64,000 bases of DNA from Candidatus Azambacteria bacterium (lineage in GTDB: Bacteria > Patescibacteriota > Minisyncoccia > UBA10092). The stretch covers positions 38,397-102,396 of the forward strand of contig DMPO01000006.1 of NCBI GenBank assembly GCA_003455995.1, written 5' to 3'. Numbering within the stretch: position 1 is the first letter of the stretch; the number at the start of each line of letters is the position of its first letter. Of this stretch, positions 1 through 64,000 are shown piece by piece. The position numbers were made by a program, and so were the translations under genes. The notes beneath the pieces were generated by a model. That model did not search any database. It had not been told where the DNA came from and saw only the letters and a list, made by a program, of their open reading frames with translations.

Positions 1-26
1 TATAAAACAAAAAGATTGGCCGGTAA

Positions 27-1412
27 TTGCCAAAAAAATCACCGATGTTTATTTCTGCAAATAATAAAAAAACCTTTTGGCATTGGTGGTTTTTGGCGGC
101 CGCCATTTATCTGATTTTTGCCGTGGTTGTTACTTGGCGTTATGGCATAAGTTTTCTTATGCCCATGGGCGACGATACGGGTCATCATATCCAATTAGCT
201 AAAAATTTAATTGAATATCGAACTTTTTCTTTGGACGGGCTTGATGGTGCATATTCTGTAATGCCGCCGCAGCCGACAAACTTTTTAACGCCCGGTTACG
301 CATTTTGGTTGGCGCTGATATATCTTATTTTTAAGTCCTTTACGCCGGCGATTTTTATCGGCGCGATGGTTTTTGCCTTTTCAGCGCCTTTAACTTATTT
401 TTTGGCTAAGGAAATTACCGAAAATAACAAAATCGCTTTATGGTCGGCTCTTATCTTTATGATAGAGCCGCTGTCGATTTATCATTCCGGCTTGATGTTT
501 ACCGAGCAATTGTTCGTGCCTATTTTTTTAGCGGCTTGTTATGGTTTTATAAAATACTTAAACATCGGCGACAGAAAGTTTGTTTTTGGATCTTTATTTA
601 TTTTTTCATTGTCAACTCTCATCAGGCCGATTATTTTCTATCTTTTACCCATTTTATCTTTAATAGTTTTTATTAAAGAATCTAAATTTTCCTGGCGTCG
701 CGCCGCAATTTCGGGGATATTATCTTTAATTATCGCCTTTTCATTTGCCGGTGGTTGGCTTATCAGAAACAAAATTGTTTTAAATACCTGGCAAATTTCA
801 AGCAACCAAGGGGCACTTTTGTATGGTTATCATTATGAACTTCTAATGAGAAGTTTAGGACTCAATTCGGAAAGCCCCGATACGGGCAATCTTAATATTT
901 TTTCGGTCGCATATAATAACTTAAAAGGGGAATTTGCAACAGAAAAAATTTTGCAATATCGATGGAGTTATCTAAAACTTCATTTGACCTACATACCCAT
1001 TTTTTTCTTAAATAATGGTTATAGTGAGTTTTTTAGTCGATTAACCAACGCCATTGAACTTGATAAATATTTTAGACATGATTTGGCATTTGCCTTTTTA
1101 CAAGGTAATATTCTTAAAGGTGCACTGATGATTTCCGGCGCCCCAAATGAAATTTTTGTTTTAATTGGCGGAATTTTAATTTGGTTTTTAATATTCTCAC
1201 TGTCCATAGTGGGTTTTTGCGAATTATTTATAAAATTAAAAAGTAATCAAAAAATGATTATAAATATTATTGGCATTATAGTATTGTATTTTGCCGTTAT
1301 CGTTTCGCCGGGGGTAGTGGCGCGATATCGTTTGCCAATAAATCCTTTTGTTTTTATTTTCTTTGTCAGCGGCTTTTATGCTATTAAAGAAAAAATAAAA
1401 TTATGGATATAA
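27..1412 (+). CDS. Multi-pass membrane glycosyltransferase, GT-C fold (GT39/GT83, ArnT/PMT-like)
   Basis: 461 aa with many predicted TM helices. N-terminal region resembles PMT_2/ArnT polyprenyl-phosphate-sugar-dependent transferases. It lies next to a GT2 polyprenyl-P-sugar synthase gene. Confidence 0.55.
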   Translation: MPKKSPMFISANNKKTFWHWWFLAAAIYLIFAVVVTWRYGISFLMPMGDDTGHHIQLAKNLIEYRTFSLDGLDGAYSVMPPQPTNFLTPGYAFWLALIYLIFKSFTPAIFIGAMVFAFSAPLTYFLAKEITENNKIALWSALIFMIEPLSIYHSGLMFTEQLFVPIFLAACYGFIKYLNIGDRKFVFGSLFIFSLSTLIRPIIFYLLPILSLIVFIKESKFSWRRAAISGILSLIIAFSFAGGWLIRNKIVLNTWQISSNQGALLYGYHYELLMRSLGLNSESPDTGNLNIFSVAYNNLKGEFATEKILQYRWSYLKLHLTYIPIFFLNNGYSEFFSRLTNAIELDKYFRHDLAFAFLQGNILKGALMISGAPNEIFVLIGGILIWFLIFSLSIVGFCELFIKLKSNQKMIINIIGIIVLYFAVIVSPGVVARYRLPINPFVFIFFVSGFYAIKEKIKLWI

Positions 1413-2584
1413 GCAAAAAAACATTTATTAGGTTTATTATCGGACTAATTTTTTTAAGAATAATTTTGCTTTTTTTAATGATGAACAATGTTCCTTTTAC
1501 CGATATTCAGTCGGATTGGCGGCCGAATTTTGGCGGCTCCTATTGGCCGGATGAGGAAGTTTTTTTCAATCTGGCAAAATCTATGGCTGATTTTAAGCCG
1601 ATTATGAGTATTATATATATTGGCTATGCCATATTTTTAGCGCCATTTATATATTTTGTCGGCGCTACCGGCCCGGAAATGATCGCTCAAACAATGGTGA
1701 TAGTCCAAGGCATTATTCTTTTTTCCGCCGCTCTTATATTGATTGTATTTATTGGAGAAAAATTTTTTAAAAATAAAAAACTAGCGCTGGTAAGCGCCAC
1801 CTTGTTTCTTATTTATCCTTATTTGATGTTTGCGGTCTGGAAACTTATCGGTCACAAAAATGCCATTCCGACTTTTCACTACCAGATGTGGATTGTCATT
1901 TTGTCCGACTATTTATCGGCTCTTTTGGTAGTTTTAACTTTTTGGTTGTTTATTAAATTGATAGAACAATTTGAAGCAATAAATGCTAAGATTTATCATC
2001 TTGCTATTGTAATCGGAATTTTTGCCGGAGCGGCAGCTTTGGTAAGACCGCCGAATTTAGCGATACCGGCATTTTTATTTTTTTATCTTTTATACATCAA
2101 AAAATTTAAACCAGCGATTATTCTCGGCTTTTCTTCTTTTGCCGCTTATTTGCCGCAACTTATATACAACGCCTATTTTTTTGGTTGGCCATGGGTTTAC
2201 GGGAATATCGTTCTTGATTCCGGGTTGCAGCAAGGCGGTCCATTTTTTGGTCACTGGGTAAATCCGGCGAATTTTTGGCTGAATTTTAAACATTTTTCAC
2301 CTAATCACTATTTTATTTTTTTTCTTATTGCAGCCGCTTTTATGGTATCGATTTTTGTTTTAGGTAGGAGACATTTGGTTAAAACCAACAATAAATTTAT
2401 TACCGTATTTGTTTTTTGGTTTTTGTTTTATGCGCTTTTTTATGGTCAATTTAGCGGTTCCACCAGTCAATTGCGCTATTTTTTGCCCGCCATGCCAGTT
2501 TTCATTTACTTTTTTATCGCTGCTATGTTATATTTGCGCGCAAAACTAAAATTTAAAGAAAATTTAACACAAACAAATGTATAA
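1403..2584 (+). CDS. Integral membrane protein, putative second GT-C-type glycosyltransferase
   Basis: 393 aa and highly hydrophobic. Overlaps the neighbouring genes by a few nt (translational coupling). No sharper motif recognised. Confidence 0.4.
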   Translation: MDISKKTFIRFIIGLIFLRIILLFLMMNNVPFTDIQSDWRPNFGGSYWPDEEVFFNLAKSMADFKPIMSIIYIGYAIFLAPFIYFVGATGPEMIAQTMVIVQGIILFSAALILIVFIGEKFFKNKKLALVSATLFLIYPYLMFAVWKLIGHKNAIPTFHYQMWIVILSDYLSALLVVLTFWLFIKLIEQFEAINAKIYHLAIVIGIFAGAAALVRPPNLAIPAFLFFYLLYIKKFKPAIILGFSSFAAYLPQLIYNAYFFGWPWVYGNIVLDSGLQQGGPFFGHWVNPANFWLNFKHFSPNHYFIFFLIAAAFMVSIFVLGRRHLVKTNNKFITVFVFWFLFYALFYGQFSGSTSQLRYFLPAMPVFIYFFIAAMLYLRAKLKFKENLTQTNV

Positions 2585-3314
2585 AGAAAAAACAGTTTCA
2601 ATAGTTTTTGCTACTTATCGTGAAAAAGATTCAATAAGAATGGTTATTGAAAATTTTTTTAATACTGGTTTTGTGGATGAAGTTATAGTTGTTAATAATA
2701 ATGCCGAACCGGGAACGGTTGAAGAAATACAAAAAACCAAGGCTAGAATGGTTTATGAAAAAAGACAAGGATATGGCCATGCCTTCCAACGGGGCATGGA
2801 AGAGGCGAAAGGGGACTATATTTTCCTATGCGAACCGGATGGCACTTACACCGGCAAGGATTTGGAACGGTTTCTGGTCTATGCTCAAGATGGTTTTGAA
2901 GCTGTTTTAGGTTCGCGGACCGGTCAAAGCACGAAAATATCCGGAGCTGATATGGATTTTTTAAGAAAATTTGCCAATGTTTTTGAAGCTAAAACCATTG
3001 AATATTTATTCAATACCAATTCATTATCGGATATCGGATGCACTTATAAACTTTTTACTAAAGCGGGGATTAATAAAATCGCCCCCTTGTGGCGAACCAG
3101 AAACTCTCTTTTTGCCACCGAATTGGTGCTTTTAACCGCTGCCAAGAAAATACATTTCATTGAAATTCCCGTTACATTTAAAAAGCGCGTTGGCACTTCA
3201 ACTTTTGTAAGCACTTTTGCCAAAATGGCTAAGTGGGGTTTAAGAATCTACGCTTTTATTTTTATTTTTTGGTTTCGCTGGATTTTTAGAAAAATCTTTT
3301 CAAAAAACGCATGA
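2577..3314 (+). CDS. GT2 polyprenyl-phosphate sugar synthase (dolichyl-phosphate mannose synthase/ArnC/GtrB-like)
   Basis: N-terminal motifs VSIVFATYRE..EVIVVNNNAEPGT..YGHAFQRG..FLCEPDG are typical of GT2 DPM1-like enzymes. A C-terminal TM helix is present. Confidence 0.75.
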   Translation: MYKEKTVSIVFATYREKDSIRMVIENFFNTGFVDEVIVVNNNAEPGTVEEIQKTKARMVYEKRQGYGHAFQRGMEEAKGDYIFLCEPDGTYTGKDLERFLVYAQDGFEAVLGSRTGQSTKISGADMDFLRKFANVFEAKTIEYLFNTNSLSDIGCTYKLFTKAGINKIAPLWRTRNSLFATELVLLTAAKKIHFIEIPVTFKKRVGTSTFVSTFAKMAKWGLRIYAFIFIFWFRWIFRKIFSKNA

Positions 3315-4219
3315 ATTGTCCCATTTGCGATAATAATGATAGTCGGATAGTAAGATCGTTTTTCCCGAGATTTTATTATTGTCTTAATTGTGAGGGCCAT
3401 TTTCTCAGGGAAGATTCCGCGCCGGAATATGCCGAAGATTATTACGAACTTGAAAGCCGGAACTTGCTATCTAAATCAATCACAAGAGCGATTCGCGCAT
3501 TTTTTTTGCGCGCCAGATTTAAAAAAGTTAAATCGATTTTAAAAAATATTCCAAATAGCGTTGTTCTTGATTATGGCTGCGGTCCGGGAAATTTTGTTAA
3601 GTACGCCCTTAAAAAAAACCTAAAAATATTCGGTTACGAATCTTCAAAATCGGCTGTCCGCCTTGCGAAAGAAAATTCTCTTCCAGTATACGATTCGGTT
3701 GTTATTGCGCAGGGTAAATATGATCTGATTACGTTTTGGGGCAGTTTGGAGCATGCTGATAATCCCAAAGATATCGTTATTAAATGTCGCAATTACTTAA
3801 AAGAAGGAGGTAAGCTTCTTATCGCCCTGCAGAATGCCGATAGTTTTGAGGCGCGGCTGGCTAAGGAAAAATGGTTTCATTATGATTATCCTTTTCATCG
3901 CATCCAATTTACGCCTACGGCGCTTAAGAAAATACTTGAACAAAACGGCTACGAAGTAAGCTCGTTTGACTTTTTCTTTCCTGAATATACCGTATCCGGA
4001 TTAATACAAACATTTTTAAATTTTTTATTTCCCAAGAATGCCTTTTACTACGTTGTAAGCAACAGAAGATTAAGCGCCAGCAGCGCTAAAACAATTTTTA
4101 TCAACCTTTTTTCATTATTATCGCTTCTCGTTTTTTCGCCGATTTTATTATTATTCTTTCTAGTGGCTTTAGTTTTTAAAAAAACAGGAGCCATGGTCGT
4201 CCTTGCAAAAAAGGCGTAA
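3311..4219 (+). CDS. Class I SAM-dependent methyltransferase with N-terminal Cys4 zinc ribbon and C-terminal TM segment
   Basis: CPICDN...CLNCEG zinc ribbon. LDYGCGPGNF is SAM-binding motif I. The C-terminus is hydrophobic. Confidence 0.7.
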   Translation: MNCPICDNNDSRIVRSFFPRFYYCLNCEGHFLREDSAPEYAEDYYELESRNLLSKSITRAIRAFFLRARFKKVKSILKNIPNSVVLDYGCGPGNFVKYALKKNLKIFGYESSKSAVRLAKENSLPVYDSVVIAQGKYDLITFWGSLEHADNPKDIVIKCRNYLKEGGKLLIALQNADSFEARLAKEKWFHYDYPFHRIQFTPTALKKILEQNGYEVSSFDFFFPEYTVSGLIQTFLNFLFPKNAFYYVVSNRRLSASSAKTIFINLFSLLSLLVFSPILLLFFLVALVFKKTGAMVVLAKKA

Positions 4220-4237
4220 ATATTGTAAAAACTTACC

Positions 4238-4891
4238 ATGGCTAAGGAGCTTTATAATAAATATTTTGAGACGCATTTCCCGAAAGTAGAATACCGCGAC
4301 AAAATGTGGCACCCGGTAGTTGAATATTTACAGAAGAAATATGTTCCAAAAAACAGCATAGTGCTGGATTTAGGCGCCGGTTATTGTAATTTTATAAACC
4401 ATATTGTCGCTAAAGAAAAACATGCCAGTGATATTTCGGAAATTATCAAGCAAAATGCCGAGAAAGACGTAATTTGTCATATTCAAGACTGCGCCGAATT
4501 AAGTGATATTTCCGATGAAAAATTTGATATTGTTTTTGAGAGCAACCTTTTGGAACATTTAGATTCCGACCGTATTGAGAAAACACTAAAAGAAATTTTG
4601 AGAGTTTTAAAAAAGGGCGGCCGATTTATAGCCATGCAACCGAATTATAAATACTTTTACGCACATTATTTTGACGATTACACTCATAAGACAATTCTTT
4701 CCCATGTAAGCTTTGAGAATTTATTGAAAAATTACGGATTTGAAATAGAAAATATAGAACCGAAATTTTTACCGGCGACATTCAAACAAAAATTGCCGAA
4801 AATACCATTTTTGGTTAAATTATATCTAAGATCCCCTTGGCGACCGGCAGCCAAGCAAATGCTGGCAGTGGCCAAAAAACCAAATGTATAA
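4238..4891 (+). CDS. Class I SAM-dependent methyltransferase
   Basis: VLDLGAGYCNF is motif I. Length is consistent with Methyltransf_11/12-like proteins. Confidence 0.7.
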   Translation: MAKELYNKYFETHFPKVEYRDKMWHPVVEYLQKKYVPKNSIVLDLGAGYCNFINHIVAKEKHASDISEIIKQNAEKDVICHIQDCAELSDISDEKFDIVFESNLLEHLDSDRIEKTLKEILRVLKKGGRFIAMQPNYKYFYAHYFDDYTHKTILSHVSFENLLKNYGFEIENIEPKFLPATFKQKLPKIPFLVKLYLRSPWRPAAKQMLAVAKKPNV

Positions 4892-6113
4892 AACCAATAC
4901 TCATTGCCGAATGTGCAAAAGCGAAAATTTAAAGTTGTTTTTTGATTTGGGAGAAACGGCTTTGGCCAATTCTTTCCTGAAAAAAGAAGAACTTAACAAC
5001 CCCGAATCCAAGTATCCCTTGAGGGTATTTTTTTGCGAAGATTGCGGTTTAAGCCAGCTCGTGGATGTTGTCGACCCTTCGGTTTTATTCAGAAATTATG
5101 TTTATTTTTCTTCCGAAATGCCGGTTTTACCGGAACATTTTAAAAACTATGCCGAAGAGGCGGTTAATAATTTCGTAAAATCAAAGAACGGTTTGGTTGT
5201 GGAAATCGGCAGTAATGACGGGCTTCTTTTGGGCGCTATTAAAAATTTGGGCGCCAGAGTATTAGGCGTTGACCCTGCCGAAAATATTGCCAAAATTGCT
5301 AATGAAAGAGGGGTGGAAACAATTCCGGATTTTTTCAACGAAAAACTTGCCAAAGAAATCAAAGAAAAATATGGGCCAGCAAAAGTGATGATAGGAAATA
5401 ATGTTGTTGCTCATATTGATAATCATTATGATTTAATCAGCGGCGTCTCGACTCTTCTTGCCGACGGCGGGGTCTTCATGTTTGAAGCGCCGTATCTTGT
5501 GGATATGTTTGAAAATTATACTTTTGACACCATTTATCATGAACATCTTTCTTGTCTTTCGGTTAGGCCGCTTGTGAATCTTTTCAAACAATTTGGCATG
5601 GAACTTTTTGATGTGAAATTATTCCCCGTTCAAGGAAATTCCATAAGAGGATATGCCGGAAAAACGGGACAGCATGCAATTTCAATGAGAATCGGAGAAT
5701 TACTAGAAAAAGAAAAATCAATGGGATTAAATGATATTTCAACCTATTTTAAATTAGTAGACGATGTTGATGAAATGAGAAAAAAAGTTTTGACTATTCT
5801 TAAAGATTTGAAATTGCAAGGCAAGAAGATTTCCGGTTACGGCGCACCGGCTAAGGGCAATACTTTGCTTAGTTATTATGGTATTGGCGCGGATATTTTG
5901 GATTATGTAACCGATGAAACGACAAAAATTAATTTATATACGCCGGGCACTCATATTCCGGTAATAGATATTAAAGATGCCAGGAAAAATCCGCCTGATT
6001 ATTTTTTGCTTTTAGCTTGGAACTATAAGGATGCCATTTTGAAAAAAGAGGAAGACTTTAGGAAAAATGGCGGAAAATTTATCATGCCGGTCGGTAAAGT
6101 GGAGATTTTATAA
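4884..6113 (+). CDS. NDP-hexose C-methyltransferase family protein (TylCIII/TcaB9-like; Methyltransf_13 Zn-ribbon plus Methyltransf_14 C-terminal domain)
   Basis: N-terminal HCRMC...CEDC zinc-binding segment is followed by LFFDLGETALANSF, characteristic of sugar C-/O-methyltransferases of this family. It sits immediately upstream of rfbB. Confidence 0.6.
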   Translation: MYKTNTHCRMCKSENLKLFFDLGETALANSFLKKEELNNPESKYPLRVFFCEDCGLSQLVDVVDPSVLFRNYVYFSSEMPVLPEHFKNYAEEAVNNFVKSKNGLVVEIGSNDGLLLGAIKNLGARVLGVDPAENIAKIANERGVETIPDFFNEKLAKEIKEKYGPAKVMIGNNVVAHIDNHYDLISGVSTLLADGGVFMFEAPYLVDMFENYTFDTIYHEHLSCLSVRPLVNLFKQFGMELFDVKLFPVQGNSIRGYAGKTGQHAISMRIGELLEKEKSMGLNDISTYFKLVDDVDEMRKKVLTILKDLKLQGKKISGYGAPAKGNTLLSYYGIGADILDYVTDETTKINLYTPGTHIPVIDIKDARKNPPDYFLLLAWNYKDAILKKEEDFRKNGGKFIMPVGKVEIL

Positions 6114-6114
6114 T

Positions 6115-7167
6115 ATGCAACTTTCTTTTAAAAATATTTTGGTTTGCGGCGGGAGCGGATTTATCGGTTCAAATTTCATTCGTTATATTTATAACAAATA
6201 TCCCGATTGTAAAATATTTAATTTGGACTTGTTAACCTATGCCGGCAATCCGGCAAATCTTGCCGATATTGAAGAAAAAGAAAACAAGAGGAATCCAGCC
6301 AATCAAAGATGTCATTTTTTCCGCGGCGATATTTGCGATGGCGCTTTGCTTGCGAATATTTTTGAGAAATATAATTTTGACGCTGTTATTAATTTTGCCG
6401 CCGAAAGTCATGTCGATCGTTCTTTCGTGAGTGTTTTTGATTTTATAAGAACGAATGTTGAGGGCGTCAGATCTCTTATAGAAGCTACCAGGAAATATAA
6501 AGTTTCCAGATTTGTCCAAATTTCCACGGATGAAATTTACGGATCCGTGCCAGAAGGTTTTTCAACTGAAGACGCGCCTCTTAAACCGTCTAACCCGTAT
6601 GCCGCTTCCAAGGCCGCTGCTGATTTATTGGTTCAGTCATACATAAAGACGCATCAGGTTCCGGCGCTCATTGTTCGGGGTTCCAATAATTACGGCCCGT
6701 TTCAATATCCTGAAAAATTAATTCCTCTGGCGATATCAAATATTATTGAAGGCATTAAGGTGCCGATTCACGGTTCTGGGGAACACCGGCGCACATGGAT
6801 CCATGTAAATGATTTTTGCTCTGCTATTGACACCGCGCTTCATAAGGCGCCGGATTACAGTATCTATAACGCTTCTGGAGAAGAAAAAACCAATTTGGAA
6901 ATTCTTGAAATTATAGCTCGGCATCTTAAAAATTCAGAGGATTATAAAGAGCACACCAAAGACAGGCCCGGAGCGGATTTGCGTTATGCCCCGAATTCGT
7001 CAAAATTGAAATCAGAATTGGGCTGGCTTCCGCAATATCAAATAGAAAGCAGCATCGGGGAAGTCGTAAATTGGTATTTTAATAATCAAGATTGGTGGAA
7101 AAAAATTAAAAATTCGGAAGCTTTTCAATCTCATTATCAAAAACAATCTAAAGCGGAATATTATTGA
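6115..7167 (+). CDS. rfbB: dTDP-glucose 4,6-dehydratase
   Basis: MQLSFKNILVCGGSGFIGSNF Rossmann motif, DLLTYAGN, YAASKAAAD (YxxxK). The ORF track starts at 6067, but the ATG at 6115 directly follows the upstream stop and gives a canonical N-terminus. Confidence 0.85.
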   Translation: MQLSFKNILVCGGSGFIGSNFIRYIYNKYPDCKIFNLDLLTYAGNPANLADIEEKENKRNPANQRCHFFRGDICDGALLANIFEKYNFDAVINFAAESHVDRSFVSVFDFIRTNVEGVRSLIEATRKYKVSRFVQISTDEIYGSVPEGFSTEDAPLKPSNPYAASKAAADLLVQSYIKTHQVPALIVRGSNNYGPFQYPEKLIPLAISNIIEGIKVPIHGSGEHRRTWIHVNDFCSAIDTALHKAPDYSIYNASGEEKTNLEILEIIARHLKNSEDYKEHTKDRPGADLRYAPNSSKLKSELGWLPQYQIESSIGEVVNWYFNNQDWWKKIKNSEAFQSHYQKQSKAEYY

Positions 7168-8219
7168 TTATGGATATTAAAGAAAAAATAAATAAAATTC
7201 TAGTTACTGGCGGAGCCGGATATATTGGGGCGGTTCTGGTGCCGAAATTATTGAAAAAAGGCTATAAAGTCAGGGTTTTGGATAAAATGATTTTTGGTAA
7301 CGAGCCGATTAAAGAATTCAAAAATAAAATTGAATTGGTTGTTGGCGATTCCAGGCACGCCGGGCCGGAAATAATGGATGGGATTGACGCTGTGATTCAT
7401 TTAGCCGGATTCTCAACCGATCCGACTTCGCAATACGATCCTCGCCTTACCGATACGGTAAATCATATCGCCACGGAGCACTTAGCCAAATTGGCTCGGT
7501 CTCAAGGAATTAAAAGATTCGTTTACGCCTCTAGCTGTTCGGTTTATTTTACTTTAAACACTCCTTTGGAACCTCCCCTCTATAAAGAAGAGGATCCGAT
7601 CAATCCTATTTCTGCCTATGCTTTGAGCAAACGCTGTTCGGAACAAATTTTGTATGGGATGATAAATGATGATTTCCAGCCAACAATGTTTCGTAAAGGG
7701 ACGCTTTATGGCTGGTCGCCGAGAATGCGCTATGACTTGGTTTTCAATGCGTTTGTTAAAGACGCCTTTCATAAAAAACTCTTGACCGTTGACGCCGGCG
7801 GAGAAATTTGGCGGCCAATGATAGACATCCAAGATGCGACAGATACTTACATAAATGCCATAGAACTGCCGATTGAAAAGATCGGCGGTAAAATATTTAA
7901 TGTTGCCCATCAAAATTGGAGCATCGGCAATCTTGCCCGTGAAATCCAGAAAATTTTGAAAGAGAAAAAGGGTATTGATATTGCTTTGGATGTCAAGCCG
8001 ATAAGTTTGACAAGAAATTACAAGGCGGATACCCAAGCGTTTAATGAGGCCTTTAATTTTAAGCCGAGCCGTTCGTTTGAAGAAGCGGTTTTTGAAATAT
8101 GGGACCATTTGGAAAACGACTCGAATCACGATTCTAACCATGCGCGGCACTACGGCGATAAATGGTACAAACAATATTTTGAAACCGAAGAAGGTAAGGA
8201 ATTTAGGCGGCATGCGTAA
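7164..8219 (+). CDS. NAD-dependent epimerase/dehydratase (extended SDR family), sugar-nucleotide modifying
   Basis: ILVTGGAGYIG Rossmann motif and YALSK catalytic YxxxK. Substrate not assignable from sequence. Confidence 0.7.
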   Translation: MIMDIKEKINKILVTGGAGYIGAVLVPKLLKKGYKVRVLDKMIFGNEPIKEFKNKIELVVGDSRHAGPEIMDGIDAVIHLAGFSTDPTSQYDPRLTDTVNHIATEHLAKLARSQGIKRFVYASSCSVYFTLNTPLEPPLYKEEDPINPISAYALSKRCSEQILYGMINDDFQPTMFRKGTLYGWSPRMRYDLVFNAFVKDAFHKKLLTVDAGGEIWRPMIDIQDATDTYINAIELPIEKIGGKIFNVAHQNWSIGNLAREIQKILKEKKGIDIALDVKPISLTRNYKADTQAFNEAFNFKPSRSFEEAVFEIWDHLENDSNHDSNHARHYGDKWYKQYFETEEGKEFRRHA

Positions 8220-9072
8220 AGTTTTGATTATCGGCGCCAATGGCCAGTTGGCTTTTGATTTAATTAAAATTTTTGGCGATAGTTATGAAATTATAAAATC
8301 TGTTCGCAGTGATTTTGATGTTGCCGATAAAATGGCGGCAGAAAATTTTATAAAAAATTGCGCTCCGGATGTCATAATAAATACCGCTGCCTACCACAAA
8401 ACCGAGGAATGCGAACTAAATCCCGAAAAAAGTTTTGCCGTTAACGCCATAGGCGCTTTTAATGTTGCAAAGGTGGCAAAAGAAATCGGCGCCAAGGTAA
8501 TTTTCATAAGCACGGATTATGTTTTTGACGGCACGAAAGAATATTTTGTGGAATCCGATATTCCGAATCCTCTTAATGTCTATGGAGTGTCAAAATTGGC
8601 GGGGGAAAATCTAATAAAAATAGCCAATGAGGATTATTATATTATCAGGACAAGCTGGTTGTTTGGAATTCATAAATCTGGTAAGGGCAATAATTTTGTT
8701 ACTTTAATGCTTGAAAAAGAGAAAAACGGAGAAAACATAAAAGTTGTGGATGACCAGTTCGGTTCGCCGACATATACTTATGATTTGGCGTTAAAAATAA
8801 AAGAATTGGTTGATAAAAATGTTTTACCAGGAATGTACCATATAACAAATTCCGGTTCGTGTTCCTGGCATGAATTTACCCAAAAAATATTTGAATTATC
8901 AAATCTGAAGCCGAATCTTGAACAAGTTAAATCAGCAGACGGCCCTTCAAAAATAAAAAGACCGAAGTATTCAGTTTTGATAAGTGAAAATATGAAAAAA
9001 CAGGGGATTGAAAGTTTGAGACCATGGCAGGAGGCACTGGGCGATTTTATGTTAGAATATAATAAGAAATAA
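8212..9072 (+). CDS. rfbD: dTDP-4-dehydrorhamnose reductase
   Basis: MRKVLIIGANGQLAFDL, STDYVFDG and YGVSK motifs are typical of RmlD. Start moved to the internal ATG at 8212, which overlaps the upstream stop by 8 nt. Confidence 0.8.
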   Translation: MRKVLIIGANGQLAFDLIKIFGDSYEIIKSVRSDFDVADKMAAENFIKNCAPDVIINTAAYHKTEECELNPEKSFAVNAIGAFNVAKVAKEIGAKVIFISTDYVFDGTKEYFVESDIPNPLNVYGVSKLAGENLIKIANEDYYIIRTSWLFGIHKSGKGNNFVTLMLEKEKNGENIKVVDDQFGSPTYTYDLALKIKELVDKNVLPGMYHITNSGSCSWHEFTQKIFELSNLKPNLEQVKSADGPSKIKRPKYSVLISENMKKQGIESLRPWQEALGDFMLEYNKK

Positions 9073-9074
9073 AT

Positions 9075-9464
9075 ATGCCTCAATTTTACGAATACAGAAC
9101 TCATTCTGACAACCGCCGAAGTGGTTCTTACGATATTATCCCCGGTATAGAGGGCGACTTTAATTTCACCAAGCATCCGGCCAGTATAATTCCGGAAGAA
9201 TTGCATATGCACAAAAATCAGACTGATTATTTTATCGTGGTTTCCGGTAAAGTGCTGTTTAGGCTTGTTTCCGATGATGGTGAAGAAGAAAAATTTATAA
9301 TGACAGATAAAGATAATAAAACTTTAATTATTCAACCGGGAATCTGGCATGGTTACGTGGCGCTTGAACCGTCATGCATGGCTTTTTATTTAAGCCATAA
9401 GTTTGATTCTTCCGACGAGTTCAGAAAAAAAACCGACCCGTCAGAATGGAAATTGTCAAAATGA
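9075..9464 (+). CDS. Small cupin-fold sugar-nucleotide epimerase/isomerase (RmlC/FdtA/WxcM-C-like)
   Basis: 129 aa with beta-rich cupin-like composition. HxH-containing segments (HMHKN, WHGY). Positioned between rfbD and the next transferase. Confidence 0.45.
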   Translation: MPQFYEYRTHSDNRRSGSYDIIPGIEGDFNFTKHPASIIPEELHMHKNQTDYFIVVSGKVLFRLVSDDGEEEKFIMTDKDNKTLIIQPGIWHGYVALEPSCMAFYLSHKFDSSDEFRKKTDPSEWKLSK

Positions 9465-11035
9465 TGATAGAAAAATTAAAAGAACATAAAATAGAAATTT
9501 TGTGTCTAGCCGTTATTTTATTGTTGGCTAGTTTTTTTTATTTTTATAATATCACCCAAAAAGGATTTTTTGACCATGACGAAGCTTGGTTTTCTTTGAC
9601 CGGCAATACTTACGCCGCCGCCCCAAAGATTTTAATAAACCATATTTTACATCCGCAAATAAGCGTTGAAGACCTTATTGCGCAATATATACCCGGCCAT
9701 ATCTTGTTTGGCACCTCTTTCAGACCATTTTTTATTTTTGTGAATGCGCTGGGGATATCAATTTTTGGCTACCATGATTATTCTATCTTTATACTCAATA
9801 GTATTATCGGACTTGTTTCTCTTTTGGTTTTGTATTATCTGGCGAAATCAATAACAAAAAACAACATTCAAGCGCTATTAGCCGCGTTTTTATTGGCGAT
9901 TTCAGGATATCAGATTTTTTTCGCAAGAAGCGGCCTTGCTCAAGTATTGGTTGGTTTTTTGTTAATTTTGGGCGCGATATTTTACGTCAAAACTCTGAAT
10001 GTCCCCGCTGGTTCTGGTCAGGAAAACTATAAAAATCTTTTATGGGCGGGATTTTTTTGGGGCATAATGTCCGTTTCCCACTACAGTATTATTGTAATTT
10101 TATTGTTGATTCTGGTTTTTGAAATTGCATTCACTCGCTTTTATCTTAAGCAAAAAATATCAGTTGCCGTTAAGCGGCTTTTGTGTCTCTTTTTGCCGAT
10201 AGCGCTGATGCTATTAGGGATGCAGGCAATCTCTTTTTTGCGAAATTACGCCCTTGACGAAATAGGGTATCCCGGAAAACCCATGCTTTATTTTGAAGAA
10301 TTTTTTTATCATTTTAATTCAGTAAGTGGCACGGGGTTTAGCTTTAAAAGCGTCGATTTAATTTTTTATGTTAAATTATTGCGCGACCTCAATGGCTGGC
10401 TCTACACACTGTTATTTTTAATCAGCCCGATTATTTTCTTTTATAAGAGATGGTATAAAAATCCTTCGCTGTTTTTTGTTTTTTTTATCGCTTGGGGATT
10501 TTTTTCCAGTTTCAGCATTATTGCGTTTAAAGGTACTAGAAATTTGGCCTTGATAGACGTTCTTATAAGTTTTATTTCGGCTTTGGTTTTGTATGAGTTA
10601 TTTAAATTTTATCAAACCAGATATTATCGGATTTTAATCATAGTTTTCGTTGTGGGTCTCTTAGTCAGCCAGTTGCGGATTGATTGGCAAATCATCAATT
10701 TAAAAAGCGGCTATAAAGAAGTGGCGCGATATATTACGGAAAATAATATACCGACCGAGGATGTTTACGGCGAAAATTGGCCGATACTAGCTTTTTATTT
10801 AAATAAAAAAGTCCAAATTCTTGATAGAAATCCGCGCATAGCATATTACGCATTTGATTGGCTTGTGAAAAGTGAAAAAGAAAAGGAATTTTTTTACGAC
10901 CTTCAGCGCAGGGGAAAAGTTATAGCGACGTTCGATAATCCGCCTGCGAATACATCAGCCGTGCTCGGCGAAAACGTTATTGTGCCTAAAGAAGATTTTA
11001 ACAAGATAAAGATTTATAAAGTGGTGCAATACTAA
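9446..11035 (+). CDS. Multi-pass membrane glycosyltransferase, GT-C fold (ArnT/PMT-like)
   Basis: 529 aa with about 12 TM helices. N-terminal DHDEAWF region and loop organisation resemble GT39/GT83 enzymes. Confidence 0.5.
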   Translation: MEIVKMMIEKLKEHKIEILCLAVILLLASFFYFYNITQKGFFDHDEAWFSLTGNTYAAAPKILINHILHPQISVEDLIAQYIPGHILFGTSFRPFFIFVNALGISIFGYHDYSIFILNSIIGLVSLLVLYYLAKSITKNNIQALLAAFLLAISGYQIFFARSGLAQVLVGFLLILGAIFYVKTLNVPAGSGQENYKNLLWAGFFWGIMSVSHYSIIVILLLILVFEIAFTRFYLKQKISVAVKRLLCLFLPIALMLLGMQAISFLRNYALDEIGYPGKPMLYFEEFFYHFNSVSGTGFSFKSVDLIFYVKLLRDLNGWLYTLLFLISPIIFFYKRWYKNPSLFFVFFIAWGFFSSFSIIAFKGTRNLALIDVLISFISALVLYELFKFYQTRYYRILIIVFVVGLLVSQLRIDWQIINLKSGYKEVARYITENNIPTEDVYGENWPILAFYLNKKVQILDRNPRIAYYAFDWLVKSEKEKEFFYDLQRRGKVIATFDNPPANTSAVLGENVIVPKEDFNKIKIYKVVQY

Positions 11036-11050
11036 ACAAATTCGGCAAAA

Positions 11051-12115
11051 ATGAAAATTCTCGTTATTACTCAAAAATATGACATTAATGATTCCAATCT
11101 TGGCGTTTTTATTGATTGGTGGGACCGATTGGCGGATAAAATGGAAAAAGTCTATATTTTGGCGCTTGAAAAACAATCGGAACCGACATTGTCTAATATG
11201 GAAGTTATAAGCATGGGGAAGGAAAAAGGCGCGGGATTTTTTAGAAAAGTTTGGGGTTTTTATGCCGGATTATTTAAAACTATTGGCAAAACAGATGCGA
11301 TTTTAGTCCATATGATTCCGAAATATGTCATTTTAGCGGCGCCGGTGGCATTTTTTTATAAAAAACCAATATACATGTGGTATACAGGGGTGTCGGTTCA
11401 CTGGCAGTTGCGCCTTGCGGTTATTTTCTGTAAAAAAGTTTTTACCGCCCATGAAGCGGGGATGCGCGTTAATACGAAAAAAAGAATTATTATTGGTCAT
11501 GGAATAGACACGCAGAAATTTTCAATTTCTAATTTTCAATTTTCAAATAATAAAGATGAAATTACGATTTTATCTGTGGGGAGAATCACGCCAACCAAAG
11601 GGCACGATTTTGTTATACGCGCTGTAGCGGATTTAATAAAATCCGGTTACAATCTCAAACTAAAAATAATCGGCGGGATAATCCAAAATTACCACAAAGA
11701 ATATTCGGAATCTTTAAAAACATTGGCCAAGAATTTACAGGCAGAAAAAAGCATAGAATTTTTAGGTCCAGTTTCTTACAAAGATATGCCGAGTTATTTT
11801 CAAAAAGCCGATATTTTGATTAATGCCGTAACTTTCGGCGGGTTGGATAAAGTTGTGCTGGAAGCCATGGCCTCGGGCGTCATTCCGCTGACTTCTAACA
11901 GCGCGTTTCTTACGGTATTCTCGGAAGAGACGGCGCGGGATTTTGTTTTTAAAGCCGGAGACGGGGAGGATTTAAAAATAAAATTAAGGCATATTCTTGA
12001 TGGAAAGATTTACTTTGATCAAAATCTATGCTCTGCTTTAAGAGATATAGTTGTTAAGAATCACAATCTTGATAATTTAATTGAGCGGATAGTAAAGGAG
12101 GTGGCAAATGATTGA
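11051..12115 (+). CDS. GT4 family glycosyltransferase (Glycos_transf_1)
   Basis: C-terminal ILSVGRITPTKGHDF...EAMASGVIPL signature of GT-B retaining transferases. Confidence 0.75.
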   Translation: MKILVITQKYDINDSNLGVFIDWWDRLADKMEKVYILALEKQSEPTLSNMEVISMGKEKGAGFFRKVWGFYAGLFKTIGKTDAILVHMIPKYVILAAPVAFFYKKPIYMWYTGVSVHWQLRLAVIFCKKVFTAHEAGMRVNTKKRIIIGHGIDTQKFSISNFQFSNNKDEITILSVGRITPTKGHDFVIRAVADLIKSGYNLKLKIIGGIIQNYHKEYSESLKTLAKNLQAEKSIEFLGPVSYKDMPSYFQKADILINAVTFGGLDKVVLEAMASGVIPLTSNSAFLTVFSEETARDFVFKAGDGEDLKIKLRHILDGKIYFDQNLCSALRDIVVKNHNLDNLIERIVKEVAND

Positions 12116-12704
12116 TTATTTTTCGCAAAATTACAGCGATAAAAGGCGCTGGATGAGTTATTGGCATCAGATTCGGGAGATTTTAAGTTTCAAGCCCGAA
12201 AATGTTTTGATTATCGGCAAGGGCGATGGTTTAATCGCGGAATACCTGAAACTAAAAAACATTAAAATCATTACCCTTGACATTGATGAAAATATAAAAC
12301 CGGATATTGTCGCTTCGGTTATAAAAATGCCTTTTAATGATAATGAATTTGACGCTGTCTTATGCGCGCAGGTGCTGGAGCATTTGCCTTACGAGGACTT
12401 CGGAAAGGCGACTCTCGAAATAAAAAGAGTGGCAAAAAAAGGCGCGGTTATTTCTCTGCCTCATTTCGGCCCGGCAATCAGGATTTTTTTAAAAATCCCA
12501 TTTTTGCCGGAGTTAAAATTAAGCATAAAATTGCCCTATCCGATAAAGCATCGATTCAAAGGAGAGCATTATTGGGAAATAGGCAAAAGAAATTATCCAT
12601 TGAAATTAATCAAATCGGAAATGATAAAATCGGGCTTTTCCATAAAAAAAGATTATATCGTTTTTGAAAATCCGGCGCACCATTTTTTTATTTTGAAAAA
12701 ATAA
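12108..12704 (+). CDS. Class I SAM-dependent methyltransferase
   Basis: VLIIGKGDGLIAEYL is motif I. AVLCAQVLEHL is motif II-like. Confidence 0.65.
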   Translation: MIDYFSQNYSDKRRWMSYWHQIREILSFKPENVLIIGKGDGLIAEYLKLKNIKIITLDIDENIKPDIVASVIKMPFNDNEFDAVLCAQVLEHLPYEDFGKATLEIKRVAKKGAVISLPHFGPAIRIFLKIPFLPELKLSIKLPYPIKHRFKGEHYWEIGKRNYPLKLIKSEMIKSGFSIKKDYIVFENPAHHFFILKK

Positions 12705-12705
12705 A

Positions 12706-13851
12706 ATGAAAATAATTTACATAAGCAATTCCCGAATTCCCACAGAGAAAGCCAATGGGTTTCAAATTATGAAGATGTGCGAGGCATTTTCCAACGCCGG
12801 CGCCAAAGTGGAACTCTGGATTCCTAAAAGATTCAACCGGATTAAAGAAGATCCGTTTTCCTATTACAATGTTGGGAAGATATTCGATATAAAAAAAATT
12901 TCGGTTATAGATACCATTCCTTTGGAAAAATTTTTTGGATCGATTGCCGGTTTGGCGGAATCGATATCGTTTTCAATTTTTGTTTTGTTTCATATTCTGA
13001 AAAGAGAGCAAAAAAATCTAATTTATTCTCGTGATCAATTTATTTGTTGGTTTTTAAGTTTTTTTAACGAGAAATTTGTATATGAAATTCACAGTTTCCC
13101 AAAAAATTTTAGATTATACAAAAGATTATGGAGGAAAACGCATTGCGTAGTGGCGATAACTCAAGGACTGAAAAGCCTTCTTATTGAACATGGGATAGAT
13201 TCGGGGAAAATACTGGTCGCGTCCGATGGAGTTGATTTGGAATTTTTTAATTCCGTCAATCAACCCAAAGAAGATATCAGAATCGAATTGAATCTTCCGG
13301 CGGGTGATTTTTTAGTGGGGTATGTCGGTAAATTTAAAACATTAGGCATGGAAAAAGGCATAAAAACAATGATTTCGGCCATACCTCTTTTGGGTAAAGA
13401 AATCAAAATAGTTTTTGTCGGCGCCGAAGAATCCGAGATAAAAGAATATAAAAATATGGCCAATCGCCTCAACGCGCTTTCGCAATGTCTGATTATTAAT
13501 AATCAGCCGTATTTAAAAGCCGTAAAATATATGAAAGCCATGGACGCGCTTGTCATACCGTTTCCCAACGCGCCTCATTATGCTTTTTACGCTTCACCGC
13601 TTAAACTTTTTGAATATATGGCGGCGGGGAGGCCGATTATCGCTTCCGACCTGCCCGCTCTAAGGGAGATTTTGAACGACAAAAACGCTCTCTTTTTTAA
13701 GCCGGAAGATGTGGATGATTTGGCGCGCGCCGTTAAAATGCTGAAATTAAGCCAAACTCTTTGTTATCATTTAAGTGGGCAAGCGTTTTCCGATGTCAAA
13801 AATTATACTTGGGGAGCAAGAGCCAAAAAAATTTTAAATTTTCTGCCATGA
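12706..13851 (+). CDS. GT4 family glycosyltransferase
   Basis: GYVGKFKTLGMEKGI...EYMAAGRPIIASDL is typical GT4 architecture. Confidence 0.7.
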   Translation: MKIIYISNSRIPTEKANGFQIMKMCEAFSNAGAKVELWIPKRFNRIKEDPFSYYNVGKIFDIKKISVIDTIPLEKFFGSIAGLAESISFSIFVLFHILKREQKNLIYSRDQFICWFLSFFNEKFVYEIHSFPKNFRLYKRLWRKTHCVVAITQGLKSLLIEHGIDSGKILVASDGVDLEFFNSVNQPKEDIRIELNLPAGDFLVGYVGKFKTLGMEKGIKTMISAIPLLGKEIKIVFVGAEESEIKEYKNMANRLNALSQCLIINNQPYLKAVKYMKAMDALVIPFPNAPHYAFYASPLKLFEYMAAGRPIIASDLPALREILNDKNALFFKPEDVDDLARAVKMLKLSQTLCYHLSGQAFSDVKNYTWGARAKKILNFLP

Positions 13852-14549
13852 AAAATATTATAGTTCTTCCGACATACAATGAAAAAGAGAATGTCGCTCT
13901 CTTGGTGAAAGAAATATTCTTATCGCTTCCCGATATCGATATAATGGTGGTCGATGACAATTCGCCCGATGGCACCGCGGCAGAAGTTGAGAACTTGATG
14001 ATTCAATATGCCAATCTTTCTATTTTGAAACGGCCGATAAAAGACGGTTTGGGCAGAGCATATATTGACGGCTTTAAAAAATTGCTTGTTCGTGAAGATA
14101 TAGAAAATGTTATTACAATGGACTCGGATTTTTCTCATAATCCTAAATATTTACCCCAAATGCTTGAAGAAGCAAAAAGTCATGATTTGGTTGTTGGCTC
14201 CAGGTATATTAAAGGCGGGGGGATAACCAATTGGGAATTATGGCGCCGGTTTTTAAGCAAAGGAGGCAATTTTTATGTTGGAATGCTGCTCGGGAAAAAA
14301 ATCAACGACTGGTCATCGGGTTTTAATTGTATAAGAATTTCCGCTTTAAGAAAAATTAATCTGGATGGAATTGAATTTTACGGATACGCTTTTCTTAGCT
14401 GTCTCAAGTATTTTTTAGTAAAAGCGGGTGCACAAGCCAAGGAAATCCCGATAATTTTTGAAGAAAGAAGAAAAGGCAAGTCGAAAATGTCGGGAAGTAT
14501 AATCCGTGAAGGACTTATAGCGCCATGGAAAATATTATTTACAAAATAA
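13848..14549 (+). CDS. GT2 polyprenyl-phosphate sugar synthase (DPM synthase-like)
   Basis: MKNIIVLPTYNEKENV..DIMVVDDNSPDGT..DSDFSHNP motifs. Start set to the ATG at 13848, which overlaps the upstream stop as ATGA. The ORF-track start at 13761 lies inside the upstream gene. Confidence 0.75.
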   Translation: MKNIIVLPTYNEKENVALLVKEIFLSLPDIDIMVVDDNSPDGTAAEVENLMIQYANLSILKRPIKDGLGRAYIDGFKKLLVREDIENVITMDSDFSHNPKYLPQMLEEAKSHDLVVGSRYIKGGGITNWELWRRFLSKGGNFYVGMLLGKKINDWSSGFNCIRISALRKINLDGIEFYGYAFLSCLKYFLVKAGAQAKEIPIIFEERRKGKSKMSGSIIREGLIAPWKILFTK

Positions 14550-16213
14550 AACATCATTGGGTGGCAATCAGCGTTGCGATTATTCTTGGCGTCACGATGA
14601 TTGCCCCAATTTTTTATTTTCAAGCAAAACTCAACGAAAATTTTAGAGGAATCCCACCGAAAGTTGTAAATGATGTAGATTTTTATTACGCGCGCATCAA
14701 AGATGTTGTCGATGGGCATTCATTTTTAAGCAATGCTTATTTATTTGAACATAAAAACGGCCTGCCCCAACAAGTATTTTTCGCGGAATGGCTTTTAGCT
14801 CAACCGATAAAAATATTTAATCTGAATATCAACATCGTCCATCTTATCTATAATTTTTTATTGCCGGCGGTTGCTTTCATTCTAACTTATTTAGCGCTGT
14901 TTCTGATTTCAAAATCGCGATTTTGGTCAACAAGTTTATCCGTTTTTTTGTTTTTCGGACTATATTTATTATCTTTTATCCGGCCGGTAAGCCCGCAATT
15001 TAATTTTATTTTTTGGTTGACGCAGTTTATATTTCTTTGGCTGCTCATAATGGAGCAGAAAAAAAGGTGGGTTTGGTTCTCGGCGATTAATTTTGGTCTG
15101 CTTTTTTACATTTATCCTTACTATTGGACTTTTTATCTGATTTTTTTCGGTATTTTAACGGCTGTTTATTTTTGGAAAAACAAGGAACTTGCTCTCAGGA
15201 TTGCCATCATTGCCGCTGGCGGGCTTATCTTGGCTATCCCGTATTTTTATTTTAATTACTTATCGGCGCGATTGCCTTATTATACCGAAACATTGACGCG
15301 CCTGGGAATGATTTATTCCCATTTCCCGTCAGGATTCAGGATAATATTTTGGAGCGCGTTAGGTTTTGTGGTTTTTGGCTGGTTTTTATGGCGCAAAATT
15401 ATTACTTGGGACGCTAAAACACAATTTTTTATTTCAGGCATTATGGCGAGTATTATCGCAGTAAATCAGCATATTATAACCGGAAAAAATTTTGAATTTT
15501 CCAGCCATTATGATATGTCGGCCATGTTTTTTTTGATATTTGTCGCAGCTTATTTGATAAGCCAGTATAGTGCCAATTTAAAAATAATCTTAGGTATTGT
15601 CGTTTTTGTTTTTTCTATTTTAGGCATTAAAAATTATTCTGAGAGAGTTTTTGTCATTGATAAAAATGTCGTTTACCGGCAAAATTATGTGCCAATTTTT
15701 GATTGGCTTAGTAAAAACACCGAAAAAGACTCCGTAGTATACGCTAATATTGATATATCGGGACTAATTTCGGTTTATACTGCCAATAATATTTTTTATG
15801 TGCGTGAGGCTAATCTCTTTTTTATCTCCGACGCGGAAGTTTTGGACAGGTTTATTCTGAATAGTTTTTTCGAAAAATTTAATGAGGATTTCATCATTAA
15901 TAATGACAGGTCAATTTACGGCGTCAGATATATCGATGCGTTTGGGCATACGGTTCAAGCCAATAAATTACTCCGCCTTTTGGGCTTAAAATTAAAACCG
16001 GAAGTATATTTGCCGGAAGAAGCGATTGAAAAAGTTATAACGCGAGCCAAAGAGCTTCAAAAAAACGATTTCATAGATGAATTGAAAAAATTCCGTGTTG
16101 ATTACTTGATTTGGGATAAAAACAAAAATCCAAATTGGAAAATCAATGCTAAAAATTTTAAGCCCGTTTTTAAAAGCGACAATCTGATTATTTTTAAATT
16201 TTTAAGTTCATGA
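14525..16213 (+). CDS. Large polytopic membrane protein, putative GT-C-type transferase
   Basis: 562 aa with many TM helices. Directly follows a GT2 lipid-sugar synthase gene. No specific motif recognised. Confidence 0.45.
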   Translation: MENIIYKIKHHWVAISVAIILGVTMIAPIFYFQAKLNENFRGIPPKVVNDVDFYYARIKDVVDGHSFLSNAYLFEHKNGLPQQVFFAEWLLAQPIKIFNLNINIVHLIYNFLLPAVAFILTYLALFLISKSRFWSTSLSVFLFFGLYLLSFIRPVSPQFNFIFWLTQFIFLWLLIMEQKKRWVWFSAINFGLLFYIYPYYWTFYLIFFGILTAVYFWKNKELALRIAIIAAGGLILAIPYFYFNYLSARLPYYTETLTRLGMIYSHFPSGFRIIFWSALGFVVFGWFLWRKIITWDAKTQFFISGIMASIIAVNQHIITGKNFEFSSHYDMSAMFFLIFVAAYLISQYSANLKIILGIVVFVFSILGIKNYSERVFVIDKNVVYRQNYVPIFDWLSKNTEKDSVVYANIDISGLISVYTANNIFYVREANLFFISDAEVLDRFILNSFFEKFNEDFIINNDRSIYGVRYIDAFGHTVQANKLLRLLGLKLKPEVYLPEEAIEKVITRAKELQKNDFIDELKKFRVDYLIWDKNKNPNWKINAKNFKPVFKSDNLIIFKFLSS

Positions 16214-17580
16214 ATAAAAATAAACGGATTATTTTAATTTTTTTTATCGCCGTTTTGTCGGGGATTTTTTGGAATCAAAAAATGTTCGGTCAGTCGATTA
16301 GTTCCGATCAGCTAGGCTACGACGGTATTGCCATGGATATATTGAACAATGGGCAATTTACTGATTATGGGCAGCAAACATTCAGAGAACCTGGTTATTC
16401 TTTGTTTTTAGCTTTAATTTACAAAATTTTTGGTCACAATTATGATGCCGTCAGATTTATCCAGATTATTCTTTTTGGATTATTAGCCGTTATTATTTAT
16501 CTTCTGGCCAAAGATGTCTTTGGCCAGAAGATTGCGATTTTTTCAAGTTTAGGCACAGCGCTTTTTTACGGCCTTGCCAATCAGGCCGGTTTAATTATGA
16601 CCGAACTTTTATTCGCATTTCTAATTTGTCTTTTCATATTTTTCGCTTATAAGACATCCGCGGAGAACGGCAATAAATGGCTGATGTTTTCCGCGCTGGT
16701 TTTAGGGGTCGCGACTCTGGTTCGGGGCGTGGCCGAGTTTTTCTTCTTTTTTGCGATAGTTAATTTTTTCATCATTTTTAGAAGAAAAATTTCATATAAA
16801 AAGATTTTTGCCAAAATTATAATTTTCACGGTTTGTTTTTTTGTCGTTTTAACGCCATGGCTCGTCAAAAATAAATTTCGGAACGGCATTTCCGTTTCGC
16901 CGCTGATCGGCCATTTTCTGCTGCTGCAGACCGAACGAATGAAGGCGCTATACCCCCGCTACGCCGGCCATTTTGCGGGGTATTTACTAGGTTATTATAC
17001 CGCGGAACAATTGGGAATTTACGGTGGCTCGATCGACGATAAATATATTTCCCATTTTGAAGAGCCGATTCAGTTAAGAACTGAAGAATTTATTGCCGCC
17101 GGTTATGATTATGAAGATATCAGTAATATTTTTACCAAAGAAGCTTTGCCTAAAATCGCCAGGCATCCGATACAATTTTTATCCGTGTCGGTATTGAATT
17201 TCGTCAATTTTAATAGTCCGATTTTAATGCGCGGTCCGCTGTGGCAGAACGCGGCCGATCTTTATCCCCAATTCGCCGACGGCCGCCATCCGGAGATCCC
17301 CAGTTATCTTAAATTGATCATTGTTTTAACTCCGCGCCTGTTGTGGTTTTTATTATTCTTTTTCGTGATAAAGGCGGTAATAAAAAACATTTGCAATTGG
17401 AATAAAATTAGCTGGATCATTTTGATAATAGCTTATTTCAATATTATGTACGGCGTTTCTTCCGGCCTTAATCGTTACGCCTTGCCGATTTATCCTTTTT
17501 ATGTTATTCTGGCGGTTATTGGAATTTCAATCTTGTGGCAAAAAATCAAAGAAAAAAAATCGCTTTTATCACGGGAATAA
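16210..17580 (+). CDS. Membrane glycosyltransferase, GT-C fold (ArnT/GT83 or GT39-like)
   Basis: The segment [36 protein letters not shown] is characteristic of ArnT/PMT_2 family N-termini. Confidence 0.6.
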
Positions 17581-18518
17581 CCGGCCAAGACGGCTCGTAT
17601 TTAGCTGAACTTTTGTTGAAAAAAAAATATGAAGTTCACGGTTTAATCCGCCGTTCCAGCGTTTTTAACGCACAGAGAATAAATCATCTTGAATTATTCC
17701 TGCACTACGGCGATCTGGCGGATTCAGGTTCCTTGGAGGCCGTTTTATCCAAAGTTAAGCCGGATGAAATTTATAATTTAGCCGCTCAATCTCATGTTCA
17801 AATCAGTTTTGAAATTCCCGAGTATACCGCCGATGTTACGGGACTTGGGGTTTTGAGATTGCTTGAAGCGATGCGGAGGCACTGTCCAAGAGCCAAATTT
17901 TATCAAGCGTCATCGTCGGAAATGTTTGGCGCCGTTAAAGAAACGCCGCAAAATGAAAACACGCCTTTTAACGCCCAAAGCCCGTATGGCATTGCCAAGG
18001 TTTTCGCCCATGAGTCGGTTGGCTGCTACCGCGACGCCTACGGTTTGTTTGCCTGCTGCGGGGTTTCATTTAACCACGAAAGTCCGCGGCGTGGAGAGAA
18101 TTTTGTGACGCGAAAAATCACTAAAAGCATCGCCGGAATAAAAGCTGGGATTCAAGATGAAATTTTTTTGGGGAACTTGGATGCCAAACGCGACTGGGGT
18201 TTCGCGCCCGAATTCGCGGAAGCGATGTGGCTGATGCTCCAGCAGGAAAAACCGGATGATTTTGTTATCGCTACCGGCGAAGTCCATACAGTCAGAGAGT
18301 TTGTTAAAGCCGCTTTTAACTGCGCCGGAATCAAGAATTGGAAAAAATATATTGAAATAGATCCGCGGTTTTATCGTCCGAACGAAGTTAATGTCTTACA
18401 GGGGGACGCCTCAAAAGCCAGAAAAATTTTGGGCTGGAAGCCGCGAGTTACTTTTAAAGAATTGGTCGAAATAATGATGAAGGAAGAATTAAAAAATGAA
18501 AATCTGTTATCTGGTTGA
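17535..18518 (+). CDS. gmd: GDP-mannose 4,6-dehydratase
   Basis: [20 protein letters not shown] and the downstream SDR motifs are diagnostic of GMD. It overlaps the upstream gene by 46 nt across an A-rich tract. Confidence 0.85.
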
Positions 18519-19515
18519 TAACATGGAGCCCAAGCATGGCGGGGGAAGATATGCCGGCGATTTGATCGCCGCAGTTAAAGAAAGGGGTTATGATGCCGGC
18601 ATTTTAGAGGTAAATTCAATTTTAGACGCCGTTAAAGTCAGAAAATATTGCAAGAATTGCGATATTATCCACGCTATAGACGGCTATCCCTATGGAGTTG
18701 TCGCCGCGCTGGCCAATTTCGGATTGAACAAAAAAATTGTCATTACGGTCCAAGGCACTTACGCGGTGGCGCCGCTATACAGGTTCGGCAAAGCGGCGTT
18801 TGTCAAATGGGCGTATAGAAAAGCCGATAAGATTATTGCCATAAGCCGATATACCAAAAGAGAAATTTTAAAAAAAATTAATATCCAAAATATTGAAGTT
18901 ATTAACCACGGAGTTTATTTTAATGAATTTTATAAAGAGCCCATGGAATCGGAAGAAAAATTTATTTTAAGCGTCGGAGGTTTGAAGTATCGCAAGGGGT
19001 ATCATATTTCCATTCCGGCTTTTGCGCTGGCCAAAAAAGAAATTCCGGATTTAAAATATAAAATAATCAGCGGCTACAAAGACGAAGCGTATTTTGATGA
19101 ATTAAAAAAAATAGCGATGCGATGCGGAGTTGAGAAGGATATTGAATTTTTAAGCGGTTTAAGCGACGAATCGAGGAATAATTTATATAGGAAGGCAAAA
19201 CTTTTTATTTTAACCTCGGTAAACGAAAATCATCATTTTGAAGGGTTCGGCCTGGTATTTCTGGAAGCGGCCGCGGCGGGATTGCCGGTTATTGGGACGC
19301 TTGAAAACGGCATTGAAGACGCCGTAAAAAATAATTTTAACGGCACTTTAGTTTCTCAAAACGATATTAAAGCGACGGCCGAGGCGCTGTTAAAGATATT
19401 AAAAGATGAACAATGGCGCAAAGAATTGTCGCTTAATTCATTTTCCTGGGCGAAAGACAACGATTGGAGCCGAGTATGGCCCAAATATATCGAAATATAT
19501 CGAAATTTCGCCTAA
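18496..19515 (+). CDS. GT4 family glycosyltransferase
   Basis: [13 protein letters not shown]...[20 protein letters not shown] signature. Confidence 0.7.
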
Positions 19516-19519
19516 TTTT

Positions 19520-20185
19520 ATGTCAAAAAATTTTGCAAAATATTTTCAAAAAATAAAATGGGATGTATTGGCAAGAATTAAACCCAATTATTTTATTTAC
19601 TCCGATATAAAAAACAACGACGAAAGCAAATATATAAACAGCGGGCGAGAAGATGTCCAGAGGTTGATAATCAATGACGATATCTTGAAATCAAAAATTA
19701 ATTTCAGCAACTCTTCCATATTGGAAATAGGATGCGGCAACGGCAGAATGTCTCAATTTCTCAGCGAAAATTTTAAAAAAGTATATGCGGTTGACATTTC
19801 TCCCCGCATGATTGGTTTGGCGCGGCAGAGATTAGAAAGTTTTGAAAATATAGAATTTTTAACCACCAATGGCAGCAAGCTGCCCATCCAAAACAACGCC
19901 GTTGATTTTGTTTTTTCGTATATTGTTTTTCAGCACTTTCCGAATCTTTGGATGGTTGAAAGAAACCTTAGAGAAATAAAAAGAGTTTTAAAAGACGATG
20001 GGATAGCCAAAATACAATTTCGCGGAAAAATTTCCTCGGGAGGAATATTTAGAATGTTCAAATGGTATTATGGCGTATTTTTTTCCGAAAAAGAACTAAA
20101 CAATATCTTAGTGAGAAATGAGTTGAGGCCGTTAAAAATTTACAAGGGAAACGAAAAAGAATTGTGGGCGATATTCGGGAAATAG
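19520..20185 (+). CDS. Class I SAM-dependent methyltransferase
   Basis: ILEIGCGNGRMSQFL is motif I. Start moved to the ATG at 19520, just after the upstream stop. Confidence 0.65.
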   Translation: MSKNFAKYFQKIKWDVLARIKPNYFIYSDIKNNDESKYINSGREDVQRLIINDDILKSKINFSNSSILEIGCGNGRMSQFLSENFKKVYAVDISPRMIGLARQRLESFENIEFLTTNGSKLPIQNNAVDFVFSYIVFQHFPNLWMVERNLREIKRVLKDDGIAKIQFRGKISSGGIFRMFKWYYGVFFSEKELNNILVRNELRPLKIYKGNEKELWAIFGK

Positions 20186-20207
20186 AAACTGCCCGTTTTG
20201 AAAAGTA

Positions 20208-20281
20208 TTGACTATCATCATGGATTGTTATAGCATGATCGAAATCTAAAAAGTTGTTTAACATTTTTTAAAGGAGGGGAG
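20208..20281 (+). promoter_or_regulatory. Candidate promoter (TTGACT, -10-like element) plus strong Shine-Dalgarno (AAAGGAGGGG) ahead of the cytidylyltransferase gene
   Basis: This is the only sizable intergenic gap in the upstream plus-strand gene string. TTGACT at about 20208 is followed by a degenerate -10. GGAGGGGAG lies 6 nt before the ATG at 20282. Confidence 0.35.
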
Positions 20282-20737
20282 TTGATGAAGTTGATGAAAA
20301 AGAAAGCAAATGAAAGCGTAATAGGGTATGCCTATGTTTGCGCCGATTTATTGCATGCCGGTCACCTTGATCATTTGGAGTTCTGTAAAAAATTTTGCGA
20401 TAAATTGATAGTGGGGGTTCTTACCGATAATGCGGTAATGGAAAAAAAGCCAAGACCAATTTTTGGTTTTGAAGAACGATTGCGGCTGGTTCAGGCCTTG
20501 AAGTGCGTGGATATTGCCGTACCTCAAGAAACCTACTCGCCGCTTAATAACGCGCCCGTTATGGCGGATATTTTATTTGAAAGCGCCGATCATGGAGAAG
20601 GGGCGCTTGAAGAAGCGAAACGGGTTATGAGGGATATAGGCAAAAAGGTAATTGTTGACATATTTCGCCCTCGTCACAATAGACGACCGTCAAGCACCGC
20701 GATTAAGACCAAAATCAAAAAAGAGTGGCAAAAATAA
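20282..20737 (+). CDS. Cytidylyltransferase-like nucleotidyltransferase (glycerol-3-phosphate cytidylyltransferase TagD / RfaE domain II family)
   Basis: GYAYVCADLLHAGHLDHL carries the (T/H)xGH nucleotidyltransferase motif. 151 aa is the typical size. Confidence 0.65.
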   Translation: MMKLMKKKANESVIGYAYVCADLLHAGHLDHLEFCKKFCDKLIVGVLTDNAVMEKKPRPIFGFEERLRLVQALKCVDIAVPQETYSPLNNAPVMADILFESADHGEGALEEAKRVMRDIGKKVIVDIFRPRHNRRPSSTAIKTKIKKEWQK

Positions 20738-20756
20738 ATAATGGAGGTTTTGTTAG

Positions 20757-21992
20757 ATGGGGACAAGCATGCAAAAGTGGCAGAAAAGGATTTTATTTAT
20801 TTCGTGGATTACCTATGCCAGTTTTTATTTGTTAAGAGTTAACATTGCCGTGGCGATTCCCGGAATTTTGAGTGAATTTGGCATTTCAAAGACCGCCATG
20901 GGCGGAGTATTGACGGCCTTATTCGCGGCTTATGCCTTCGGGCAATTTGTAAACGGTACCATGGGGGATAAATTTGGAGCCAGGAGGATGGTAACAATTG
21001 GTTTACTGTCATCTGCTATTCTGAATATTGTCTTTGGGTTTACCCAGGGTTTTCTAATTGCGATGGTGGCTGTTTGGGGATTAAATGGTTTTTTCCAAGC
21101 CATGGGCTGGGGTCCGATTGTGAAAACAGTGGCTTGTTGGTTTCCGCCTCAAAAGAGGGGAATGGCCTCGGGTATTTTGGGGACTTCCTACATTCTGGGC
21201 AGTTCCATTTCTTTGCTTTTGGCCGGTTTTATCGCGGGTCATTTTGGCTGGCGCTGGGTTTTTTGGTTTCCCGCCATCATTACTATTATCGGCGCGCTTC
21301 ATTGGGCGCTAAGAATCAGAAATGGTTGTGAGAACGAAGGATTTGAGACCGTCGAGAGAATTGACGCGGCGTTAAAATATGCGGGCATTAAACATTCTCT
21401 CGGCATAATTCTTAAAGATAAAAAAGTATGGTTTGCTAGTTTATGTTTATTTGGTCTTAATATCGTGCGTTATGGTTTTTTAGATTGGGCTCCGACTTAT
21501 TTTTTCGAGGTTCAAAAAGCGAGTATTTCCATAGCCGCTTACAAAACCTTGATTTTTCCCATAGCGGGCGCGGTCGGCGCTTTAAGTTCCGGTTGGCTTG
21601 CCGAAAAAGTGTTTAAACAAAAAAAGGCGATAGTAGCCGCTATTATGTTGCTGATGTTGGCGGCAGCGATTTGGTTTTTTGTTAAAATTCCCGTCGGGAA
21701 TTGGGTTTTGAGCCTTGTTGTTTTAGCTATTATCGGTTTTTTGACTTTCGGTCCCCACATGATGATAGTGACTATTTTGCCGATGGATTTAGGCACAAAA
21801 GAGCGGGCATCATCCGTTGCCGGGTTCATAGACGGCTGGGGGTATATTGGCGCCGCCTTGACGGGCGTGGGGACGGGATTTTTGTTGGATCATTTTGGCT
21901 GGCATACCGCTTTTTATTTTTGGATATCGGGCGCGATTATTGCCGCCGCGTCGGTGGGGTATGTAATGGCGAGTTTAAAGAAAAAAATTTGA
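20757..21992 (+). CDS. MFS transporter, organophosphate:Pi antiporter (GlpT/UhpC-like) family
   Basis: 12 TM helices. The N-terminal YASFYLLRVNIAVAIP resembles GlpT/UhpC family N-termini. Confidence 0.55.
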   Translation: MGTSMQKWQKRILFISWITYASFYLLRVNIAVAIPGILSEFGISKTAMGGVLTALFAAYAFGQFVNGTMGDKFGARRMVTIGLLSSAILNIVFGFTQGFLIAMVAVWGLNGFFQAMGWGPIVKTVACWFPPQKRGMASGILGTSYILGSSISLLLAGFIAGHFGWRWVFWFPAIITIIGALHWALRIRNGCENEGFETVERIDAALKYAGIKHSLGIILKDKKVWFASLCLFGLNIVRYGFLDWAPTYFFEVQKASISIAAYKTLIFPIAGAVGALSSGWLAEKVFKQKKAIVAAIMLLMLAAAIWFFVKIPVGNWVLSLVVLAIIGFLTFGPHMMIVTILPMDLGTKERASSVAGFIDGWGYIGAALTGVGTGFLLDHFGWHTAFYFWISGAIIAAASVGYVMASLKKKI

Positions 21993-22005
21993 TTGATTTA
22001 TTCAG

Positions 22006-22040
22006 AAACCTCGATATCAATATCGAGGTTTTATTTTTTT
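22006..22040 (+). terminator. Rho-independent terminator
   Basis: AAACCTCGATA-TCAA-TATCGAGGTTT hairpin followed by a T8 run, directly after the MFS gene stop. Confidence 0.8.
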
Positions 22041-22043
22041 AGG

Positions 22044-22072
22044 TTGATTTTTAGAAAAAATAGATATATAAC
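22044..22072 (+). promoter_or_regulatory. Candidate sigma70-type promoter (TTGATT-N17-TATAAC)
   Basis: -35 TTGATT at 22044-22049, 17-nt spacer, -10 TATAAC at 22067-22072. The ATG at 22085 has no SD, which suggests a very short or leaderless transcript. Confidence 0.45.
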
Positions 22073-22084
22073 AATGTAAACTCC

Positions 22085-23395
22085 ATGCATGAGAATAAAC
22101 AAATTATCATAGACGGCTGGCGCGTTTATGATTTGCCGGTTGAATATAGCGACGCCGATTATGAAGAAGCGCGGGTTGAAATAACCAATCAAGTCCGCAA
22201 TACCCCGGGGCTTATCGCCTTGTTTGAATATGGCTGTATTCCTTTTCCCGGAATATCGGATATGGATTTTTGGGCGGTATTTTCGGATGATGCGGGAAAA
22301 ATGGGGCTTCCTTTACAACCTGCGCTTTCCGAAAAAACCAAATATTTAATGAGCCACCAAATCACGCTTTTTGCGGAAAAACATTATCGAAAAATGCTTT
22401 ACTTTGATCCTTGGACGACTTATGCCTGGCCCAATGGCCAAAGATTATTATATAAATCGGATGGTATTGAAAGGGATTTAAATTTTGAAAATATAAAATT
22501 TACCAAAGAGGAAAGAGATATTTTGAGCTTAGTTCTTGTTGAAGAATACTTGGGGTCGATAAATTCAACAATTTCCTTTTACGCCAAAAAAAAGTTGCCT
22601 GTGAGGCATATTCTGGAAACAATTAAAACCTGCGTTTATATCATTGAAGAAATCAATCTTATTACCGACAGAAAAATCAATTCTACTTTTCCGGAAGAAC
22701 TCAAAGATTTGAGATCCAAATGGTTTAAGATTGACCGGCAAGAAGCCGTAAAAAAACTAATAAAATTATTTTACGACGGATTACTTATCAGTTTTGAAGC
22801 CGCTTTTTCTTTGAGCAATTGGGCCAGTCGGCGTTCCGAATGGCTTCGTATTTCGGACTTGGGGGTGGAAAGAATAAATTTTTTAAACCATTTTTGTTTA
22901 GATAAAAAAGCCAAAAATATTTATCTTAACATTTTTAACGACTGGCGGGTTTTTACCGATTTCGCGCGCACTCCAGCGCAAGCATTGGAATTATCGATTA
23001 ATTCCTGCCGGGAAGTTGAAATAAAATTAGGACGATACTCCAAAGTGATTGATTTTTGCGTCGTTTTTCAACCGCTGGAATTGGCCGCTATTTATTTGGG
23101 TTTTATTTCCGAAAAAGGCTTATTGAGCGATAATTTGAGAAAAAACACTTTCAGCAATTTAGAAGAAGCACCGGTCTTCCGGCCCAAAATATTTCAGGAA
23201 AAAATAAAAATGATAAATGAGATCATTGAAATTTATAATAATAAACGGGTTGCGGATACAAGCGGGAAAGGATGGCATTTCGGAAACGGCAGTTTCCAAA
23301 ATTCTTTTGAACATAAAACGATTAAAAAGAAAATTTTGGTTTTTTGGCTTAAACAAAAATTTTGGCGCGCCATAAACGCGGCGATAAAAATTTAA
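22085..23395 (+). CDS. Hypothetical protein (possible minimal nucleotidyltransferase-fold N-terminus)
   Basis: 436 aa with no confident family assignment. The segment YGCIPFPGISDMDFWAVF loosely resembles a Pol-beta-type G[GS]...D.D motif. Confidence 0.35.
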   Translation: MHENKQIIIDGWRVYDLPVEYSDADYEEARVEITNQVRNTPGLIALFEYGCIPFPGISDMDFWAVFSDDAGKMGLPLQPALSEKTKYLMSHQITLFAEKHYRKMLYFDPWTTYAWPNGQRLLYKSDGIERDLNFENIKFTKEERDILSLVLVEEYLGSINSTISFYAKKKLPVRHILETIKTCVYIIEEINLITDRKINSTFPEELKDLRSKWFKIDRQEAVKKLIKLFYDGLLISFEAAFSLSNWASRRSEWLRISDLGVERINFLNHFCLDKKAKNIYLNIFNDWRVFTDFARTPAQALELSINSCREVEIKLGRYSKVIDFCVVFQPLELAAIYLGFISEKGLLSDNLRKNTFSNLEEAPVFRPKIFQEKIKMINEIIEIYNNKRVADTSGKGWHFGNGSFQNSFEHKTIKKKILVFWLKQKFWRAINAAIKI

Positions 23396-23398
23396 ATT

Positions 23399-24142
23399 AT
23401 GAAAAAAATTTTTGTAACCACAAGCTGGGATGACGGGCATAAGCTGGATTTAAAGGTGTCTGAACTTCTTACAAAATACGGCCTTACCGGAACTTTTTAT
23501 GTCGCGACAAATCAGGTTAATCGTCTTAACGATGATGATATTAGAGAAATTTCAAAAAGACATGAGATCGGAGCTCATACCGTGAATCATCCGCGCTTGA
23601 GCGCTATCAGCATTGATAAGGCCGCGGAGGAAATTAAAAATTCCAAAACAATTTTAGAAAATATTGTTGGCAAGCCGGTTGAGATGTTCGCTTATCCCTT
23701 CGGGGACTATAATGAGGAAGTTAAGTGCATTGTCGGTTCTTGTGGTTTTCGCGGCGCGCGAACAACCAAAGATTGGTCTTGGGATTTGCCGGAAGATGCT
23801 TTTGAAATGCCAACTTCTTTACATGTTTATCCTCATCCTTTAAGGCCGGGCGTTTCAAGCTTAAGAGCGCGGCTAAAACCGTTGTTCTATAATTTTCCTA
23901 AAATTATCCACCACCGGTTGCGGCCGGCGGCGATATTTTCTTGGCGAAATCTCGCCTTAGCAATGTTTGACCGCGCTTATGCCGAAGGCAGCGTCTTTCA
24001 TATTTGGGGCCATTCATGGGAAATTGAGAAATATGGGATGTGGAATGATTTTGAGGATTTACTTAAATATATTTCCTCGCATGTTGGTATAGTATATTCA
24101 ACAAATAGAGATATAATAAGGGCAAGTCTTGATAAAAAATAA
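23399..24142 (+). CDS. Polysaccharide deacetylase (CE4, NodB homology domain)
   Basis: TSWDDGH (TFDDG-like) and HTVNHPRLS His-His motifs. Confidence 0.7.
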   Translation: MKKIFVTTSWDDGHKLDLKVSELLTKYGLTGTFYVATNQVNRLNDDDIREISKRHEIGAHTVNHPRLSAISIDKAAEEIKNSKTILENIVGKPVEMFAYPFGDYNEEVKCIVGSCGFRGARTTKDWSWDLPEDAFEMPTSLHVYPHPLRPGVSSLRARLKPLFYNFPKIIHHRLRPAAIFSWRNLALAMFDRAYAEGSVFHIWGHSWEIEKYGMWNDFEDLLKYISSHVGIVYSTNRDIIRASLDKK

Positions 24143-24145
24143 ATA

Positions 24146-24796
24146 ATGCAATTCAAATCAATAAAATTAAAAAATACGCGCGAAGTTCTTAATCATACGC
24201 TTCATCACATTGGGGGCAAGGTTTTAGATTTAGGAGCTGGCGGCGCAAAATATAAAGGATTAATTTTGAAAAGAGCTGAGGAATATCGAGCTTGTGATGC
24301 CATAAAAAATGAAAGCATTGATGATATTTGCGATGTTCTGAATCTTAAATATCCTGAAGAGCATTTTGACACGATTGTTTCCACTCAAGTTATTGAGCAC
24401 ATACCCAATCCCTATCGTATGGTTTCTCAGATTAGAAAAGTTTTGAAAGTTGGCGGCAAAGCAATATTAACGGCGCCATTTTTGGTTCCAATGCATTCCG
24501 ATCCGGACGATTATTTCCGGTTTACGAAAGATGGTCTGTCAGAAATTTTTAAACAAGCGGGGTTTGAAATTTTAGAATCTGGCCATTATGGCGGATTTTT
24601 TATTGTTATGTCCGAAATGATTCATTTTTCCTGGTTTAATCCCTATAAATACCACAAGACAAGGATTAGTCGGTGGGGGGCCGGAGGGGGGCGGATTATG
24701 AAGTTAATTGAAAAAATAGCTACTTTTTTCGATAGATTTATTCCAACAAAATCGATTTTTGCAGGATCATATATTGTGGTAAGGAAATTAAAATAA
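24146..24796 (+). CDS. Class I SAM-dependent methyltransferase
   Basis: VLDLGAGGAKYKG is motif I. VIEHIPNP is the motif II region. Confidence 0.65.
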   Translation: MQFKSIKLKNTREVLNHTLHHIGGKVLDLGAGGAKYKGLILKRAEEYRACDAIKNESIDDICDVLNLKYPEEHFDTIVSTQVIEHIPNPYRMVSQIRKVLKVGGKAILTAPFLVPMHSDPDDYFRFTKDGLSEIFKQAGFEILESGHYGGFFIVMSEMIHFSWFNPYKYHKTRISRWGAGGGRIMKLIEKIATFFDRFIPTKSIFAGSYIVVRKLK

Positions 24797-24798
24797 TT

Positions 24799-26043
24799 AT
24801 GATGAAAATCATCATCTTGTCGGATTATTTTGATAATCGCGGAGGAGCCGTCAGTATCGCTAAAACAATGGCTTACGGCTTCAAACAAATGGGCCATAAT
24901 GTCGGCGTGATTACTACAGTCCAAGACAAGGCGCTCGCGGGCCAAAAAATAATTGATGGAGTTAAAATATGGTCTGTTTATTCCAATTATAATCTTTTTT
25001 GGCGCGCTTATCGCAGTTTATACAATCCCCAGACCGTAAAACATATCGCGAAAATTATTGAAGAAATAAAACCGGATGTGGTTCACGCCAATAATATCCA
25101 TGTCCACCTTTCATACCACGCCCTGAAAATTGCCCAAAAAAGCGGGGCCAGAGTATTTTTGACCGCTCACGATGTCATGCCTTTTCATTATGGTAAATTG
25201 ACAGAATTTATAAACCCGAATAATTTATCCTGTCCCGAAAAATTCAATTACAAAATCAGCGTTTGGCGGCAAATAAAAAGAGCGGGCAAAACCTATAACC
25301 CTTTTCGTAATTTAATCATTAGATATTATCTTGAATATGTCGATAAAATTTTTGCCGTTAGCGGCGCGTTGAAAAACGCGCTTAATGACAATGGAATAAA
25401 AAATGTTGAAGTAATTCATAACGGCATTGATGTTTCGGCATGGGCAGTAAACGAAGCGGCCATAGAAGTTTTCAAAGAGAAGCATAATATTCGAAACAAA
25501 AAGGTTGTTTTGTTTGGCGGACGCCTTGGTTGGCTGAAAGGAGGGCGTGAAATTTGCTTGGCGATGAAAAAGGTGATTGAAACAATACCCAACGCGGTTC
25601 TTTTGCTTGCCGGAAAAATAGACGAAGAAGTTAAAGAAATTCTTGATTTTGCCGACAAACTGGGAATTAACAAAAATATTATTGCCGCCGGCTGGCTTTC
25701 GGGTGGCGAGCTTAAAGCCGCCTATAATGTCGCGGATATCGTGACGGCGCCGTCGATTTGTTTCGATTCTTTTCCGACCGTAAATTTGGAAGCGATGGCT
25801 TGCAAAAAGCCGGTTATCGCCACCTGTTTTGGCGGAAGCCGCGAAGCGGTAATAGACGGCGAAACCGGCTATATCGTAAATCCGTTTAACATAGATAAGT
25901 TAGCAGATAAAATAATATATCTATTAAAAAATTCTGAAGTTGCCAGAAAATTCGGCGAAGCGGGGTATGAGAGGGTGAAAAAAGAATTCAGTTCGGAAAA
26001 AATGATCGGTGATTATTTAAATTGGTACGGAAAAATTTTTTAA
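24799..26043 (+). CDS. GT4 family glycosyltransferase
   Basis: VVLFGGRLGWLKGG...NLEAMACKKPVIATCFGG signature. Confidence 0.7.
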   Translation: MMKIIILSDYFDNRGGAVSIAKTMAYGFKQMGHNVGVITTVQDKALAGQKIIDGVKIWSVYSNYNLFWRAYRSLYNPQTVKHIAKIIEEIKPDVVHANNIHVHLSYHALKIAQKSGARVFLTAHDVMPFHYGKLTEFINPNNLSCPEKFNYKISVWRQIKRAGKTYNPFRNLIIRYYLEYVDKIFAVSGALKNALNDNGIKNVEVIHNGIDVSAWAVNEAAIEVFKEKHNIRNKKVVLFGGRLGWLKGGREICLAMKKVIETIPNAVLLLAGKIDEEVKEILDFADKLGINKNIIAAGWLSGGELKAAYNVADIVTAPSICFDSFPTVNLEAMACKKPVIATCFGGSREAVIDGETGYIVNPFNIDKLADKIIYLLKNSEVARKFGEAGYERVKKEFSSEKMIGDYLNWYGKIF

Positions 26044-27416
26044 TGAAAACTATTTTTATTACCGCTTATCATCCTTTTATCTCCAAAAACATTCTTAATA
26101 CGAATGTGTTTGGCATTTTGAAACAAAGAAAAAATTTAAGAATCATTCTTTTAGTTCCGGTTATTTTGAAAGATTTTTTTGAAAACAATTACCGTTTCGA
26201 CAATGTAGTGATTGAGAGTATCGATCTGGCGCCATTCTCAAAATCCCGCCTCAGCAATTTTTTTTCAAGAGCCGCTTTCTTTTTTACTTACAATCACTGG
26301 ATTAGATATAAAAGGATGGAATATTTAAATGCCCATTGGAGTTTTTATAACCTCGTGAAATTTCGTGTTTTTATGGTATTAACGCGAATTTTATCTGGGC
26401 ATAAAATTTTAAATAAAATTTTCAGATTTTTTGACTGGCGTTATTCGCCCAATAATTTTTATAAAGATTATTTTGAAAAATACAAACCCGATATTGTTTT
26501 TTCAACCGATGTTTATGACGATTTTGACCAGGCGCTGATTAAAGAAGCGAAAATAAGAAAGATCTTTGTTATCGGCATGATCCGCTCCTGGGATAATAAT
26601 ATCAGTAAAGGACTAATGAGATGCTTTCCGGATAAATTAATTGTTAATAATGAGGTAATTAAGAAAGAGGCGATAAAACTTCATAATTATCCAGAAGGAA
26701 ATATTTTCATCGGCGGCCTGCCGCAGTTTGACGATTATCTTAAGGCGCCTTTCAAAAGCCGAGAAGAGTTTTTCGAGTCGGCGGGCGGAGATCCCGAAAA
26801 AAGAACGGTTTTATTTTCACCCGGCAGCCGGGGAATTTCCGCGGATGCCAATATTATTATTTGCGAAGCGTTTAAAGCCGCAAAGGAAAGTGGTGATTTG
26901 CCCAAAGATATTCAATTTTTTATCAGAAACCATCCCACCAGGCCAGATAGGGCGCTGGAAAAATTCAAAAATGATTCCGATTTTATTATCGAAATGCCAG
27001 GAAAAATTAAAAATAGCGGGAAATTTCTCGAATTTTCACTTCAAGACAATCGCCATCTTATAGATACCATATATTATTCCGATGTTGTCGTCTGGATTGT
27101 AACCTCGATAGGACTGGACTCTTTAGTTTTTGATAAGCCGCAAATCGTAGTTGATTTTGACGGCCTTGAAAATAAGTCATACTGGTTAAGCGTCAAGCGG
27201 TTCAATGACGAAGAACACATGCTTTTATTCTTTGAAACAGGAGCCGTAAAAATAGCCGATAATTTGGAAAATTTAATTGTTTATATTAAAGAATATCTTG
27301 AAAATCCCTCCATTGATCGCGAAGGAAGAAAAAAAGCCGCTTTGCAACAGCTTTGGAAGGCGGATGGAAAATCAAGCGAAAGAATCGCAAATTTCATTTT
27401 ATCATTCCTTTTTTAA
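26043..27416 (+). CDS. Putative CDP-glycerol glycerophosphotransferase-like protein (TagB/TagF family), uncertain
   Basis: 458 aa soluble protein. The C-terminal half has a FFIRNHPTRPD segment reminiscent of the Glyphos_transf conserved His-Pro region. Context includes a cytidylyltransferase and an OPA transporter. Start placed at the TAATG overlap at 26043. Confidence 0.35.
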   Translation: MKTIFITAYHPFISKNILNTNVFGILKQRKNLRIILLVPVILKDFFENNYRFDNVVIESIDLAPFSKSRLSNFFSRAAFFFTYNHWIRYKRMEYLNAHWSFYNLVKFRVFMVLTRILSGHKILNKIFRFFDWRYSPNNFYKDYFEKYKPDIVFSTDVYDDFDQALIKEAKIRKIFVIGMIRSWDNNISKGLMRCFPDKLIVNNEVIKKEAIKLHNYPEGNIFIGGLPQFDDYLKAPFKSREEFFESAGGDPEKRTVLFSPGSRGISADANIIICEAFKAAKESGDLPKDIQFFIRNHPTRPDRALEKFKNDSDFIIEMPGKIKNSGKFLEFSLQDNRHLIDTIYYSDVVVWIVTSIGLDSLVFDKPQIVVDFDGLENKSYWLSVKRFNDEEHMLLFFETGAVKIADNLENLIVYIKEYLENPSIDREGRKKAALQQLWKADGKSSERIANFILSFLF

Positions 27417-28131
27417 GCTGGCGGAATTTATTTTCCATTTTCTCCCAGTCGGAAGGAATGTTGATGTCTTCATCGTAAAAATCGCTGACAATATAGGGCT
27501 CTTGCTTCTCGCCGCCGAAATAGCAGGGATTTTTTCCGTACAAAATTTTTGGCTTCAAAACAAAAACCAGATCATTTTTGACATAATATTTTGGCAGGAG
27601 CTGGCGGCGCGCCGGAGCGTATTTTACATTCTGGCCTATGGCGTTTAACAGTTCATAACTGTTGCCCCTTTTTACAGGCTGGACAATCCAATAAGGATGA
27701 TGATGGGCGGCCGATAATTCGGAAAGAGGGATCACCACATCTGGGTCTTTTTTCAAAAACAGTTCTATCGCCTCGTCAACCTGTTTAACGTTTCTTAAAG
27801 AATTGGGAGGCATCAGCAAGACGATGGCGTCGGTTTTATAATTTTCATATTTTTTCAGCCATTCTATGGCGTGCCTTAACACCGGCTCCATTTGCGTCGC
27901 GCTCCCGGCTAATTTTTTGGGGCGCAAAAAGGGCGTTTCGGCGCCGTATTTTTTTGCCACTTTGGCTATTTCGGGGCTATCGGTGGAAACAATGGTCCGG
28001 TTTATAAGAGGGCTTTTCAGAGCCGTCTCAATAGCCCAGGCAATCAACGGTTTACCGCAGAAATTTCTTATATTTTTTCCGGGAACCCCTTTTGAATCGC
28101 CCCGGGCAGGCACAATCGCCACGATTTTCAT
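27394..28131 (-). CDS. Acylneuraminate-type cytidylyltransferase (CMP-nonulosonic acid synthetase, NeuA/PseF/LegF family)
   Basis: MKIVAIVPARGDSKGVPGKNIRNFCGKPLIAWAIETA is the canonical CTP_transf_3 N-terminus. Confidence 0.8.
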   Translation of the reverse strand: MKIVAIVPARGDSKGVPGKNIRNFCGKPLIAWAIETALKSPLINRTIVSTDSPEIAKVAKKYGAETPFLRPKKLAGSATQMEPVLRHAIEWLKKYENYKTDAIVLLMPPNSLRNVKQVDEAIELFLKKDPDVVIPLSELSAAHHHPYWIVQPVKRGNSYELLNAIGQNVKYAPARRQLLPKYYVKNDLVFVLKPKILYGKNPCYFGGEKQEPYIVSDFYDEDINIPSDWEKMENKFRQLKKGMIK

Positions 28132-28158
28132 AATTTATGAAATAACATAAAATTAAAA

Positions 28159-28187
28159 ATCCCGCAACGAACGCGGGATTGTTTTTT
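28159..28187 (-). terminator. Hairpin terminator between B12-rSAM gene and CMP-sugar synthetase gene
   Basis: ATCCCGC-AACGAAC-GCGGGAT stem-loop flanked by A/T runs on both strands. Confidence 0.6.
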
Positions 28188-29847
28188 ACATTTCCAAAAT
28201 TTTATATATGTCGCCAGAATCAATGTATCCTCTGGCCTTGACGAAAATATCATCCGGCATGTCGCTGTAATTCAGCGGCTCGCCGGTCTTGGAATTGCGC
28301 AAAACCTTTGTGGCGTCATCCAGCTCCAAAATATACCGGCGCAGGTTTTCATCGCAAACCGGCTCGCCGACAAAATCAAAAGTAATTCCGAAAACTTCAC
28401 GCAGAATTTTTTGAACCTTGGATTGGTGGCCCATTTCCGTTCCCGGATACCAGGTGGCGGTGAACATTTTCTTGTTTACCGAGTCGGCGGACTTGCCGCG
28501 CGTACCATAAAATATCTCTTGCCACTCGATAAAAGCGACGCTCATTTTTAGGTCCTCAAGGGTCTCGGTTGGGTATCCCATTATCCAGGTGCAATTAGCG
28601 TGAATGCCGGCATTTTCGCAATCTATAACGCCCTCTATCATAGAGCTGGGGAATTCGCAAAATTTTCCATTGGCAATAATACCCTTAATCCCTTTTTTGA
28701 GAATAAATCCGCCTTTATTCATCGCTTTCAGGACTTTCGGCGAGGCGCTTTCGGCGCCGAAGCCGATATAAATGCATCCGGCTTCCGCCATTAAATTAAA
28801 TCCCTTTGATTCATCGAGGCGCGCGTGCGTCCCCCAGCGGATATTTAGCGGCTTAAGAAGGGGGACTAAATCAATGATTCTTTTATGGTCGATGGCGAAA
28901 TTATCGTCCACCATCCCAATGAAATCAACTCCATATTTTTCAATATGCATTCTGAATTCCTTGGCAAGATTTTGCGCTGATCGCGCGCCGTAATTTTTTT
29001 CGCCTTGCGCGCCGCGATAGCAGAAAGCGCAATTATACGGACAGCCCCGCGAAGAAACAAAGTTCGTGCTCCGATTCATCGTGAATGAAGCCGCTGAACT
29101 GTTGTTGGCGGAAGCGCCCCAAATTGGATTGCAGATATAGTATTCCAGAATCTTATTGCCAAAAACATCTTCTTTTAGAAAATCCAAATCGGCGAAAGGA
29201 ATGCAGTCCAAATCCCGCGGTCGGTCGCCTTCGTAAACGAAGCGATGCCGGCCGAATATTTCTCCTTTGCCGACTATCGAACCCAAATAATAGGGTTCCA
29301 ATTTTCCGGAATTAATCGCCCGCAAAAAACCCGTTTTTTTGAGAATTCTCGCGTCGTGGGCGGCTTTGACGATTACATCGTCGCCTTCGGAACGGACTAT
29401 GCCGTCCAGGTCGGGGATGTAATTGAAAAGCCCCGCTCTCAATTCGGTGGCGAGGCCGCCGCCGGAAACAAGAAAAACGATCGGCGCCAATTTGCGAACC
29501 ATTTTAGCGACTTTTTCCTGCCAGCGCAATGTGGTGATCATTCCCGAAAGGCCGACCAGATCCGGCTCGCCATGAACTTCAAAATGTTTTTTTATCAGTT
29601 CAAAAACTTCCTGTTCGGTAAGGTGCCGGCCGTTTATTCGATAGCCGTTCAAATCAACTATCGAAACATTAACCTCATAGTTATCGCGCAAATTAGTTGC
29701 CAGAAGCAGGGGGCCTTGGGGCGTGTTGTTTGGCGCCGCCGCTTCTCTTAAAGGCATATTGATAAAAACAACATTTAAGCCGCGCAGATCGGCCGGTTTG
29801 ATATCTTTGATGATATCCGCCGGGTGAATATAATCGCAACTTTTCAT
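28186..29847 (-). CDS. B12-binding domain radical SAM enzyme (class B rSAM, putative methyltransferase)
   Basis: CPYNCAFCY is the CxxxCxxC radical SAM cluster motif. The N-terminal ~150 aa has the cobalamin-binding Rossmann-like layout. The GGAGGAG SD is visible on the minus strand. Confidence 0.8.
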   Translation of the reverse strand: MKSCDYIHPADIIKDIKPADLRGLNVVFINMPLREAAAPNNTPQGPLLLATNLRDNYEVNVSIVDLNGYRINGRHLTEQEVFELIKKHFEVHGEPDLVGLSGMITTLRWQEKVAKMVRKLAPIVFLVSGGGLATELRAGLFNYIPDLDGIVRSEGDDVIVKAAHDARILKKTGFLRAINSGKLEPYYLGSIVGKGEIFGRHRFVYEGDRPRDLDCIPFADLDFLKEDVFGNKILEYYICNPIWGASANNSSAASFTMNRSTNFVSSRGCPYNCAFCYRGAQGEKNYGARSAQNLAKEFRMHIEKYGVDFIGMVDDNFAIDHKRIIDLVPLLKPLNIRWGTHARLDESKGFNLMAEAGCIYIGFGAESASPKVLKAMNKGGFILKKGIKGIIANGKFCEFPSSMIEGVIDCENAGIHANCTWIMGYPTETLEDLKMSVAFIEWQEIFYGTRGKSADSVNKKMFTATWYPGTEMGHQSKVQKILREVFGITFDFVGEPVCDENLRRYILELDDATKVLRNSKTGEPLNYSDMPDDIFVKARGYIDSGDIYKILEM

Positions 29848-29983
29848 AACTCTCCTCCGTTTTATTGTTAGATGTCAAAGACCGCTTTAATTGACGGAAA
29901 CGGTATCATAAAATTAAATCTTTGACAAGGCGATTATTTTATGGTAATTTTCAGTGTCAAAATTTCCCGAACTTTAACAACAA

Positions 29984-30014
29984 CCACCCTTCGGGTGGCC
30001 ACCCGTAGGGGTGG
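29984..30014 (+). promoter_or_regulatory. Twin stem-loop 5' leader element (CCACCC-UUCG-GGUGG then CCACCC-GUAG-GGGUGG) immediately upstream of the SD
   Basis: Two consecutive near-identical hairpins, one with a UUCG tetraloop, end 6 nt before AGGAGG (30021-30026) and the ATG at 30033. Confidence 0.4.
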
Positions 30015-30032
30015 AAAATTAGGAGGTTAAAA

Positions 30033-30911
30033 ATGAAAAAAATTGGATTCATTGGGTTGGGGACTATGGGTTTGCGGATGGTGCAGAGATTGCTTTCCGC
30101 CGGGTATAAGCTGACGGTATATAACCGGACGGCGGAAAAAGCGAACGCGCTGGTGGATAACGGCGCGCGATTTGCCGTCAATCCGAGGCAACTCGCGGAG
30201 CGTTCCGATGTAATTATTACAATGGTCAGTGATGGTCGGGCTGTTCGCGATGTTGCCGAGGGCGTATGGGGGGCATTTTCAGTAGCACAGCGGGGAACGG
30301 TTTTTATTGACTGCAGTACCATTTCGGTCGGGACAACCAAATATCTCGCTTTGAGAGCGGAAAATTTGGGATGCTATTGGCTGGACGCGCCGGCGCTTGG
30401 AGGCCCAGCGGCGGCTGAAGCCGGAGAATTGTCGTTCGTCGTTGGCGGGCCAAAAAATATTCTAGATGAAAATATAGAGATTTTTAACGCCCTCGGCAGA
30501 GTTACTTGGATGGGGGAGTGCGGCATGGGCCAGGCGGCCAAAATTGTCCATAATATGGCCTGCGGCATATCGTTAGCGGCATTCAGCGAAGCGATTATTC
30601 TGGGCGAAAAACTTGGTCTGGAAAGAAAACAAACGATAGAGACGCTATTAAACGGCGCGGTTGGAAGTCCTTTATTAAAGGTGAAGGCGCCTAAATTTGA
30701 AGAAAATGATTTTGAACCCGCTTTTGCGTTAACTATGATGTTAAAGGATTTAACCTTGGCGGAAGACGCCGCCAAAGAATCGGAACTGTTTCTCCCGGCG
30801 CTTTCGGCGGTCAAAAAGCTCTACAATTTAGCGAGAATACGCGGATTTGGCGACGAGGACTCGTCGGCCGTTATTAAAGCGTTTCAATTTTTGACGGAGG
30901 TGAAGCGATGA
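30033..30911 (+). CDS. NAD(P)-dependent beta-hydroxyacid dehydrogenase (HIBADH/tartronate-semialdehyde reductase/6PGDH-like family)
   Basis: MKKIGFIGLGTMGLRMVQRLLSAGYKLTVYNRT is the classic dinucleotide-binding N-terminus of this family. Confidence 0.75.
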   Translation: MKKIGFIGLGTMGLRMVQRLLSAGYKLTVYNRTAEKANALVDNGARFAVNPRQLAERSDVIITMVSDGRAVRDVAEGVWGAFSVAQRGTVFIDCSTISVGTTKYLALRAENLGCYWLDAPALGGPAAAEAGELSFVVGGPKNILDENIEIFNALGRVTWMGECGMGQAAKIVHNMACGISLAAFSEAIILGEKLGLERKQTIETLLNGAVGSPLLKVKAPKFEENDFEPAFALTMMLKDLTLAEDAAKESELFLPALSAVKKLYNLARIRGFGDEDSSAVIKAFQFLTEVKR

Positions 30912-32836
30912 ATGGCGCGGTGATAAAGATTATCCCCCAGTCGGAATTTGTCCGCGTTTGGCAAACAGGCGCAAATTTTTACGCTACGCTCTCTTTGATT
31001 GCCGACATGTGCCGCCTGAACGCGCTTTCGGCGGTTAAACGCGCCGGTTCCGGCCATCTTGGTTCCAGTTTCAGCGCGATGGATATTGTAACATATCTTT
31101 ATTGGTGGGAGATGAATACGATTCGGAAGGGCTTTGATAATCCGAATCGCGATATCTATTTTTCGTCAAAGGGACACGATGTTCCGGGGTTATACGCCGC
31201 GCTTTTTTCGCTTGGTATAATTTCGGAGGAACTTTTTCTGAAACTGCGCCGTCTCGGCGGCCTTCACGGCCATCCGGATATAAACAATTTAGGTATTGAG
31301 GCCAATTCTGGGTCGTTGGGAATGGGAATTTCCAAGGGCCGCGGAATGGCTTGGGCTAAAGAATATTTGGGATTGTCCGGACGAGTTTTCGTGATGACCG
31401 GCGATGGTGAGTTCCAGGAAGGGCAGAATTACGAGGCGCTTCAGGGAGCGGCGCAGTTAATGCAGGATCGCTTAATTGTGGTTATGGACCACAACAAGGT
31501 CCAAAGCGATAAATTGGTCAAAGAAATAGTTGACTTGGGCGATCTTGAAGCGAAGTTCTCGTCATTCGGTTGGTATGTTGAGCGTTGCAACGGCCATGAT
31601 TTTAAGGCGCTTGAAAAAACTTTCGCCAGAATCGATAAAATTACACAAAAACCAAAAATAATAATTGCCAACACAATCAAGGGCAAGGGCGTTTCTTTTA
31701 TGGAACACCCATATGCTCTTAAAGAAAATGGCATATATAAATGGCACGCCGGAGCGCCGGATGACGATTCTTACAAGGTAGCGTTTAAAGAATTGTTTGA
31801 AAAAATTAACACGCGGCTTGCAAAACTATTTTTGGATTCAATCACTACCAAAGAGGTGTGTGATGAAAAAGAGCCGGTCAATCAGAAAAAAGTATCCGGC
31901 GAATATATTGCCGATTCTTACGGCAAGGCGCTTGTGGCATTGGCCGCCGAGCGGGACGATTTCGTGGTATTGGACGCCGATTTGGCGGCGGATTGCCGAT
32001 TGCGCGATTTTGAAAAACAATTTCCGGAACGGTTTATCGAATGCGGCATCGCCGAGCAGGATATGGTGTCCATGGCCGGCGGCTTGGCGCGGCAGGGGAT
32101 TCTCCCGATTGTAAATTCCTTTGGAGCGTTTCTGTCATCGCGCGCCAATGAGCAAATTTACACCAACGCTTGCGAACGGTCCAAGATTATCTATGTTTGC
32201 CATTATGCCGGCCTCATTCCGGCCGGACCGGGAAAATCGCATCAGTGTCTTCGGGATGTCTCATTGTTCGGCGCGTTGCCGGATATGACTATCATTCAGC
32301 CATGCAATGCATGGGAGACGCGGCAGGCGCTTAATTATTGCGTCAATTTTACGGCCAACAGTTCTATGTTGCGTCTCAATATTGGTCCTTCTCCGCGCGT
32401 AATTGAGTTGCTGGCAGAATATGCTTTCACAAAAGGCATAGGCGCTGAACTGACAAAAGGGGAAGACGCGATTCTTTTCGCGTATGGGCCGGTGATGCTC
32501 AATGAAGCGCTTGCCGCTTCGGAGATATTGGCGAAAAAAGGATTTGGATTAAAAGTTGTCAATATGCCGTGGCTGAATTCAGTGGATGTTGAATGGTTAA
32601 GAGCGGTTTTAGGTCCGACTAAAAAAATATTCGTACTGGAAGACCACAATATAATCGGCGGTTTAGGAGATTTTCTGTTAAATCAATTTGTCACCAATAA
32701 ACTTTTGGAAGGGAAGACGTTCCGAAAATTCGGGATAACCGGATTGCCGGCCTGCGGCCGACCTGATGAAGTATTGAAATTTCACGGCCTTGATGGCGCA
32801 ACGTTTGCGAAAAAATCCAACAATAAGGAGGAATGA
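30908..32836 (+). CDS. Transketolase-family ThDP enzyme, fused N- and C-terminal halves
   Basis: GSGHLGSSFSAMDIV, GHPD...NSGSLGMGISKGRGMAWA and TGDGEFQEGQNYEAL in the N-terminal half. FIECGIAEQDMVSMAGGLA in the C-terminal half. An insertion of about 50 aa lies between the halves. Confidence 0.75.
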   Translation: MNGAVIKIIPQSEFVRVWQTGANFYATLSLIADMCRLNALSAVKRAGSGHLGSSFSAMDIVTYLYWWEMNTIRKGFDNPNRDIYFSSKGHDVPGLYAALFSLGIISEELFLKLRRLGGLHGHPDINNLGIEANSGSLGMGISKGRGMAWAKEYLGLSGRVFVMTGDGEFQEGQNYEALQGAAQLMQDRLIVVMDHNKVQSDKLVKEIVDLGDLEAKFSSFGWYVERCNGHDFKALEKTFARIDKITQKPKIIIANTIKGKGVSFMEHPYALKENGIYKWHAGAPDDDSYKVAFKELFEKINTRLAKLFLDSITTKEVCDEKEPVNQKKVSGEYIADSYGKALVALAAERDDFVVLDADLAADCRLRDFEKQFPERFIECGIAEQDMVSMAGGLARQGILPIVNSFGAFLSSRANEQIYTNACERSKIIYVCHYAGLIPAGPGKSHQCLRDVSLFGALPDMTIIQPCNAWETRQALNYCVNFTANSSMLRLNIGPSPRVIELLAEYAFTKGIGAELTKGEDAILFAYGPVMLNEALAASEILAKKGFGLKVVNMPWLNSVDVEWLRAVLGPTKKIFVLEDHNIIGGLGDFLLNQFVTNKLLEGKTFRKFGITGLPACGRPDEVLKFHGLDGATFAKKSNNKEE

Positions 32837-32840
32837 AGAT

Positions 32841-33347
32841 ATGGATTTTGAGTTGCTTGAAAAATTGCGAAAAATAAAACTTTTGGTGCTTGATTGCGAC
32901 GGCGTTCTGACTGACAGCTATGTCTATGTGAACAATGATGGCAATGAATTTTGTCGGTTTAGCCATCGCGATGGCAAGGGGATTCAACTGATTCGGGAAG
33001 CGGGGATTGAAGTGGCGATAATAACAAGCCAGAAAAGCCCCTATGTTAAAAAAAGATGCGATAAGATGGGCGTTGAATTTCACCAAGCCATTACGAACAA
33101 ACTAAGAAATCTTGGTGATATGCTTGAAGACAAAAAGATGCGTTTTCAAGAAGTTTGTTTTGTCGGCGACGATGTTAGCGACATCGCGGTAATGAATAAT
33201 GTCGGTTTGCCCATAGCGGTAGCCGATGCCGAAGAAGAAGTAAAAAAAATCACCGCATATATTACTAAAAGAAAAGGCGGCGAGCACGCCGTTCGCGAAG
33301 TTTGCAATCTGATTTTGGAAGCAAGAAGGTGTCGTAATGAATTCTGA
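32841..33347 (+). CDS. HAD-superfamily phosphatase, KdsC family (KDO-8-P / nonulosonate-9-P phosphatase type)
   Basis: LVLDCDGVLTD (DxDGV motif I) and FVGDDVSDIAVM (motif IV), about 170 aa. AAGGAGG SD before the ATG at 32841. Confidence 0.75.
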   Translation: MDFELLEKLRKIKLLVLDCDGVLTDSYVYVNNDGNEFCRFSHRDGKGIQLIREAGIEVAIITSQKSPYVKKRCDKMGVEFHQAITNKLRNLGDMLEDKKMRFQEVCFVGDDVSDIAVMNNVGLPIAVADAEEEVKKITAYITKRKGGEHAVREVCNLILEARRCRNEF

Positions 33348-34155
33348 AGCGTATAAAATGTTCTCGGTAGAGAACAAAGTGATTGTCATTACCGGCGGCG
33401 CCGGATTTCTTGGGATGCAATTTGCCAAAGCGTTAGGTTTGGCCGGCGCCCAGATTGTGATTTGGGACAATTGTGATTTCAGTTTTCTGCAATCGCAAGC
33501 CGTCTTGTTGAGGCAAAAAAATATCAAGTGCATTGCCCAAGATGTTGATTTAACGGATATGGTAGTAGTTAACAAAATGGCAAATTCGGTTATTGAAAAA
33601 TTTGACCGCATTGATGTTCTTATCAACAACGCCGCGCTCAATCCGGCTGTTGACAGCGCCGAAGCCGAGCAAATGTTCTCGCCTTACGAAAAATATCCCG
33701 TTGATCTGTTCAAGAAGGAGGTAGAAGTGGATTTGATTGGAACGCATCTTTGCATTCAGGCGGCGGCGCCGCAAATGATAAAGCGAAGATCGGGGGTGAT
33801 TTTAAATATCTCCTCCGAATACGCCAATATTGCCGCCGACAATCGAATCTACGGCGAAGGTCAGTTCAAGTCCATCGCCTATATTGCCGCCAAAAGTGGA
33901 GTTCTCGGACTCACTCGAGGCTGGGCGTCTTATCTGGGAGAGTATGGCGTTCGCGTTAACGCTTTTACTCCCGGTGGCATGCCCAAGCCGGAAGTGTCGG
34001 AAGAATTCCGACGAAAATATTCTTCACTAAATATGCTGGGGCGGACGGCAAATCCCGGAGAATATGACGGCGCGATTTTGTTCTTGTGTTCCGACGCTTC
34101 CTCATTTATGACCGGCAATCAGCTTGTCATGGATGGCGGCAAAAGCGCATGGTGA
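33337..34155 (+). CDS. Short-chain dehydrogenase/reductase (classical SDR)
   Basis: VIVITGGAGFLG Rossmann motif, NNAA, YIAAK catalytic YxxxK. The exact start is uncertain between 33337 and 33358. Confidence 0.7.
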   Translation: MNSEAYKMFSVENKVIVITGGAGFLGMQFAKALGLAGAQIVIWDNCDFSFLQSQAVLLRQKNIKCIAQDVDLTDMVVVNKMANSVIEKFDRIDVLINNAALNPAVDSAEAEQMFSPYEKYPVDLFKKEVEVDLIGTHLCIQAAAPQMIKRRSGVILNISSEYANIAADNRIYGEGQFKSIAYIAAKSGVLGLTRGWASYLGEYGVRVNAFTPGGMPKPEVSEEFRRKYSSLNMLGRTANPGEYDGAILFLCSDASSFMTGNQLVMDGGKSAW

Positions 34156-34169
34156 GAGAAGGAGGGCAT

Positions 34170-35042
34170 ATGGTAAAAATAGAAAACATATTTGTCGGAG
34201 ACGACCACCCATGTTTTATAGTCGCCGAAATCGGAATCAATCATAATGGCAGTTTGGAAATTGCCAAAAAGATGATTGATTTGGCGGCCGAATCCGGCTG
34301 CGATGCCGTGAAATTTCAAAAACGGACGCCGGATTTATGCGTTCCCGACGAACAGAAAAATATGATGTACGAAACCCCTTGGGGGTTGATACCGTATATC
34401 GAATACCGGCATAAGATTGAATTCGGGCAGAAGGGATATGAACAAATTGATGATTATTGCCGGAGGAAAGGAATCATGTGGTTCGCTTCCTGTTGGGACG
34501 AAGATAGCGTCGATTTTATCGAAAAGTTCGATCCTCCTTGCTACAAAATCGGCTCGGCGTCTTTAACCGACAGAAATCTTTTGCTCCATACTCGGTTTAA
34601 AAACAAGCCCGTTATTCTTTCAACGGGGATGAGCACGATGGAGCAGGTTTATGGCGCAGTTGATACTTTGGGGAGAGAGGACTTAATCCTCTTGCACTGT
34701 GTCGGGACTTATCCCGTGCCCGATCATGAAAATAATTTGAGGGTTATCAATACCCTGCGGGAAACATTTCCGGAAGTGCCGATTGGATACAGCGGGCATT
34801 GCCGCGGCACCACTTTGGGCGTTTGCGCCGTCGCCTTGGGCGCTTGCGTAGTAGAGAGGCACATCACGCTTGACCGCGAAATGTGGGGGTCCAATCAGGC
34901 GGCAAGCTTGGGGCCGGAGGGACTTAAGCTGATGGTCGGCAACATCCGCCGGCTGGAACTCGCTTTAGGCGACGGAGTCAAGAGAGTTTTAGAATCGGAG
35001 GTTCCTCTGATTATGAAGCTCCGCCGAAAAGTTGATTTTTGA
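34170..35042 (+). CDS. N-acylneuraminate/nonulosonate synthase family protein (NeuB-like TIM barrel), lacking C-terminal SAF domain
   Basis: MVKIENIFVGDDHPCFIVAEIGINHNGSLEIAKKMIDLAAESGCDAVKFQKR is the hallmark NeuB N-terminus. GAAGGAGGG SD before the ATG at 34170. 291 aa, shorter than typical ~340-aa NeuB. Confidence 0.75.
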   Translation: MVKIENIFVGDDHPCFIVAEIGINHNGSLEIAKKMIDLAAESGCDAVKFQKRTPDLCVPDEQKNMMYETPWGLIPYIEYRHKIEFGQKGYEQIDDYCRRKGIMWFASCWDEDSVDFIEKFDPPCYKIGSASLTDRNLLLHTRFKNKPVILSTGMSTMEQVYGAVDTLGREDLILLHCVGTYPVPDHENNLRVINTLRETFPEVPIGYSGHCRGTTLGVCAVALGACVVERHITLDREMWGSNQAASLGPEGLKLMVGNIRRLELALGDGVKRVLESEVPLIMKLRRKVDF

Positions 35043-35084
35043 CTATGTTACCAAAAATTGCTGTAGCAATTTTTGGTAACATAG
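35043..35084. other. 42-nt perfect palindrome (19-bp stem, 4-nt loop) directly after the NeuB-like gene stop
   Basis: CTATGTTACCAAAAATTGC-TGTA-GCAATTTTTGGTAACATAG. Unusually long and perfect for a terminator stem. Confidence 0.6.
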
Positions 35085-35091
35085 TAATTAC

Positions 35092-35115
35092 GCCCCGTTA
35101 ACTAACGGGGCTTTT
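35092..35115 (+). terminator. Rho-independent terminator (shared convergent-gene region)
   Basis: GCCCCGTTA-loop-TAACGGGGC followed by TTTT. Overlaps the stop codon of the minus-strand flippase gene. Confidence 0.65.
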
Positions 35116-36360
35116 GAATTTCCAAAGCGCGATGCTTATAAAAAATATGATGATATAATAAATCACCTGCGCCAGAACTAATCCCAAAATGCCGCCCCAA
35201 ATGCCGAGCGCCACATACAAAATTATTTTGACAATACTGGAAGAGATACTGCTTGACGCGATGGCTCCGAACATTTTTTGGGAGTTGATGGCCGTTCCGA
35301 TATAGCCCACCGGAGCGATGAAAATAAAAGATAATGCCAAAATTTGAGAATAGAAAATTGAGTCAATATATTTGGGCAATAAATATTTAAATACTAAAGG
35401 CGATACTAAAATATATCCGACGGCGAGAAGCGCTCCCAAACCGATTGCCTGAAATATTCTTTTGTAAAAAACTTCGTCTATCTCCTCGGTATTTTTAACG
35501 GCAAGCTTGGGCAGTCCGAGATTTATGATGCTTTTTATAAACGGCCCGACTTTATCCGGAATTGCTCGCGCCAGAGAATACACCGCCAATGGCGCCGGAC
35601 CCCAAAAATGAACAAGAACGATGCTATCGGTTTGCGCCACAATCGGGCCGATGAATCCCAAAAGCGTCAGCCGGCGGCCGTATTTGACGACATCTCCGGC
35701 CGGCGCCAACGGCGGATTAAAAATCTGCAGTGTTTTCCAATAAAAAAATATATTGGCAATCAGAGTAGTTAAAGCGTAGGCGATAATAAGCGGCAATATT
35801 TCCTTGCTTAACAGCGTTGCCAGCAACATTCCGGCGGCGTATATGGCGGTTGAAAAAATACTGAATAAATTATTGATTTTAAATTGTTTTTTGCCGTCAA
35901 GATACGCGCCGTAGGTATTGAACGCGAAAGTCAGGGGTGTAAATATGCCAAAAATAAGGAAAGAAATCGCAAGAATTTGATTATCGTTTAGAAAATAATA
36001 ACCTCCCAATCCCCACATAGCGATTGCCATCATAACATTCCATTTCAACTGGTATCTGACGGAAGTTCTTAACGCCCCTTCATTGCCGGTGGCCGTGGCT
36101 TGGCTGACCGCCGCGTTCATTCCGGTCATGGTAAAAACATTGAATATGCCCGCCAAAGACAAAATATAGCGGTAAAATCCGTAGGTTTCTTTCGGAAGCA
36201 AATTCGCGAAAGCGATTATCAAAAGGAAGGAAATCGAGCTATTCATTCCTTGTCCGAAAGCCGTCCAAAAACCGCCGCCGGCGAAATATTTTAAATCCAA
36301 GCCAAAAAATTCGGTGCCATAGTTTATGAATTTATGGTAAATTTCTTTTTTACTTTCCAT
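35098..36360 (-). CDS. Polysaccharide/O-antigen flippase (Wzx-like, MOP superfamily)
   Basis: 420 aa with about 12 TM helices. N-terminal pattern typical of Polysacc_synt proteins. Upstream of the initiating sugar transferase. Confidence 0.6.
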   Translation of the reverse strand: MESKKEIYHKFINYGTEFFGLDLKYFAGGGFWTAFGQGMNSSISFLLIIAFANLLPKETYGFYRYILSLAGIFNVFTMTGMNAAVSQATATGNEGALRTSVRYQLKWNVMMAIAMWGLGGYYFLNDNQILAISFLIFGIFTPLTFAFNTYGAYLDGKKQFKINNLFSIFSTAIYAAGMLLATLLSKEILPLIIAYALTTLIANIFFYWKTLQIFNPPLAPAGDVVKYGRRLTLLGFIGPIVAQTDSIVLVHFWGPAPLAVYSLARAIPDKVGPFIKSIINLGLPKLAVKNTEEIDEVFYKRIFQAIGLGALLAVGYILVSPLVFKYLLPKYIDSIFYSQILALSFIFIAPVGYIGTAINSQKMFGAIASSSISSSIVKIILYVALGIWGGILGLVLAQVIYYIIIFFISIALWKFKSPVS

Positions 36361-37690
36361 TGCCGGATAGTAAAATCTTGATGGTTTTTAGAATAATCGA
36401 AAAATCCAGAAATATTGAGCGATTTTTGAGATAATACAGATCATATTGAAGTTTCTCCATTGTTTCTTTGAAGGTTGGGCCGGCCTTAGGATTATGTAAT
36501 TGCGCCCAGCCGGCAATTCCCGGTTTTATCAAATGGCGCATTTCGTAGAAGGGGATTTCTTCCGATAGTTTTTCAACAAGTTCCGGCTTTTCGGGCCGAG
36601 GTCCGATAAATGACATCTGTCCCAATAAAATATTCCAGACCTGCGGCAGTTCATCTATGTGTGTTTTTCGCAAAAATCTGCCGACAAAAGTCATTTCTTC
36701 TTTCAAGGGCTTGCGCATTTCGTATTTGCCGCTCTTATCGCTGGATAGCGATCTGAATTTAGTTAGTGTAAATATCTTTCCGTTTTTTCCTACGCGGTGG
36801 CGTCTGAAAAAAATCGGTCCCGGATTGGAGATTTCTATGGCCAAAACAGCAAAAGGGAATATCAACAGCGCGATGGTTCCTAAAATAATTGAGCCGATAA
36901 TATCTATGATTCTCTTTACGATTTCGTAAAGATTTTTTTTGGATTGCCCGATATTTTCCAAAAACCACGCCTCCTGAATGATTGAAATTGGCACTCGGTC
37001 TGTTGTAAGTTCGTAAAACTTATCAAGGTCGTTAATAGCGGCGCCTTGCTTAAAATATCTGAAAAGCAAATAGGACAGTTTTTTTGAATGATCGAATTGT
37101 TCGGCCGAAATAATCAGTGAGAATCTTTTATCTCGCCAAAGGTTTTCCAGTTCGGAGGAATTATCAGGCGCCAAAATTCCGGCCACTCGATAGCCCAATT
37201 GCGGATTGTTGTTCAAAAATTCTTTCAACTCCAATATTTCCGGACTGGCGCCGATAAATACGACGCCGATCTTTAGCGCTTTTGTGGCCCACTTGTTAAA
37301 ATATTGCCTCCAATAATAAAGAATGGCCACGGTCAAAACTAGATCGATAAACAGATTTATTTTGGGCGTGATTATGAAATATGGTATAAAGTAGAAGAAG
37401 GAAATGGCGATTGCCGCGTTAACGCCGAATGTGATGATGAGATTTTTATAGAAGAATTCTTCATTCTTGAGTTTCAACAGATCATAGAGGCCGGCAGTCC
37501 AAAAAATAATTAGCCAAAAAGCGAATATTATGCTAAAAGGAACAAGATGAAGAGGGACAGAATTCAATAGCGTTGAAAAATCGCGTTCGATAACCGCATA
37601 TCGTATCAGAAGAGTCAACCCCAAGGCGACATAGAATATCACAAAGTCGCTAACAACAAGCAAAAATATCTTTAACCGTTTTCGCCACAT
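36350..37690 (-). CDS. Polyprenyl-phosphate sugar-1-phosphate transferase (WbaP/WcaJ-type initiating phosphoglycosyltransferase, Bac_transf domain)
   Basis: C-terminal PGPIFFRRHRVGKNGKIF...DELPQVWNILLGQMSFIGPRPE is diagnostic. N-terminal TM helices plus a central domain as in large PGTs. Confidence 0.8.
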   Translation of the reverse strand: MWRKRLKIFLLVVSDFVIFYVALGLTLLIRYAVIERDFSTLLNSVPLHLVPFSIIFAFWLIIFWTAGLYDLLKLKNEEFFYKNLIITFGVNAAIAISFFYFIPYFIITPKINLFIDLVLTVAILYYWRQYFNKWATKALKIGVVFIGASPEILELKEFLNNNPQLGYRVAGILAPDNSSELENLWRDKRFSLIISAEQFDHSKKLSYLLFRYFKQGAAINDLDKFYELTTDRVPISIIQEAWFLENIGQSKKNLYEIVKRIIDIIGSIILGTIALLIFPFAVLAIEISNPGPIFFRRHRVGKNGKIFTLTKFRSLSSDKSGKYEMRKPLKEEMTFVGRFLRKTHIDELPQVWNILLGQMSFIGPRPEKPELVEKLSEEIPFYEMRHLIKPGIAGWAQLHNPKAGPTFKETMEKLQYDLYYLKNRSIFLDFSIILKTIKILLSGNGK

Positions 37691-37718
37691 GGTTTAAGTG
37701 TAAAACTTAAAGCGAAAA

Positions 37719-39920
<2,202 letters not shown>

Positions 39921-39921
39921 T

Positions 39922-40779
39922 ATGGCAAATATGAAGTTTAGAATTGTTTTCGGTCTTATTCTGCTCATTCTGGTTTTTATCGGCTTTTTTGTCGGTCTGC
40001 CTTATTTTCTCCGGAAAATTCAGTTGAGCCCGATTTTTGAATTTCCCAAATTCACATTTATGTCCGCGCCCGCGCTATCTACATCCACGCCAGGATTTTG
40101 GAATTTTTTTAGTCCGGCGCAAGTTCAATCGCGGCGCCAATCCATTGTCCAATCCGGCAATTCGATATTTCAAAATAAAATCAATATCGCCGGCGTTTCC
40201 AAATACGGCAGAGAGAGCGTTAATTTGAGCAACGCTTCCCCCTCCCTGGTTAATATTACCGGATGGAGAATCAAGAGCAGAAACAGAGGGGAATTTGTTA
40301 TTGGCAAGGGGCTGGCGCTTCCCAATTTCAGCTCAGATCTTTCCGATGTTTGGCTTTCTGCGGGCGAATCGGCCGAAATCATAGCCGATATCAGCCCTTT
40401 GGCGAACAATTTCAGAATCAATAGTTGTTTCGGAGGTATAAGCGAATTATACAATTTGGGATATGGATTTAGTTGCCCGGCCATCGCGCCGATGGATTTC
40501 GCCGGCATGGACAGCGCCTGCCAGGATTTGATAATGCGCAGTTCGTCCTGCCGCGCGCCAAGCGACAATATATTGAACCAACAATCTTCAAAATGCCGGA
40601 CATGGTTTGAAAAAAATGTGAATTATCCAGCCTGCGTTTCCAAACATATCAACGACAGGAATTTCTATGGAGGATGGAAAATTTTTACCGGCAACAAAAT
40701 GCAAATTTTCGACCCGCTTCACGACAAAATCGAACTTCGCGATCGCGCGGGACTGGCGGTCGACTCTTATGAGTATTGA
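39922..40779 (+). CDS. Hypothetical signal-anchored protein, possible lamin-tail-like beta domain
   Basis: N-terminal TM helix. The segment NLSNASPSLVNITGWRIKSRNRGEFVIGKG weakly resembles LTD domains. Several Cys in the C-terminal half. Confidence 0.35.
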   Translation: MANMKFRIVFGLILLILVFIGFFVGLPYFLRKIQLSPIFEFPKFTFMSAPALSTSTPGFWNFFSPAQVQSRRQSIVQSGNSIFQNKINIAGVSKYGRESVNLSNASPSLVNITGWRIKSRNRGEFVIGKGLALPNFSSDLSDVWLSAGESAEIIADISPLANNFRINSCFGGISELYNLGYGFSCPAIAPMDFAGMDSACQDLIMRSSSCRAPSDNILNQQSSKCRTWFEKNVNYPACVSKHINDRNFYGGWKIFTGNKMQIFDPLHDKIELRDRAGLAVDSYEY

Positions 40780-40787
40780 ACGATTTT

Positions 40788-41399
40788 TTATTTTTTGGCG
40801 GTTATCCAAATATTCATGCCGCACTCAAAATAACCGGATCGCAAGTTTTCTTTGGCAAACGGGATTTTTCCAAATATTTTTTTAATTTCTAAAGGCGTAT
40901 AAGCATATTTATGCTCCGCGAGTTCCGTAGAACTCACCAAGCGCATTTTAGCCATTATTTTCAGCGGCAACACCGCCCATGTCGATGGAGTGGTTAAAAC
41001 GCATATTCCTTCGGGTTTTAATATTCTATAAATTTCGCCCACAATGGCGAGCGTTTTTTTTGGTTCAATATGTTCAAAAACCGCAAGAATGGTAATCGCG
41101 TCAAAAAAATTATTTTGATAGGGCAGATTGCTTTGACATTCAATATCGTATTCCAAAAAAGAAATCCCATTTTTTTTGAGAATATCTTTTTGGTTGTTGC
41201 CGATTTTATCCAAACCGTATTTTTCGGCAAAATCAACGCCGACAAGAAAAAGCGGAAAACTGCCGCAGCCGATATCGAGAATGCGCCCTTTTCTGCAATT
41301 TAAAGGAATCAGGTTATCGGCCATTTTGCTTCTTTTTTTAGCCAGAAATTTTTCAAGAAGACCGTATCCTCTGGTCACGGTCTGGTTAAAAGGGCTCAT
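40788..41399 (-). CDS. Class I SAM-dependent methyltransferase
   Basis: ILDIGCGSFPLF is motif I. ILAVFEHI is motif II. Confidence 0.65.
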   Translation of the reverse strand: MSPFNQTVTRGYGLLEKFLAKKRSKMADNLIPLNCRKGRILDIGCGSFPLFLVGVDFAEKYGLDKIGNNQKDILKKNGISFLEYDIECQSNLPYQNNFFDAITILAVFEHIEPKKTLAIVGEIYRILKPEGICVLTTPSTWAVLPLKIMAKMRLVSSTELAEHKYAYTPLEIKKIFGKIPFAKENLRSGYFECGMNIWITAKK

Positions 41400-42532
41400 T
41401 TAAGAAAGAGTTGAATAAAATAATCGATGTTAATCATGGGCAAAATATATTTATCCATCGAGAAATTCGCCAAAATGTAAATTATAAAAAACGGGGCGAA
41501 ATAATAAATTCGCGACTCATATTTTTTTAAGAAAATACACGATATTAAAATTACAAAAGGAATCGTAATAAAAAATATCCTTTGAATTATCCCCGGCCAT
41601 AGAAATATGGGCATGATGGAAAAAAACATGGCGGCAATAAAAATCCACCGCTCTTGATTGAATATTTTGACGCCCCGTTTTATTAAAACGCCAATTCCGC
41701 CGATAAATAAGAACCAGCCGAAAGTAAAAAGGGAACCGAAGACCTTGGCGTATGAAAGGAAGTCGAATGATGAATCTTTCATTAAATGTTTGTTAAAAAT
41801 AAGCCAGTCAAAATAACTGTAATGATAATTAACATATATCGAAGCGTGAACCAAAATGGCGGGCAAAACGGCCAAAGCGCCCAGCGGCAATAAATATTTT
41901 ATTAAGTTTTTGAAATTATATCCGCAATAAAATAACAAAGACAAAAAAATGGGAATAAATCCAAAATATCCATATTCTTTAAAAAGCCCGCCCAGTCCCG
42001 TCGCAAGCGCTCCCCATATTAAATATTTTACTTCCCACGTCTTTAAAAAGCGGAAAACAAGAAAAAAGGCGATAATATAAAACATCCAGCCGCCCATATC
42101 CATCAAATAAGCCGGCCCGAAAGTTATCATGGCGTAGTTGGCGGCCAAAAGAAGCATTCCGCAGAAGGCGACTTTTCGGCTTTCAAAAAATTCTTCCAAA
42201 AGCTTGTAAAAAAACAAATTCGCGATTATGTAAAAAACGATATTCATAAACAGCCAGGCATTCAATATATCGCCGAAAATATAGGAAAGAAAAATAACGG
42301 TTTGGAGGCCGGCAAAAGTCGTGAGAATCCTGTTAGGAACAAAATCCAAGGGAATTTTTCCGGTTTTTAAAACATCCACGCTTTTCAAATATGAAATGCT
42401 GTCGCCGAAAAGATGCGGCGGAATAATTATGAAAGAAACGCCGACCAGCGCCAAAAGGAAAATTGAGATGTACAAATAATGGAAACGGCCAATCATGATA
42501 ATAAATATAGCGGTTGTTTGCTTTTTTTTCAA
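41396..42532 (-). CDS. Polytopic membrane protein, putative GT-C-type transferase
   Basis: 378 aa and strongly hydrophobic. Divergent from a GT2 lipid-sugar synthase gene. Confidence 0.4.
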   Translation of the reverse strand: MKKKQTTAIFIIMIGRFHYLYISIFLLALVGVSFIIIPPHLFGDSISYLKSVDVLKTGKIPLDFVPNRILTTFAGLQTVIFLSYIFGDILNAWLFMNIVFYIIANLFFYKLLEEFFESRKVAFCGMLLLAANYAMITFGPAYLMDMGGWMFYIIAFFLVFRFLKTWEVKYLIWGALATGLGGLFKEYGYFGFIPIFLSLLFYCGYNFKNLIKYLLPLGALAVLPAILVHASIYVNYHYSYFDWLIFNKHLMKDSSFDFLSYAKVFGSLFTFGWFLFIGGIGVLIKRGVKIFNQERWIFIAAMFFSIMPIFLWPGIIQRIFFITIPFVILISCIFLKKYESRIYYFAPFFIIYILANFSMDKYILPMINIDYFIQLFLK

Positions 42533-42563
42533 TTTTGTTTACTATAAACATATTGCGATTACC

Positions 42564-43280
42564 ATGGATCATTCTAAACAATTCAAAAAACTTTCTATAA
42601 TTATTCCGGCTTACAATGAAGCCCGGACGCTACGGGAAATTATTCGCCGCGTTCAAGCGGTTCAGCTAACTGGCCTTGAAAAAGAGGTCATTGTCGTTGA
42701 CAATGGTTCAATTGACGACACTCCCCTGATTTTAAAGTCGCTTTCAGGAATTCGCGTTCTTACCTTAAACCCCAACCGAGGAAAAGGCGGGGCGGTTAAG
42801 GCCGGTTTTACCGCGGCAACCGGCGACATCCTGATTATTCAAGACGCCGATCTTGAGTACGAACCAAATGATTATCCGGCGGTTATTCGGCCGATTTTGG
42901 AAGGAAAGACCGAAGTAACCGTCGGCATAAGAATAAATCCGAGCATGGAAAGCCGCAGCAATAAATCGTTATACTGGTTAAGCTGGTTTGGCAATAAAAT
43001 GATTACCTGGACAACGAATCTGCTTTATGGAAACAAGGCGGGAGAATATGAGGGATGCTACAAAGCGTTTACCAAAGAACTCATAAGCCAAATTACGGTG
43101 CGCACCGACGATTTTGATTTTGATAATGAATTGATCTGCAAGATTTTGAAAAAGGGCTATAAAACCGTTGATGTCCCGATTCACTATTACCCTCGCAGCT
43201 ATCAAGAAGGAAAAAAAATAAACTGGAAGCACGGTTTTAAAATTCTTTGGACGATTATCAAATACCGTTTTATCAACTAA
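42564..43280 (+). CDS. GT2 polyprenyl-phosphate sugar synthase (DPM synthase-like)
   Basis: LSIIIPAYNEARTL..EVIVVDNGSIDDT..IIQDADLEYEP motifs. Start moved to the ATG at 42564, because the ORF-track start would lie in the divergent gene. Confidence 0.7.
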   Translation: MDHSKQFKKLSIIIPAYNEARTLREIIRRVQAVQLTGLEKEVIVVDNGSIDDTPLILKSLSGIRVLTLNPNRGKGGAVKAGFTAATGDILIIQDADLEYEPNDYPAVIRPILEGKTEVTVGIRINPSMESRSNKSLYWLSWFGNKMITWTTNLLYGNKAGEYEGCYKAFTKELISQITVRTDDFDFDNELICKILKKGYKTVDVPIHYYPRSYQEGKKINWKHGFKILWTIIKYRFIN

Positions 43281-43281
43281 A

Positions 43282-44172
43282 ATGAGATTATCGATAAAAA
43301 AATTAGTTATTCCGCTTGCCGGTTTTGGCATGCGGTTTTTGCCGGTCTCTAAAAACTATCCGAAGGAGATGATCAACTTGGTTGACAGGCCGATCGTACA
43401 ATACTTGGTTCAGGAGGCATGCGAAAGCGGCATTCGCGAAGTTATTTTTGTGGTGAATGGCGGTAAAGATATTATCAAACAATATTTTTCGTCCTACCAA
43501 TACTCGCGCCAGAAAAAGGCCTGCCGGGTCTCGCCAATCGCTTGCGAGAATTTAAAAGAACTTGAGAGCTTGCTTCGCGTTATACGTTTTAGGATCATCA
43601 AAAAAAATATGACGCTCGGCGACGGCCATTCAATTCTATGCGCGGAATCGTATCTTGTCCGCGAAAAGGCGTTCGCGGTTACTATGGGAGATCTGCTCGG
43701 CCTTGGTCCAAAGCCGTTCTTAAGCCAGCTTGCCGAACAATACGCTTTAACCGGCGCGCCGATGGTCTCCGTTGAAAGAGTGCCGAAAGAGGCCGTTTCG
43801 CGCTTTGGGATTATCGCGCCCGCCGAATCGCGCGCCGGATTGCATCGCGTGCTCGATGTGGTGGAGAAACCAAGGCCGGAAATCGCTCCCAGCAATTTGG
43901 CGCTCACCGGAAAATATATTCTGACTCCGGCAATCTTTCCCTATCTCAAGCGCGCCTATCGGGAAAAAACCGATAATGAAGTCCGTCTGGCCACGGCCTT
44001 GAAATTTTACGCCGCCGATTACCCGCTCTTCGCCTACGAATGCGAGGGAAAAATCCAAGACACCGGAAACAAATTGGATTTGCTGAAAGCGACGGTAAAT
44101 TTCGGTCTGACCCACAAAAATTTCGGCGCCGAATTTAAAAAATTTTTAAAATCTCTCCCGCTGGAGAATTAG
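43282..44172 (+). CDS. galU: UTP--glucose-1-phosphate uridylyltransferase
   Basis: KLVIPLAGFGMRFLPVSKNYPKEM..VDRPIVQYLVQEA and VVEKPRPEIAPSNLALTGKYIL match GalU family signatures. Confidence 0.8.
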   Translation: MRLSIKKLVIPLAGFGMRFLPVSKNYPKEMINLVDRPIVQYLVQEACESGIREVIFVVNGGKDIIKQYFSSYQYSRQKKACRVSPIACENLKELESLLRVIRFRIIKKNMTLGDGHSILCAESYLVREKAFAVTMGDLLGLGPKPFLSQLAEQYALTGAPMVSVERVPKEAVSRFGIIAPAESRAGLHRVLDVVEKPRPEIAPSNLALTGKYILTPAIFPYLKRAYREKTDNEVRLATALKFYAADYPLFAYECEGKIQDTGNKLDLLKATVNFGLTHKNFGAEFKKFLKSLPLEN

Positions 44173-44174
44173 CC

Positions 44175-44786
44175 ATGAAAGGACAACTTATTAAGATCAC
44201 GCCGATCTCAAAAAAATTCCATAATGTTTTTCGTTTCTCCCGGAGAACTGCCGAGGTTGCCTTGCGTGGCGGGAAAAAATATAGATTTGACCGGCATGTT
44301 TTTGAAACCGGTCCGGCAGTGAGCGTTTTGCCCTATTTTTTTGATGAACAAAAAAAAGAGTGGATGGTTGTTCTTGTCCGCCAATACCGTCCCGCAGTTG
44401 ACGCTCTTTGCCTTGAGGCCCCGGGCGGGCTTTTAGAAAAAGGAGTGAATCCGCGACTTGAGATGACTCGCGAGCTCTTTGAAGAGGCGGGGATTCGCGT
44501 TTCTTCTCAAAAAATTAAATACATGGGGTATCAGCATCTTGCCAGCTCTTTTTGCGATCAGGTCGTCCATTTAGGGAGCGCTCACCTTTCTGATGTGAAA
44601 AGCGCCGCTAATCTTTTAGCGAGTTTACGAATACACAATGGTTTAATGAGCGAGCATGAATTTACCGAGGTGGTAGTGGTTCCGCTTTTGGACGCTCTTC
44701 GGAAACCAAGGCTTGTAACATACACCTTGGCCAAATATCAAATTCTTCAGCTTGCCGATGAACTGAAAATTTCTTGGCATAAATAA
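44175..44786 (+). CDS. NUDIX hydrolase
   Basis: GGLLEKGVNPRLEMTRELFEEAGI matches the Nudix box GX5EX7REUXEEXGU. Confidence 0.65.
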   Translation: MKGQLIKITPISKKFHNVFRFSRRTAEVALRGGKKYRFDRHVFETGPAVSVLPYFFDEQKKEWMVVLVRQYRPAVDALCLEAPGGLLEKGVNPRLEMTRELFEEAGIRVSSQKIKYMGYQHLASSFCDQVVHLGSAHLSDVKSAANLLASLRIHNGLMSEHEFTEVVVVPLLDALRKPRLVTYTLAKYQILQLADELKISWHK

Positions 44787-44803
44787 AAACCTAGGCGGAA
44801 GGC

Positions 44804-46333
44804 CTAGGTCGGAACAGTTGAACGAAGAATATAAGGAGGGATTTTGCCTTTTGAAGCGTCGAAGGCGTTTTCGGGAACATCGGTTTGATATGGCTGGCCG
44901 AGCTTTTCCCTCAGTTCTCGTTCTGTGTCGTTTCGGAGGCGCCGCAAGTCGTCGGCCGAAAGCGTTTCGGTAAATGCGGAAACCTTTCCCAAACCCTTCC
45001 GGTCTCCCCGGTCGCCTTTGTAAAACATGAAGTCCGAAAAGTAGTCCGTCTCTCCGGAATAAAGCTTGTCGCCGGTTTTAGGCGCGCGATAAACCCAAAC
45101 ATCCTTACGGCCGAGGACGGGTTCGGCTTCATCGTAGTATGGCGTTCCGGGATAGACCGTGATTCGGGTAAGGTCAAACGATTCCGGTCGAACTTGCAGA
45201 ATAAAATCTTTTGTTTCTTTGATTGTTTTTTCGGTTTCTCCGGGATGGCCGATTGACATCAGGGCCTTAACGCGCAGGCCGTTTCGCCGGGCGGTTTCCG
45301 CGCATCTGTAATTGTCTTCAAGCGTTGCGCGCTTGTTGATGTTGCGAAGAATTCGCGGCGATCCCGATTCAAAACCGGTCAGAATTTCCCGGAAACCAGC
45401 TTCATACATCGCTGTGGCTTGGCGGTCATTAAATAACTCCGCCTTAATGAAGCCGCGCAGCCGCCACTTAATGTCCAATTCTTTGCCAAGGGATATGATG
45501 GCATTCATTAATCGGACCAAATTATCGCCGCCGATATTCAGTTCGTCATCGTAGAACATCGCGCCGCACTCTTGGGCCACTTTTTCTTTATAGGCCGTCT
45601 GCATAAACCGATATACTTCCCGCAGTTCGGCAATAACATTATCCGCGCTTCGGAAACGAAGCGTTCGGAGAAACGCCGTATTCCGCCCGCCGCAAAAACC
45701 GCATCCGAAAGGGCACCCCAGCTGGGCAATGACGCTCGTTGTCGGGGCCCCGTCAATTAAGTAGCGGTAACTGCCGAGATCAATTAAATCCCGCGCCGGA
45801 AAAGGCAAATTCTCTAATTCTTCTCGTTTCAGAAAAAGGCTGGAATTTCGATTGTCGGCGTCAATAATTTGGCCATGCTTCGCTTGAAAAATATCAAAAA
45901 CAGCTCGTTCTCCATCTCCTGCGACTAAAACATCAAAATAATCGAAGATGCGCCGCAATGCTCGGGTTGCCCTTCCGGCAATTTTCTTTTCGCGCTCCCG
46001 GCGATAAGCGGCGTTCACGAGCGTGCCGTGCGGTCCGCCCAAAACCAGCTTGGCCGATGGCCGCATGCGTCTGATGGTCTCGGCAATGAAGCCGCTTGCC
46101 GGAAGCTGGGGGCTTGTCGCCGTAATCCCAAAAATATCCGTATTGTTTTCTTGGCAGTATTGTCCAACAACTTCCAAGTAGCGAGCCACTCCGGATAAGT
46201 CAAGCAGGTCAACATCGATTTGATTTCTTCGCAGCATAGCCGCGACCTTTAAAATACCTAAATGCGGGATCATCCGATCGTCGGAAAGGATGAGCGATGA
46301 AGGAATAACCAGGCACATTTTCATTGAGTCCAC
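44804..46333 (-). CDS. B12-binding domain radical SAM enzyme (class B rSAM)
   Basis: QLGCPFGCGFCGG is the CxxxCxxC motif. N-terminal cobalamin-binding-like domain. Visibly GC-rich relative to flanking genes. Confidence 0.8.
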   Translation of the reverse strand: MDSMKMCLVIPSSLILSDDRMIPHLGILKVAAMLRRNQIDVDLLDLSGVARYLEVVGQYCQENNTDIFGITATSPQLPASGFIAETIRRMRPSAKLVLGGPHGTLVNAAYRREREKKIAGRATRALRRIFDYFDVLVAGDGERAVFDIFQAKHGQIIDADNRNSSLFLKREELENLPFPARDLIDLGSYRYLIDGAPTTSVIAQLGCPFGCGFCGGRNTAFLRTLRFRSADNVIAELREVYRFMQTAYKEKVAQECGAMFYDDELNIGGDNLVRLMNAIISLGKELDIKWRLRGFIKAELFNDRQATAMYEAGFREILTGFESGSPRILRNINKRATLEDNYRCAETARRNGLRVKALMSIGHPGETEKTIKETKDFILQVRPESFDLTRITVYPGTPYYDEAEPVLGRKDVWVYRAPKTGDKLYSGETDYFSDFMFYKGDRGDRKGLGKVSAFTETLSADDLRRLRNDTERELREKLGQPYQTDVPENAFDASKGKIPPYILRSTVPT

Positions 46334-46390
46334 CTCCGTTAAATATTTTTTAGTGTTAAAGTTCTACCGTTAAGTTATCCACAGATTTAA

Positions 46391-46418
46391 TGGACAATCA
46401 AGTTTTATGTTCTATAAT
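46391..46418 (+). promoter_or_regulatory. Candidate sigma70 promoter TGGACA-N16-TATAAT
   Basis: -35 at 46391-46396 and a perfect -10 at 46413-46418, upstream of the signal-peptide start at 46482. Confidence 0.4.
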
Positions 46419-46481
46419 AAACAACGAGCGCGTGAAAACGCAAGTAAGAATTTTATAATTAATTTAATTAAAATAAATACA

Positions 46482-48395
46482 ATGTTACGAAAACATTTGG
46501 TAATTGTCGGGCTATTTTTGGCTGTAGGTGTTTTGTTTTTTAATGTTTCATCCGCCAATGCCATTATCAGAAGTTGGAACGGCGCGGGCGATGGAATGAC
46601 TTGGACAGATCCTCTAAACTGGGGCGGCGTGTCAAATGCCAATTATCCCGGTGAACTTGCTCCCGATGATGCGGTAATCGCATCCAGCACATCTGCGCTT
46701 GGTCCGCTTGGAGTCAATGCCACTTCCACAATTCCTTTTGGCGTTAACACACTGCAGATTAAAAACGGCTGGACTCTTTACATCGGCGGCACTCTGGGAG
46801 CGTCAAGCACGGTTTCTGTTTTGGGCACCAGCACCTTGAAACTCGCTACCAGCACTTACGGCTCCGGCACTCTGAATCTTGGCCAAACCGATCCTGGAGC
46901 TCCTTTATCTATAGCGACTGCCAATGCTACCTTTACTGCGGCAACTGGCACAGTTGCTTATATCGGTGGTGGCACTGCTAGTATTATTGTTGCTACAACC
47001 ACATTTTATAATTTAAGCTTAACCCCAACCTCTACTACCGCCACGGCGGCGATTCGCACTTATATATTTGGATCACCTACCGCAGCTCAAGTGCGGCAGG
47101 TAGCTACTACGACGGTATCCAATGTTTTTACTGTTAGTAGTGGCGCGAAAGCGGATTTTAATGGCCTGACCGATCTTTTGCTTTCCGGTTCCGGAACAGC
47201 GTTTTCCAAAGCCAATGGCGACTTTATACAAAGTTCCAAAATTGTTTATTCTTCGGCTTCAGCCACCAATATCGCCACGGGCACTTATGCCAATCTTGAA
47301 TTGACCGGCGCGGCGACAAAAACGCTTTTAGGCAATACTACCGCGACCAGCACGGTGACGATTCCGGCTAGCGGCACTTTGGCCATCAGCACCTATACAT
47401 TTACCGCCACCGGCGCTACTTGGACTAATAGCGGCACCGTAACGGAAAACACGGGCGGTAAAATTACGCTCGCCGCCGCCGGCGTACTCTCCAATTCCGC
47501 GGGCGGTTCGGCCGTAACGGCTTTCGGCAATGCCGATACTCTTCCGGTGATTCATATACAGATTACGGATACCAGTTTGAATCTTTTGGCGGCATCGGCC
47601 GAAACCCAAACGGCCACGGTAACTGGGACGAGCGGTATCACCGATTCCGAAACGGTTACTTTGACTGAAACGGGAATTGCCACGGGCATCTTCAGAGGCA
47701 GTCTTTCTTTCCAGCTTTCTGGCACCGATGTTAGTGGAGCCGTGGATTTCCAAGGAGGCGGCACCCTTAGCTATGCTTACACCGATTCGCAGGACTCAAG
47801 CGACACTCAATCCGGTTCAGCGTCATTTACCGGTACCGCGCCCGGAAGCGGCAGTGGTAGCGTGATCGTCTCGGTCACTCCGACTACTCCAGCGACACCA
47901 GCGGTGCCAGCTACCCCGGCTGTTTCGGGAGAATCTCCTGCCACTCCAGCAACGCCTGCGACTCCGGCTGCGCCTTCTCTTGAAAGCGTTCAAACCAAGA
48001 TCGCGAGCGTGATTGCTAAAATGGCAACTTTATCGGCGAGTCCCTCCGCCTCCGAGTTAACCGATGTTCAGGCGCAGATTGCGGCGATTTTGGCGGACAT
48101 TCAGGCCATTCAGACAACGGCGGCTCCTCAAGGCGCGGCTCTCGGTTATAATTTTGTTCGACCGCTCGCTTTGGGCATTAGGCATGGCGATGTAACAAAT
48201 CTTCAAAAGGCTCTAAAAACCGATTCGTCCATTTATCCTGAAGGAAAAGTAACGGGATACTTTGGTCCGGCGACGCTATCGGCAGTTAAGAAGTTTCAGG
48301 AGAAATACGGAATCGCTTCCAAAGGCCAGTCGGGATATGGCGTGGTTGGTCCGAAGACCAGAACGAAACTAAACGAACTTTACGGCGCGAAATAA
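46482..48395 (+). CDS. Secreted repeat-rich surface protein with C-terminal peptidoglycan-binding domain (PG_binding_1)
   Basis: Signal peptide MLRKHLVIVGLFLAVGVLFFNVSSANA. Long Thr/Ser/Gly/Ala-rich beta-repeat region. PATPAVPATPA proline linker. The C-terminal segment LALGIRHGDVTNLQKALK...GYFGPATLSAVKKFQEKYG is typical PG_binding_1. The ORF-track start at 46407 is probably too far upstream. Confidence 0.6.
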   Translation: MLRKHLVIVGLFLAVGVLFFNVSSANAIIRSWNGAGDGMTWTDPLNWGGVSNANYPGELAPDDAVIASSTSALGPLGVNATSTIPFGVNTLQIKNGWTLYIGGTLGASSTVSVLGTSTLKLATSTYGSGTLNLGQTDPGAPLSIATANATFTAATGTVAYIGGGTASIIVATTTFYNLSLTPTSTTATAAIRTYIFGSPTAAQVRQVATTTVSNVFTVSSGAKADFNGLTDLLLSGSGTAFSKANGDFIQSSKIVYSSASATNIATGTYANLELTGAATKTLLGNTTATSTVTIPASGTLAISTYTFTATGATWTNSGTVTENTGGKITLAAAGVLSNSAGGSAVTAFGNADTLPVIHIQITDTSLNLLAASAETQTATVTGTSGITDSETVTLTETGIATGIFRGSLSFQLSGTDVSGAVDFQGGGTLSYAYTDSQDSSDTQSGSASFTGTAPGSGSGSVIVSVTPTTPATPAVPATPAVSGESPATPATPATPAAPSLESVQTKIASVIAKMATLSASPSASELTDVQAQIAAILADIQAIQTTAAPQGAALGYNFVRPLALGIRHGDVTNLQKALKTDSSIYPEGKVTGYFGPATLSAVKKFQEKYGIASKGQSGYGVVGPKTRTKLNELYGAK

Positions 48396-48416
48396 TACGG
48401 AAAGCAAGTAATAAAA

Positions 48417-48447
48417 ACTTCCCCCGCTTGCGGGGGAAGTTTTTATT
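48417..48447 (+). terminator. Rho-independent terminator
   Basis: ACTTCCCCCG-CTTG-CGGGGGAAGT 10-bp stem followed by TTTTATT. Confidence 0.85.
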
Positions 48448-48478
48448 GTGATAACATAGAGAAATAATTAATAAAAAT

Positions 48479-49162
48479 ATGGAAGAACAAAATAAATTTT
48501 TGATACCGGCAGCAATTGTTTTTGCCGGCATTGTCATCGCGGTGGCGGTGGTCTATTCAACCAATGATAAATCGCGAAATGCCAATACGGATAATACGAA
48601 AATAGCGGCGCTGACGGCATTGCCGGCAATTTCTTCAAGCGATTTCGTTTTAGGCGAACAAAATGCGCCGGTAACGGTGATAGAATACGGCGATTTTCAA
48701 TGTCCGTTTTGCGGCAAGTTTTTTAGAGATACCGAATCGGTATTGCGGGAAAAATATATCAAAACCGGCAAAGTGAGATTTATTTATCGCGATTTTGCCT
48801 TTTTGGGGCAAGAATCAACTTGGGCGTCCAACGCCGCGCGATGCGCCGGAGAACAGAATAAATTCTGGCAATATCACGATTATCTCTATAATAACCAACA
48901 GGGGGAAAATCAAGGCGCTTTCGGCAAGGAAAATTTAAAAAAGTTCGCGTCGGCTTTGGGACTCGATAGAAGTAAATTCGACACTTGTCTCGATTCGGAA
49001 AAATATAATGATTTGATCCAGAAAGAAACCAAAGAAGGCGGCGAAGCCGGAGTGCAGGGGACGCCGGCAAATTTTGTGAATGGCGCGCTTTATGCGGGCG
49101 CTTTGCCGGTCGCTTCATTTACTAAAATTATTGACGACGAATTGAGCAAATTGGGAAAATAA
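48479..49162 (+). CDS. DsbA-like thiol:disulfide oxidoreductase (thioredoxin fold), membrane-anchored
   Basis: N-terminal TM helix. FQCPFCGKF is the CxxC active site. The rest is DsbA/Thioredoxin_4-like. Confidence 0.7.
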   Translation: MEEQNKFLIPAAIVFAGIVIAVAVVYSTNDKSRNANTDNTKIAALTALPAISSSDFVLGEQNAPVTVIEYGDFQCPFCGKFFRDTESVLREKYIKTGKVRFIYRDFAFLGQESTWASNAARCAGEQNKFWQYHDYLYNNQQGENQGAFGKENLKKFASALGLDRSKFDTCLDSEKYNDLIQKETKEGGEAGVQGTPANFVNGALYAGALPVASFTKIIDDELSKLGK

Positions 49163-49166
49163 AATT

Positions 49167-49403
49167 ATGCCGAAAATTAGGATATACACAACGCCCGAGT
49201 GCGTTTACTGCAGAATGGCAAAGGAATTTTTTGAAAAAAACAACATTTCTTATGAAGAAAAAGATGTTTCAGTTGATGATGAGGCGCGCGAAGAAATGAT
49301 TGAAAAATCCGGCCAGATGGGCGCGCCGGTTATGGATATTGACGGTAAGATTATCATCGGGTTTGATGAAGAGGAGTTATCAAAAATTTTAGCCGTAAAA
49401 TAA
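49167..49403 (+). CDS. Glutaredoxin-like protein (NrdH/YruB type)
   Basis: 78 aa. YTTPECVYCRMAKEFF is the CxxC motif. Glutaredoxin fold length. Confidence 0.7.
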   Translation: MPKIRIYTTPECVYCRMAKEFFEKNNISYEEKDVSVDDEAREEMIEKSGQMGAPVMDIDGKIIIGFDEEELSKILAVK

Positions 49404-49404
49404 C

Positions 49405-50328
49405 ATGTACGATTTGATTATTATCGGCGGCGGCCCCGCCGGGGCCGCCGCCGGAATATACGCGGCGCGGAAAAAATTAAAAACCTTAATGATCGCCGCC
49501 GATTTCGGCGGACAAGCGCTGGCTTCCGGCAATATCGAGAATTGGATTGGCGTTGAAAAAATGACGGGTCTTGAATTTGCCAAAATGCTCGAAAAACATG
49601 TTCGAGCGCAAGAAAGCATTGAAATAAAAATTTCGGAGAAAGTTGTTACCGTTGAAAAAATATCGGACGGGTTCGATATTGTAACCGACAAAAATAATAA
49701 TTATCAGGCCAAGGTCTTAATTATCGCTTCCGGAGGCCATCGCCGCCGCTTGGATGTTCCAGGCGGCGCCCAATTTGAAGGCAAGGGCGTTTCTTATTGC
49801 GCTACCTGCGACGCGCCGGTTTTTAAAAACAAGCGGGTGGCGGTTATCGGCGGCGGCAATGCCGGCTTGGAGACGGCAATCGACCTAATGCCGTATGCCG
49901 AAAAAATTTACCTGATAAACAGAAAGAATTTTTTTACCGGGGATGATGCGTTGCGGGAAAAAATAAAGCGGTTTAGTAAAATAAGCGCCATAATGAATGC
50001 GGATGTTCAGAAAATTTCTGGCGAAAAATTTGTTTCGGGTATAGAATATCTGGATGGAGGCGATAATTTGGTTAAAAAGTTGGAAGTGGAAGGAGTGTTT
50101 GTTGAGATTGGTTCGGTTCCGAATTCCGAGTTTGTAAAACATCTTGTGGAAACAAATCCAAAGGGGGAGGTTATTGTTAACCATAAAACGGGAGCCGCAA
50201 GTTGTCCCGGAGTATTTGCGGCCGGCGATGTTACCGACGCGATTTACAAGCAAAATAATGTTTCCGCCGGGGACGCCATTAAAGCCGTTCTCTCGGCGCA
50301 TAATTATTTACTCAACATTAAAATATGA
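49405..50328 (+). CDS. trxB: Thioredoxin-disulfide reductase
   Basis: IIGGGPAGAAAGIYAAR is the FAD motif. CATCDAPVF is the redox-active disulfide. GGGNAGLETA is the NADPH motif. Confidence 0.85.
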   Translation: MYDLIIIGGGPAGAAAGIYAARKKLKTLMIAADFGGQALASGNIENWIGVEKMTGLEFAKMLEKHVRAQESIEIKISEKVVTVEKISDGFDIVTDKNNNYQAKVLIIASGGHRRRLDVPGGAQFEGKGVSYCATCDAPVFKNKRVAVIGGGNAGLETAIDLMPYAEKIYLINRKNFFTGDDALREKIKRFSKISAIMNADVQKISGEKFVSGIEYLDGGDNLVKKLEVEGVFVEIGSVPNSEFVKHLVETNPKGEVIVNHKTGAASCPGVFAAGDVTDAIYKQNNVSAGDAIKAVLSAHNYLLNIKI

Positions 50329-51383
50329 CTCGAATAGCAATTAACGGTTTTGGGCGGATCGGAAGGGTCTTTTTTCGTTGCGCTTTTGGCCAATCGGATA
50401 TAGAAATTGTCGCCATAAATGATTTGGGCGCCGCCGAAAATATGGCGTATCTTTTGAAATATGACTCGGTTTACGGCCCTTATGAAAAATCGGTAGAGTC
50501 CGGTCCGGAAGTTCTGATTGTTGACGGCAAAGAAATTAAAATGATGCGGCAAAAAGATCCCGCTCTATTGCCATGGGGCGATTTGAATATCGATATCGTC
50601 ATCGAATCGACCGGGGTTTTTGAAACGTATGAAAAATCGGCGGCGCATTTAACCGCCGGCGCCAAGCGCGTGATTATTGCCGCGCCCGCCAAAGATGACG
50701 CTACCCCTACGGCTACTCCGAATGTCGGGGAAGAATTTTTGAAATTGAATAAAATAACTTCGGCCGCTTCTTGCACCACTAACGCGGCGACTCCGATAAT
50801 GTCTGCGCTGTCAAAAAATCCCGGCATTAAAAAAGCCGTTTTGAATACCGTCCATGCCTATACGGCGTCCCAAAAGGTAATTGATGGTTCCGATAATAAT
50901 AATGATTACAGAAAAAACAGAGCGGCGGCGCAAAATATTATTCCTTCGACAACCGGCGCCGCGCTTACGGCTACAAAGGTCTTTCCGCCGCTAGAAGGAA
51001 AATTTGATGGCGTCTCTTTAAGGGTGCCGGTAATTTGCGGTTCCATTATTGATTTTACTTTTGTAGCCGAAAGACCGACTTCCGTTGAAGAAATAAACAA
51101 TATTTTGAAAAAAGCCGCGCAAGAAAAACAATGGCAGGAAATTCTGGCGGTTACCGAAGAACAGCTGGTTTCCAGCGACATTCTTAAAAATCCCAATGGT
51201 TCCATCGTCGATCTCAATATGACCAAGGTCGTTGACGGCGATTTGGTTAAAATTTTATCATGGTATGACAATGAATGGGGGTATGCAAACCGTTTAGTAG
51301 AACAGGTAATTAGAGTAGGAAGAACACTAGAAGGTGGAATAGCTCCAACTGACCCATTAACTCTAAGTCATACAAATGGATAA
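50325..51383 (+). CDS. gap: Glyceraldehyde-3-phosphate dehydrogenase (type I)
   Basis: INGFGRIGR, ASCTTN (catalytic Cys), WYDNEWGY C-terminal motif. The last ~25 codons form an unusual C-terminal extension written in a different codon style. Confidence 0.85.
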   Translation: MTRIAINGFGRIGRVFFRCAFGQSDIEIVAINDLGAAENMAYLLKYDSVYGPYEKSVESGPEVLIVDGKEIKMMRQKDPALLPWGDLNIDIVIESTGVFETYEKSAAHLTAGAKRVIIAAPAKDDATPTATPNVGEEFLKLNKITSAASCTTNAATPIMSALSKNPGIKKAVLNTVHAYTASQKVIDGSDNNNDYRKNRAAAQNIIPSTTGAALTATKVFPPLEGKFDGVSLRVPVICGSIIDFTFVAERPTSVEEINNILKKAAQEKQWQEILAVTEEQLVSSDILKNPNGSIVDLNMTKVVDGDLVKILSWYDNEWGYANRLVEQVIRVGRTLEGGIAPTDPLTLSHTNG

Positions 51384-51996
51384 ATCTAAAAATAAAAAAA
51401 AGATAAAACAAATTAGTTATTTTGGTTTTGCAGATGCAGCTCCTAATGATCCACTTTATAAAGAAGCTTTTGAAGTTGCCAAATATATGGCCGAAAAAGG
51501 TTTTGTTGCAATAAATGGAGGAGGACCTGGAACAATGAGAGCAGTTTCAGAAGGAGCCAAAGCTGGTAAAGGAACCGCAGTTGGGGTTACTTTTTATCCT
51601 AAAGATATTACAAATTTTGAAGGAAGAGATCCTGAAAATCCAATGGATATGGAAATAAAATGTCCTAATTATCTTGAAAGAACTTTAAAACTTTTAGAAT
51701 TAGGTGATGCATATGTCTTTTTTAGAGGAGGGACAGGAACAATTTCTGAATTTGGTATGGCATGGGGCTTAGCTAGACTTTATTTTGGCCATCACAAGCC
51801 TCTAATTTTATTTGGAGATTATTGGAACAATATTATTAAAAGTTTTATAGATAATATGAGAATAAGATCGGAAGACTTGAAAGTATATAAAGTTGTTAAT
51901 AGTCCAGAAGAAATTATTGACGCTATTGAATACTTTGATAGGGTGTTAACTGAAAACAAAGTTATTCATAATGATGAGAAGGCTTTTCAGATATAA
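51376..51996 (+). CDS. LOG family protein (TIGR00730 Rossmann-fold nucleotide-binding / cytokinin riboside 5'-monophosphate phosphoribohydrolase-like)
   Basis: INGGGPGTMRAVSEGA and FRGGTGTISEF are the two conserved LOG motifs. Confidence 0.7.
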   Translation: MDKSKNKKKIKQISYFGFADAAPNDPLYKEAFEVAKYMAEKGFVAINGGGPGTMRAVSEGAKAGKGTAVGVTFYPKDITNFEGRDPENPMDMEIKCPNYLERTLKLLELGDAYVFFRGGTGTISEFGMAWGLARLYFGHHKPLILFGDYWNNIIKSFIDNMRIRSEDLKVYKVVNSPEEIIDAIEYFDRVLTENKVIHNDEKAFQI

Positions 51997-52025
51997 ATTT
52001 TAGTTTATTTTTATATTTAATATTC

Positions 52026-52874
52026 ATGAAATACACAATTGAAGATCTGGAGAAAATTGCTATAGAGGTAAGAGAGGATATTGTCAAAATGATTTTAAAA
52101 GCAGGTGCAGGACATCCTGCAGGATCTTTAGGTATGGTTGAAGTCTTTGTGGCACTTTACTATGCCATTTTAAATCATGATCCTAAAAATCCCAATTGGG
52201 AAGATAGGGATAGATTAATTCTTTCAAATGGCCATATTTGTCCCGCTCGTTATGCAGTAATGAGTCATGTAGGTTATTTTGAACATAAAGAACTTTTAAA
52301 ATTTGGTGGATTTGGCAGAATTTTGCAAGGTCATCCGGACAAAAGATTTTTACCTTCTCTTGAAACAACTTCGGGGCCATTAGGCTGTGGACTTGCTCAA
52401 GGATGTGGTATTGCCATAGGGGCTAAGATGGATAAAAAAAGGTTTAGAACTTTTGTAATAACTTCAGATGGGGAACATGATGAAGGAAATCATTGGGAGG
52501 CTGTTGCCTTTGCTGGGAAAAACAATTTAAGTAATTTAACTTTAATTGTTGATAGAAATAATATTCAGATTGATGGATTTACTGAAAATGTGATGCCACT
52601 TGAACCTTTAGCTTCTAAATACCAAGCTTTTGGTTGGTCTACTATAGAAATTGATGGTCATAATTTTTCTGAAATTGTTAATGCAGCAAATAAAGCTCGT
52701 GCAATTTATGAAAACCCAACAGTAATTATTGCAAAAACAATTCCAGGTAAAGGAGTTCCTTTTATGGAGGGAAATCCTAATTGGCATGCAAAGGCACCAA
52801 GTTCAGATGAAGCAAAACAGGCAATTATTGATATCAGAACAATGCAGGGGAAAATCAAAACTTATGGGGAATAA
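52026..52874 (+). CDS. Transketolase, N-terminal (ThDP-binding) subunit
   Basis: GHPAGSLGMVEV, DRLILSNGHICPARYAV, GHPD...TSGPLGCGLAQGCGIAIG and SDGEHDEGNHWEA are split-transketolase signatures. Confidence 0.85.
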   Translation: MKYTIEDLEKIAIEVREDIVKMILKAGAGHPAGSLGMVEVFVALYYAILNHDPKNPNWEDRDRLILSNGHICPARYAVMSHVGYFEHKELLKFGGFGRILQGHPDKRFLPSLETTSGPLGCGLAQGCGIAIGAKMDKKRFRTFVITSDGEHDEGNHWEAVAFAGKNNLSNLTLIVDRNNIQIDGFTENVMPLEPLASKYQAFGWSTIEIDGHNFSEIVNAANKARAIYENPTVIIAKTIPGKGVPFMEGNPNWHAKAPSSDEAKQAIIDIRTMQGKIKTYGE

Positions 52875-52886
52875 ATAAAAATTATT

Positions 52887-53882
52887 ATGGTTAACAATAA
52901 ATTAAACTTATCAGATCAATTATTTAAAAAAGATATAGAAAAAAAATTCATGAGAGACGGATTTGGTGAGGGACTTTTAACGGCAGGTGAAAAGGATGAA
53001 AGAATTGTTGTTTTAACAGCTGATTTAAAAGAATCAACAAGGGTTAATCTTTTTGCAGATTCCTTTCCAGAAAGATTTATTGAAGTTGGAGTTTCCGAAC
53101 AAGCGATGGTAACAATTGCATCAGGTCTTGCTAATTACGGAAAAATTCCATTTTGCAGTTCATATGCTGTCTTTAGCCCGGGAAGAAATTGGGAACAGAT
53201 TAGAACAACAATTGGAATAGATAATTATCCTGTAAAAATAATTGGAGCGCAATCAGGACTTAATATTGGTCATTATGGAGTAACACATCAAGGCCTGGAA
53301 GACATTGCTCTTGCCCGTGTTATTCCAAACATGAATGCTATCGTTCCAAGTGATTATATTGAGGCAAAAAAAGCGACTTTAGAGATTGCAAAGAGTGATA
53401 AACCTTACTATATGAGACTACCTAGAATTGATAGTCCTGTCTATACCACAGATAAAACTCCATTTAAAATTGGAAAGGCCAATATTTTAACTGAAAGTAA
53501 AATTCCAGAAGTAGCAATTATTGCAACTGGTTTATTGGTTTATAAAGCGCTTTTAGCATATAAAGAACTAGAAAAAAATGGAATAGAAACAATTGTAGTA
53601 AATATGCATACAATAAAACCTTTAGATGAAGAAACAGTTATAAGAAGTGCAAAATTAACAGGAGCTGTTGTTACAGTTGAAGAACATCAGATAATTGGTG
53701 GATTGGGATCCGCGATATCAGAAAGTTTATCTAAAAATTTTCCTGTACCAATGGAAATATTGGGAGTAAAAGATAGGTTTGGACAATCAGGAACTCCAAA
53801 AGAGTTATTTGAAGAATATAATTTGACTAAGGAAGACATTATTAAAGCCGTTAAAAAAGTTATAAGCAGGAAAAATTCTTAA
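52887..53882 (+). CDS. Transketolase, C-terminal (pyrimidine-binding) subunit
   Basis: FIEVGVSEQAMVTIASGLA and the downstream TK_C-like domain. Follows the N-terminal subunit after a 12-nt gap. Confidence 0.85.
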   Translation: MVNNKLNLSDQLFKKDIEKKFMRDGFGEGLLTAGEKDERIVVLTADLKESTRVNLFADSFPERFIEVGVSEQAMVTIASGLANYGKIPFCSSYAVFSPGRNWEQIRTTIGIDNYPVKIIGAQSGLNIGHYGVTHQGLEDIALARVIPNMNAIVPSDYIEAKKATLEIAKSDKPYYMRLPRIDSPVYTTDKTPFKIGKANILTESKIPEVAIIATGLLVYKALLAYKELEKNGIETIVVNMHTIKPLDEETVIRSAKLTGAVVTVEEHQIIGGLGSAISESLSKNFPVPMEILGVKDRFGQSGTPKELFEEYNLTKEDIIKAVKKVISRKNS

Positions 53883-53884
53883 AA

Positions 53885-54163
53885 TTAATAAGCTCCACCT
53901 TTAAAATCGGGGTAATTCAATTTATACCAATTCATTGCTTCTTTACTACAATCATTCTTTACTGTCTCAATTGTAGGCATACAATCTATCCAGCCACCTT
54001 CAGGACAAGAATATGATGATACTTTAGGTTTATTGGTTGGAAGTATTTTGACTATTTTATTTTTTGGGTATACGAAAAAGAGAGCAACTAAGGTAGAAAG
54101 TAAAACTAAGATGGAGAGTAAAATGATCAAAAATTTTTTATCACCACTAGAGTTTTTACTCAT
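53885..54163 (-). CDS. Small signal-anchored Cys-containing protein (hypothetical)
   Basis: 92 aa. N-terminal KKFLIILLSILVLLSTLVALFF anchor resembles the anchors of the two PBP-associated paralogs. Confidence 0.35.
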   Translation of the reverse strand: MSKNSSGDKKFLIILLSILVLLSTLVALFFVYPKNKIVKILPTNKPKVSSYSCPEGGWIDCMPTIETVKNDCSKEAMNWYKLNYPDFKGGAY

Positions 54164-54186
54164 AATGTCATTATAATGTATATCAT

Positions 54187-55149
54187 ATGCAAGAAACTGT
54201 CCAGAAAATTTTAACGTCTAATAGAGGTATTTTAGCTGCAGATGAATCAACAAATACAATTACAAAAAGATTTTTATCATTAGGTTTAACTTCAACCCCA
54301 GAACTTAATAAAAAATACAGAGAAGTGCTTTTTTCAACTCCAGATCTCGAAAAATACATAAGTGGAGTGATTTTATTTGATGAAACAATTAGGCAAGGAT
54401 TAGGTCAAATGTTAAATCAAAAGGGAATATTAATTGGTATTAAAGTTGATGGGGGTTTAGAAAACTTTAATAATACGGAAGAACAAGTCACAAAAGGATT
54501 AGATGGTTTGTCAATTAGACTTGATGAATATAAAAAAATGGGTGCAACTTTTACTAAATGGAGGGGAGTAATTAAAATTTCAGATATTTTTCCAACAGAT
54601 CAATTTTTAGATGAAACTTTAGGAGGAATGGTCAAGTATGCAAAATTAGTTCAGGAAAAGGAAATGATTCCAATAGTTGAACCTGAAATACTTTTAGATG
54701 GAAATCACACAACAACAAGATGTGGAGAGATAACTGGGAAAACATTAAAAAGATTATTTGAATTACTTTTAAAAGAAGGAGTTGACTTGACTAAAGTAAT
54801 TTTAAAGACAAATATGGTTTTACCTGGAAAAGATAGTGGAGTTACAGCAGCCCCATTAGAAGTTGCTGGTGCAACCTTAAGGATATTAAATTTATCTGTT
54901 CCTAAAGAAATTCCAGGAATTGTTTTTCTTTCTGGTGGGCAAACTCCTGATCAAGCAACAAATAATTTAAATGAGATAGTTAAAACCAAAGGAGATTCTC
55001 CTTGGGATATTTCATTTTCATATGGTAGGGCTTTACAAGAAGAAGCAATGAAGACATGGGGTGGAAAAGATGAAAATAAACTTAATGCTCAAGAAGTTTT
55101 TACAAAAAGACTTCAAATTGTTTCTAAGGCTAGGATGGGAGAACTTTAG
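54187..55149 (+). CDS. Fructose-bisphosphate aldolase, class I
   Basis: GILAADESTNTITKRF is the hallmark of class I (Schiff-base) aldolases. Confidence 0.8.
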   Translation: MQETVQKILTSNRGILAADESTNTITKRFLSLGLTSTPELNKKYREVLFSTPDLEKYISGVILFDETIRQGLGQMLNQKGILIGIKVDGGLENFNNTEEQVTKGLDGLSIRLDEYKKMGATFTKWRGVIKISDIFPTDQFLDETLGGMVKYAKLVQEKEMIPIVEPEILLDGNHTTTRCGEITGKTLKRLFELLLKEGVDLTKVILKTNMVLPGKDSGVTAAPLEVAGATLRILNLSVPKEIPGIVFLSGGQTPDQATNNLNEIVKTKGDSPWDISFSYGRALQEEAMKTWGGKDENKLNAQEVFTKRLQIVSKARMGEL

Positions 55150-55151
55150 AT

Positions 55152-56144
55152 ATGAGTAATCTTGATTTACTTTCTGTAGGAGATGCTAATTTAGATGCAT
55201 TTATTACACCTTCTGAATCAGAATCTCTTTGTGACATTAATACTAAGGAGTGTCTAATTGCTTTTTCGTATGCAGATAAAATTCCTGTTAAAAATTTAGA
55301 ATTTTCTGTTGGTGGAAATGCTGCAAATAATTTAGTTGGAACTAAAAGATTAGGAGTTAATTCTGGTGCAGTACTAACCTTGGGGGATGATAGTACAGGA
55401 GTCCAAATTATTGAAAAATTAAGGCAGGAGAGTGTTGACTTAACCTATGTTATTCAACAACCATCGACGCTTTCAAACTTTAATATGGTAATTTCATATA
55501 CAGGGGAGCGAACAATTTTTACATATCATGCCCCAAGATCATATGAATTTCCAGTAAATCTACCTAAAGTTCCTTGGATGTATTTAACTTCGATGGGAGA
55601 ATCTTTTAAACCTTTCTATAATCATATAACTGAGTGGTTAGTTAAAAATCCAGAAACTAAGCTTTCCTTTAATCCAGGAACTTGGCAATTAAGAGGTGGA
55701 ATTGATGCAATTGAAAATGTATTTAAACTTTCTACTTTGGTTTTTGTAAATAAACAAGAAGCAGAGAAACTAACAGGATTTGAAGCTAAAGATAAAGTTA
55801 CTAAAGAACTTCTAATGGCCCTTTCAGGATTGGGACCAAAAATAGCAGTTATTACTGATGGTGGAAACGGATCATTTGTTTTTGATGGTAATAGATTTTT
55901 ACACTGTGGAATACTTCCGGTTGATGCATATGAAAGAACTGGAGCAGGAGATGCTTTTGGATCAGGATTTTTGTCAGCTGTAATCAAAGGCAAAACTTTA
56001 GAAGAAGCTTTAATTTGGGGAACAGTTAATTCAGCTTCAGTTATTGGTTATACAGGAGCACAAAGAGGATTATTAACAGAAGATGATATGAGTACATGGG
56101 TTGACAGGGCAAAATCTTCGGGAGTTATGGTTGAGGAGATGTAG
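55152..56144 (+). CDS. PfkB-family carbohydrate kinase (ribokinase/fructokinase/phosphofructokinase-like)
   Basis: GGNAAN N-terminal motif and ERTGAGDAFGSGFL C-terminal PfkB signature. Confidence 0.75.
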   Translation: MSNLDLLSVGDANLDAFITPSESESLCDINTKECLIAFSYADKIPVKNLEFSVGGNAANNLVGTKRLGVNSGAVLTLGDDSTGVQIIEKLRQESVDLTYVIQQPSTLSNFNMVISYTGERTIFTYHAPRSYEFPVNLPKVPWMYLTSMGESFKPFYNHITEWLVKNPETKLSFNPGTWQLRGGIDAIENVFKLSTLVFVNKQEAEKLTGFEAKDKVTKELLMALSGLGPKIAVITDGGNGSFVFDGNRFLHCGILPVDAYERTGAGDAFGSGFLSAVIKGKTLEEALIWGTVNSASVIGYTGAQRGLLTEDDMSTWVDRAKSSGVMVEEM

Positions 56145-56850
56145 TTGGTTCGGATTCAATAAACTTAATAGTAGATAGAATTTGATCAAAAACTTGAAAA
56201 AGATTTGGATCCTCTGTGCCTAGTTGGAAATAGTATCGTATTCCATTATGGTCAAGCAAAACAAAAATTAGGTTTGGTCCTTTAAGGATTATTGATTTTT
56301 CCCCACCAAGTTCTGACTCAAATTTTTCTGTTCCAGGTTCTGCTCCAGGTTGGTTTAGTCTGTATGTTGCGTCTTGATCGAGTGATTTTTCTGGATTTTC
56401 ATAAGAAAAAAGATAGAGGGTGGCAATCAAACCCTCTACCTCAACACTTTGGGAGCTGGGGTTGTCTACTGGGTAAGATATCCACGATCCATATCCACCA
56501 TCGGGGGACCCTAATACTTCTTTGTGTGTATACCATTTTTCGGGTAATGCAATCGAGAGCCCTATTTTTGAGAAAATATGGACTTTCCAATCTGTAGTTG
56601 GATCTGTTGTTGGTATTGGTTCAGTCGATGTAATCGGAGTAGGGATAACCTGTAATTTTGTAATTTCTTTAACTAAATTTTGTGTTTGATATGCAAAAAA
56701 ACCTGCAATTAAAACAGAAATGATAAGTAAAATTGAAAGTAAAATTACTAAAAAGCTACTATTTTTTTTAGGTTCAGCTGTTTCCATTTTTTGTGCTGGT
56801 TCTATTTGTGGTGTTGGTGTTTGTGTATTTGTGGTTATATTTTGTTCCAT
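56125..56850 (-). CDS. Hypothetical signal-anchored extracytoplasmic protein (paralog of 61711-62424)
   Basis: Pro/Thr-rich N-terminus, then anchor KKNSSFLVILLSILLIISVLIAGFFAYQTQNLVKEITKLQ that is shared with the paralog. Beta-rich C-terminal domain. Confidence 0.45.
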   Translation of the reverse strand: MEQNITTNTQTPTPQIEPAQKMETAEPKKNSSFLVILLSILLIISVLIAGFFAYQTQNLVKEITKLQVIPTPITSTEPIPTTDPTTDWKVHIFSKIGLSIALPEKWYTHKEVLGSPDGGYGSWISYPVDNPSSQSVEVEGLIATLYLFSYENPEKSLDQDATYRLNQPGAEPGTEKFESELGGEKSIILKGPNLIFVLLDHNGIRYYFQLGTEDPNLFQVFDQILSTIKFIESEPTTSPQP

Positions 56851-56887
56851 GCTTTAATAATAACATAGGAAATGTTAAATTTAATGT

Positions 56888-57874
56888 ATGAAAGTCTTTG
56901 TAACCAGAAAAATTCCTGGAGAATCTCTTGAAGAACTTAAAAAAAATAATTTTGAAGTTACTGTCTCAGAATTTGATAGACCATTAACTTCTGAGGAACT
57001 TTTAGAAAAATCAAAAGGAGTTGATGCACTTCTCTGTCTTTTAACAGACAAAATTGATGGTGATTTAATGGATGCAATTGGACCACAACTTAAAATTATT
57101 AGTAACTATGCAGTTGGTTTTGACAATATAAACATTGCTGACGCAACTGATCGTGGAATTGTTGTTACTAATACCTCATGTGTAGAAGTAGATGAAGCAG
57201 TAGCTGAACACACTTGGGCTTTAATTGCATCACTTACTAGAAGAATAGTTGAGGCAGATGAAACAACCAGAAGGGGAGCATTTAAGGGTTGGGAACCAAA
57301 TATATTTTTAGGAGTTTCTTTAATTGGAAAAACCTTAGGAATTATTGGTTTAGGAGGAATTGGGACCATGGTAGCAAGACGAGCAATAGGCTACAAGATG
57401 AATGTTATTTATAACAAAAGGAAAAGAGACGAAGAAGCAGAAAAAAATCTAGGAGTTAGATATTCCGACTTAGATACACTCTTTAAAGAAAGTGATGTTG
57501 TCACACTTCATGTTCCATTAACAGATGAAACTAGGCACATGATTAATAAAGAAACTCTTAATAAAATGAAAAAAGGAAGTTTTTTGGTTAATACTGCAAG
57601 AGGACCTATTGTTGATGAACATTCCTTAGTTGAAAGTTTAAAAGATGGACATTTAACTGGTGCTGCACTAGATGTATTTGATAACGAACCAAATATAGAC
57701 CCAGAACTTATTGGTATGCCAAATGTTATTACAACCCCACACATTGCATCTGCAACACATGAAGCAAGGGAAGCAATGGGAAAATTGGCAGTTTCAGCAA
57801 TTTTAGAAACTTTTTCTTCTAAGGAACCTATTAATATTGTTAATAAAGAGGTTTGGGAAAAAAGGAGAAAATGA
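56888..57874 (+). CDS. D-isomer-specific 2-hydroxyacid dehydrogenase (glyoxylate/hydroxypyruvate reductase / D-glycerate dehydrogenase-like)
   Basis: GIIGLGGIGTMVARRA is the NAD motif. Catalytic-domain signatures of the D-2-HDH family. Confidence 0.8.
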   Translation: MKVFVTRKIPGESLEELKKNNFEVTVSEFDRPLTSEELLEKSKGVDALLCLLTDKIDGDLMDAIGPQLKIISNYAVGFDNINIADATDRGIVVTNTSCVEVDEAVAEHTWALIASLTRRIVEADETTRRGAFKGWEPNIFLGVSLIGKTLGIIGLGGIGTMVARRAIGYKMNVIYNKRKRDEEAEKNLGVRYSDLDTLFKESDVVTLHVPLTDETRHMINKETLNKMKKGSFLVNTARGPIVDEHSLVESLKDGHLTGAALDVFDNEPNIDPELIGMPNVITTPHIASATHEAREAMGKLAVSAILETFSSKEPINIVNKEVWEKRRK

Positions 57875-58866
57875 TATTTTCAAGAGGAAAGGATGCTGAT
57901 TTTGAAGATGAAGTTGAGGAAGAAGAGATTCCTAAGAGAAAATTTAGAGATTTAAGACCAGAAAACCGTAGAGCTCGTAAAGAACCTCCAAAGCCGTGGG
58001 GTAAAAAAGAAAGATTAATTGTTTTAATAATACTTTTAGTTACAGTATTAACTTCAGGAATATTAGCTTTAACTGCAAGAAATTTTAAATTACCAAATTT
58101 TCCCAAAATTGGCATTCCGAATCTTTCTAATTTTAATATTTTTAAAGAACAGGTAATAATTGTGGGGAATAAGGGGACAAAGGTAAACTTAGCTAAAATT
58201 GAAAACACCAAAAAACAATTTAAAAGTTTAACTGATGATTATTCAGGAATTTATGCATTTTATATCTATGATCTAAATGGAAATTATTTTTATGGAGAAA
58301 ATTATCAAGAAAAAATGCAAGCAGCATCATTAATTAAACTGCCTGTAATTTACTTAACATACCTAGAAAGTCAAAAAGGAAACCTTGATATAAATGAATA
58401 TAGGTCTTACTTAGAAGCAATGGGTAAAAGATCAGATAATCAAGCTTTTATAAAAATGGTTTCTATTTTAGGCAAAGAAAATATTAATAAAGCAATAATT
58501 AATCTTGGAATGAGTAAAACCTCTTTAGAGGAAAATATTACAACACCTGAAGATATCGGTTTGTTTTTTAAGAAACTAAAAAATTATGAAATTTTAAATA
58601 AAGAAAATACAGATGAATTTTTAGAATTTTTAACTGATACTTCTTTTGAAAAATGGCTAAGACCAGGAATACCATCTGAAATTAGACTTGCCCATAAATA
58701 TGGTAGAGAAGTACATGCAGTAAATGATGCTGGGATAGTTTTTAGTGATAAACCTTTTGTTCTTGTAATAATGACTGATGGAGTAGTAGAAAGTGAAGCT
58801 GATAAAATATTTCCAGAACTTAGTAAATTATTGTATAATGATCAAATAAATGAAAAAACCAATTGA
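57871..58866 (+). CDS. Membrane-anchored serine hydrolase with class A beta-lactamase/penicillin-binding fold
   Basis: ASLIK (SxxK), RSDN (SDN) and a HKYG (KTG-like) motif. N-terminal TM helix. Start set to the ATG at 57871, which overlaps the upstream stop as ATGA and has an AAAGGAGA SD. Confidence 0.5.
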   Translation: MIFSRGKDADFEDEVEEEEIPKRKFRDLRPENRRARKEPPKPWGKKERLIVLIILLVTVLTSGILALTARNFKLPNFPKIGIPNLSNFNIFKEQVIIVGNKGTKVNLAKIENTKKQFKSLTDDYSGIYAFYIYDLNGNYFYGENYQEKMQAASLIKLPVIYLTYLESQKGNLDINEYRSYLEAMGKRSDNQAFIKMVSILGKENINKAIINLGMSKTSLEENITTPEDIGLFFKKLKNYEILNKENTDEFLEFLTDTSFEKWLRPGIPSEIRLAHKYGREVHAVNDAGIVFSDKPFVLVIMTDGVVESEADKIFPELSKLLYNDQINEKTN

Positions 58867-59515
58867 GTACATAAAGGAATCTTGGACTATCTACACTAAA
58901 AGAGAAAATTTTCTATTTTTCTCAAAAGTCATGGCTATCCTTGTAATTGTTTCCACAGGTTTAAGTTATCTAATTAATTACCTTTATCCAATTAATGTCT
59001 GGAAAGATTTTAAGTTTGATAATACTCCAATGTTAGTTGGTTTTACTTTTTTAATGTTACTTTCAATCGTAATTGGATTCTGGGTTAAAACGGTAACCTA
59101 TTTGGCTATCTTAACTAAACCTACTGATGATATAAAAACTTTCTTTAAAAAAGGATTAAAAAGTATTTGGAAGTTTTACTTAATTTCTCTAGTAATTGGA
59201 ATATTGATATTTTTAGGAAGTTTACTATTAATTATTCCAGGGATTATTTTCGCGGTTTGGTTTTCCTTCTCAATCTTTTTAATTTTAGATAAAAATTTAA
59301 AAATTAAAGACTCTTTATTAAAAAGTAAGTCGTTAGTTAAAGGAAAGTTTTTAAAAATCTTTGGAAGATTTATTGTATTTGGTTTTGTGATCTTAATAAT
59401 CCAAACCATATTAGGCTTAATTCCATATATGGGGACAATATTAGTAAGTTTTCTGGCTCCTCTTTTTATACTTCCTTTCTATTTACTTTATAGAGATCTA
59501 CTCGTTAGTAGTTGA
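58850..59515 (+). CDS. Hypothetical polytopic membrane protein
   Basis: 221 aa with 5-6 predicted TM helices. No recognisable motif. Confidence 0.4.
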   Translation: MKKPIEYIKESWTIYTKRENFLFFSKVMAILVIVSTGLSYLINYLYPINVWKDFKFDNTPMLVGFTFLMLLSIVIGFWVKTVTYLAILTKPTDDIKTFFKKGLKSIWKFYLISLVIGILIFLGSLLLIIPGIIFAVWFSFSIFLILDKNLKIKDSLLKSKSLVKGKFLKIFGRFIVFGFVILIIQTILGLIPYMGTILVSFLAPLFILPFYLLYRDLLVSS

Positions 59516-61672
59516 GGGGGCTGGTTCTAAAATTTTAGGGCAAGACAGTTGTTTTTCTTCTAAAAACCATTCCATTCTACTAAAACATTCTTTTTTTATT
59601 AATCCTTCTGGTGGAATCCAATTAACAGAATCTTTGTTATTAAGTAGGCTTCTTGTAATTTTATTCCAAATTGGTGCAGCTCCTGTTATTCCTGAGGCAA
59701 TTCTACTCATTGGTGTTCCATCATTATTTCCTACCCAAACAGCAACTAAATAATCTTTATTAAATCCAATTGTTAAATTGTCTTTTAAGTCATTACTGGT
59801 TCCAGTCTTAACTGCAACTTCAGGATGGTTTGGAATAACCAACATAGAATTTAATCCAAACGATGGAGATCTTGCTATATTATCTTTAAGTACATCTATT
59901 AACAAAAATGCAACTCTTGGATCAAGAACTTTTAAATCTTCAACATTAAATCTACTCTCCTTTTGAGATAAGAGATTCTCTTTATAATTTTTAACTTCAG
60001 TAATTACTTTAATTTCATTTTTAACTCCCATATTTGCAATAACAGAATAAACTTGTGCTAAATCTACTAATTTTACTTCTCCTCCACCCAGTGTTAATGA
60101 AAGGCCAAATCTAGATCTATCGGTCCAGGTAGTAATTCCCATTTTTTCACCCAGATCAATCATCTTACTAACCCCGTAGGAAGCCAATATTTTAACTGCT
60201 GGAATATTTCTAGATTCAGCTAGAGCTGATCTTACTGAAATCTTACCTCTATAAGTTCCATCATAGTTTTTGGGAGTGTAAGGAGGAAGTCCAGAAACTG
60301 AAAAAGTTATTGGAGAATCATCAATAGTTGAGGCAAGTGTTAAACTATTTGACAAGCTTAAAGCATAGTTTATTACTTTTATTGAAGAGCCAGGTTGTCT
60401 TAATCTTGTTGTAACATTTACATTTCCTCCGTTTTTTGTATCAAAATAATCTTTACTTCCAACCATGGCTAATACCTCACCATTTTTAGGATCAACTACT
60501 AAAACAGCTGCATTTCCTACGTTTAAATTTTTAAGTTTTTCTAACTCTTCTTTAACTACTTTTTCAGCCATTTCCTGGATTTTAAGATCAAGAGTAGTTG
60601 TAACAATTAAACCTCCTTTTAAAACCATTTCTTCACCATATTCATCAATAAGTTTTTCTCTAACATACATTACAAAATGGGGGGCTTTGATGTCAGTTTT
60701 ATTAGGAGCAAAAGTAATTCTTTCTGATAAAAAAACCTCTTCTTCTTCGGAAGTTATAAACTTGTTAACTCTCATTAGGTGTAAAACTTCTCTTTGTCTT
60801 GAAAAAGTTAGATCAGGATTTGGTCCAAAAGGGGAATATCTGGTAGGACTTTGGGGAAGCCCTGCTAATAGTGCTGACTCTGAAAGAGTTAGACTCCCAA
60901 CATCTTTTCCAAAATAAAGTCTGGCTGCTTCTTGTATTCCATATGCAGTACCTCCATAAGAAACTTCATTTAGGTACATTTCCAGTATTTGGTCTTTAGA
61001 AAAATTTAATTCAACACCGATTGATAAAATTAATTCTCTTAATTTTCTAACATATGTTTTCTCAGATGATAAAAGTGCGTTTTTAACAAGCTGTTGGGTT
61101 ATGGTTGAGCCACCATTAAGTTTTCCTTCCTTAAGATTTTTAATTGAAGCTCGAATTATTCCTCTAATTGAAAAGCCGGGATGTTGATAAAATTCAGCAT
61201 CTTCTGCGGCTAAAGTTGCAAGTCGTGTATTTTCTGGTATTTGGGATAGAGTTACTGGAGTCCTGTTTTTATCTTTGTAGATGGTATATAAAAGTTCACC
61301 GTTTCTATCATATATTTTTGTAGAAACTGATTGTTCTCTGGTAATTAAGTCTCTAGGGGAGGGAAGGCCTTTTAAAACTAAAAAGTAGAAGGTAAAAGAA
61401 AAAACTAATAGAAAAATAAAAGGCAATAATAATCTTTTTTTAATTTTAAATTTTGGTAATTTAACACTAACTTTAGGAATAGAAATTTTAATAGGTTTTA
61501 ATTTTATTTTAAAAGTTAAATTAATAATTCGTCCTATTGCATAGAAAATAAAGATAGTAGCTATTAAAATATGGGTTAGGCAAAAATAAAAAGGTTTACC
61601 TACAACAATTAAGATTTTAGTAAGTAAACTAAAGGCAGTGGTGGTTTTTTTAATTTTTCCAGCCACAGGCAT
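59498..61672 (-). CDS. Class A penicillin-binding protein 1A (bifunctional glycosyltransferase GT51 / transpeptidase)
   Basis: AEDAEFYQHPGFS, GGSTITQQLVK (GT51). PGSSIKVINYA (SxxK), SRN, KTGTSND (transpeptidase). Confidence 0.85.
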   Translation of the reverse strand: MPVAGKIKKTTTAFSLLTKILIVVGKPFYFCLTHILIATIFIFYAIGRIINLTFKIKLKPIKISIPKVSVKLPKFKIKKRLLLPFIFLLVFSFTFYFLVLKGLPSPRDLITREQSVSTKIYDRNGELLYTIYKDKNRTPVTLSQIPENTRLATLAAEDAEFYQHPGFSIRGIIRASIKNLKEGKLNGGSTITQQLVKNALLSSEKTYVRKLRELILSIGVELNFSKDQILEMYLNEVSYGGTAYGIQEAARLYFGKDVGSLTLSESALLAGLPQSPTRYSPFGPNPDLTFSRQREVLHLMRVNKFITSEEEEVFLSERITFAPNKTDIKAPHFVMYVREKLIDEYGEEMVLKGGLIVTTTLDLKIQEMAEKVVKEELEKLKNLNVGNAAVLVVDPKNGEVLAMVGSKDYFDTKNGGNVNVTTRLRQPGSSIKVINYALSLSNSLTLASTIDDSPITFSVSGLPPYTPKNYDGTYRGKISVRSALAESRNIPAVKILASYGVSKMIDLGEKMGITTWTDRSRFGLSLTLGGGEVKLVDLAQVYSVIANMGVKNEIKVITEVKNYKENLLSQKESRFNVEDLKVLDPRVAFLLIDVLKDNIARSPSFGLNSMLVIPNHPEVAVKTGTSNDLKDNLTIGFNKDYLVAVWVGNNDGTPMSRIASGITGAAPIWNKITRSLLNNKDSVNWIPPEGLIKKECFSRMEWFLEEKQLSCPKILEPAPSTTNE

Positions 61673-61710
61673 ATTATATCAAATTATGGGATAAAGTGGA
61701 TATGAGAAAG

Positions 61711-62424
61711 TTAATCTGTTAATTTAAAAGTTGAGAGGATTTGGTTTATTAAAGATTCCTGTGGCTCATTTGATGTAAAATCTGAAGTATTAAAATTAAT
61801 AACGTAGTTTTTATTTGTGGTAATTAAATAGTTACTTAAGCCAGTACTTTGTAATTTAAAATAAACAGGATCTTGAGATGCCCAAACAAAATTGTTATTT
61901 TTAATATTAAGATTAACAAAACTTACGTATTTACTAATACTTTGTGGATCTTGAGGGTCAATCTGTCTCAAAAAGTAATCTTTAGTAGGATATTTGTCAC
62001 CATTATATCCAATAATAACTGTGATAGCTTTGTTTTGATCGATTAAAGTAAACGTTGTGTTAGTAGTATCTCCTAGAATTTTAGTGTTATTTGGGTAACG
62101 AAATGAGAAACCATATTTATCACTTGTATACATCTTTGTATTTATATTTGGTTCAGGAGTTGTGTTTGGTGTAATTGTAGGTTCAATTTGGACAACTGGA
62201 GTCGGAGTTGAAGTACCTACTGTTTTTAATTCTGTTAGTTCCTTTGTTAATTTCTGTGTTTGAAATATTAGAAAACCTATTATAGTTATAGAAACAAACA
62301 AAAGAATTGATAATAAAATAGTTAGAAAATTACTTTTTTTGGGTTTTTCTGGTGTTACCATCTGTTGGTTATCAACTACAGGTATTGTTGATGTTGCTGG
62401 TATTGTAGATATTTGATTTTCCAT
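61711..62424 (-). CDS. Hypothetical signal-anchored extracytoplasmic protein (paralog of 56125-56850)
   Basis: Anchor KKSNFLTILLSILLFVSITIIGFLIFQTQKLTKELTELK is shared with the paralog. Asn/Thr-rich beta domain. Confidence 0.45.
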   Translation of the reverse strand: MENQISTIPATSTIPVVDNQQMVTPEKPKKSNFLTILLSILLFVSITIIGFLIFQTQKLTKELTELKTVGTSTPTPVVQIEPTITPNTTPEPNINTKMYTSDKYGFSFRYPNNTKILGDTTNTTFTLIDQNKAITVIIGYNGDKYPTKDYFLRQIDPQDPQSISKYVSFVNLNIKNNNFVWASQDPVYFKLQSTGLSNYLITTNKNYVINFNTSDFTSNEPQESLINQILSTFKLTD

Positions 62425-62448
62425 ACTTTTTTAAATTATATATTTAAT

Positions 62449-64000
62449 TTATTTTAACGGATATCTGATCATTGCGCTAGAGGAAGCAATTGGACAGTTC
62501 ATACAATATATCGTTTTTAATGGATCTGTGTATGTTGGTCTATTTTGGGTTTCAATGTTTTCTGGAGGAGTATCTTTTCCTGAAATCTGTCCTGTTGTTT
62601 TATCCAACTGTAAATCTAATGGAACAATATTTGAAGTTGTTGGCACGGTTCCTTCTATAAAATATTCAAATCTTAAAGGACATCCTGCCTGGGCAGGGTC
62701 AGTTGAAAGTGGTGCTCCTCCAGTGTCTGCACAAATATTAGCTCCAACTACACCACTTGGCTGTAATGGCCAAGAGTGTCCATCATCCTCTGAATCGTAA
62801 GTTCCTTTTTCTGATCTATCAAGTGTAAATTTCATAATTTTATTCCAGATAGGAGACGCTCCTGATACTCCAGAAACTGCTCCACCCATCGGGGTGTTGT
62901 TATTATTTCCAACCCAAACAACAACAACTGCTTGTTTGGTGTAACCAACTGTCCAATTGTCTTTTCTATCATTAGTGGTACCTGTTTTAACAGATACCTC
63001 GGGATGATTCTTAACAACTAAATATGAGTTTTCTCCAAAAGCTTGGCTTCTGGCGTTATTATCGTAAAGGATGTGAGAAATTAGAAAAGTTACGGTTGAA
63101 TCAATTATCCTTTCTCCTGTTAATTTGTTATTTGAGACTTTATATTCTTCTAAAACTTTTCCTCTCCAATCGGCTACTTTAGTTATTGCAACAAGTTCTT
63201 GTTTGATTCCATCATTTGCAAAAACACCAAAAGCACTTGCCATATCGTATGGTCTTACTTCTCCACCACCTAAAGTTAACGATAGACCGTAATTTTCAGG
63301 ATCAATAAAAGTTGTTAAACCCATTTTATTTGCAAATTCAACAAAGTTTTCAAGTCCATTTAAGGCTAGTGTTCTTACGGCTGGAATATTATATGAATTA
63401 CCTAGTGCAAAACGGGTTTGAGTAAGTCCGTGATATGTTCCATCATAGTTTCTGGGGCAATAAAGAGATTGACCAGCAACTGAAAAACAAGTTGGTACAT
63501 CAGTAAAAGTTGTAGCAGCAGTAATTTTTTTATCTTTCAAAGCTAGTGCGTAGTTAATAGGTTTTATAGAAGAACCTGGTTGTCTTTTGGAAAGAATGAC
63601 ATTTACTTTTCCATCTTCATCTTCTGCAAAATAGTCTTTACTTCCAACCATTGCCAAGATTTCTCCTGTTGATGGATGAACGACAATTGCAGCACCATTT
63701 CCAACTTTTTGTTTTTTTAATTTAGCAACCTCTGTAGCTACCTGATCCTGGGCAAATTCTTGTAGGTCTAAATCAAGAGTGGTTGTGACACGAAGTCCAC
63801 CCTGTTCAACCATTCTCTCTCCATATTTTTCAACTAATTGATCTTTTACCCAAAGTGCAAAATGGGGGGCTTTGGGCGTCTCTATTTTTGCATATTTTAA
63901 TTCTTCCTTAGCTGCATTATCTGCTTCTTCTTGTGTTAAGTATTTATTATCCACCATTTGTTTTAGAACTTGGGCTTGTCTTTCCTTCGCCAGTTCTGGA
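62449..64000 (-). CDS. Second class A PBP1A paralog, 5'-truncated by the window end (transpeptidase domain and part of linker present)
   Basis: PGSSIKPINYA (SxxK), SYN, KTGTTND. The reading frame stays open upstream of the annotated Met through position 64000 (…PELAKERQAQVLKQMVDNKYL…), so the GT51 domain must lie beyond the window. Confidence 0.75.
   Translation of the reverse strand, partial: PELAKERQAQVLKQMVDNKYLTQEEADNAAKEELKYAKIETPKAPHFALWVKDQLVEKYGERMVEQGGLRVTTTLDLDLQEFAQDQVATEVAKLKKQKVGNGAAIVVHPSTGEILAMVGSKDYFAEDEDGKVNVILSKRQPGSSIKPINYALALKDKKITAATTFTDVPTCFSVAGQSLYCPRNYDGTYHGLTQTRFALGNSYNIPAVRTLALNGLENFVEFANKMGLTTFIDPENYGLSLTLGGGEVRPYDMASAFGVFANDGIKQELVAITKVADWRGKVLEEYKVSNNKLTGERIIDSTVTFLISHILYDNNARSQAFGENSYLVVKNHPEVSVKTGTTNDRKDNWTVGYTKQAVVVVWVGNNNNTPMGGAVSGVSGASPIWNKIMKFTLDRSEKGTYDSEDDGHSWPLQPSGVVGANICADTGGAPLSTDPAQAGCPLRFEYFIEGTVPTTSNIVPLDLQLDKTTGQISGKDTPPENIETQNRPTYTDPLKTIYCMNCPIASSSAMIRYPLK

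What the first reader, a model, noticed from the sequence alone, without database searches (positions are those of the whole stretch)
30908..32836. Two transketolase systems: a fused 642-aa paralog in the sugar-acid island and a canonical split TK pair at 52026-53882
The fused enzyme carries all TK motifs in one chain, with an insertion of about 50 aa between the halves. It is written in the GC-rich codon style. The split pair lies 20 kb away in the AT-rich style. Redundant TKs with different architecture, and co-location of one with NeuB/KdsC/NeuA, argue that the fused copy is a specialised ketol-transferase for sugar tailoring. ThDP-dependent TK or pyruvate-dehydrogenase-like enzymes that install two-carbon branches on sugars in natural-product pathways are a precedent.
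Basis: partly seen in the sequence, partly recalled or inferred. Interest (0 to 1): 0.6.

Follow-up and report, generated by a model that had tools for sequence, protein, structure and literature searches.

The report
Transketolase-like enzyme in ulosonic-acid sugar cassette
The fused "transketolase" belongs to a widespread, uncharacterised branch of the transketolase family that has lost its sugar-phosphate site and is always encoded with genes for a sialic-acid-like sugar, so it probably tailors that sugar, whereas the "second" transketolase 20 kb away sits beyond a mis-join in the contig and belongs to another organism.

Summary
Both gene sets exist as described. The 642-aa ORF at 30908-32836 has all three transketolase (TK) domains and every ThDP and catalytic residue. 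It has lost the sugar-phosphate site: human R318/S345/H416/D424/R474 read A/D/Y/P/I. It fails the curated TK and DXS score cut-offs.

It belongs to a single clade (unbootstrapped tree) present in at least 546 species genomes across many phyla. Members 41-78% identical to it mostly sit beside a CMP-ulosonate cytidylyltransferase, and usually beside NeuB, a KdsC-type phosphatase, an SDR and one aldehyde-handling enzyme. That last enzyme is an aldehyde dehydrogenase in most loci, a HIBADH-type reductase here, and a class-III aminotransferase in Bacteroidales.

My best model is inferred, not shown. The SDR oxidises the penultimate carbon of the dephosphorylated ulosonic acid, the TK-like enzyme removes the terminal C2 unit, and the new aldehyde is reduced, oxidised or aminated before or after CMP activation. 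The precedent is 5-ketogluconate cleavage by an E. coli TktA mutated at three of these positions.

The split TK is the housekeeping enzyme of a glycolysis/pentose-phosphate operon. It lies beyond a chimeric junction inside GAPDH (51261-51287). "Two TKs in one genome" and the codon-style argument therefore fail.

The parts
30908..32836 (+). Fused 642-aa transketolase-like protein (S345D clade). It keeps the ThDP and catalytic residues and has lost the sugar-phosphate site.
   Evidence: Pfam finds the three TK domains. NCBIfam TK model NF004559 scores 396.7 against a cut-off of 488, and DXS TIGR00204 scores 175 against 466. The residue signature at the human R318/S345/H416/D424/Q428/R474 positions is A335/D362/Y433/P441/H445/I492.
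30033..30911 (+). HIBADH / tartronate-semialdehyde-reductase-like NAD(P) dehydrogenase. It overlaps the TK-like start by 4 nt. Proposed role: reductase for the aldehyde made by the TK-like enzyme.
   Evidence: Pfam NAD_binding_2 plus NAD_binding_11. Best NCBIfam hit is 2-hydroxy-3-oxopropionate reductase, 211 bits against a cut-off of 341. The same position is conserved in Parcubacteria loci L001 and L002. An aldehyde dehydrogenase or an Aminotran_3 gene takes this role in other lineages.
32841..33347 (+). KdsC/YrbI-family HAD phosphatase (ulosonate-phosphate phosphatase type).
   Evidence: TIGR01670 scores 154.5, above its cut-off of 107. The KdsC equivalog scores 160 against 208, and the Kdn-9-P phosphatase model scores 117 against 180.
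33337..34155 (+). Short-chain dehydrogenase. Proposed role: oxidises the penultimate carbon of the sugar acid to make the ketol that the TK-like enzyme cleaves.
   Evidence: Pfam adh_short_C2. Best NCBIfam hit is the gluconate 5-dehydrogenase subfamily, 147.6 bits against a cut-off of 279. No close solved homologue with a known sugar substrate was found. It is present in 41 of 64 loci with enough flank.
34167..35042 (+). NeuB-family PEP-condensing ulosonic-acid synthase, short form without the SAF domain.
   Evidence: Pfam NeuB, 258 bits. NeuB_NnaB scores 257 against 400, and PseI scores 212 against 340. PDB matches are SpsE, PseI and NeuB.
27394..28131 (-). CMP-ulosonate cytidylyltransferase (CTP_transf_3, PseF/NeuA/KdsB type).
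   Evidence: Pfam CTP_transf_3. PseF scores 137 against a cut-off of 206. In most other loci this gene lies immediately upstream of the TK-like gene.
28186..29847 (-). B12-binding radical SAM enzyme, possibly a methyltransferase. It is specific to the Parcubacteria version of the cassette.
   Evidence: Pfam Radical_SAM plus B12-binding. There are only weak hits to P-/C-methyltransferase rSAM families. It is present in L001 and L002 and absent from the other loci.
29848..30032 (.). Divergent intergenic region between the rSAM-cytidylyltransferase operon and the HIBADH-TK-HAD-SDR-NeuB operon.
   Evidence: A promoter-like site matching 11 of 12 positions lies on the minus strand (29960-29933). 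An AGGAGG ribosome-binding site precedes the ATG at 30033.
35092..35111 (+). Terminator-like GC-rich hairpin followed by a T run, 50 nt after the NeuB stop codon. It marks the end of the five-gene operon.
52026..53882 (+). Split transketolase (N subunit 52026-52874, C subunit 52887-53882). It is the housekeeping enzyme of a GAPDH-LOG-TK-FBA-PfkB operon and belongs to the Woesebacteria-like part of the contig.
   Evidence: Scores to TK model NF004559 are 283 and 282.5 bits. The C subunit scores 281 bits against the characterised C. hydrogenoformans split TK. R318, S345 and R474 are kept. Synteny with TIM, RpiB, PGK, GAPDH and FBA is seen in L091. It clusters with canonical TKs.
51261..51287 (+). 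Junction of two different genomes inside the GAPDH ORF, at the conserved WYDNEWGYA motif.
   Evidence: GC3 drops at this point from 0.42 in GAPDH to 0.16 in the next ORF. Nucleotide identity to L091 rises from 0.33-0.68 to 0.72-0.92. The GAPDH protein is 100% identical to P0391 before the motif, and its tail after the motif resembles the L091 GAPDH tail.

Best explanation
The ORF at 30908-32836 is a specialised ThDP enzyme of the transketolase superfamily. It works inside a pathway for a CMP-activated 3-deoxy-2-ulosonic acid, a sialic-acid/Kdn/Kdo-like sugar destined for a cell-surface glycan.

Proposed sequence (every step inferred; none assayed):
1. The NeuB homologue condenses PEP with an aldose phosphate.
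2. The KdsC-type phosphatase frees the terminal CH2OH.
3. The SDR oxidises the penultimate carbon. This creates a terminal HOCH2-CO-CHOH- motif, which is the transketolase donor motif. It is the same logic as gluconate to 5-ketogluconate.
4. The TK-like enzyme cleaves off that two-carbon unit as dihydroxyethyl-ThDP. The sugar acid is left two carbons shorter with a new terminal aldehyde.
5. The aldehyde is reduced to an alcohol by the HIBADH-like enzyme in this window and in Parcubacteria. In most other phyla an aldehyde dehydrogenase oxidises it to a second carboxylate, giving an ulosaric acid. In Bacteroidales a class-III aminotransferase aminates it.
6. The cytidylyltransferase activates the product for transfer. 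The order of activation relative to trimming is unknown.

Shown directly: the domain architecture, the retained cofactor and catalytic residues, the loss of the phosphate site, the clade, and the conserved gene neighbourhood.

Separately, the split TK at 52026-53882 is an ordinary central-metabolism transketolase from a different organism, joined to this locus by a chimeric assembly.
For: 1. All ThDP and catalytic residues are invariant in 121 family members: human H37, H77, H110, D155, N185, H258, E366, F392. The phosphate and C2-OH site is replaced: R318 to A/V/S/G, S345 to D, H416 to Y/F, D424 to P, R474 to I/V. 87 translated relatives taken from fetched loci, plus the window's own protein, show the same pattern, as does the wider clade.
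2. E. coli TktA mutated at three of these positions (R358I/H461S/R520Q) has enhanced activity on the unphosphorylated sugar acid 5-ketogluconate, giving tartaric semialdehyde (PMC12016104). The route TK followed by semialdehyde dehydrogenase has been proposed for tartrate formation (PMC7970118).
3. The neighbourhood is conserved. Of 64 loci with at least 7 kb upstream, NeuB is present in 51, the cytidylyltransferase in 47, an SDR in 41, an aldehyde dehydrogenase in 41 and the HAD phosphatase in 33. Searches show this in Parcubacteria, Marinimicrobia, Anaerolineae and Deltaproteobacteria (plus one unlabelled ENA contig); the scan adds further phyla and one archaeon.
4. Clade members only 41-48% identical keep this context.
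5. The variable partner is always an aldehyde-handling enzyme. The aldehyde dehydrogenase is closest to 2-keto-acid semialdehyde dehydrogenases. The HIBADH-type enzyme is closest to tartronate semialdehyde reductase. The aminotransferase is class III.
6. The TK signature is the same in all three variants apart from the A/V/S/T spread at position 318. This fits a common TK substrate upstream of the step that diverges.
7. The SDR's best curated match is gluconate 5-dehydrogenase, which is a penultimate-carbon oxidation.
8. A YrbI-type phosphatase implies a terminally phosphorylated ulosonate that must be freed first.
9. From my own stereochemical reasoning, 8-keto-Kdn would present the D-threo configuration that TK donors need, with C7-OH free in the pyranose form.
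Against: - No step has been assayed.
- The fate of the C2 unit is unknown. Ordinary TKs need an acceptor aldehyde and release glycolaldehyde poorly.
- Twelve loci, eleven of them Chloroflexota, have NeuB-(aldehyde dehydrogenase)-cytidylyltransferase-TK with no intact SDR or HAD in 20 kb (L054 keeps only split SDR fragments).
- Eleven Ignavibacteriota-type loci, including the isolate Melioribacter sp. Ez-97, carry the gene with no glycan genes nearby.
- The SDR and NeuB matches are generic and below all equivalog cut-offs.
- I found no report of a natural glycan containing such a trimmed sugar from these mostly uncultured organisms.
- A TK-family precedent exists for the opposite reaction, hydroxyacetyl transfer onto a keto sugar (PMC12247030).
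Confidence: 0.45

Rival explanations
1. C2 addition. The SDR (or the HIBADH-like enzyme) makes a keto or aldehyde group on the ulosonic acid. The TK-like enzyme then transfers a two-carbon ketol onto it from hydroxypyruvate or a ketose. The result is a branched or chain-extended higher-carbon sugar acid.
For: TK-family enzymes have been proposed to transfer a hydroxyacetyl unit to a keto sugar in miharamycin and amipurimycin biosynthesis (PMC12247030). An SDR is encoded next to the TK-like gene in most loci. In the window the HIBADH-like gene is translationally coupled to the TK-like gene. Its family includes glycerate/tartronate-semialdehyde enzymes that could feed a hydroxypyruvate-type donor.
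Against: It gives no role to the near-universal aldehyde dehydrogenase of the main cassette type. It also does not explain why that enzyme is replaced by a semialdehyde reductase or an omega-aminotransferase. Loss of every phosphate-binding residue removes the usual ketose-phosphate donors. Ketone acceptors are exceptional for TKs.
Confidence: 0.2
2. Trimming comes first and condensation second. A hexose-level precursor has its C1 already oxidised, reduced or aminated by the variable enzyme. The SDR then oxidises its penultimate carbon and the TK-like enzyme cleaves it. The new four-carbon aldehyde (for example a tetruronate, as in 5-ketogluconate to tartaric semialdehyde) is the substrate that NeuB condenses with PEP. 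The product is a seven-carbon ulosonic or ulosaric acid.
For: The enzyme set and the 5-ketogluconate precedent are the same as in the main model (PMC12016104, PMC7970118). PEP plus a tetruronate would give a 3-deoxy-heptulosaric acid directly. It would also explain loci that lack the phosphatase.
Against: A YrbI-type ulosonate-phosphate phosphatase would have no role, yet it is present in 33 of 64 loci. The TK substrate would differ between the three variants, but the TK pocket signature is the same in all three apart from the A/V/S/T spread at position 318.
Confidence: 0.12
3. Alpha-keto-acid decarboxylase or carboligase, in the manner of DXS. ThDP attacks C2 of the 2-keto-3-deoxy acid and CO2 is lost. 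The resulting 2-deoxy-aldehyde is released or ligated, and the variable enzyme then processes it.
For: Ulosonic acids are alpha-keto acids. Public records often name family members DXS, and the DXP_synthase_N model gives a partial hit. This would also produce an aldehyde for the variable partner.
Against: It would destroy the anomeric 2-keto acid that CTP_transf_3 enzymes activate, yet the cytidylyltransferase is the most tightly linked neighbour. The protein is much closer to TK than to DXS: 232 against 108 bits in PDB and 397 against 175 bits in NCBIfam.
Confidence: 0.06
4. It is an ordinary or redundant pentose-phosphate transketolase, or DXS, that happens to lie in a glycan island.
For: It has the full TK architecture and catalytic residues. 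In Ignavibacteriota-type loci the gene stands alone, outside glycan loci.
Against: It scores below the curated TK and DXS cut-offs. R318, S345, H416, D424 and R474 are all replaced. It forms a separate clade. The glycan context is conserved across phyla.
Confidence: 0.03

Closest known systems
Canonical short-type and split transketolases (human TKT, PDB 3MOS/4KXU; Carboxydothermus hydrogenoformans split TK, PDB 6YAJ/6YAK)
   Same: It has the same three-domain fold order, the GDG...N ThDP/metal motif, and the catalytic His and Glu residues. Human TKT is the best solved match, at 232 bits over residues 31-634.
   Different: All residues that hold the substrate phosphate (R318, S345, H416, R474) and the Asp that reads the acceptor C2-OH are replaced. 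It scores below the curated TK cut-off, forms a separate clade, and sits in a glycan context rather than a pentose-phosphate context.
Engineered E. coli TktA R358I/H461S/R520Q acting on 5-keto-D-gluconate (tartaric semialdehyde route)
   Same: Substitutions fall at the same three phosphate-binding positions. The proposed logic is the same: penultimate-carbon oxidation, then TK cleavage of C2 from an unphosphorylated sugar acid, then a semialdehyde dehydrogenase (PMC12016104, PMC7970118).
   Different: That enzyme is a laboratory mutant used in a catabolic or production setting. Here the changes are natural, invariant across a large clade, accompanied by S345D and D424P, and embedded in a biosynthetic CMP-sugar cassette.
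Kdn / Kdo pathways (PEP-condensing synthase, YrbI-type phosphatase, CMP-transferase; for example the Bacteroides thetaiotaomicron Kdn-9-P synthase and phosphatase). This comparison rests on my own knowledge.
   Same: The cassette contains the same trio: a NeuB-family synthase, a KdsC/YrbI phosphatase and a CTP_transf_3 cytidylyltransferase.
   Different: The known pathways contain no ThDP enzyme, no SDR and no aldehyde-processing enzyme. None of the proteins here reaches the equivalog cut-offs for NeuB, PseI, KdsC, Kdn-9-P phosphatase or PseF.
Kdo8N pathway of Shewanella (KdnB alcohol dehydrogenase plus KdnA aminotransferase acting on the Kdo tail). This comparison rests on my own knowledge.
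   Same: The tail of an ulosonic acid is tailored through an aldehyde intermediate that is then transaminated. This parallels the Bacteroidales variant, which carries a class-III aminotransferase.
   Different: In Kdo8N the aldehyde comes from direct oxidation of the terminal alcohol, with no carbon loss and no ThDP enzyme.
TK-type and other ThDP enzymes that add two-carbon units to keto sugars (miharamycin/amipurimycin TKs; YerE; AviB1/B2-type E1 enzymes)
   Same: They are ThDP-dependent enzymes that tailor a sugar, encoded in a sugar-pathway cluster, often next to an oxidoreductase (PMC12247030).
   Different: YerE belongs to the decarboxylase (AHAS-like) superfamily and the AviB type to the E1 dehydrogenases. 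The protein here matches neither: there is no E1_dh hit on the fused protein, and E1_dh is only a weak precomputed hit on some relatives. Those enzymes act on NDP-4-keto sugars in antibiotic or O-antigen deoxysugar routes, and no aldehyde-processing partner is involved.
1-deoxy-D-xylulose-5-phosphate synthase (DXS)
   Same: It belongs to the same superfamily. Many public records of this family are named DXS.
   Different: TIGR00204 scores 175 bits against a cut-off of 466. Only part of the DXP_synthase_N model is matched. It falls in the TK branch, not the DXS branch, by PDB scores. The DXS annotation is almost certainly wrong.

Membership tests
Transketolase (EC 2.2.1.1) | Three-domain architecture (PP domain, Pyr domain, C-terminal domain) | tested here: met
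   PF00456 matches residues 31-273, PF02779 matches 336-489 and PF02780 matches 515-630.
Transketolase (EC 2.2.1.1) | ThDP/metal-binding motif and catalytic residues (human H37, H77, H110, D155, N185, H258, E366) | tested here: met
   All are present in the window protein and invariant in 121 homologues and in the 87 relatives translated from fetched loci.
Transketolase (EC 2.2.1.1) | Substrate phosphate-binding residues (human R318, S345, H416, R474; E. coli R358, S385, H461, R520) | tested here: not met
   The window protein has A335, D362, Y433 and I492. The pattern is the same across the clade. The window's split TK keeps R, S and R.
Transketolase (EC 2.2.1.1) | Asp that binds the C2-OH of the aldose (human D424, yeast D477) | tested here: not met
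   Pro441 occupies this position, and Pro is invariant there in the 121-sequence alignment.
Transketolase (EC 2.2.1.1) | Curated family-model score (NCBIfam equivalogs NF004559, NF004556, TIGR00232) | tested here: not met
   Scores are 396.7 against a cut-off of 488, 317 against 575, and 170 against 682. The L006 homologue gives the same result.
Transketolase (EC 2.2.1.1) | Ketol transfer between Xu5P/F6P/S7P and R5P/E4P/GAP | not testable with these tools
   This needs an enzyme assay.
DXS (1-deoxy-D-xylulose-5-phosphate synthase) | Curated family-model score | tested here: not met
   TIGR00204 scores 175 against a cut-off of 466, and NF003933 scores 149 against 395.
S345D clade of TK-like proteins (defined here) | Signature x-D-[YFLM]-[PA]-H-x at the human 318/345/416/424/428/474 positions, with intact catalytic residues | tested here: met
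   The window protein reads A-D-Y-P-H-I. 47 representatives plus one revertant form a single clade in an unbootstrapped NJ tree.
S345D clade of TK-like proteins (defined here) | Encoded beside a CTP_transf_3 cytidylyltransferase and a NeuB-family synthase | tested here: met
   In the window, NeuB lies 1.3 kb downstream and the cytidylyltransferase 2.8 kb upstream. In relatives, 51 and 47 of 64 loci respectively carry them. Distant members keep the context in L088 and L089. Exceptions are the Ignavibacteriota-type loci.
YerE / AviB-type branch-forming ThDP enzymes | AHAS-like (TPP_enzyme_N/M/C) or E1 alpha/beta architecture | tested here: not met
   There are no TPP_enzyme domains and no E1_dh hit on the fused protein.
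Housekeeping split transketolase (for 52026-53882) | Two subunits that together cover the TK model, keep the phosphate-site Arg/Ser/Arg, and lie in a central-carbon context | tested here: met
   Scores to NF004559 are 283 and 282.5 bits. The C subunit scores 281 bits to 6YAJ. The signature reads R-S-...-R. The operon with GAPDH, FBA and PfkB, and TIM/RpiB/PGK upstream in L091, gives the context. Note that H416 is Q and D424 is Y, which is unusual.

The most novel reading that the evidence does not exclude
A large, previously unrecognised clade of transketolase-like enzymes defines a new way of making bacterial acidic sugars. The clade is present in at least 546 species-level genomes, spread over many bacterial phyla and at least one archaeal MAG. 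In this reading, a sialic-acid/Kdn-like ulosonic acid is shortened by two carbons through an enzymatic equivalent of periodate trimming (SDR oxidation followed by ThDP-dependent C-C cleavage). The resulting aldehyde is diversified by lineage into a carboxylate (a 3-deoxy-heptulosaric acid, the Dha type of sugar whose biosynthesis is unknown), an alcohol or an amine, with CMP activation before or after this trimming.
Probability: 0.4. Interest if true: 0.75.

Novelty: new variant of a known kind. Interest (0 to 1): 0.6.

Why it matters
- **A new class of surface sugars.** If the model holds, it would reveal cell-surface sugars (two-carbon-trimmed ulosonic acids with acid, alcohol or amine tails) in many uncultured phyla, including CPR bacteria.
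- **A new use of transketolase chemistry.** It would be a natural example of transketolase retooled for an unphosphorylated sugar-acid substrate. This is directly useful to groups engineering TKs for 5-ketogluconate and tartrate.
- **A candidate route to ulosaric acids.** It offers a candidate enzymatic logic for ulosaric acids such as Dha. The activated form of Dha, and the enzymes that make it, had not been identified as of 2012 (PMC3355719).
- **Annotation.** Many of the public records seen for this family are named DXS or transketolase, and those names are probably wrong.
- **Method.** Codon-style contrasts within a metagenomic contig can be assembly chimeras rather than horizontal transfer.

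Tried and rejected
- **Literature.** I searched for a link between transketolase and NeuB, nonulosonic or ulosonic acid, sialic acid synthase or O-antigen. Nothing relevant turned up. Searches on heptulosaric and ulosaric acids gave only plant RG-II and algal reports, with no biosynthetic genes.
- **Solved structures.** PDB searches with the SDR and NeuB proteins returned only generic family matches, with no information on substrate.
- **Junction check by exact look-up.** Exact-sequence look-ups of the window's LOG-like and GAPDH proteins found nothing on record. For GAPDH that is itself consistent with the hybrid ORF being unique to this contig.
- **Missing SDR in Chloroflexota loci.** I checked whether this was a threshold artefact. 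It was not: there are no SDR or HAD hits at all in L011, L022, L039, L012 or L034, and Pfam scans of the remaining ORFs in L011 and L039 showed no oxidoreductase.
- **Product identity.** I considered that the product is Dha itself. My stereochemical bookkeeping suggests that a Kdn-derived or 5-ketogluconate-derived product would not have the D-lyxo configuration, so I claim only the sugar class.
- **Horizontal transfer as the cause of the GC contrast with the split TK.** I rejected this in favour of the chimeric junction. A milder GC3 excess of the cassette over its immediate flanks does exist, both here and in L001.
- **Not done.** I ran no structure prediction or fold search. The fold is not in doubt, and the tools return no pocket geometry.

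Full report

The ORF at 30908-32836 (+) encodes 642 aa with Transketolase_N (residues 31-273), Transket_pyr (336-489) and Transketolase_C (515-630) domains. The ORFs at 52026-52874 and 52887-53882 encode the N-terminal and the pyrimidine-binding/C-terminal halves of a split transketolase.

The fused gene lies in a tight five-gene operon:
- a HIBADH-like dehydrogenase at 30033-30911, which overlaps the TK-like start;
- the TK-like gene;
- a KdsC/YrbI-type HAD phosphatase at 32841-33347;
- an SDR at 33337-34155;
- a NeuB homologue at 34167-35042.

A terminator-like hairpin at 35092-35111 closes the operon. Upstream, a B12-radical-SAM gene and a PseF/NeuA-type cytidylyltransferase are transcribed divergently. 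Around the operon are flippase, initiating-transferase, Wzy, GT4 and TagF-like genes.

The '50-aa insertion' is not an insertion. The stretch between the WHAGAP and SYGKAL motifs is 52 residues. The two tails of the split subunits sum to 48, and human TK has about 58.

**2. The two systems are probably not in one genome.**

Every ORF from 1 to 51.3 kb has GC3 between 0.31 and 0.57. Every ORF from 51,376 to the end has GC3 between 0.14 and 0.23. The switch falls inside GAPDH (50325-51383).

- Close homologues of the split TK are Woesebacteria/Microgenomates proteins, at 82-89% identity.
- One such contig, L091, carries TIM-RpiB-PGK-GAPDH-LOG-TK_N-TK_C-FBA-PfkB in the same order.
- Nucleotide identity between the window and L091 is 0.33-0.68 across GAPDH up to 51,266, and 0.72-0.92 from 51,267 onward.
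- The window's GAPDH protein is 100% identical to P0391, a 335-aa GAPDH whose nearest named relatives are Azambacteria proteins, up to WYDNEWGYA. It then switches to the Woesebacteria-type tail in place of the native AMLLKHVLAVSKLL.

A join at a highly conserved motif (nt 51261-51287) is what a chimeric assembly looks like. 'Redundant TKs in one genome' is therefore not established, and the join, not horizontal transfer of the fused copy, explains the codon-style contrast.

The split TK itself is the housekeeping enzyme:
- Its two subunits score 283 and 282.5 bits to the TK model NF004559.
- Its C subunit scores 281 bits to the characterised C. hydrogenoformans split TK.
- It keeps R318, S345 and R474.
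- It clusters with canonical TKs.

**3. What the fused protein is.**

Human TK is its best solved relative, at 232 bits; DXS scores about 108. It fails the curated cut-offs for TK (396.7 against 488) and for DXS (175 against 466).

I aligned it with human TK, whose sequence I verified against the PDB alignment, and with 120 homologues. The cofactor and catalytic residues H37, H77, H110, D155, N185, H258, E366 and F392 are invariant. The substrate-phosphate site and the C2-OH-binding Asp are replaced: R318 to A/V/S/G, S345 to D, H416 to Y/F, D424 to P, R474 to I/V. The 87 relatives translated from fetched loci show the same signature.

A search of 1.84 billion 50%-identity representatives shows the core family collapsing to one representative (780 bits). 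Below it comes a continuum of full-length relatives from 576 down to about 290 bits that carry the same type of signature (x-D-[LYFM]-[PA]-H-x). Canonical R-S-H-D-[HQ]-R transketolases appear only from about 308 bits downward.

In a neighbour-joining tree without support values, all 47 S345D sequences plus one revertant form a single clade. That clade is separate from the canonical TKs, from the window's split TK, and from a W37/...YDHR sister group.

**4. Where its relatives live.**

Homologues 57-78% identical occur in Parcubacteria, Chloroflexota, Acidobacteriota, Desulfobacterota, Bacteroidota, Ignavibacteriota, Gemmatimonadota, Planctomycetota, Marinimicrobia, a Thiogranum and one Methanoregulaceae MAG.

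Of 64 loci with at least 7 kb upstream, 51 have NeuB, 47 the cytidylyltransferase, 41 an SDR, 41 an aldehyde dehydrogenase and 33 the HAD phosphatase within 9 kb.

The commonest order is NeuB(+SAF)-HAD-SDR-aldehyde dehydrogenase-cytidylyltransferase-TK. The variants are:
- **Parcubacteria and this window:** a HIBADH-like gene replaces the aldehyde dehydrogenase.
- **Bacteroidales:** cytidylyltransferase-TK-class-III aminotransferase-SDR-HAD-NeuB.
- **Chloroflexota:** NeuB-aldehyde dehydrogenase-cytidylyltransferase-TK, with no SDR or HAD in 20 kb.
- **Ignavibacteriota-type loci, including Melioribacter:** the gene stands alone among unrelated genes.

Clade members only 41-48% identical still sit in NeuB-SDR-aldehyde dehydrogenase-cytidylyltransferase-TK or cytidylyltransferase-TK-HAD-Wzy-KpsS/C-like loci. 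No protein of the cassette reaches an NCBIfam equivalog cut-off.

**5. How it most likely works.**

Three facts constrain the chemistry.

First, the enzyme keeps everything needed for ThDP catalysis but has lost the binding site for a sugar phosphate. Its substrate is therefore not an ordinary ketose or aldose phosphate.

Second, its constant partners make and activate a 3-deoxy-2-ulosonic acid. The YrbI-type phosphatase implies that the acid is first made with a terminal phosphate, which is then removed.

Third, the one partner that changes between lineages is always an enzyme that disposes of an aldehyde:
- an aldehyde dehydrogenase closest to 2-keto-acid semialdehyde dehydrogenases (GucD, 2,5-dioxovalerate dehydrogenase);
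- a tartronate-semialdehyde-reductase-like enzyme;
- or a class-III aminotransferase.

The simplest scheme is as follows. The SDR, whose best curated match is gluconate 5-dehydrogenase, oxidises the penultimate carbon of the freed tail. The resulting HOCH2-CO-CHOH- motif is a transketolase donor. The TK-like enzyme removes the C2 unit. The new aldehyde is then reduced (here), oxidised (most phyla) or aminated (Bacteroidales).

The same three-step logic has been proposed for 5-ketogluconate to tartaric semialdehyde to tartrate (PMC7970118). The E. coli TktA variant with improved activity on 5-ketogluconate carries R358I/H461S/R520Q, mutations at three of the positions naturally replaced here (PMC12016104).

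The TK signature is the same in all three cassette variants apart from the A/V/S/T spread at position 318. This fits a common substrate upstream of the diverging step.

From my own stereochemical reasoning, 8-keto-Kdn would have the D-threo configuration that TK donors require, with C7-OH free in the pyranose. A C9-to-C7 trimming is therefore plausible. The identity of the sugar is not determined. All pathway steps are inference, and I put this model at about 0.45.

**6. Rival explanations.**

- **C2 addition (about 0.2).** The TK-like enzyme adds a C2 unit to an oxidised sugar, giving a branch or chain extension. It has a TK-family precedent in miharamycin/amipurimycin (PMC12247030). It does not explain the aldehyde-processing partner, and it would need a non-phosphorylated donor.
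- **Trimming before condensation (about 0.12).** A hexonate-level precursor is trimmed before NeuB acts. This uses the same enzymes but leaves the phosphatase without a role.
- **DXS-like decarboxylation of the keto acid (about 0.06).** This would destroy the group that the cytidylyltransferase activates.
- **Ordinary TK or DXS (about 0.03).** This is contradicted by the scores, the residues, the clade and the context.

**7. Weak points.**

- The acceptor or fate of the C2 unit is unknown.
- Some loci lack the SDR and the phosphatase.
- The Ignavibacteriota-type genes stand alone.
- No trimmed ulosonic acid has been reported from these organisms in the literature I could search.
- The tree has no support values.

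**8. Verdict.**

The fused gene is a real, intact member of a large uncharacterised transketolase-like clade dedicated to CMP-ulosonic-acid glycan pathways. It is a new variant of a known enzyme kind, with a testable and fairly specific mechanistic hypothesis.

The contrast with the split TK was an artefact of a chimeric contig.

Noticed in passing
window 51261-51287 (inside the GAPDH ORF at 50325-51383): This is a chimeric junction. Left of it the sequence is Azambacteria/Parcubacteria-like (GAPDH 100% identical to P0391; GC3 0.31-0.57). Right of it the sequence is Woesebacteria-like (72-92% nucleotide identity to L091; GC3 0.14-0.23). The hybrid GAPDH ORF carries a foreign C-terminal tail.
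   Followed up: yes
window 52887-53882 (split TK C subunit): This otherwise ordinary split transketolase has Gln and Tyr where human TK and the characterised C. hydrogenoformans split TK have His416 and Asp424 (GAQSGLNIGHYGVTHQ against ATHAGLTVGEDGASHQ). I did not examine whether close Microgenomates homologues share this.
   Followed up: partly
window 28186-29847 (-) and 44804-46333 (-); L001 3054-4577 and 7228-8952: The Parcubacteria versions of the glycan locus carry two radical-SAM genes: both have B12-binding domains in the window, one of the two in L001. Their substrate is unknown. They may C-methylate the sugar or another part of the glycan. They are absent from the cassette in other phyla.
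   Followed up: no
L077 9989-11953 (Melioribacter sp. Ez-97) and 10 further Ignavibacteriota-type loci (L049, L062, L069, L072, L078, L079, L081-L083, L087): A subgroup with the signature T-D-F-P-H-I is encoded alone, next to a TPR histidine kinase, DinB, Memo-like and tryptophanase-like genes, with no glycan genes within 10 kb. Its role may differ. Ez-97 is a cultured isolate and could be used for experiments.
   Followed up: partly
L006 12002-13699, L007 11974-13677 and 9 other loci; L003 12310-13725; L011 11984-13399: Proteins of about 565 aa or about 471 aa with no Pfam or NCBIfam match often lie directly downstream of the TK-like gene. They are candidates for the glycosyltransferase or polymerase that handles the new sugar.
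   Followed up: no
representatives P0192, P0200, P0212, P0223, P0228, P0233, P0251, P0257: The sister clade of the S345D group has Trp in place of the catalytic His37 equivalent and mostly Gly at the R318 position, but keeps S345, D424 and, in seven of the eight, R474. This is another uncharacterised TK-like group.
   Followed up: no
L089 6965-8704 and L090 6009-7748: In a distant clade member's locus, a protein with a weak Capsule_synth hit (PF05159, the KpsS/KpsC beta-Kdo-transferase family) follows cytidylyltransferase-TK-HAD-Wzy. This is consistent with transfer of a Kdo-like sugar.
   Followed up: no
window 27394-35042 compared with its flanks; L001 4640-14377: Within the left (Parcubacteria-like) part of the window, the cassette genes are moderately GC3-richer (mostly 0.50-0.55; the HAD gene 0.42) than the glycan genes upstream (0.31-0.41). 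A weaker form of the same pattern is seen in L001. The cassette may have been acquired from a GC-richer donor.
   Followed up: partly
public records of P0005, P0010, P0018, P0056, P0058, P0074: Members of this family are annotated in public databases as 1-deoxy-D-xylulose-5-phosphate synthase. They score far below the DXS model cut-off, so the name is probably wrong.
   Followed up: yes

What the first reader, a model, noticed from the sequence alone, without database searches (positions are those of the whole stretch)
44804..46333. Second, stand-alone GC-rich B12-radical SAM gene beside galU/NUDIX and the surface-protein gene
A second class B rSAM (CPFGCGFCGG) is convergent with the NUDIX hydrolase and divergent from the PG-binding surface protein. 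It is conspicuously GC-rich compared with the flanking galU/GT2 genes. Two B12-rSAM paralogs in one glycan region suggest repeated radical C-methylation of glycan or surface-polymer components. The compositional contrast suggests separate acquisition.
Basis: partly seen in the sequence, partly recalled or inferred. Interest (0 to 1): 0.55.

Follow-up and report, generated by a model that had tools for sequence, protein, structure and literature searches.

The report
Conserved B12-radical SAM gene, not imported
This is a real vitamin-B12-type radical SAM enzyme gene from a large, widespread, uncharacterised family that sits beside sugar-transfer genes; its high GC content is a trait of the whole family, not a sign that this gene arrived separately.

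Summary
The gene is real. It has a B12-binding domain, a radical SAM domain and the CPFGCGFC motif. It is convergent with NUDIX and divergent from the PG-binding surface protein. The organism is Candidatus Azambacteria (Patescibacteria).

It is the most GC-rich of 47 native genes (0.510 vs 0.407±0.048, z=2.1). It is not an outlier in its 24-kb neighbourhood (z=1.6; GC3 z=1.3), and galU has higher GC3.

The block GT2-galU-NUDIX/rSAM is conserved, with congruent identities, in at least five other Patescibacteria. The gene falls in a Patescibacteria-only clade. Orthologs are the top or second most GC-rich gene in 12 of 14 other AT-rich loci. Separate acquisition is therefore not supported.

The two rSAMs are 25% identical and belong to different old families.

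No member of the target's family is characterised. Members are about 50% identical across eight or more phyla. The most frequent immediate neighbour is a small GT2 that resembles polyprenyl-phosphate-sugar synthases. My best guess, which is inferred, is radical modification (probably C-methylation) of a lipid- or nucleotide-linked hexose for surface glycans.

Separately, the window is chimeric after position 51286.

The parts
44804..46324 (-). B12-binding/radical SAM protein gene, 506 aa.
   Evidence: ORF; Pfam PF02310 and PF04055 above gathering score; SD GGAGG 8 nt before the ATG at 46324; the exact 506-aa product is on record in 96 index blocks of the collection (24 contigs read).
45692..45715 (-). 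CxxxCxxC [4Fe-4S]/SAM motif (CPFGCGFC)
   Evidence: Translation; C207, C211 and C214 invariant in 30 homologs.
46028..46039 (-). GGPH: Gly-Gly motif at the end of predicted strand beta4 of the Rossmann domain (pocket for the DMB tail in base-off cobalamin binding)
   Evidence: Translation; invariant G99 G100 P101 H102; strand E95-99 in the model; motif defined in PMC9204698.
45908..45919 (-). GDGE: Gly-Glu at the start of predicted helix alpha5 of the Rossmann domain
   Evidence: Translation; invariant G139 D140 G141 E142; helix H141-149; motif defined in PMC9204698.
46106..46129 (-). [quoted passage not shown]
   Evidence: Translation; T71, T73, P75 and Q76 invariant; strand E67-71 in the model; motif defined.
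44788..44810 (.). GC-rich hairpin between the convergent NUDIX and rSAM genes; terminator-like on the minus strand and overlapping the rSAM stop codon
   Evidence: Consensus scan; sequence.
44175..44786 (+). NUDIX hydrolase, last gene of the GT2-galU-NUDIX operon; conserved convergent partner of the rSAM in the type-A Patescibacteria clade
   Evidence: Pfam; NCBIfam weak YffH/NudE/NudK-like hits; synteny.
43282..44172 (+). GalU-like sugar-1-phosphate uridylyltransferase
   Evidence: PF00483; TIGR01099 216.8 bits, below the 326.8 cutoff; synteny.
42495..43280 (+). Small GT2 glycosyltransferase resembling polyprenyl-phosphate-sugar synthases. Public gene calls start at 42564 (238 aa) or 42495 (261 aa). 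It is the commonest neighbour of this rSAM family across phyla.
   Evidence: PF00535; best matches AglJ, ArnC, DPMS and PpgS; adjacency statistics; 48% identical to the Nitrospira GT2 next to the rSAM.
41396..42532 (-). PMT_2 (GT-C type) polytopic membrane glycosyltransferase, divergent from the GT2; about 10 predicted TM segments
   Evidence: Pfam; TM count; public gene calls are 352 and 366 aa.
40788..41399 (-). Class I SAM methyltransferase, overlapping the PMT_2 gene by 4 nt
   Evidence: Pfam.
46407..48395 (+). Ser/Thr/Ala-rich secreted protein with a C-terminal PG_binding_1 domain, divergent from the rSAM. The likely true start is M26 (46482, 637 aa). This neighbour is specific to Azambacteria and is not conserved with the rSAM.
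   Evidence: Pfam; single N-terminal TM/signal segment; 637-aa call in L085; other loci have PMT_2 or multi-TM genes at this position.

Best explanation
The gene encodes a member of a large, strongly conserved and functionally uncharacterised subfamily of cobalamin-type (class B) radical SAM enzymes. In this Azambacteria genome it was inherited vertically as part of a conserved block: a GT2-galU-NUDIX operon with the rSAM convergent to it.

Its GC-richness is intrinsic to the gene family. About half comes from an Arg/Asp/Gly-rich, Lys/Ile/Asn-poor protein, and about half from GC-ending synonymous codons. It does not mark separate import.

Inferred mechanism. GalU makes a UDP-hexose. The small GT2 transfers the hexose to polyprenyl phosphate. 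The rSAM uses its [4Fe-4S] cluster and SAM to generate a 5'-deoxyadenosyl radical, abstracts a hydrogen from an unactivated sugar carbon of the lipid-linked (or nucleotide-linked) hexose, and transfers a methyl group from methylcobalamin. Less likely, it rearranges the ring. A GT-C/PMT_2-type membrane transferase then delivers the modified sugar to a surface acceptor.

Shown: domain architecture, motifs, fold, conservation, synteny, composition statistics. Inferred: cobalamin use, the substrate, the chemistry.
For: Architecture. Pfam domains. CxxxCxxC plus invariant GG and GE motifs at the predicted beta4 and alpha5 positions. Model pLDDT 89.6, with best PDB folds AprD4, TsrM, MgmA, OxsB, TokK and CysS.

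Family. The top 120 hits are 49% or more identical over about 99% of the length. They come from Patescibacteria, Omnitrophota and Elusimicrobiota, and none carries a specific name. 408 of 185,579 species genomes encode a relative, also in Nitrospira, Acidobacteria, Planctomycetota, Latescibacterota and Verrucomicrobia.

Vertical inheritance. Conserved four-gene synteny with congruent identities. Patescibacteria-only clade in an NJ tree where phyla form coherent groups. The exact protein and gene order recur in many independent assemblies.

Composition. Target GC z=2.1 against native genes but 1.6 against the local block; codon distance within range. Expected GC from amino acids is 0.463 vs a mean of 0.411; synonymous excess is +0.046, with galU at +0.050. 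Across 66 loci, gene GC regresses on flank GC with slope 0.59. In 14 other low-GC loci the ortholog ranks first in 8 and in the top two in 12, while the neighbouring GT2 shows no excess.

Glycan link. A GT2 is the immediate neighbour in 25 of 72 loci, and a GT2 or GT4 in 38 of 72. GT2 frequency is 0.19 at position +-1 vs 0.04-0.08 at positions +-2 to +-5. The GT2 resembles AglJ, ArnC, DPMS and PpgS. Polytopic PMT_2, Wzy_C or GT-C-like proteins are nearby. Flagellin genes follow the rSAM in Latescibacterota. The best NCBIfam match is HpnJ, which acts on a lipid-linked sugar made by a GT2.
Against: No member of the family has been studied, and no curated model is reached: HpnJ 103 bits vs 577, PhpK 100 vs 600.

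The closest solved fold, AprD4, does not bind cobalamin and is a dehydratase. HpnJ, OxsB and BchE are not methylases. Neither cobalamin use nor methylation is established.

In Patescibacteria the rSAM is on the opposite strand from GT2-galU-NUDIX, so co-transcription is excluded there. Glycosyltransferases are common in these regions generally, so adjacency is only about 3-fold enriched. About half of the loci have no GT as immediate neighbour.

The raised GC3 remains unexplained by constraint on the protein. The tree is a distance tree without support values.
Confidence: 0.6

Rival explanations
1. Horizontally acquired gene: the rSAM was inserted on its own, from a GC-richer donor, next to resident galU, NUDIX and surface-protein genes.
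For: Highest GC of all ORFs analysed in the window. Own transcription unit on the opposite strand with its own terminator hairpin. The family occurs in many GC-rich phyla. GC3 is raised relative to flanks in many AT-rich Patescibacteria.
Against: Conserved synteny with congruent divergence of all four genes in at least five other Patescibacteria. Patescibacteria-only clade. Not an outlier in its local block, and galU shares the synonymous GC bias. No tRNA, no repeats bracketing the gene, and no integrase or transposase among the neighbours scanned against Pfam. The GC excess recurs in 14 independent low-GC loci, which would need many separate recent transfers.
Confidence: 0.08
2. Non-methylating sugar rearrangement: like HpnJ or calditol synthase, the enzyme contracts the ring of a GT2-installed, lipid-linked hexose into a carbocyclic polyol head group. 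Alternatively it dehydrates a sugar diol, like AprD4.
For: The best curated-model match is HpnJ, which follows the GT2 HpnI in hopanoid side-chain synthesis. AprD4, a sugar diol dehydratase, is the best sequence and fold match in the PDB. Several class B enzymes are not methylases. The GT2-rSAM pairing mirrors HpnI-HpnJ.
Against: All these matches are remote: about 17-19% identity and scores far below cutoffs. No deacetylase (HpnK-like) or hopanoid gene is conserved nearby. The GG and GE cobalamin motifs are invariant, unlike what is expected for a cobalamin-free AprD4-type enzyme. Most characterised class B enzymes are methylases.
Confidence: 0.2
3. The enzyme acts on something other than a glycan precursor (a membrane lipid chain, a peptide or protein, or an RNA), and its position next to glycosyltransferases is incidental to cell-envelope gene neighbourhoods.
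For: About half of the loci have no GT as immediate neighbour. In Elusimicrobiota it follows a TlyA/FtsJ-like methyltransferase and a response regulator. Class B rSAMs modify lipids and proteins too. In the window it diverges from a surface-protein gene.
Against: GT2 frequency peaks at the immediately adjacent position (0.19 vs 0.04-0.08) and does so in different phyla with different gene orders. The GT2 partners are homologous across phyla: 48% identity between Azambacteria and Nitrospira. The surface-protein neighbour is not conserved.
Confidence: 0.12

Closest known systems
HpnJ (hopanoid-associated B12-binding radical SAM protein, TIGR03471)
   Same: Best curated-model match (E 1.5e-29 over residues 67-404). 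Same two-domain architecture. Works downstream of a GT2 (HpnI) on a lipid-linked hexosamine.
   Different: 103 bits against a 577.6 cutoff. No hopanoid genes nearby. HpnJ is proposed to contract a ring, not methylate. No HpnK-like deacetylase is conserved next to this family.
AprD4 (radical SAM 1,2-diol dehydratase, PDB 6fd2)
   Same: Best PDB match by sequence (E 1e-16) and by fold (TM 0.64/0.71). Sugar substrate.
   Different: 18-19% identity. NF033070 scores 72.7 vs a cutoff of 500. AprD4 does not bind cobalamin, whereas this family keeps invariant GG and GE motifs.
Structurally defined cobalamin-dependent rSAM enzymes: the methylases TsrM, TokK, CysS and MgmA, and the ring-contracting OxsB
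   Same: Same fold order: Rossmann domain, partial TIM barrel, C-terminal domain. GxSxL-like, GG and GE motif positions are present.
   Different: 14-17% identity. Their substrates (tryptophan, carbapenem, peptide, protein glutamine, nucleotide) and gene contexts are unrelated to glycosyltransferases.
MoeK5 and GenK/Fms7 (B12-rSAM sugar C-methyltransferases of moenomycin and aminoglycosides)
   Same: Precedent for radical C-methylation of a sugar carbon, for MoeK5 on a lipid-linked saccharide. MoeK5 groups with HpnJ and Fom3 in the published similarity network.
   Different: I did not compare sequences directly (none were available to me). Those are secondary-metabolite enzymes of Actinobacteria, not cell-envelope genes of uncultivated phyla.
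GtrB/ArnC/DPMS plus GT-C three-component lipid-linked monosaccharide pathways
   Same: The neighbouring GT2 best matches AglJ, ArnC, DPMS and PpgS and is paired with a PMT_2 membrane transferase.
   Different: Those systems have no radical SAM component. The GT2 here lacks predicted TM helices and reaches no curated cutoff.

Membership tests
Class B (cobalamin-dependent) radical SAM enzymes | CxxxCxxC motif in a radical SAM (partial TIM barrel) domain | tested here: met
   CPFGCGFC at residues 207-214; PF04055 63.1 bits vs cutoff 29.5; cysteines invariant in A1.
Class B (cobalamin-dependent) radical SAM enzymes | N-terminal Rossmann-type B12-binding domain | tested here: met
   PF02310 45.7 bits vs cutoff 32.1. 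The model shows five strands alternating with helices in residues 5-149. Folds onto TsrM, OxsB and TokK.
Class B (cobalamin-dependent) radical SAM enzymes | Base-off cobalamin motifs: Gly-Gly on beta4, Gly-Glu at the start of alpha5, GxSxL-like beta3-alpha3 loop (PMC9204698) | tested here: met
   G99-G100, G141-E142 and G69-x-T71-x-T73 sit at the predicted positions. All but G69 (at least 90% conserved) are invariant in 30 homologs. This rests on sequence and predicted structure only.
Class B (cobalamin-dependent) radical SAM enzymes | Actual cobalamin binding, and methyl transfer or another cobalamin-dependent reaction | not testable with these tools
   Needs purified protein. AprD4 shows that a related fold can lack cobalamin.
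HpnJ (TIGR03471) | Score at or above the curated equivalog cutoff | tested here: not met
   103.3 bits vs 577.6.
HpnJ (TIGR03471) | Hopanoid biosynthesis gene context (shc, hpnH/G/I/K) | tested here: not met
   None found among the neighbour families scanned here: the window ORFs between 26022 and 49162 and the neighbour clusters from 72 loci. The window ORFs at 1..26021 were not scanned directly; Pfam hits precomputed for the same genes on the public contigs (window 27..12584 and 17394..38131) list no hopanoid family.
PhpK-type P-methyltransferases (TIGR04479) | Score at or above the curated cutoff | tested here: not met
   100.4 bits vs 600. No phosphonate-pathway family among the window ORFs scanned (26022..49162) or in the hits on record for the public-contig gene calls.
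BchE anaerobic Mg-protoporphyrin cyclase (JGI's automatic name for homologs) | Score at or above the TIGR02026 cutoff | tested here: not met
   60.8 bits vs 481.35. The name is an over-annotation.
AprD4 diol dehydratases (NF033070) | Score at or above the curated cutoff | tested here: not met
   72.7 bits vs 500. 18-19% identity in the structural alignment.
Horizontally transferred gene or island | Composition or codon usage significantly different from resident neighbours | tested here: inconclusive
   Rank 1 of 47 native genes, z=2.1. Against the local block z=1.6, GC3 z=1.3, and codon distance within range. galU shares the bias.
Horizontally transferred gene or island | Absent from, or differently placed in, related genomes; phylogeny incongruent with neighbours | tested here: not met
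   Synteny and divergence are congruent in at least five Patescibacteria. Patescibacteria-only clade.
Horizontally transferred gene or island | Mobility signatures (tRNA, flanking repeats, integrase or transposase) | tested here: not met
   No tRNA. No repeats bracketing the gene. No mobility domains among the neighbours scanned against Pfam.

The most novel reading that the evidence does not exclude
The rSAM and its homologous small GT2 form the core of a previously unrecognised, cross-phylum pathway, often accompanied by a GT-C/PMT_2-type membrane transferase. The pathway occurs in Patescibacteria, Elusimicrobiota, Omnitrophota, Nitrospira and others. It would make a radical-modified lipid-linked hexose, either C-methylated or ring-contracted, for decorating the cell surface. 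That would make surface-glycan synthesis in reduced-genome CPR bacteria, which are not expected to synthesise B12 (my own knowledge, not checked here), depend on cobalamin scavenged from neighbours.
Probability: 0.3. Interest if true: 0.65.

Novelty: new member of a known kind. Interest (0 to 1): 0.38.

Why it matters
For the scan, this removes a false lead. GC contrast at this gene is not evidence of import, and window-wide composition statistics are distorted by a chimeric join at 51286.

For biology, it flags a sizeable, tightly conserved B12-type radical SAM family with no characterised member. It has relatives in 408 species genomes and about 50% identity across phyla. Its consistent partner is a polyprenyl-phosphate-sugar-synthase-like GT2.

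If the inferred role holds, it would add a radical step to lipid-linked monosaccharide pathways. It would also tie envelope decoration in uncultivated groundwater lineages to cobalamin availability. The GT2-rSAM pair from cultivable Nitrospira or Elusimicrobia makes this testable.

Tried and rejected
1. Recent duplication of the two rSAMs: rejected. They are 25% identical and belong to distinct families with different taxonomic spread.

2. Gene-specific import: rejected, for the reasons in the full report.

3. Slow amelioration of an ancient import as the cause of raised GC3: rejected. At 50-63% protein identity synonymous sites are saturated.

4. Protein conservation alone as the cause of the GC excess: rejected as a complete explanation. 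The more conserved GT2 shows no excess, and half of the excess is synonymous.

5. The automatic names 'BchE cyclase' and 'YgiQ' on homologs: rejected.

6. Cobalamin riboswitch or any other Rfam element near the gene: none at gathering threshold.

7. Literature: three full-text searches found no study of this family or of a GT2-B12-rSAM pair in these phyla.

8. Exact-protein look-ups for three genes of 51.4-64 kb found nothing. This turned out to fit the chimera.

9. One Pfam call failed on wrong coordinates and was repeated.

10. I did not fetch the calditol synthase paper; it is not held.

11. I ran no further search on identifying the AT-rich partner of the chimera.
Full report
**What is there**

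The ORF reported at 44804..46333 on the minus strand exists. It carries a Pfam B12-binding domain (residues 23-127, 45.7 bits, cutoff 32.1) and a Radical_SAM domain (residues 203-378, 63.1 bits, cutoff 29.5). The motif CPFGCGFC lies at 45692..45715.

The GTG at 46333 overlaps a GGAGG Shine-Dalgarno sequence. An ATG at 46324 sits 8 nt downstream of that sequence. The resulting 506-aa protein is exactly the one on record in public assemblies, so the gene is 44804..46324.

Its stop codon lies 17 nt from the end of a NUDIX gene (44175..44786, plus strand). A GC-rich hairpin at 44788..44810 sits between the two convergent genes. Upstream, the rSAM diverges from a gene for a Ser/Thr/Ala-rich secreted protein with a C-terminal PG_binding_1 domain.

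**Organism and integrity of the window**

The exact protein belongs to Candidatus Azambacteria, a Patescibacteria/Parcubacteria lineage from groundwater. Three stretches of the window match long public contigs at 100% identity:

| Window stretch | Public contig |
|---|---|
| 1..12584 | a 374-kb ENA scaffold |
| 17394..38131 | a 514-kb ENA scaffold; the same gene order is on a 583-kb NCBI contig |
| 34804..51286 | the same 514-kb ENA scaffold and the 585-kb contig MEZB01000001.1 |

At 51286 the match stops. In the public contigs GAPDH is followed by a 213-aa ORF, RpiB, UDG and PurD. In the window, the break falls inside GAPDH at the conserved WYDNEWGY motif. Everything downstream has GC3 near 0.17, against 0.48 before the break.

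I conclude that 51287..64000 is a chimeric join to an AT-rich organism. Composition comparisons should therefore use only the 47 genes analysed in the native part of the window.

**Composition**

| Measure | Target rSAM | Comparison set | Result |
|---|---|---|---|
| Gene GC | 0.510 | 46 other native genes, 0.407 ± 0.048 | z=2.1, rank 1 |
| Gene GC | 0.510 | other genes of the local block 27.4-51.3 kb (block mean gene GC 0.448) | z=1.6 |
| GC3 | 0.539 | same local block | z=1.3 |
| Codon-usage distance to the local block | 0.157 | range of the block, 0.10-0.22 | within range |

The native part has two natural compositional blocks. Genes before 27.4 kb average 0.378, and genes from 27.4 to 51.3 kb average 0.448.

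The excess splits into two parts:
- Amino-acid composition alone predicts 0.463, against a mean of 0.411. Arg is 9.7% vs 4.0% and Asp is 7.1% vs 4.4%. Lys, Ile, Asn and Phe are depleted.
- Synonymous choice adds +0.046, the second largest value in the region. The largest, +0.050, belongs to galU.

So galU is not a compositional contrast to the rSAM; its GC3 (0.566) is higher. Only the GT2 (0.408) and NUDIX (0.451) are clearly lower.

**Is the GC excess a sign of import?**

I fetched 80 loci that encode relatives from species-representative genomes. I then called ORFs, clustered the neighbours, and analysed the loci with a full-length rSAM call and enough flanking genes (72 for gene adjacency, 66 for composition). 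Four results argue against import.

1. Synteny. The arrangement rSAM> <NUDIX <galU <GT2 is shared with L004 (Harrisonbacteria), L005, L006, L007 and L010, and partly with L008 and L009. All four genes diverge in step: GT2 64-74%, galU 50-63%, NUDIX 61-64%, rSAM 53-63%.
2. Phylogeny. In a neighbour-joining tree the window's protein sits in a Patescibacteria-only clade. The clade consists of these syntenic loci plus L033, whose contig ends 0.9 kb upstream of the rSAM and shows only the GT2 neighbour. Nitrospira, Omnitrophota and Elusimicrobiota form their own groups.
3. A family-wide trend. Across 66 loci the rSAM's GC regresses on the mean GC of its flanking genes with slope 0.59 (GC1 0.29, GC2 0.25, GC3 0.86). 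In low-GC loci it exceeds the flanks by 0.088 on average, and by 0.112 at GC3. In 14 low-GC loci other than the window, the ortholog is the most GC-rich gene in 8 and among the top two in 12. The neighbouring GT2, which is more conserved as a protein, shows no excess (-0.007).
4. No mobility signatures. There is no tRNA gene, there are no bracketing repeats, and none of the neighbours scanned against Pfam carries a mobility domain.

The GC-richness is real, but it is a trait of the family in AT-rich genomes. The window is a mild case of it. Why third positions are also raised is not explained; see my note in the notebook.

**The two paralogs**

The other B12-type rSAM (28186..29847, minus strand, CPYNCAFC) is 25% identical to the target over 229 residues. 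It sits next to a cytidylyltransferase, and a NeuB-type sugar cluster lies nearby. Its own conserved family is found mainly in Patescibacteria, with one hit labelled Nanoarchaeota. The two are old, separate families, not duplicates.

**What the family is**

- Conservation. The top 120 database hits are 49-63% identical over about 99% of the length, apart from a 98% near-identical cluster representative. Their names are generic, or automatic ones such as 'BchE cyclase' and 'YgiQ'.
- Spread. 408 of 185,579 species genomes encode a relative, in at least eight phyla.
- Curated families. No NCBIfam model is reached. The best are HpnJ (103 vs 577.6 bits), PhpK (100 vs 600), MgmA (73.8 vs 360) and AprD4 (72.7 vs 500).
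- Sequence matches to solved structures. The best are AprD4 (E 1e-16) and MgmA (9ccb).
- Fold. An AlphaFold model built on 30 homologs is confident (pLDDT 89.6, pTM 0.90). It folds best onto AprD4 (TM 0.64/0.71), then TsrM, MgmA, OxsB, TokK and CysS, at 14-19% identity.
- Cobalamin motifs. A structural review of these enzymes defines three motifs for base-off binding: a GxSxL-like loop after beta3, Gly-Gly on beta4, and Gly-Glu at the start of alpha5 (PMC9204698). This family has GITAT, GG(PH) and (GD)GE at those predicted positions; all the motif residues are invariant in the 30-sequence alignment except G69, which is at least 90% conserved.

This supports a cobalamin-type enzyme but does not prove it. 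AprD4 has a related domain and binds no cobalamin (PMC12931638).

**Context and likely role**

- Most frequent neighbour. It is a small GT2 of about 230-260 aa. A GT2 is immediately adjacent in 25 of 72 loci, and a GT2 or GT4 in 38 of 72. GT2 frequency is 0.19 at the adjacent position and 0.04-0.08 at positions 2-5.
- Homology of the partners. The window's GT2 is 48% identical to the one directly upstream of the rSAM in Nitrospira.
- What the GT2 resembles. Its best matches are AglJ, ArnC, dolichol-phosphate mannose synthase and PpgS. All of these load a sugar onto polyprenyl phosphate.
- Membrane transferases. Polytopic proteins of the PMT_2, Wzy_C or GT-C-like kind are often nearby. In the window a PMT_2 gene diverges from the GT2.
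- Other hints. In two Latescibacterota-type loci the rSAM precedes flagellin genes.

I therefore infer that the enzyme modifies a hexose that GalU activates and the GT2 puts on a lipid carrier, before a membrane transferase moves it to a surface acceptor.

C-methylation is the commonest chemistry in this class. Ring contraction of a GT2-installed, lipid-linked sugar has precedents in HpnJ and calditol synthase, and I keep it as the main rival. None of this chemistry is shown here.

**Verdict**

This is a real, ordinary member of an uncharacterised but well-populated class-B-type rSAM family. It was inherited together with its GT2-galU-NUDIX neighbours. The glycan-modification idea is plausible, and cross-phylum gene context now supports it, but it remains untested.

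Noticed in passing
window 51262-51287 (junction) and 51287-64000: The window is chimeric. Public Azambacteria contigs match 34804..51286 at 100% and then continue with different genes. The break lies inside GAPDH at the conserved WYDNEWGY motif, and everything downstream has GC3 of about 0.17 against 0.48 before it. The downstream genes are LOG-like, split transketolase, class I aldolase, PfkB and PBPs, from an unidentified AT-rich organism.
   Followed up: partly
window 27394 (boundary between 1-27.4 kb and 27.4-51.3 kb): There is a natural compositional step inside the Azambacteria genome: mean gene GC 0.378 and GC3 0.381 before, 0.448 and 0.481 after. The two sides are contiguous in independent public assemblies, so the step is not an artefact. 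The low-GC side is a dense glycosyltransferase/methyltransferase cluster.
   Followed up: partly
window 28186-29847 (-) and homologs P0216, P0242: The first B12-type rSAM belongs to its own conserved family (53% identity or more), found in Patescibacteria with one hit labelled Nanoarchaeota. Two homologs are 913-919 aa and carry a LAGLIDADG-type (PF14528) insertion, probably an intein. In the window it sits beside a cytidylyltransferase, near a NeuB, fused-transketolase, HAD and SDR cluster.
   Followed up: no
14 low-GC loci among L006-L081 (listed): Orthologs of the target have raised GC3 (+0.11 over flanks) in AT-rich genomes, while the neighbouring, more conserved GT2 does not. Neither protein constraint nor slow amelioration explains this.
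   Followed up: partly
L051 8001-9479 and L065 6896-8380, with downstream genes: In two Latescibacterota-type loci the rSAM ortholog is followed directly by two flagellin genes, hinting at flagellin glycan modification there.
   Followed up: no
L047, L055, L058, L063, L064 (Nitrospira loci): Nitrospira has a conserved co-directional string: MetG-like gene, secreted 284-aa protein, GT2, rSAM, then a 655-675-aa protein with about 10 TM segments and a soluble C-terminal domain. That last protein has no Pfam hit, only a weak LIC_10190 match, and may be an unrecognised GT-C-type transferase.
   Followed up: partly
window 46407-46481 and 42495-42563: Mechanical ORF starts are probably too far upstream for the surface protein (signal peptide begins at M26, 46482; public aa) and for the GT2 (public aa from 42564). 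This widens both divergent intergenic regions.
   Followed up: partly

What the first reader, a model, noticed from the sequence alone, without database searches (positions are those of the whole stretch)
51250..51390. Abrupt codon-usage/composition switch inside the conserved 3' end of gap: possible chimeric join or recombination breakpoint
Up to about 51.25 kb, coding sequence uses G/C-ending codons with frequent CpG (gcc, ggc, ccg). From the WYDNEWGY motif of GAPDH onward, and for all of 51.4-64 kb, codons are A/T-ending and CpG-poor (gca, gga, cct). The switch falls within one of the most conserved stretches of a universal gene, which is exactly where assemblers or homologous recombination join different genomes. 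GAPDH also acquires an odd 25-aa C-terminal extension. Transketolase is present on both sides. This may mean the downstream 12.7 kb derives from a different, related organism. Functional linkage across this boundary should not be assumed.
Basis: seen in the sequence. Interest (0 to 1): 0.6.

Follow-up and report, generated by a model that had tools for sequence, protein, structure and literature searches.

The report
Chimeric contig joining two bacterial genomes
The sharp change in base composition inside the GAPDH gene is real, but it marks where a metagenome assembly most likely spliced two unrelated groundwater bacteria at a 28-base stretch both share, so it is a data-quality artefact rather than biology.

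Summary
CpG observed/expected falls from a median of 1.48 to 0.34, GC3 from 0.49 to 0.18 and GC from about 0.45 to 0.33. The change point lies between 51240 and 51304.

- **Left side.** Window 1-51286 is 100% identical to independently assembled Candidatus Azambacteria contigs (Parcubacteria group, up to 585 kb). In those contigs gap ends natively at 335 aa and is followed by a 213-aa ORF, rpiB, UDG and purD.
- **Right side.** Window 51259-52686 is 100% identical to a Candidatus Woesebacteria contig (Microgenomates group) whose upstream genes are tpi-rpiB-pgk-gap. Window 51228-64000 is collinear with the conserved Woesebacteria cluster gap-LOG-tktN-tktC-fba-pfkB and onward in 12 relatives.
- **Junction.** The two sources overlap only in one 28-mer at 51259-51286, which encodes WYDNEWGY. 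It is the only long exact word they share.
- **Rarity.** The hybrid 352-aa GAPDH (HAN62082.1) is on record on one contig. The native 335-aa protein is on 55.
- **C-terminal extension.** It is the normal Woesebacteria GAPDH tail.

Verdict: almost certainly an inter-phylum assembly chimera in a public MAG. Biological interest is low, but the result is useful for database hygiene. Read mapping is the missing proof.

The parts
1..51258 (.). Segment derived only from a Candidatus Azambacteria genome (Parcubacteria group). CpG-rich, GC 0.32-0.54.
   Evidence: 100% identical, with no gaps, to independent contigs: L009 covers 1-21035, L006 and L007 cover 18186-39847, L001 and L002 cover 39405-51286. 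Proteins are named Candidatus Azambacteria. CpG o/e is 1.1-1.8 throughout.
30908..32836 (+). Azambacteria fused transketolase, 642 aa: the 'left-hand' transketolase.
   Evidence: Pfam Transketolase_N, Transket_pyr and Transketolase_C. Present in the native Azambacteria contigs L006-L008. Only 29-33% identical to the right-hand split enzyme.
49405..50328 (+). Azambacteria thioredoxin-reductase-like gene, the last intact left-hand gene.
   Evidence: The exact protein is listed in 109 blocks of the collection. All 24 contigs read have a native 335-aa gap downstream, followed by a 213-aa ORF and rpiB.
50325..51383 (+). Hybrid gap ORF, 352 aa. Codons 1 to about 311 come from Azambacteria and the last 32 or so from Woesebacteria, joined in frame.
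   Evidence: Gp_dh_N and Gp_dh_C domains. Identical to HAN62082.1, which is on record on a single contig of 115,670 bp. The native 335-aa protein is on 55 contigs. Three-way alignment.
51259..51286 (.). Junction: the 28-bp exact word CATGGTATGACAATGAATGGGGGTATGC (WYDNEWGY) shared by both source genomes.
   Evidence: The Azambacteria parent matches the window up to 51286. The Woesebacteria parent matches from 51259. This is the only shared exact word above chance; the next longest are 13-17 nt.
51287..64000 (.). Segment derived only from a Candidatus Woesebacteria genome (Microgenomates group). CpG-poor, GC 0.26-0.36.
   Evidence: 51259-52686 is 100% identical to L005 and 51259-51983 to L004. 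51228-64000 is collinear at about 90% nucleotide identity with L072-L074. Exact proteins occur on 36-48 contigs named Woesebacteria, the longest 826,104 bp. Gene order is conserved in 9 species representatives.
51376..51996 (+). Woesebacteria LOG / SLOG-family gene. It overlaps the gap stop codon by 8 nt, as in native Woesebacteria loci.
   Evidence: Pfam LDcluster4 and Lysine_decarbox. The same 8-nt overlap is seen in L073 (gap 7409-8476, LOG 8469-9089).
52026..53882 (+). Woesebacteria split transketolase: N-terminal subunit 52026-52874 and C-terminal subunit 52887-53882.
   Evidence: Pfam. 76-86% identical to Woesebacteria relatives in the same position.
54187..56144 (+). Woesebacteria class I fructose-bisphosphate aldolase (54187-55149) and PfkB-family sugar kinase (55152-56144).
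   Evidence: Pfam. Synteny in 9 relatives.

Best explanation
The window comes from a contig of a public metagenome-assembled genome labelled Candidatus Azambacteria bacterium (proteins HAN62081-HAN62093, contig 115,670 bp). That contig is an in-silico chimera of two co-occurring aquifer bacteria from different candidate phyla.

Bases 1-51286 are Azambacteria. Bases 51259-64000 are Woesebacteria. Both genomes carry the identical 28-mer CATGGTATGACAATGAATGGGGGTATGC in the WYDNEWGY motif of gap.

Inferred mechanism: a k-mer or overlap-graph assembler with a word size of 28 or less had one shared node there. It walked in along the Azambacteria path and out along the Woesebacteria path. Because both genes are in the same frame at the motif, the product is an intact-looking hybrid GAPDH.

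Shown directly: the two sources, their native continuations, the exact overlap, and the rarity of the hybrid. Inferred: that the join was made by software rather than by a cell.
For: 1. The left side is identical to independent assemblies right up to the motif. L001 and L002 have 0 mismatches over 39405-51286, then diverge completely from 51287. The whole of 1-51286 is tiled at 100% by L009, L006/L007 and L001/L002.
2. In all 24 contigs read that carry the neighbouring trxB-like gene, gap is 335 aa and is followed by a 213-aa ORF, rpiB, UDG and purD. None shows the window's right side.
3. The right side is identical to L005 from 51259 to that contig's end at 52686, and to L004 up to 51983. Both diverge completely left of 51258. 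L005 carries tpi-rpiB-pgk upstream of gap.
4. The 28-mer is the only long exact word the sources share; the next longest are 13-17 nt.
5. Window 51228-64000 is collinear with Woesebacteria contigs L072-L074 at about 90% identity, and nothing left of 51228 matches them. Nine species representatives keep the order tpi-rpiB-pgk-gap-LOG-tktN-tktC-fba-pfkB-2HADH-bla-like-PBP and contain no left-side genes.
6. The hybrid protein HAN62082.1 is on 1 contig and the native 335-aa protein is on 55. Three sibling assemblies (accession series HAJ, HAX and HBW) hold both the same trxB-like protein and the native GAPDH, with adjacent accession numbers.
7. The source names fall in different phylum-level lineages.
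8. There is no amelioration. CpG o/e steps from about 1.6 to about 0.3 within 50 nt, and both sides are mutation-free relative to their sources.
9. There are no tRNA genes in the window, no integrase or recombinase among the right-hand proteins, and no repeats above chance at the junction.
Against: - No reads, coverage or mate-pair data could be examined, so the join was not observed to lack read support.
- A 28-bp microhomology could in principle support a real, though inefficient, recombination event.
- I could not fetch the source record itself or confirm which assembler and word size were used.
- The 100% match of the right side to an independent contig is shown only to 52686. Beyond that the evidence is exact protein identity on Woesebacteria contigs and roughly 90%-identity collinearity.
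Confidence: 0.93

Rival explanations
1. A genuine, very recent inter-phylum recombination or horizontal transfer. An Azambacteria cell acquired at least 12.7 kb of Woesebacteria DNA by crossover at the 28-bp identical stretch in gap, creating a real hybrid GAPDH.
For: The join is in frame and leaves a full-length Gp_dh_N + Gp_dh_C protein. Both organisms appear in runs with neighbouring accession numbers, SRR3989338/39/44, so they may share a project or site and physical contact is conceivable. Reads were not examined.
Against: - The hybrid is on record on one contig against 55 for the native gene.
- All 24 Azambacteria contigs read have the native continuation.
- Both flanks are 100% identical to free-standing parents, with no amelioration.
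- The Woesebacteria part continues collinearly to the end of the window with no return to Azambacteria.
- There are no mobile-element hallmarks.
- From general knowledge, 28 bp is at the lower limit for RecA-dependent recombination, and the flanks are only about 55% identical.
Confidence: 0.04
2. A post-assembly artefact other than a graph path switch. Examples are overlap-based contig merging, scaffolding or gap-closing during bin refinement, which glued an Azambacteria contig ending in gap to a Woesebacteria contig starting in gap.
For: The outcome would be the same: an exact 28-bp overlap with no Ns. Contigs often break at inter-genome repeats, leaving ends that overlap by about k bases, and merging tools can join such ends.
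Against: Nothing distinguishes this from a primary assembler error with the data available. The practical conclusion, an artefact, is the same.
Confidence: 0.02
3. A native compositional heterogeneity of a single genome, such as an old genomic island or a strand or expression-related codon-bias boundary.
For: The left part does contain a native GC step of about 0.36 to 0.45 near 27-28 kb.
Against: That internal step keeps CpG o/e at 1.3-1.7 and is present in independent contigs. The 51.26-kb break separates sequences that each exist separately in other assemblies with different neighbours.
Confidence: 0.01

Closest known systems
Inter-species repeat-induced chimeric contigs in short-read (de Bruijn graph) metagenome assemblies
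   Same: Two genomes are joined at a short exact word inside a highly conserved gene. Each side is identical to a separately existing genome. Composition changes abruptly at the join. The chimera is seen in only one assembly. A review of MAG tools names chimeric contigs and inter-species repeats as problems that short-read metagenome assemblers try to handle (PMC8640167).
   Different: From my own knowledge, the usual culprits are rRNA operons, tRNAs, transposases or strain-level repeats. Here the shared word is only 28 nt, lies in a protein-coding housekeeping gene, and joins organisms from different candidate phyla. The join is in frame and yields a plausible-looking protein now deposited as HAN62082.1.
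Horizontally acquired genomic island with a recombination boundary
   Same: A sharp GC, codon-usage and dinucleotide boundary, with genes beyond it having best hits in another lineage.
   Different: There is no tRNA, integrase or direct-repeat boundary. There is no second boundary within 12.7 kb. Identity to the donor is 100%. The arrangement is absent from every other assembly examined of the same population.
Naturally mosaic housekeeping genes, such as recombinant gap or tuf alleles among close relatives
   Same: A crossover inside a conserved core gene.
   Different: From general knowledge, natural mosaics arise between closely related genomes with long flanking homology. Here the two gap genes are only about 43% identical in protein and about 55% in DNA next to the join.

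Membership tests
Assembly chimera (inter-genome misjoin) | Each side matches a different, independently assembled genome at or near 100% identity | tested here: met
   Left 1-51286 is 100% identical to L009, L006/L007 and L001/L002. Right 51259-52686 is 100% identical to L005.
Assembly chimera (inter-genome misjoin) | Both source genomes continue natively, and differently, past the junction in other assemblies | tested here: met
   Azambacteria: the gap 3' end, then a 213-aa ORF, rpiB and UDG in 24 of 24 contigs read. Woesebacteria: tpi-rpiB-pgk and the gap 5' end upstream.
Assembly chimera (inter-genome misjoin) | The junction lies in a short exact word shared by the sources, of a length comparable to assembler k | tested here: met
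   A 28-nt exact overlap at 51259-51286. The next longest shared words are 13-17 nt.
Assembly chimera (inter-genome misjoin) | The chimeric arrangement is unique to one assembly | tested here: met
   The hybrid 352-aa GAPDH is on 1 contig and the native one on 55. The right-hand 47-mer scan of JGI metagenome contigs returned only two contigs, and both diverge from the window left of 51258, so neither carries the chimeric junction.
Assembly chimera (inter-genome misjoin) | No reads or pairs span the junction, and there is a coverage step at the join | not testable with these tools
   No read data are available.
Genuine HGT / recombination boundary | The same junction is present in independent assemblies or strains of the recipient | tested here: not met
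   all other Azambacteria contigs examined carry the native arrangement.
Genuine HGT / recombination boundary | Mobile-element or integration hallmarks (tRNA target, integrase, flanking direct repeats), or a second boundary returning to host sequence | tested here: not met
   No tRNAs. No integrase or recombinase domains on the right. Only chance-level repeats. There is no return to Azambacteria sequence by 64000, although the contig extends beyond the window.
Genuine HGT / recombination boundary | Some divergence or amelioration relative to the donor | tested here: not met
   0 mismatches to L005 over 1428 nt. CpG o/e is unchanged from the donor type.

The most novel reading that the evidence does not exclude
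The join is real. A Candidatus Azambacteria cell carries at least 12.7 kb of freshly acquired Candidatus Woesebacteria DNA, including a sugar-phosphate metabolism cluster, recombined at a 28-bp identity inside gap. That would be direct evidence of very recent inter-phylum gene flow between CPR bacteria sharing an aquifer.
Probability: 0.04. Interest if true: 0.6.

Novelty: not a real feature. Interest (0 to 1): 0.1.

Why it matters
Biologically it matters little, because the boundary reflects the assembly and not the organisms. It does matter for data hygiene.

- A deposited MAG labelled Candidatus Azambacteria contains at least 12.7 kb of Woesebacteria genes: split transketolase, class I aldolase, PfkB kinase, 2-hydroxyacid dehydrogenase and penicillin-binding proteins.
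- A hybrid GAPDH (HAN62082.1) sits in nr under the Azambacteria name.
- Metabolic reconstructions, HGT screens, pangenomes or protein-family phylogenies that use this contig would attribute these genes to the wrong phylum.
- No operon or functional linkage should be inferred across 51259-51286.
- A 28-nt identity in a protein-coding gene was apparently enough to fuse genomes from different candidate phyla. A dinucleotide (CpG) change-point scan finds such joins very cleanly.

Tried and rejected
- **Exact-protein context look-ups.** Look-ups for the hybrid GAPDH and five right-hand proteins (LOG, tktN, tktC, aldolase, 2HADH) returned 'not on record'. The cluster look-up shows four of those five (tktN and aldolase were not submitted), plus a 352-aa GAPDH identical to the hybrid, are in the collection. 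I treat this as an index gap, not absence. I worked around it with a 90%-cluster member, P0033.
- **Species-representative genomes.** An exact 47-mer scan found nothing. The right-hand source species appears not to be represented, and the best relative is 86% identical in the tktC protein.
- **Assembler of the source MAG.** I tried to confirm it from the literature. The paper I expected to describe it is not held, and the paper I did open describes a different assembly. The assembler and word size therefore remain an inference.
- **Genomic-island boundary.** Considered because of the native GC step at 27-28 kb. Rejected because CpG o/e does not change there and independent contigs span it.
- **Mobile-element insertion.** Rejected: no tRNA, no integrase and no significant repeats.
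- **Searches not run.** The question was settled by DNA identity.

Full report
**Observation**

The window shows a dramatic, step-like change in composition at about 51.26 kb.

- GC per kb is 0.45-0.54 over 43-51 kb and 0.26-0.36 over 51-64 kb.
- The clearest signal is the CpG dinucleotide. Observed/expected is 1.13-1.77 in every kb of 1-51000 and 0.12-0.55 in every kb of 52001-64000. In 500-bp windows the distributions do not overlap: left minimum 0.86, right maximum 0.63, p=1e-14.
- Mean GC3 is 0.49 for eight left-hand genes and 0.18 for twelve right-hand genes.
- Markov-chain change-point analysis of orders 1-3 places the break at 51292, with support 51240-51304 for orders 2-3.
- Inside the 352-aa gap ORF (50325-51383), the first 311 codons hold 82 CpGs at GC3 0.46. 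The last 32 codons hold one CpG at GC3 0.09.

**The left-hand source**

The gene just upstream of gap is a thioredoxin-reductase-like ORF at 49405-50328. Its exact protein is listed in 109 blocks of the public assembly collection. The 24 longest contigs were read. In all of them gap is 335 aa and is followed by a 213-aa ORF, rpiB, a uracil-DNA glycosylase, purD and further genes, not by anything on the window's right side.

- Base-by-base comparison shows zero mismatches between the window and L001 (ENA scaffold, 514 kb) or L002 (GCA_001774215.1 MEZB01000001.1, 585 kb) over 39405-51286. Divergence is complete from 51287.
- Two further look-ups tile the rest at 100% identity. L006 and L007 cover 18186-39847, and L009 (GCA_003512535.1) covers 1-21035.
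- So 1-51286 is one genuine, repeatedly recovered genome segment.
- Its proteins are named Candidatus Azambacteria, which NCBI places in the Parcubacteria group.

**The right-hand source**

An exact 47-mer from just right of the break (51300-51346) found two JGI metagenome contigs.

- In reverse complement both are identical to the window from 51259 to their ends: L004 to 51983 and L005 to 52686. Both differ completely left of 51258.
- L005 carries tpi, rpiB and pgk upstream of its gap.
- Exact copies of the window's LOG, tktC, PfkB, 2-hydroxyacid dehydrogenase and PBP proteins occur on 36-48 contigs, the longest 826,104 bp. They are named Candidatus Woesebacteria, for example GW2011_GWF1_31_35 and RIFOXYC1_FULL_31_51. 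NCBI places this taxon in the Microgenomates group.
- Three contigs of a close relative at about 90% nucleotide identity (L072-L074) align collinearly with window 51228-64000 and with nothing to the left.
- Nine Woesebacteria/Microgenomates species representatives keep the order tpi-rpiB-pgk-gap-LOG-tktN-tktC-fba(class I)-pfkB-2HADH-beta-lactamase-like-hyp-PBP(-)-PBP-like(-). None contains a homologue of the four left-hand genes tested.
- The whole right side is therefore an ordinary Woesebacteria locus that has lost its proper upstream half.

**The junction**

The Azambacteria source matches through 51286 and the Woesebacteria source from 51259. They overlap in exactly 28 nt, CATGGTATGACAATGAATGGGGGTATGC, which encodes WYDNEWGY.

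- This is the only long exact word shared by the available source loci. The next longest shared words are 13-17 nt, which is background level.
- Immediately to the left, the two gap genes are only 55% identical in DNA. Overall they are about 43% identical in protein.
- The join is in frame. It produces an intact hybrid with Gp_dh_N and Gp_dh_C domains.

**The C-terminal extension and the two transketolases**

The tail after WYDNEWGYA, NRLVEQVIRVGRTLEGGIAPTDPLTLSHTNG, is present almost unchanged in the native 355-aa GAPDHs of L072-L074. Nine further relatives cover it at least in part: their alignments reach residues 344-350 of the 350-residue L004 GAPDH query. The 8-nt overlap with the LOG start codon also occurs in the native L073 locus. 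So this is a lineage trait of Woesebacteria GAPDH and not something created by the join.

The two transketolases belong to the two organisms. The fused 642-aa enzyme at 30908-32836 is present in native Azambacteria contigs. The split N/C pair at 52026-53882 is present in native Woesebacteria contigs.

**Where the window comes from**

The hybrid 352-aa protein is identical to HAN62082.1, 'TPA: type I glyceraldehyde-3-phosphate dehydrogenase [Candidatus Azambacteria bacterium]'. It is recorded on a single contig of 115,670 bp.

- Accessions HAN62081 (trxB-like), 62082 (hybrid gap), 62083 (LOG), 62085 (tktC), 62088 (PfkB), 62090 (2HADH) and 62093 (PBP) are spaced exactly as the window's gene order requires. 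I infer that they are consecutive genes on that single contig and that it is the window's source; the record itself was not fetched.
- Three sibling accession series (HAJ, HAX, HBW) hold the same trxB-like protein and the native 335-aa GAPDH under adjacent accession numbers.
- I infer from the TPA label and accession style, from my own knowledge, that this is one of the large automated MAG sets built from public SRA runs with a short-word de Bruijn assembler. I could not verify the assembler.

**Interpretation**

Every testable criterion for an inter-genome misassembly is met.

- There are two independent sources at 100% identity.
- Each has a native continuation elsewhere.
- The overlap is exact and of k-mer size.
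- The chimeric arrangement is unique to one assembly.
- There is no amelioration.
- There are no integration hallmarks: no tRNA, no integrase and only chance-level repeats.

Chimeric contigs and inter-species repeats are recognised problems for short-read metagenome assemblers (PMC8640167). The one missing piece is read-level evidence. I put the probability of an assembly or merging artefact at about 0.95, made up of 0.93 for the assembler-join account plus 0.02 for a post-assembly merge. A genuine, very recent inter-phylum recombination gets about 0.04.

**Consequences**

- No functional or operonic linkage should be drawn across 51259-51286.
- The right-hand sugar-phosphate genes should not be credited to Azambacteria.
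- HAN62082.1 is a hybrid protein.
- Scientific interest is low.

Noticed in passing
window 27000-28500: A second, milder composition step lies inside the Azambacteria part. GC is about 0.36 over 1-27 kb and about 0.45 over 28-51 kb, while CpG o/e stays at 1.3-1.7. Independent contigs (L006, L007) span it at 100% identity, so it is native. The low-GC part is a glycosyltransferase- and methyltransferase-rich polysaccharide cluster that looks strain-variable. Its 529-aa PMT_2 protein was found on only 14 contigs, whereas genes further right are listed in 105-109 blocks of the collection.
   Followed up: partly
L004 (Ga0208373_1025448), reverse-complement positions 1-1770 versus 1771-3157: This 3.2-kb JGI contig matches Woesebacteria only from about position 1771, inside gap near the GAKRV-ISAPAK motif. 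Its first 1.77 kb, including the gap 5' end, matched none of the seven Woesebacteria loci it was searched against (hits to L012, L013, L072 and L073 were examined) and has a higher CpG o/e of 0.9-1.1. It may be a second, independent chimera or mosaic with its break in another conserved GAPDH motif.
   Followed up: partly
L005 (Ga0075839_124), reverse-complement positions about 6266-6267: The Woesebacteria contig that is 100% identical to the window's right side lacks 61 nt of gap relative to L072 and L073. This frameshifts the gene: the N-terminal 55 aa are in one frame and the rest in another. It is either a strain-level pseudogene or an assembly deletion.
   Followed up: partly
window 51288-51383; L072-L074 gap 3' ends: Woesebacteria GAPDH has a C-terminal tail about 17 aa longer than the Azambacteria enzyme (...RVGRTL[ED]G[GE]IAPTDPLTLSHTNG). 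It is near-identical in L072-L074 and at least partly covered in nine further relatives. Its coding sequence overlaps the start of the downstream LOG-family gene by 8 nt. Its function is unknown.
   Followed up: partly
L012, L017, L022, L027, L031 (genome contigs record titles): Several records carry a close tktC homologue (52-86% identical). L012 and L017 carry the full Woesebacteria-type cluster at 83-86% tktC identity. The records are titled 'uncultured Gammaproteobacteria bacterium' or 'Candidatus Woesearchaeota archaeon', which look like taxonomic mislabels of Patescibacteria MAGs.
   Followed up: no
window 53883-54152 and 61679-62448: Two small stretches of the Woesebacteria part have no counterpart in the roughly 90%-identical relatives L072-L074. 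One holds a 92-aa minus-strand ORF where the relatives have a 192-aa ORF. The other holds a 237-aa ORF between the two PBP genes that is absent from L072. These are strain- or species-level indels.
   Followed up: no
window 46407-48395: A 662-aa Azambacteria ORF rich in Thr, Ala and Ser, with repeated ATPATPA motifs, has no Pfam family on record. It lies in the local GC maximum of 0.535 at 47-48 kb and is probably a secreted or surface protein.
   Followed up: no
tool behaviour: The exact-protein contig index reported the hybrid GAPDH and five Woesebacteria proteins as 'not on record'. The cluster look-up found three of those five (LOG, tktC, 2HADH) on 46-48 contigs and a 352-aa GAPDH identical to the hybrid on one contig; tktN and the aldolase were not submitted to it. 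'Not on record' in that index is therefore not evidence of absence.
   Followed up: yes
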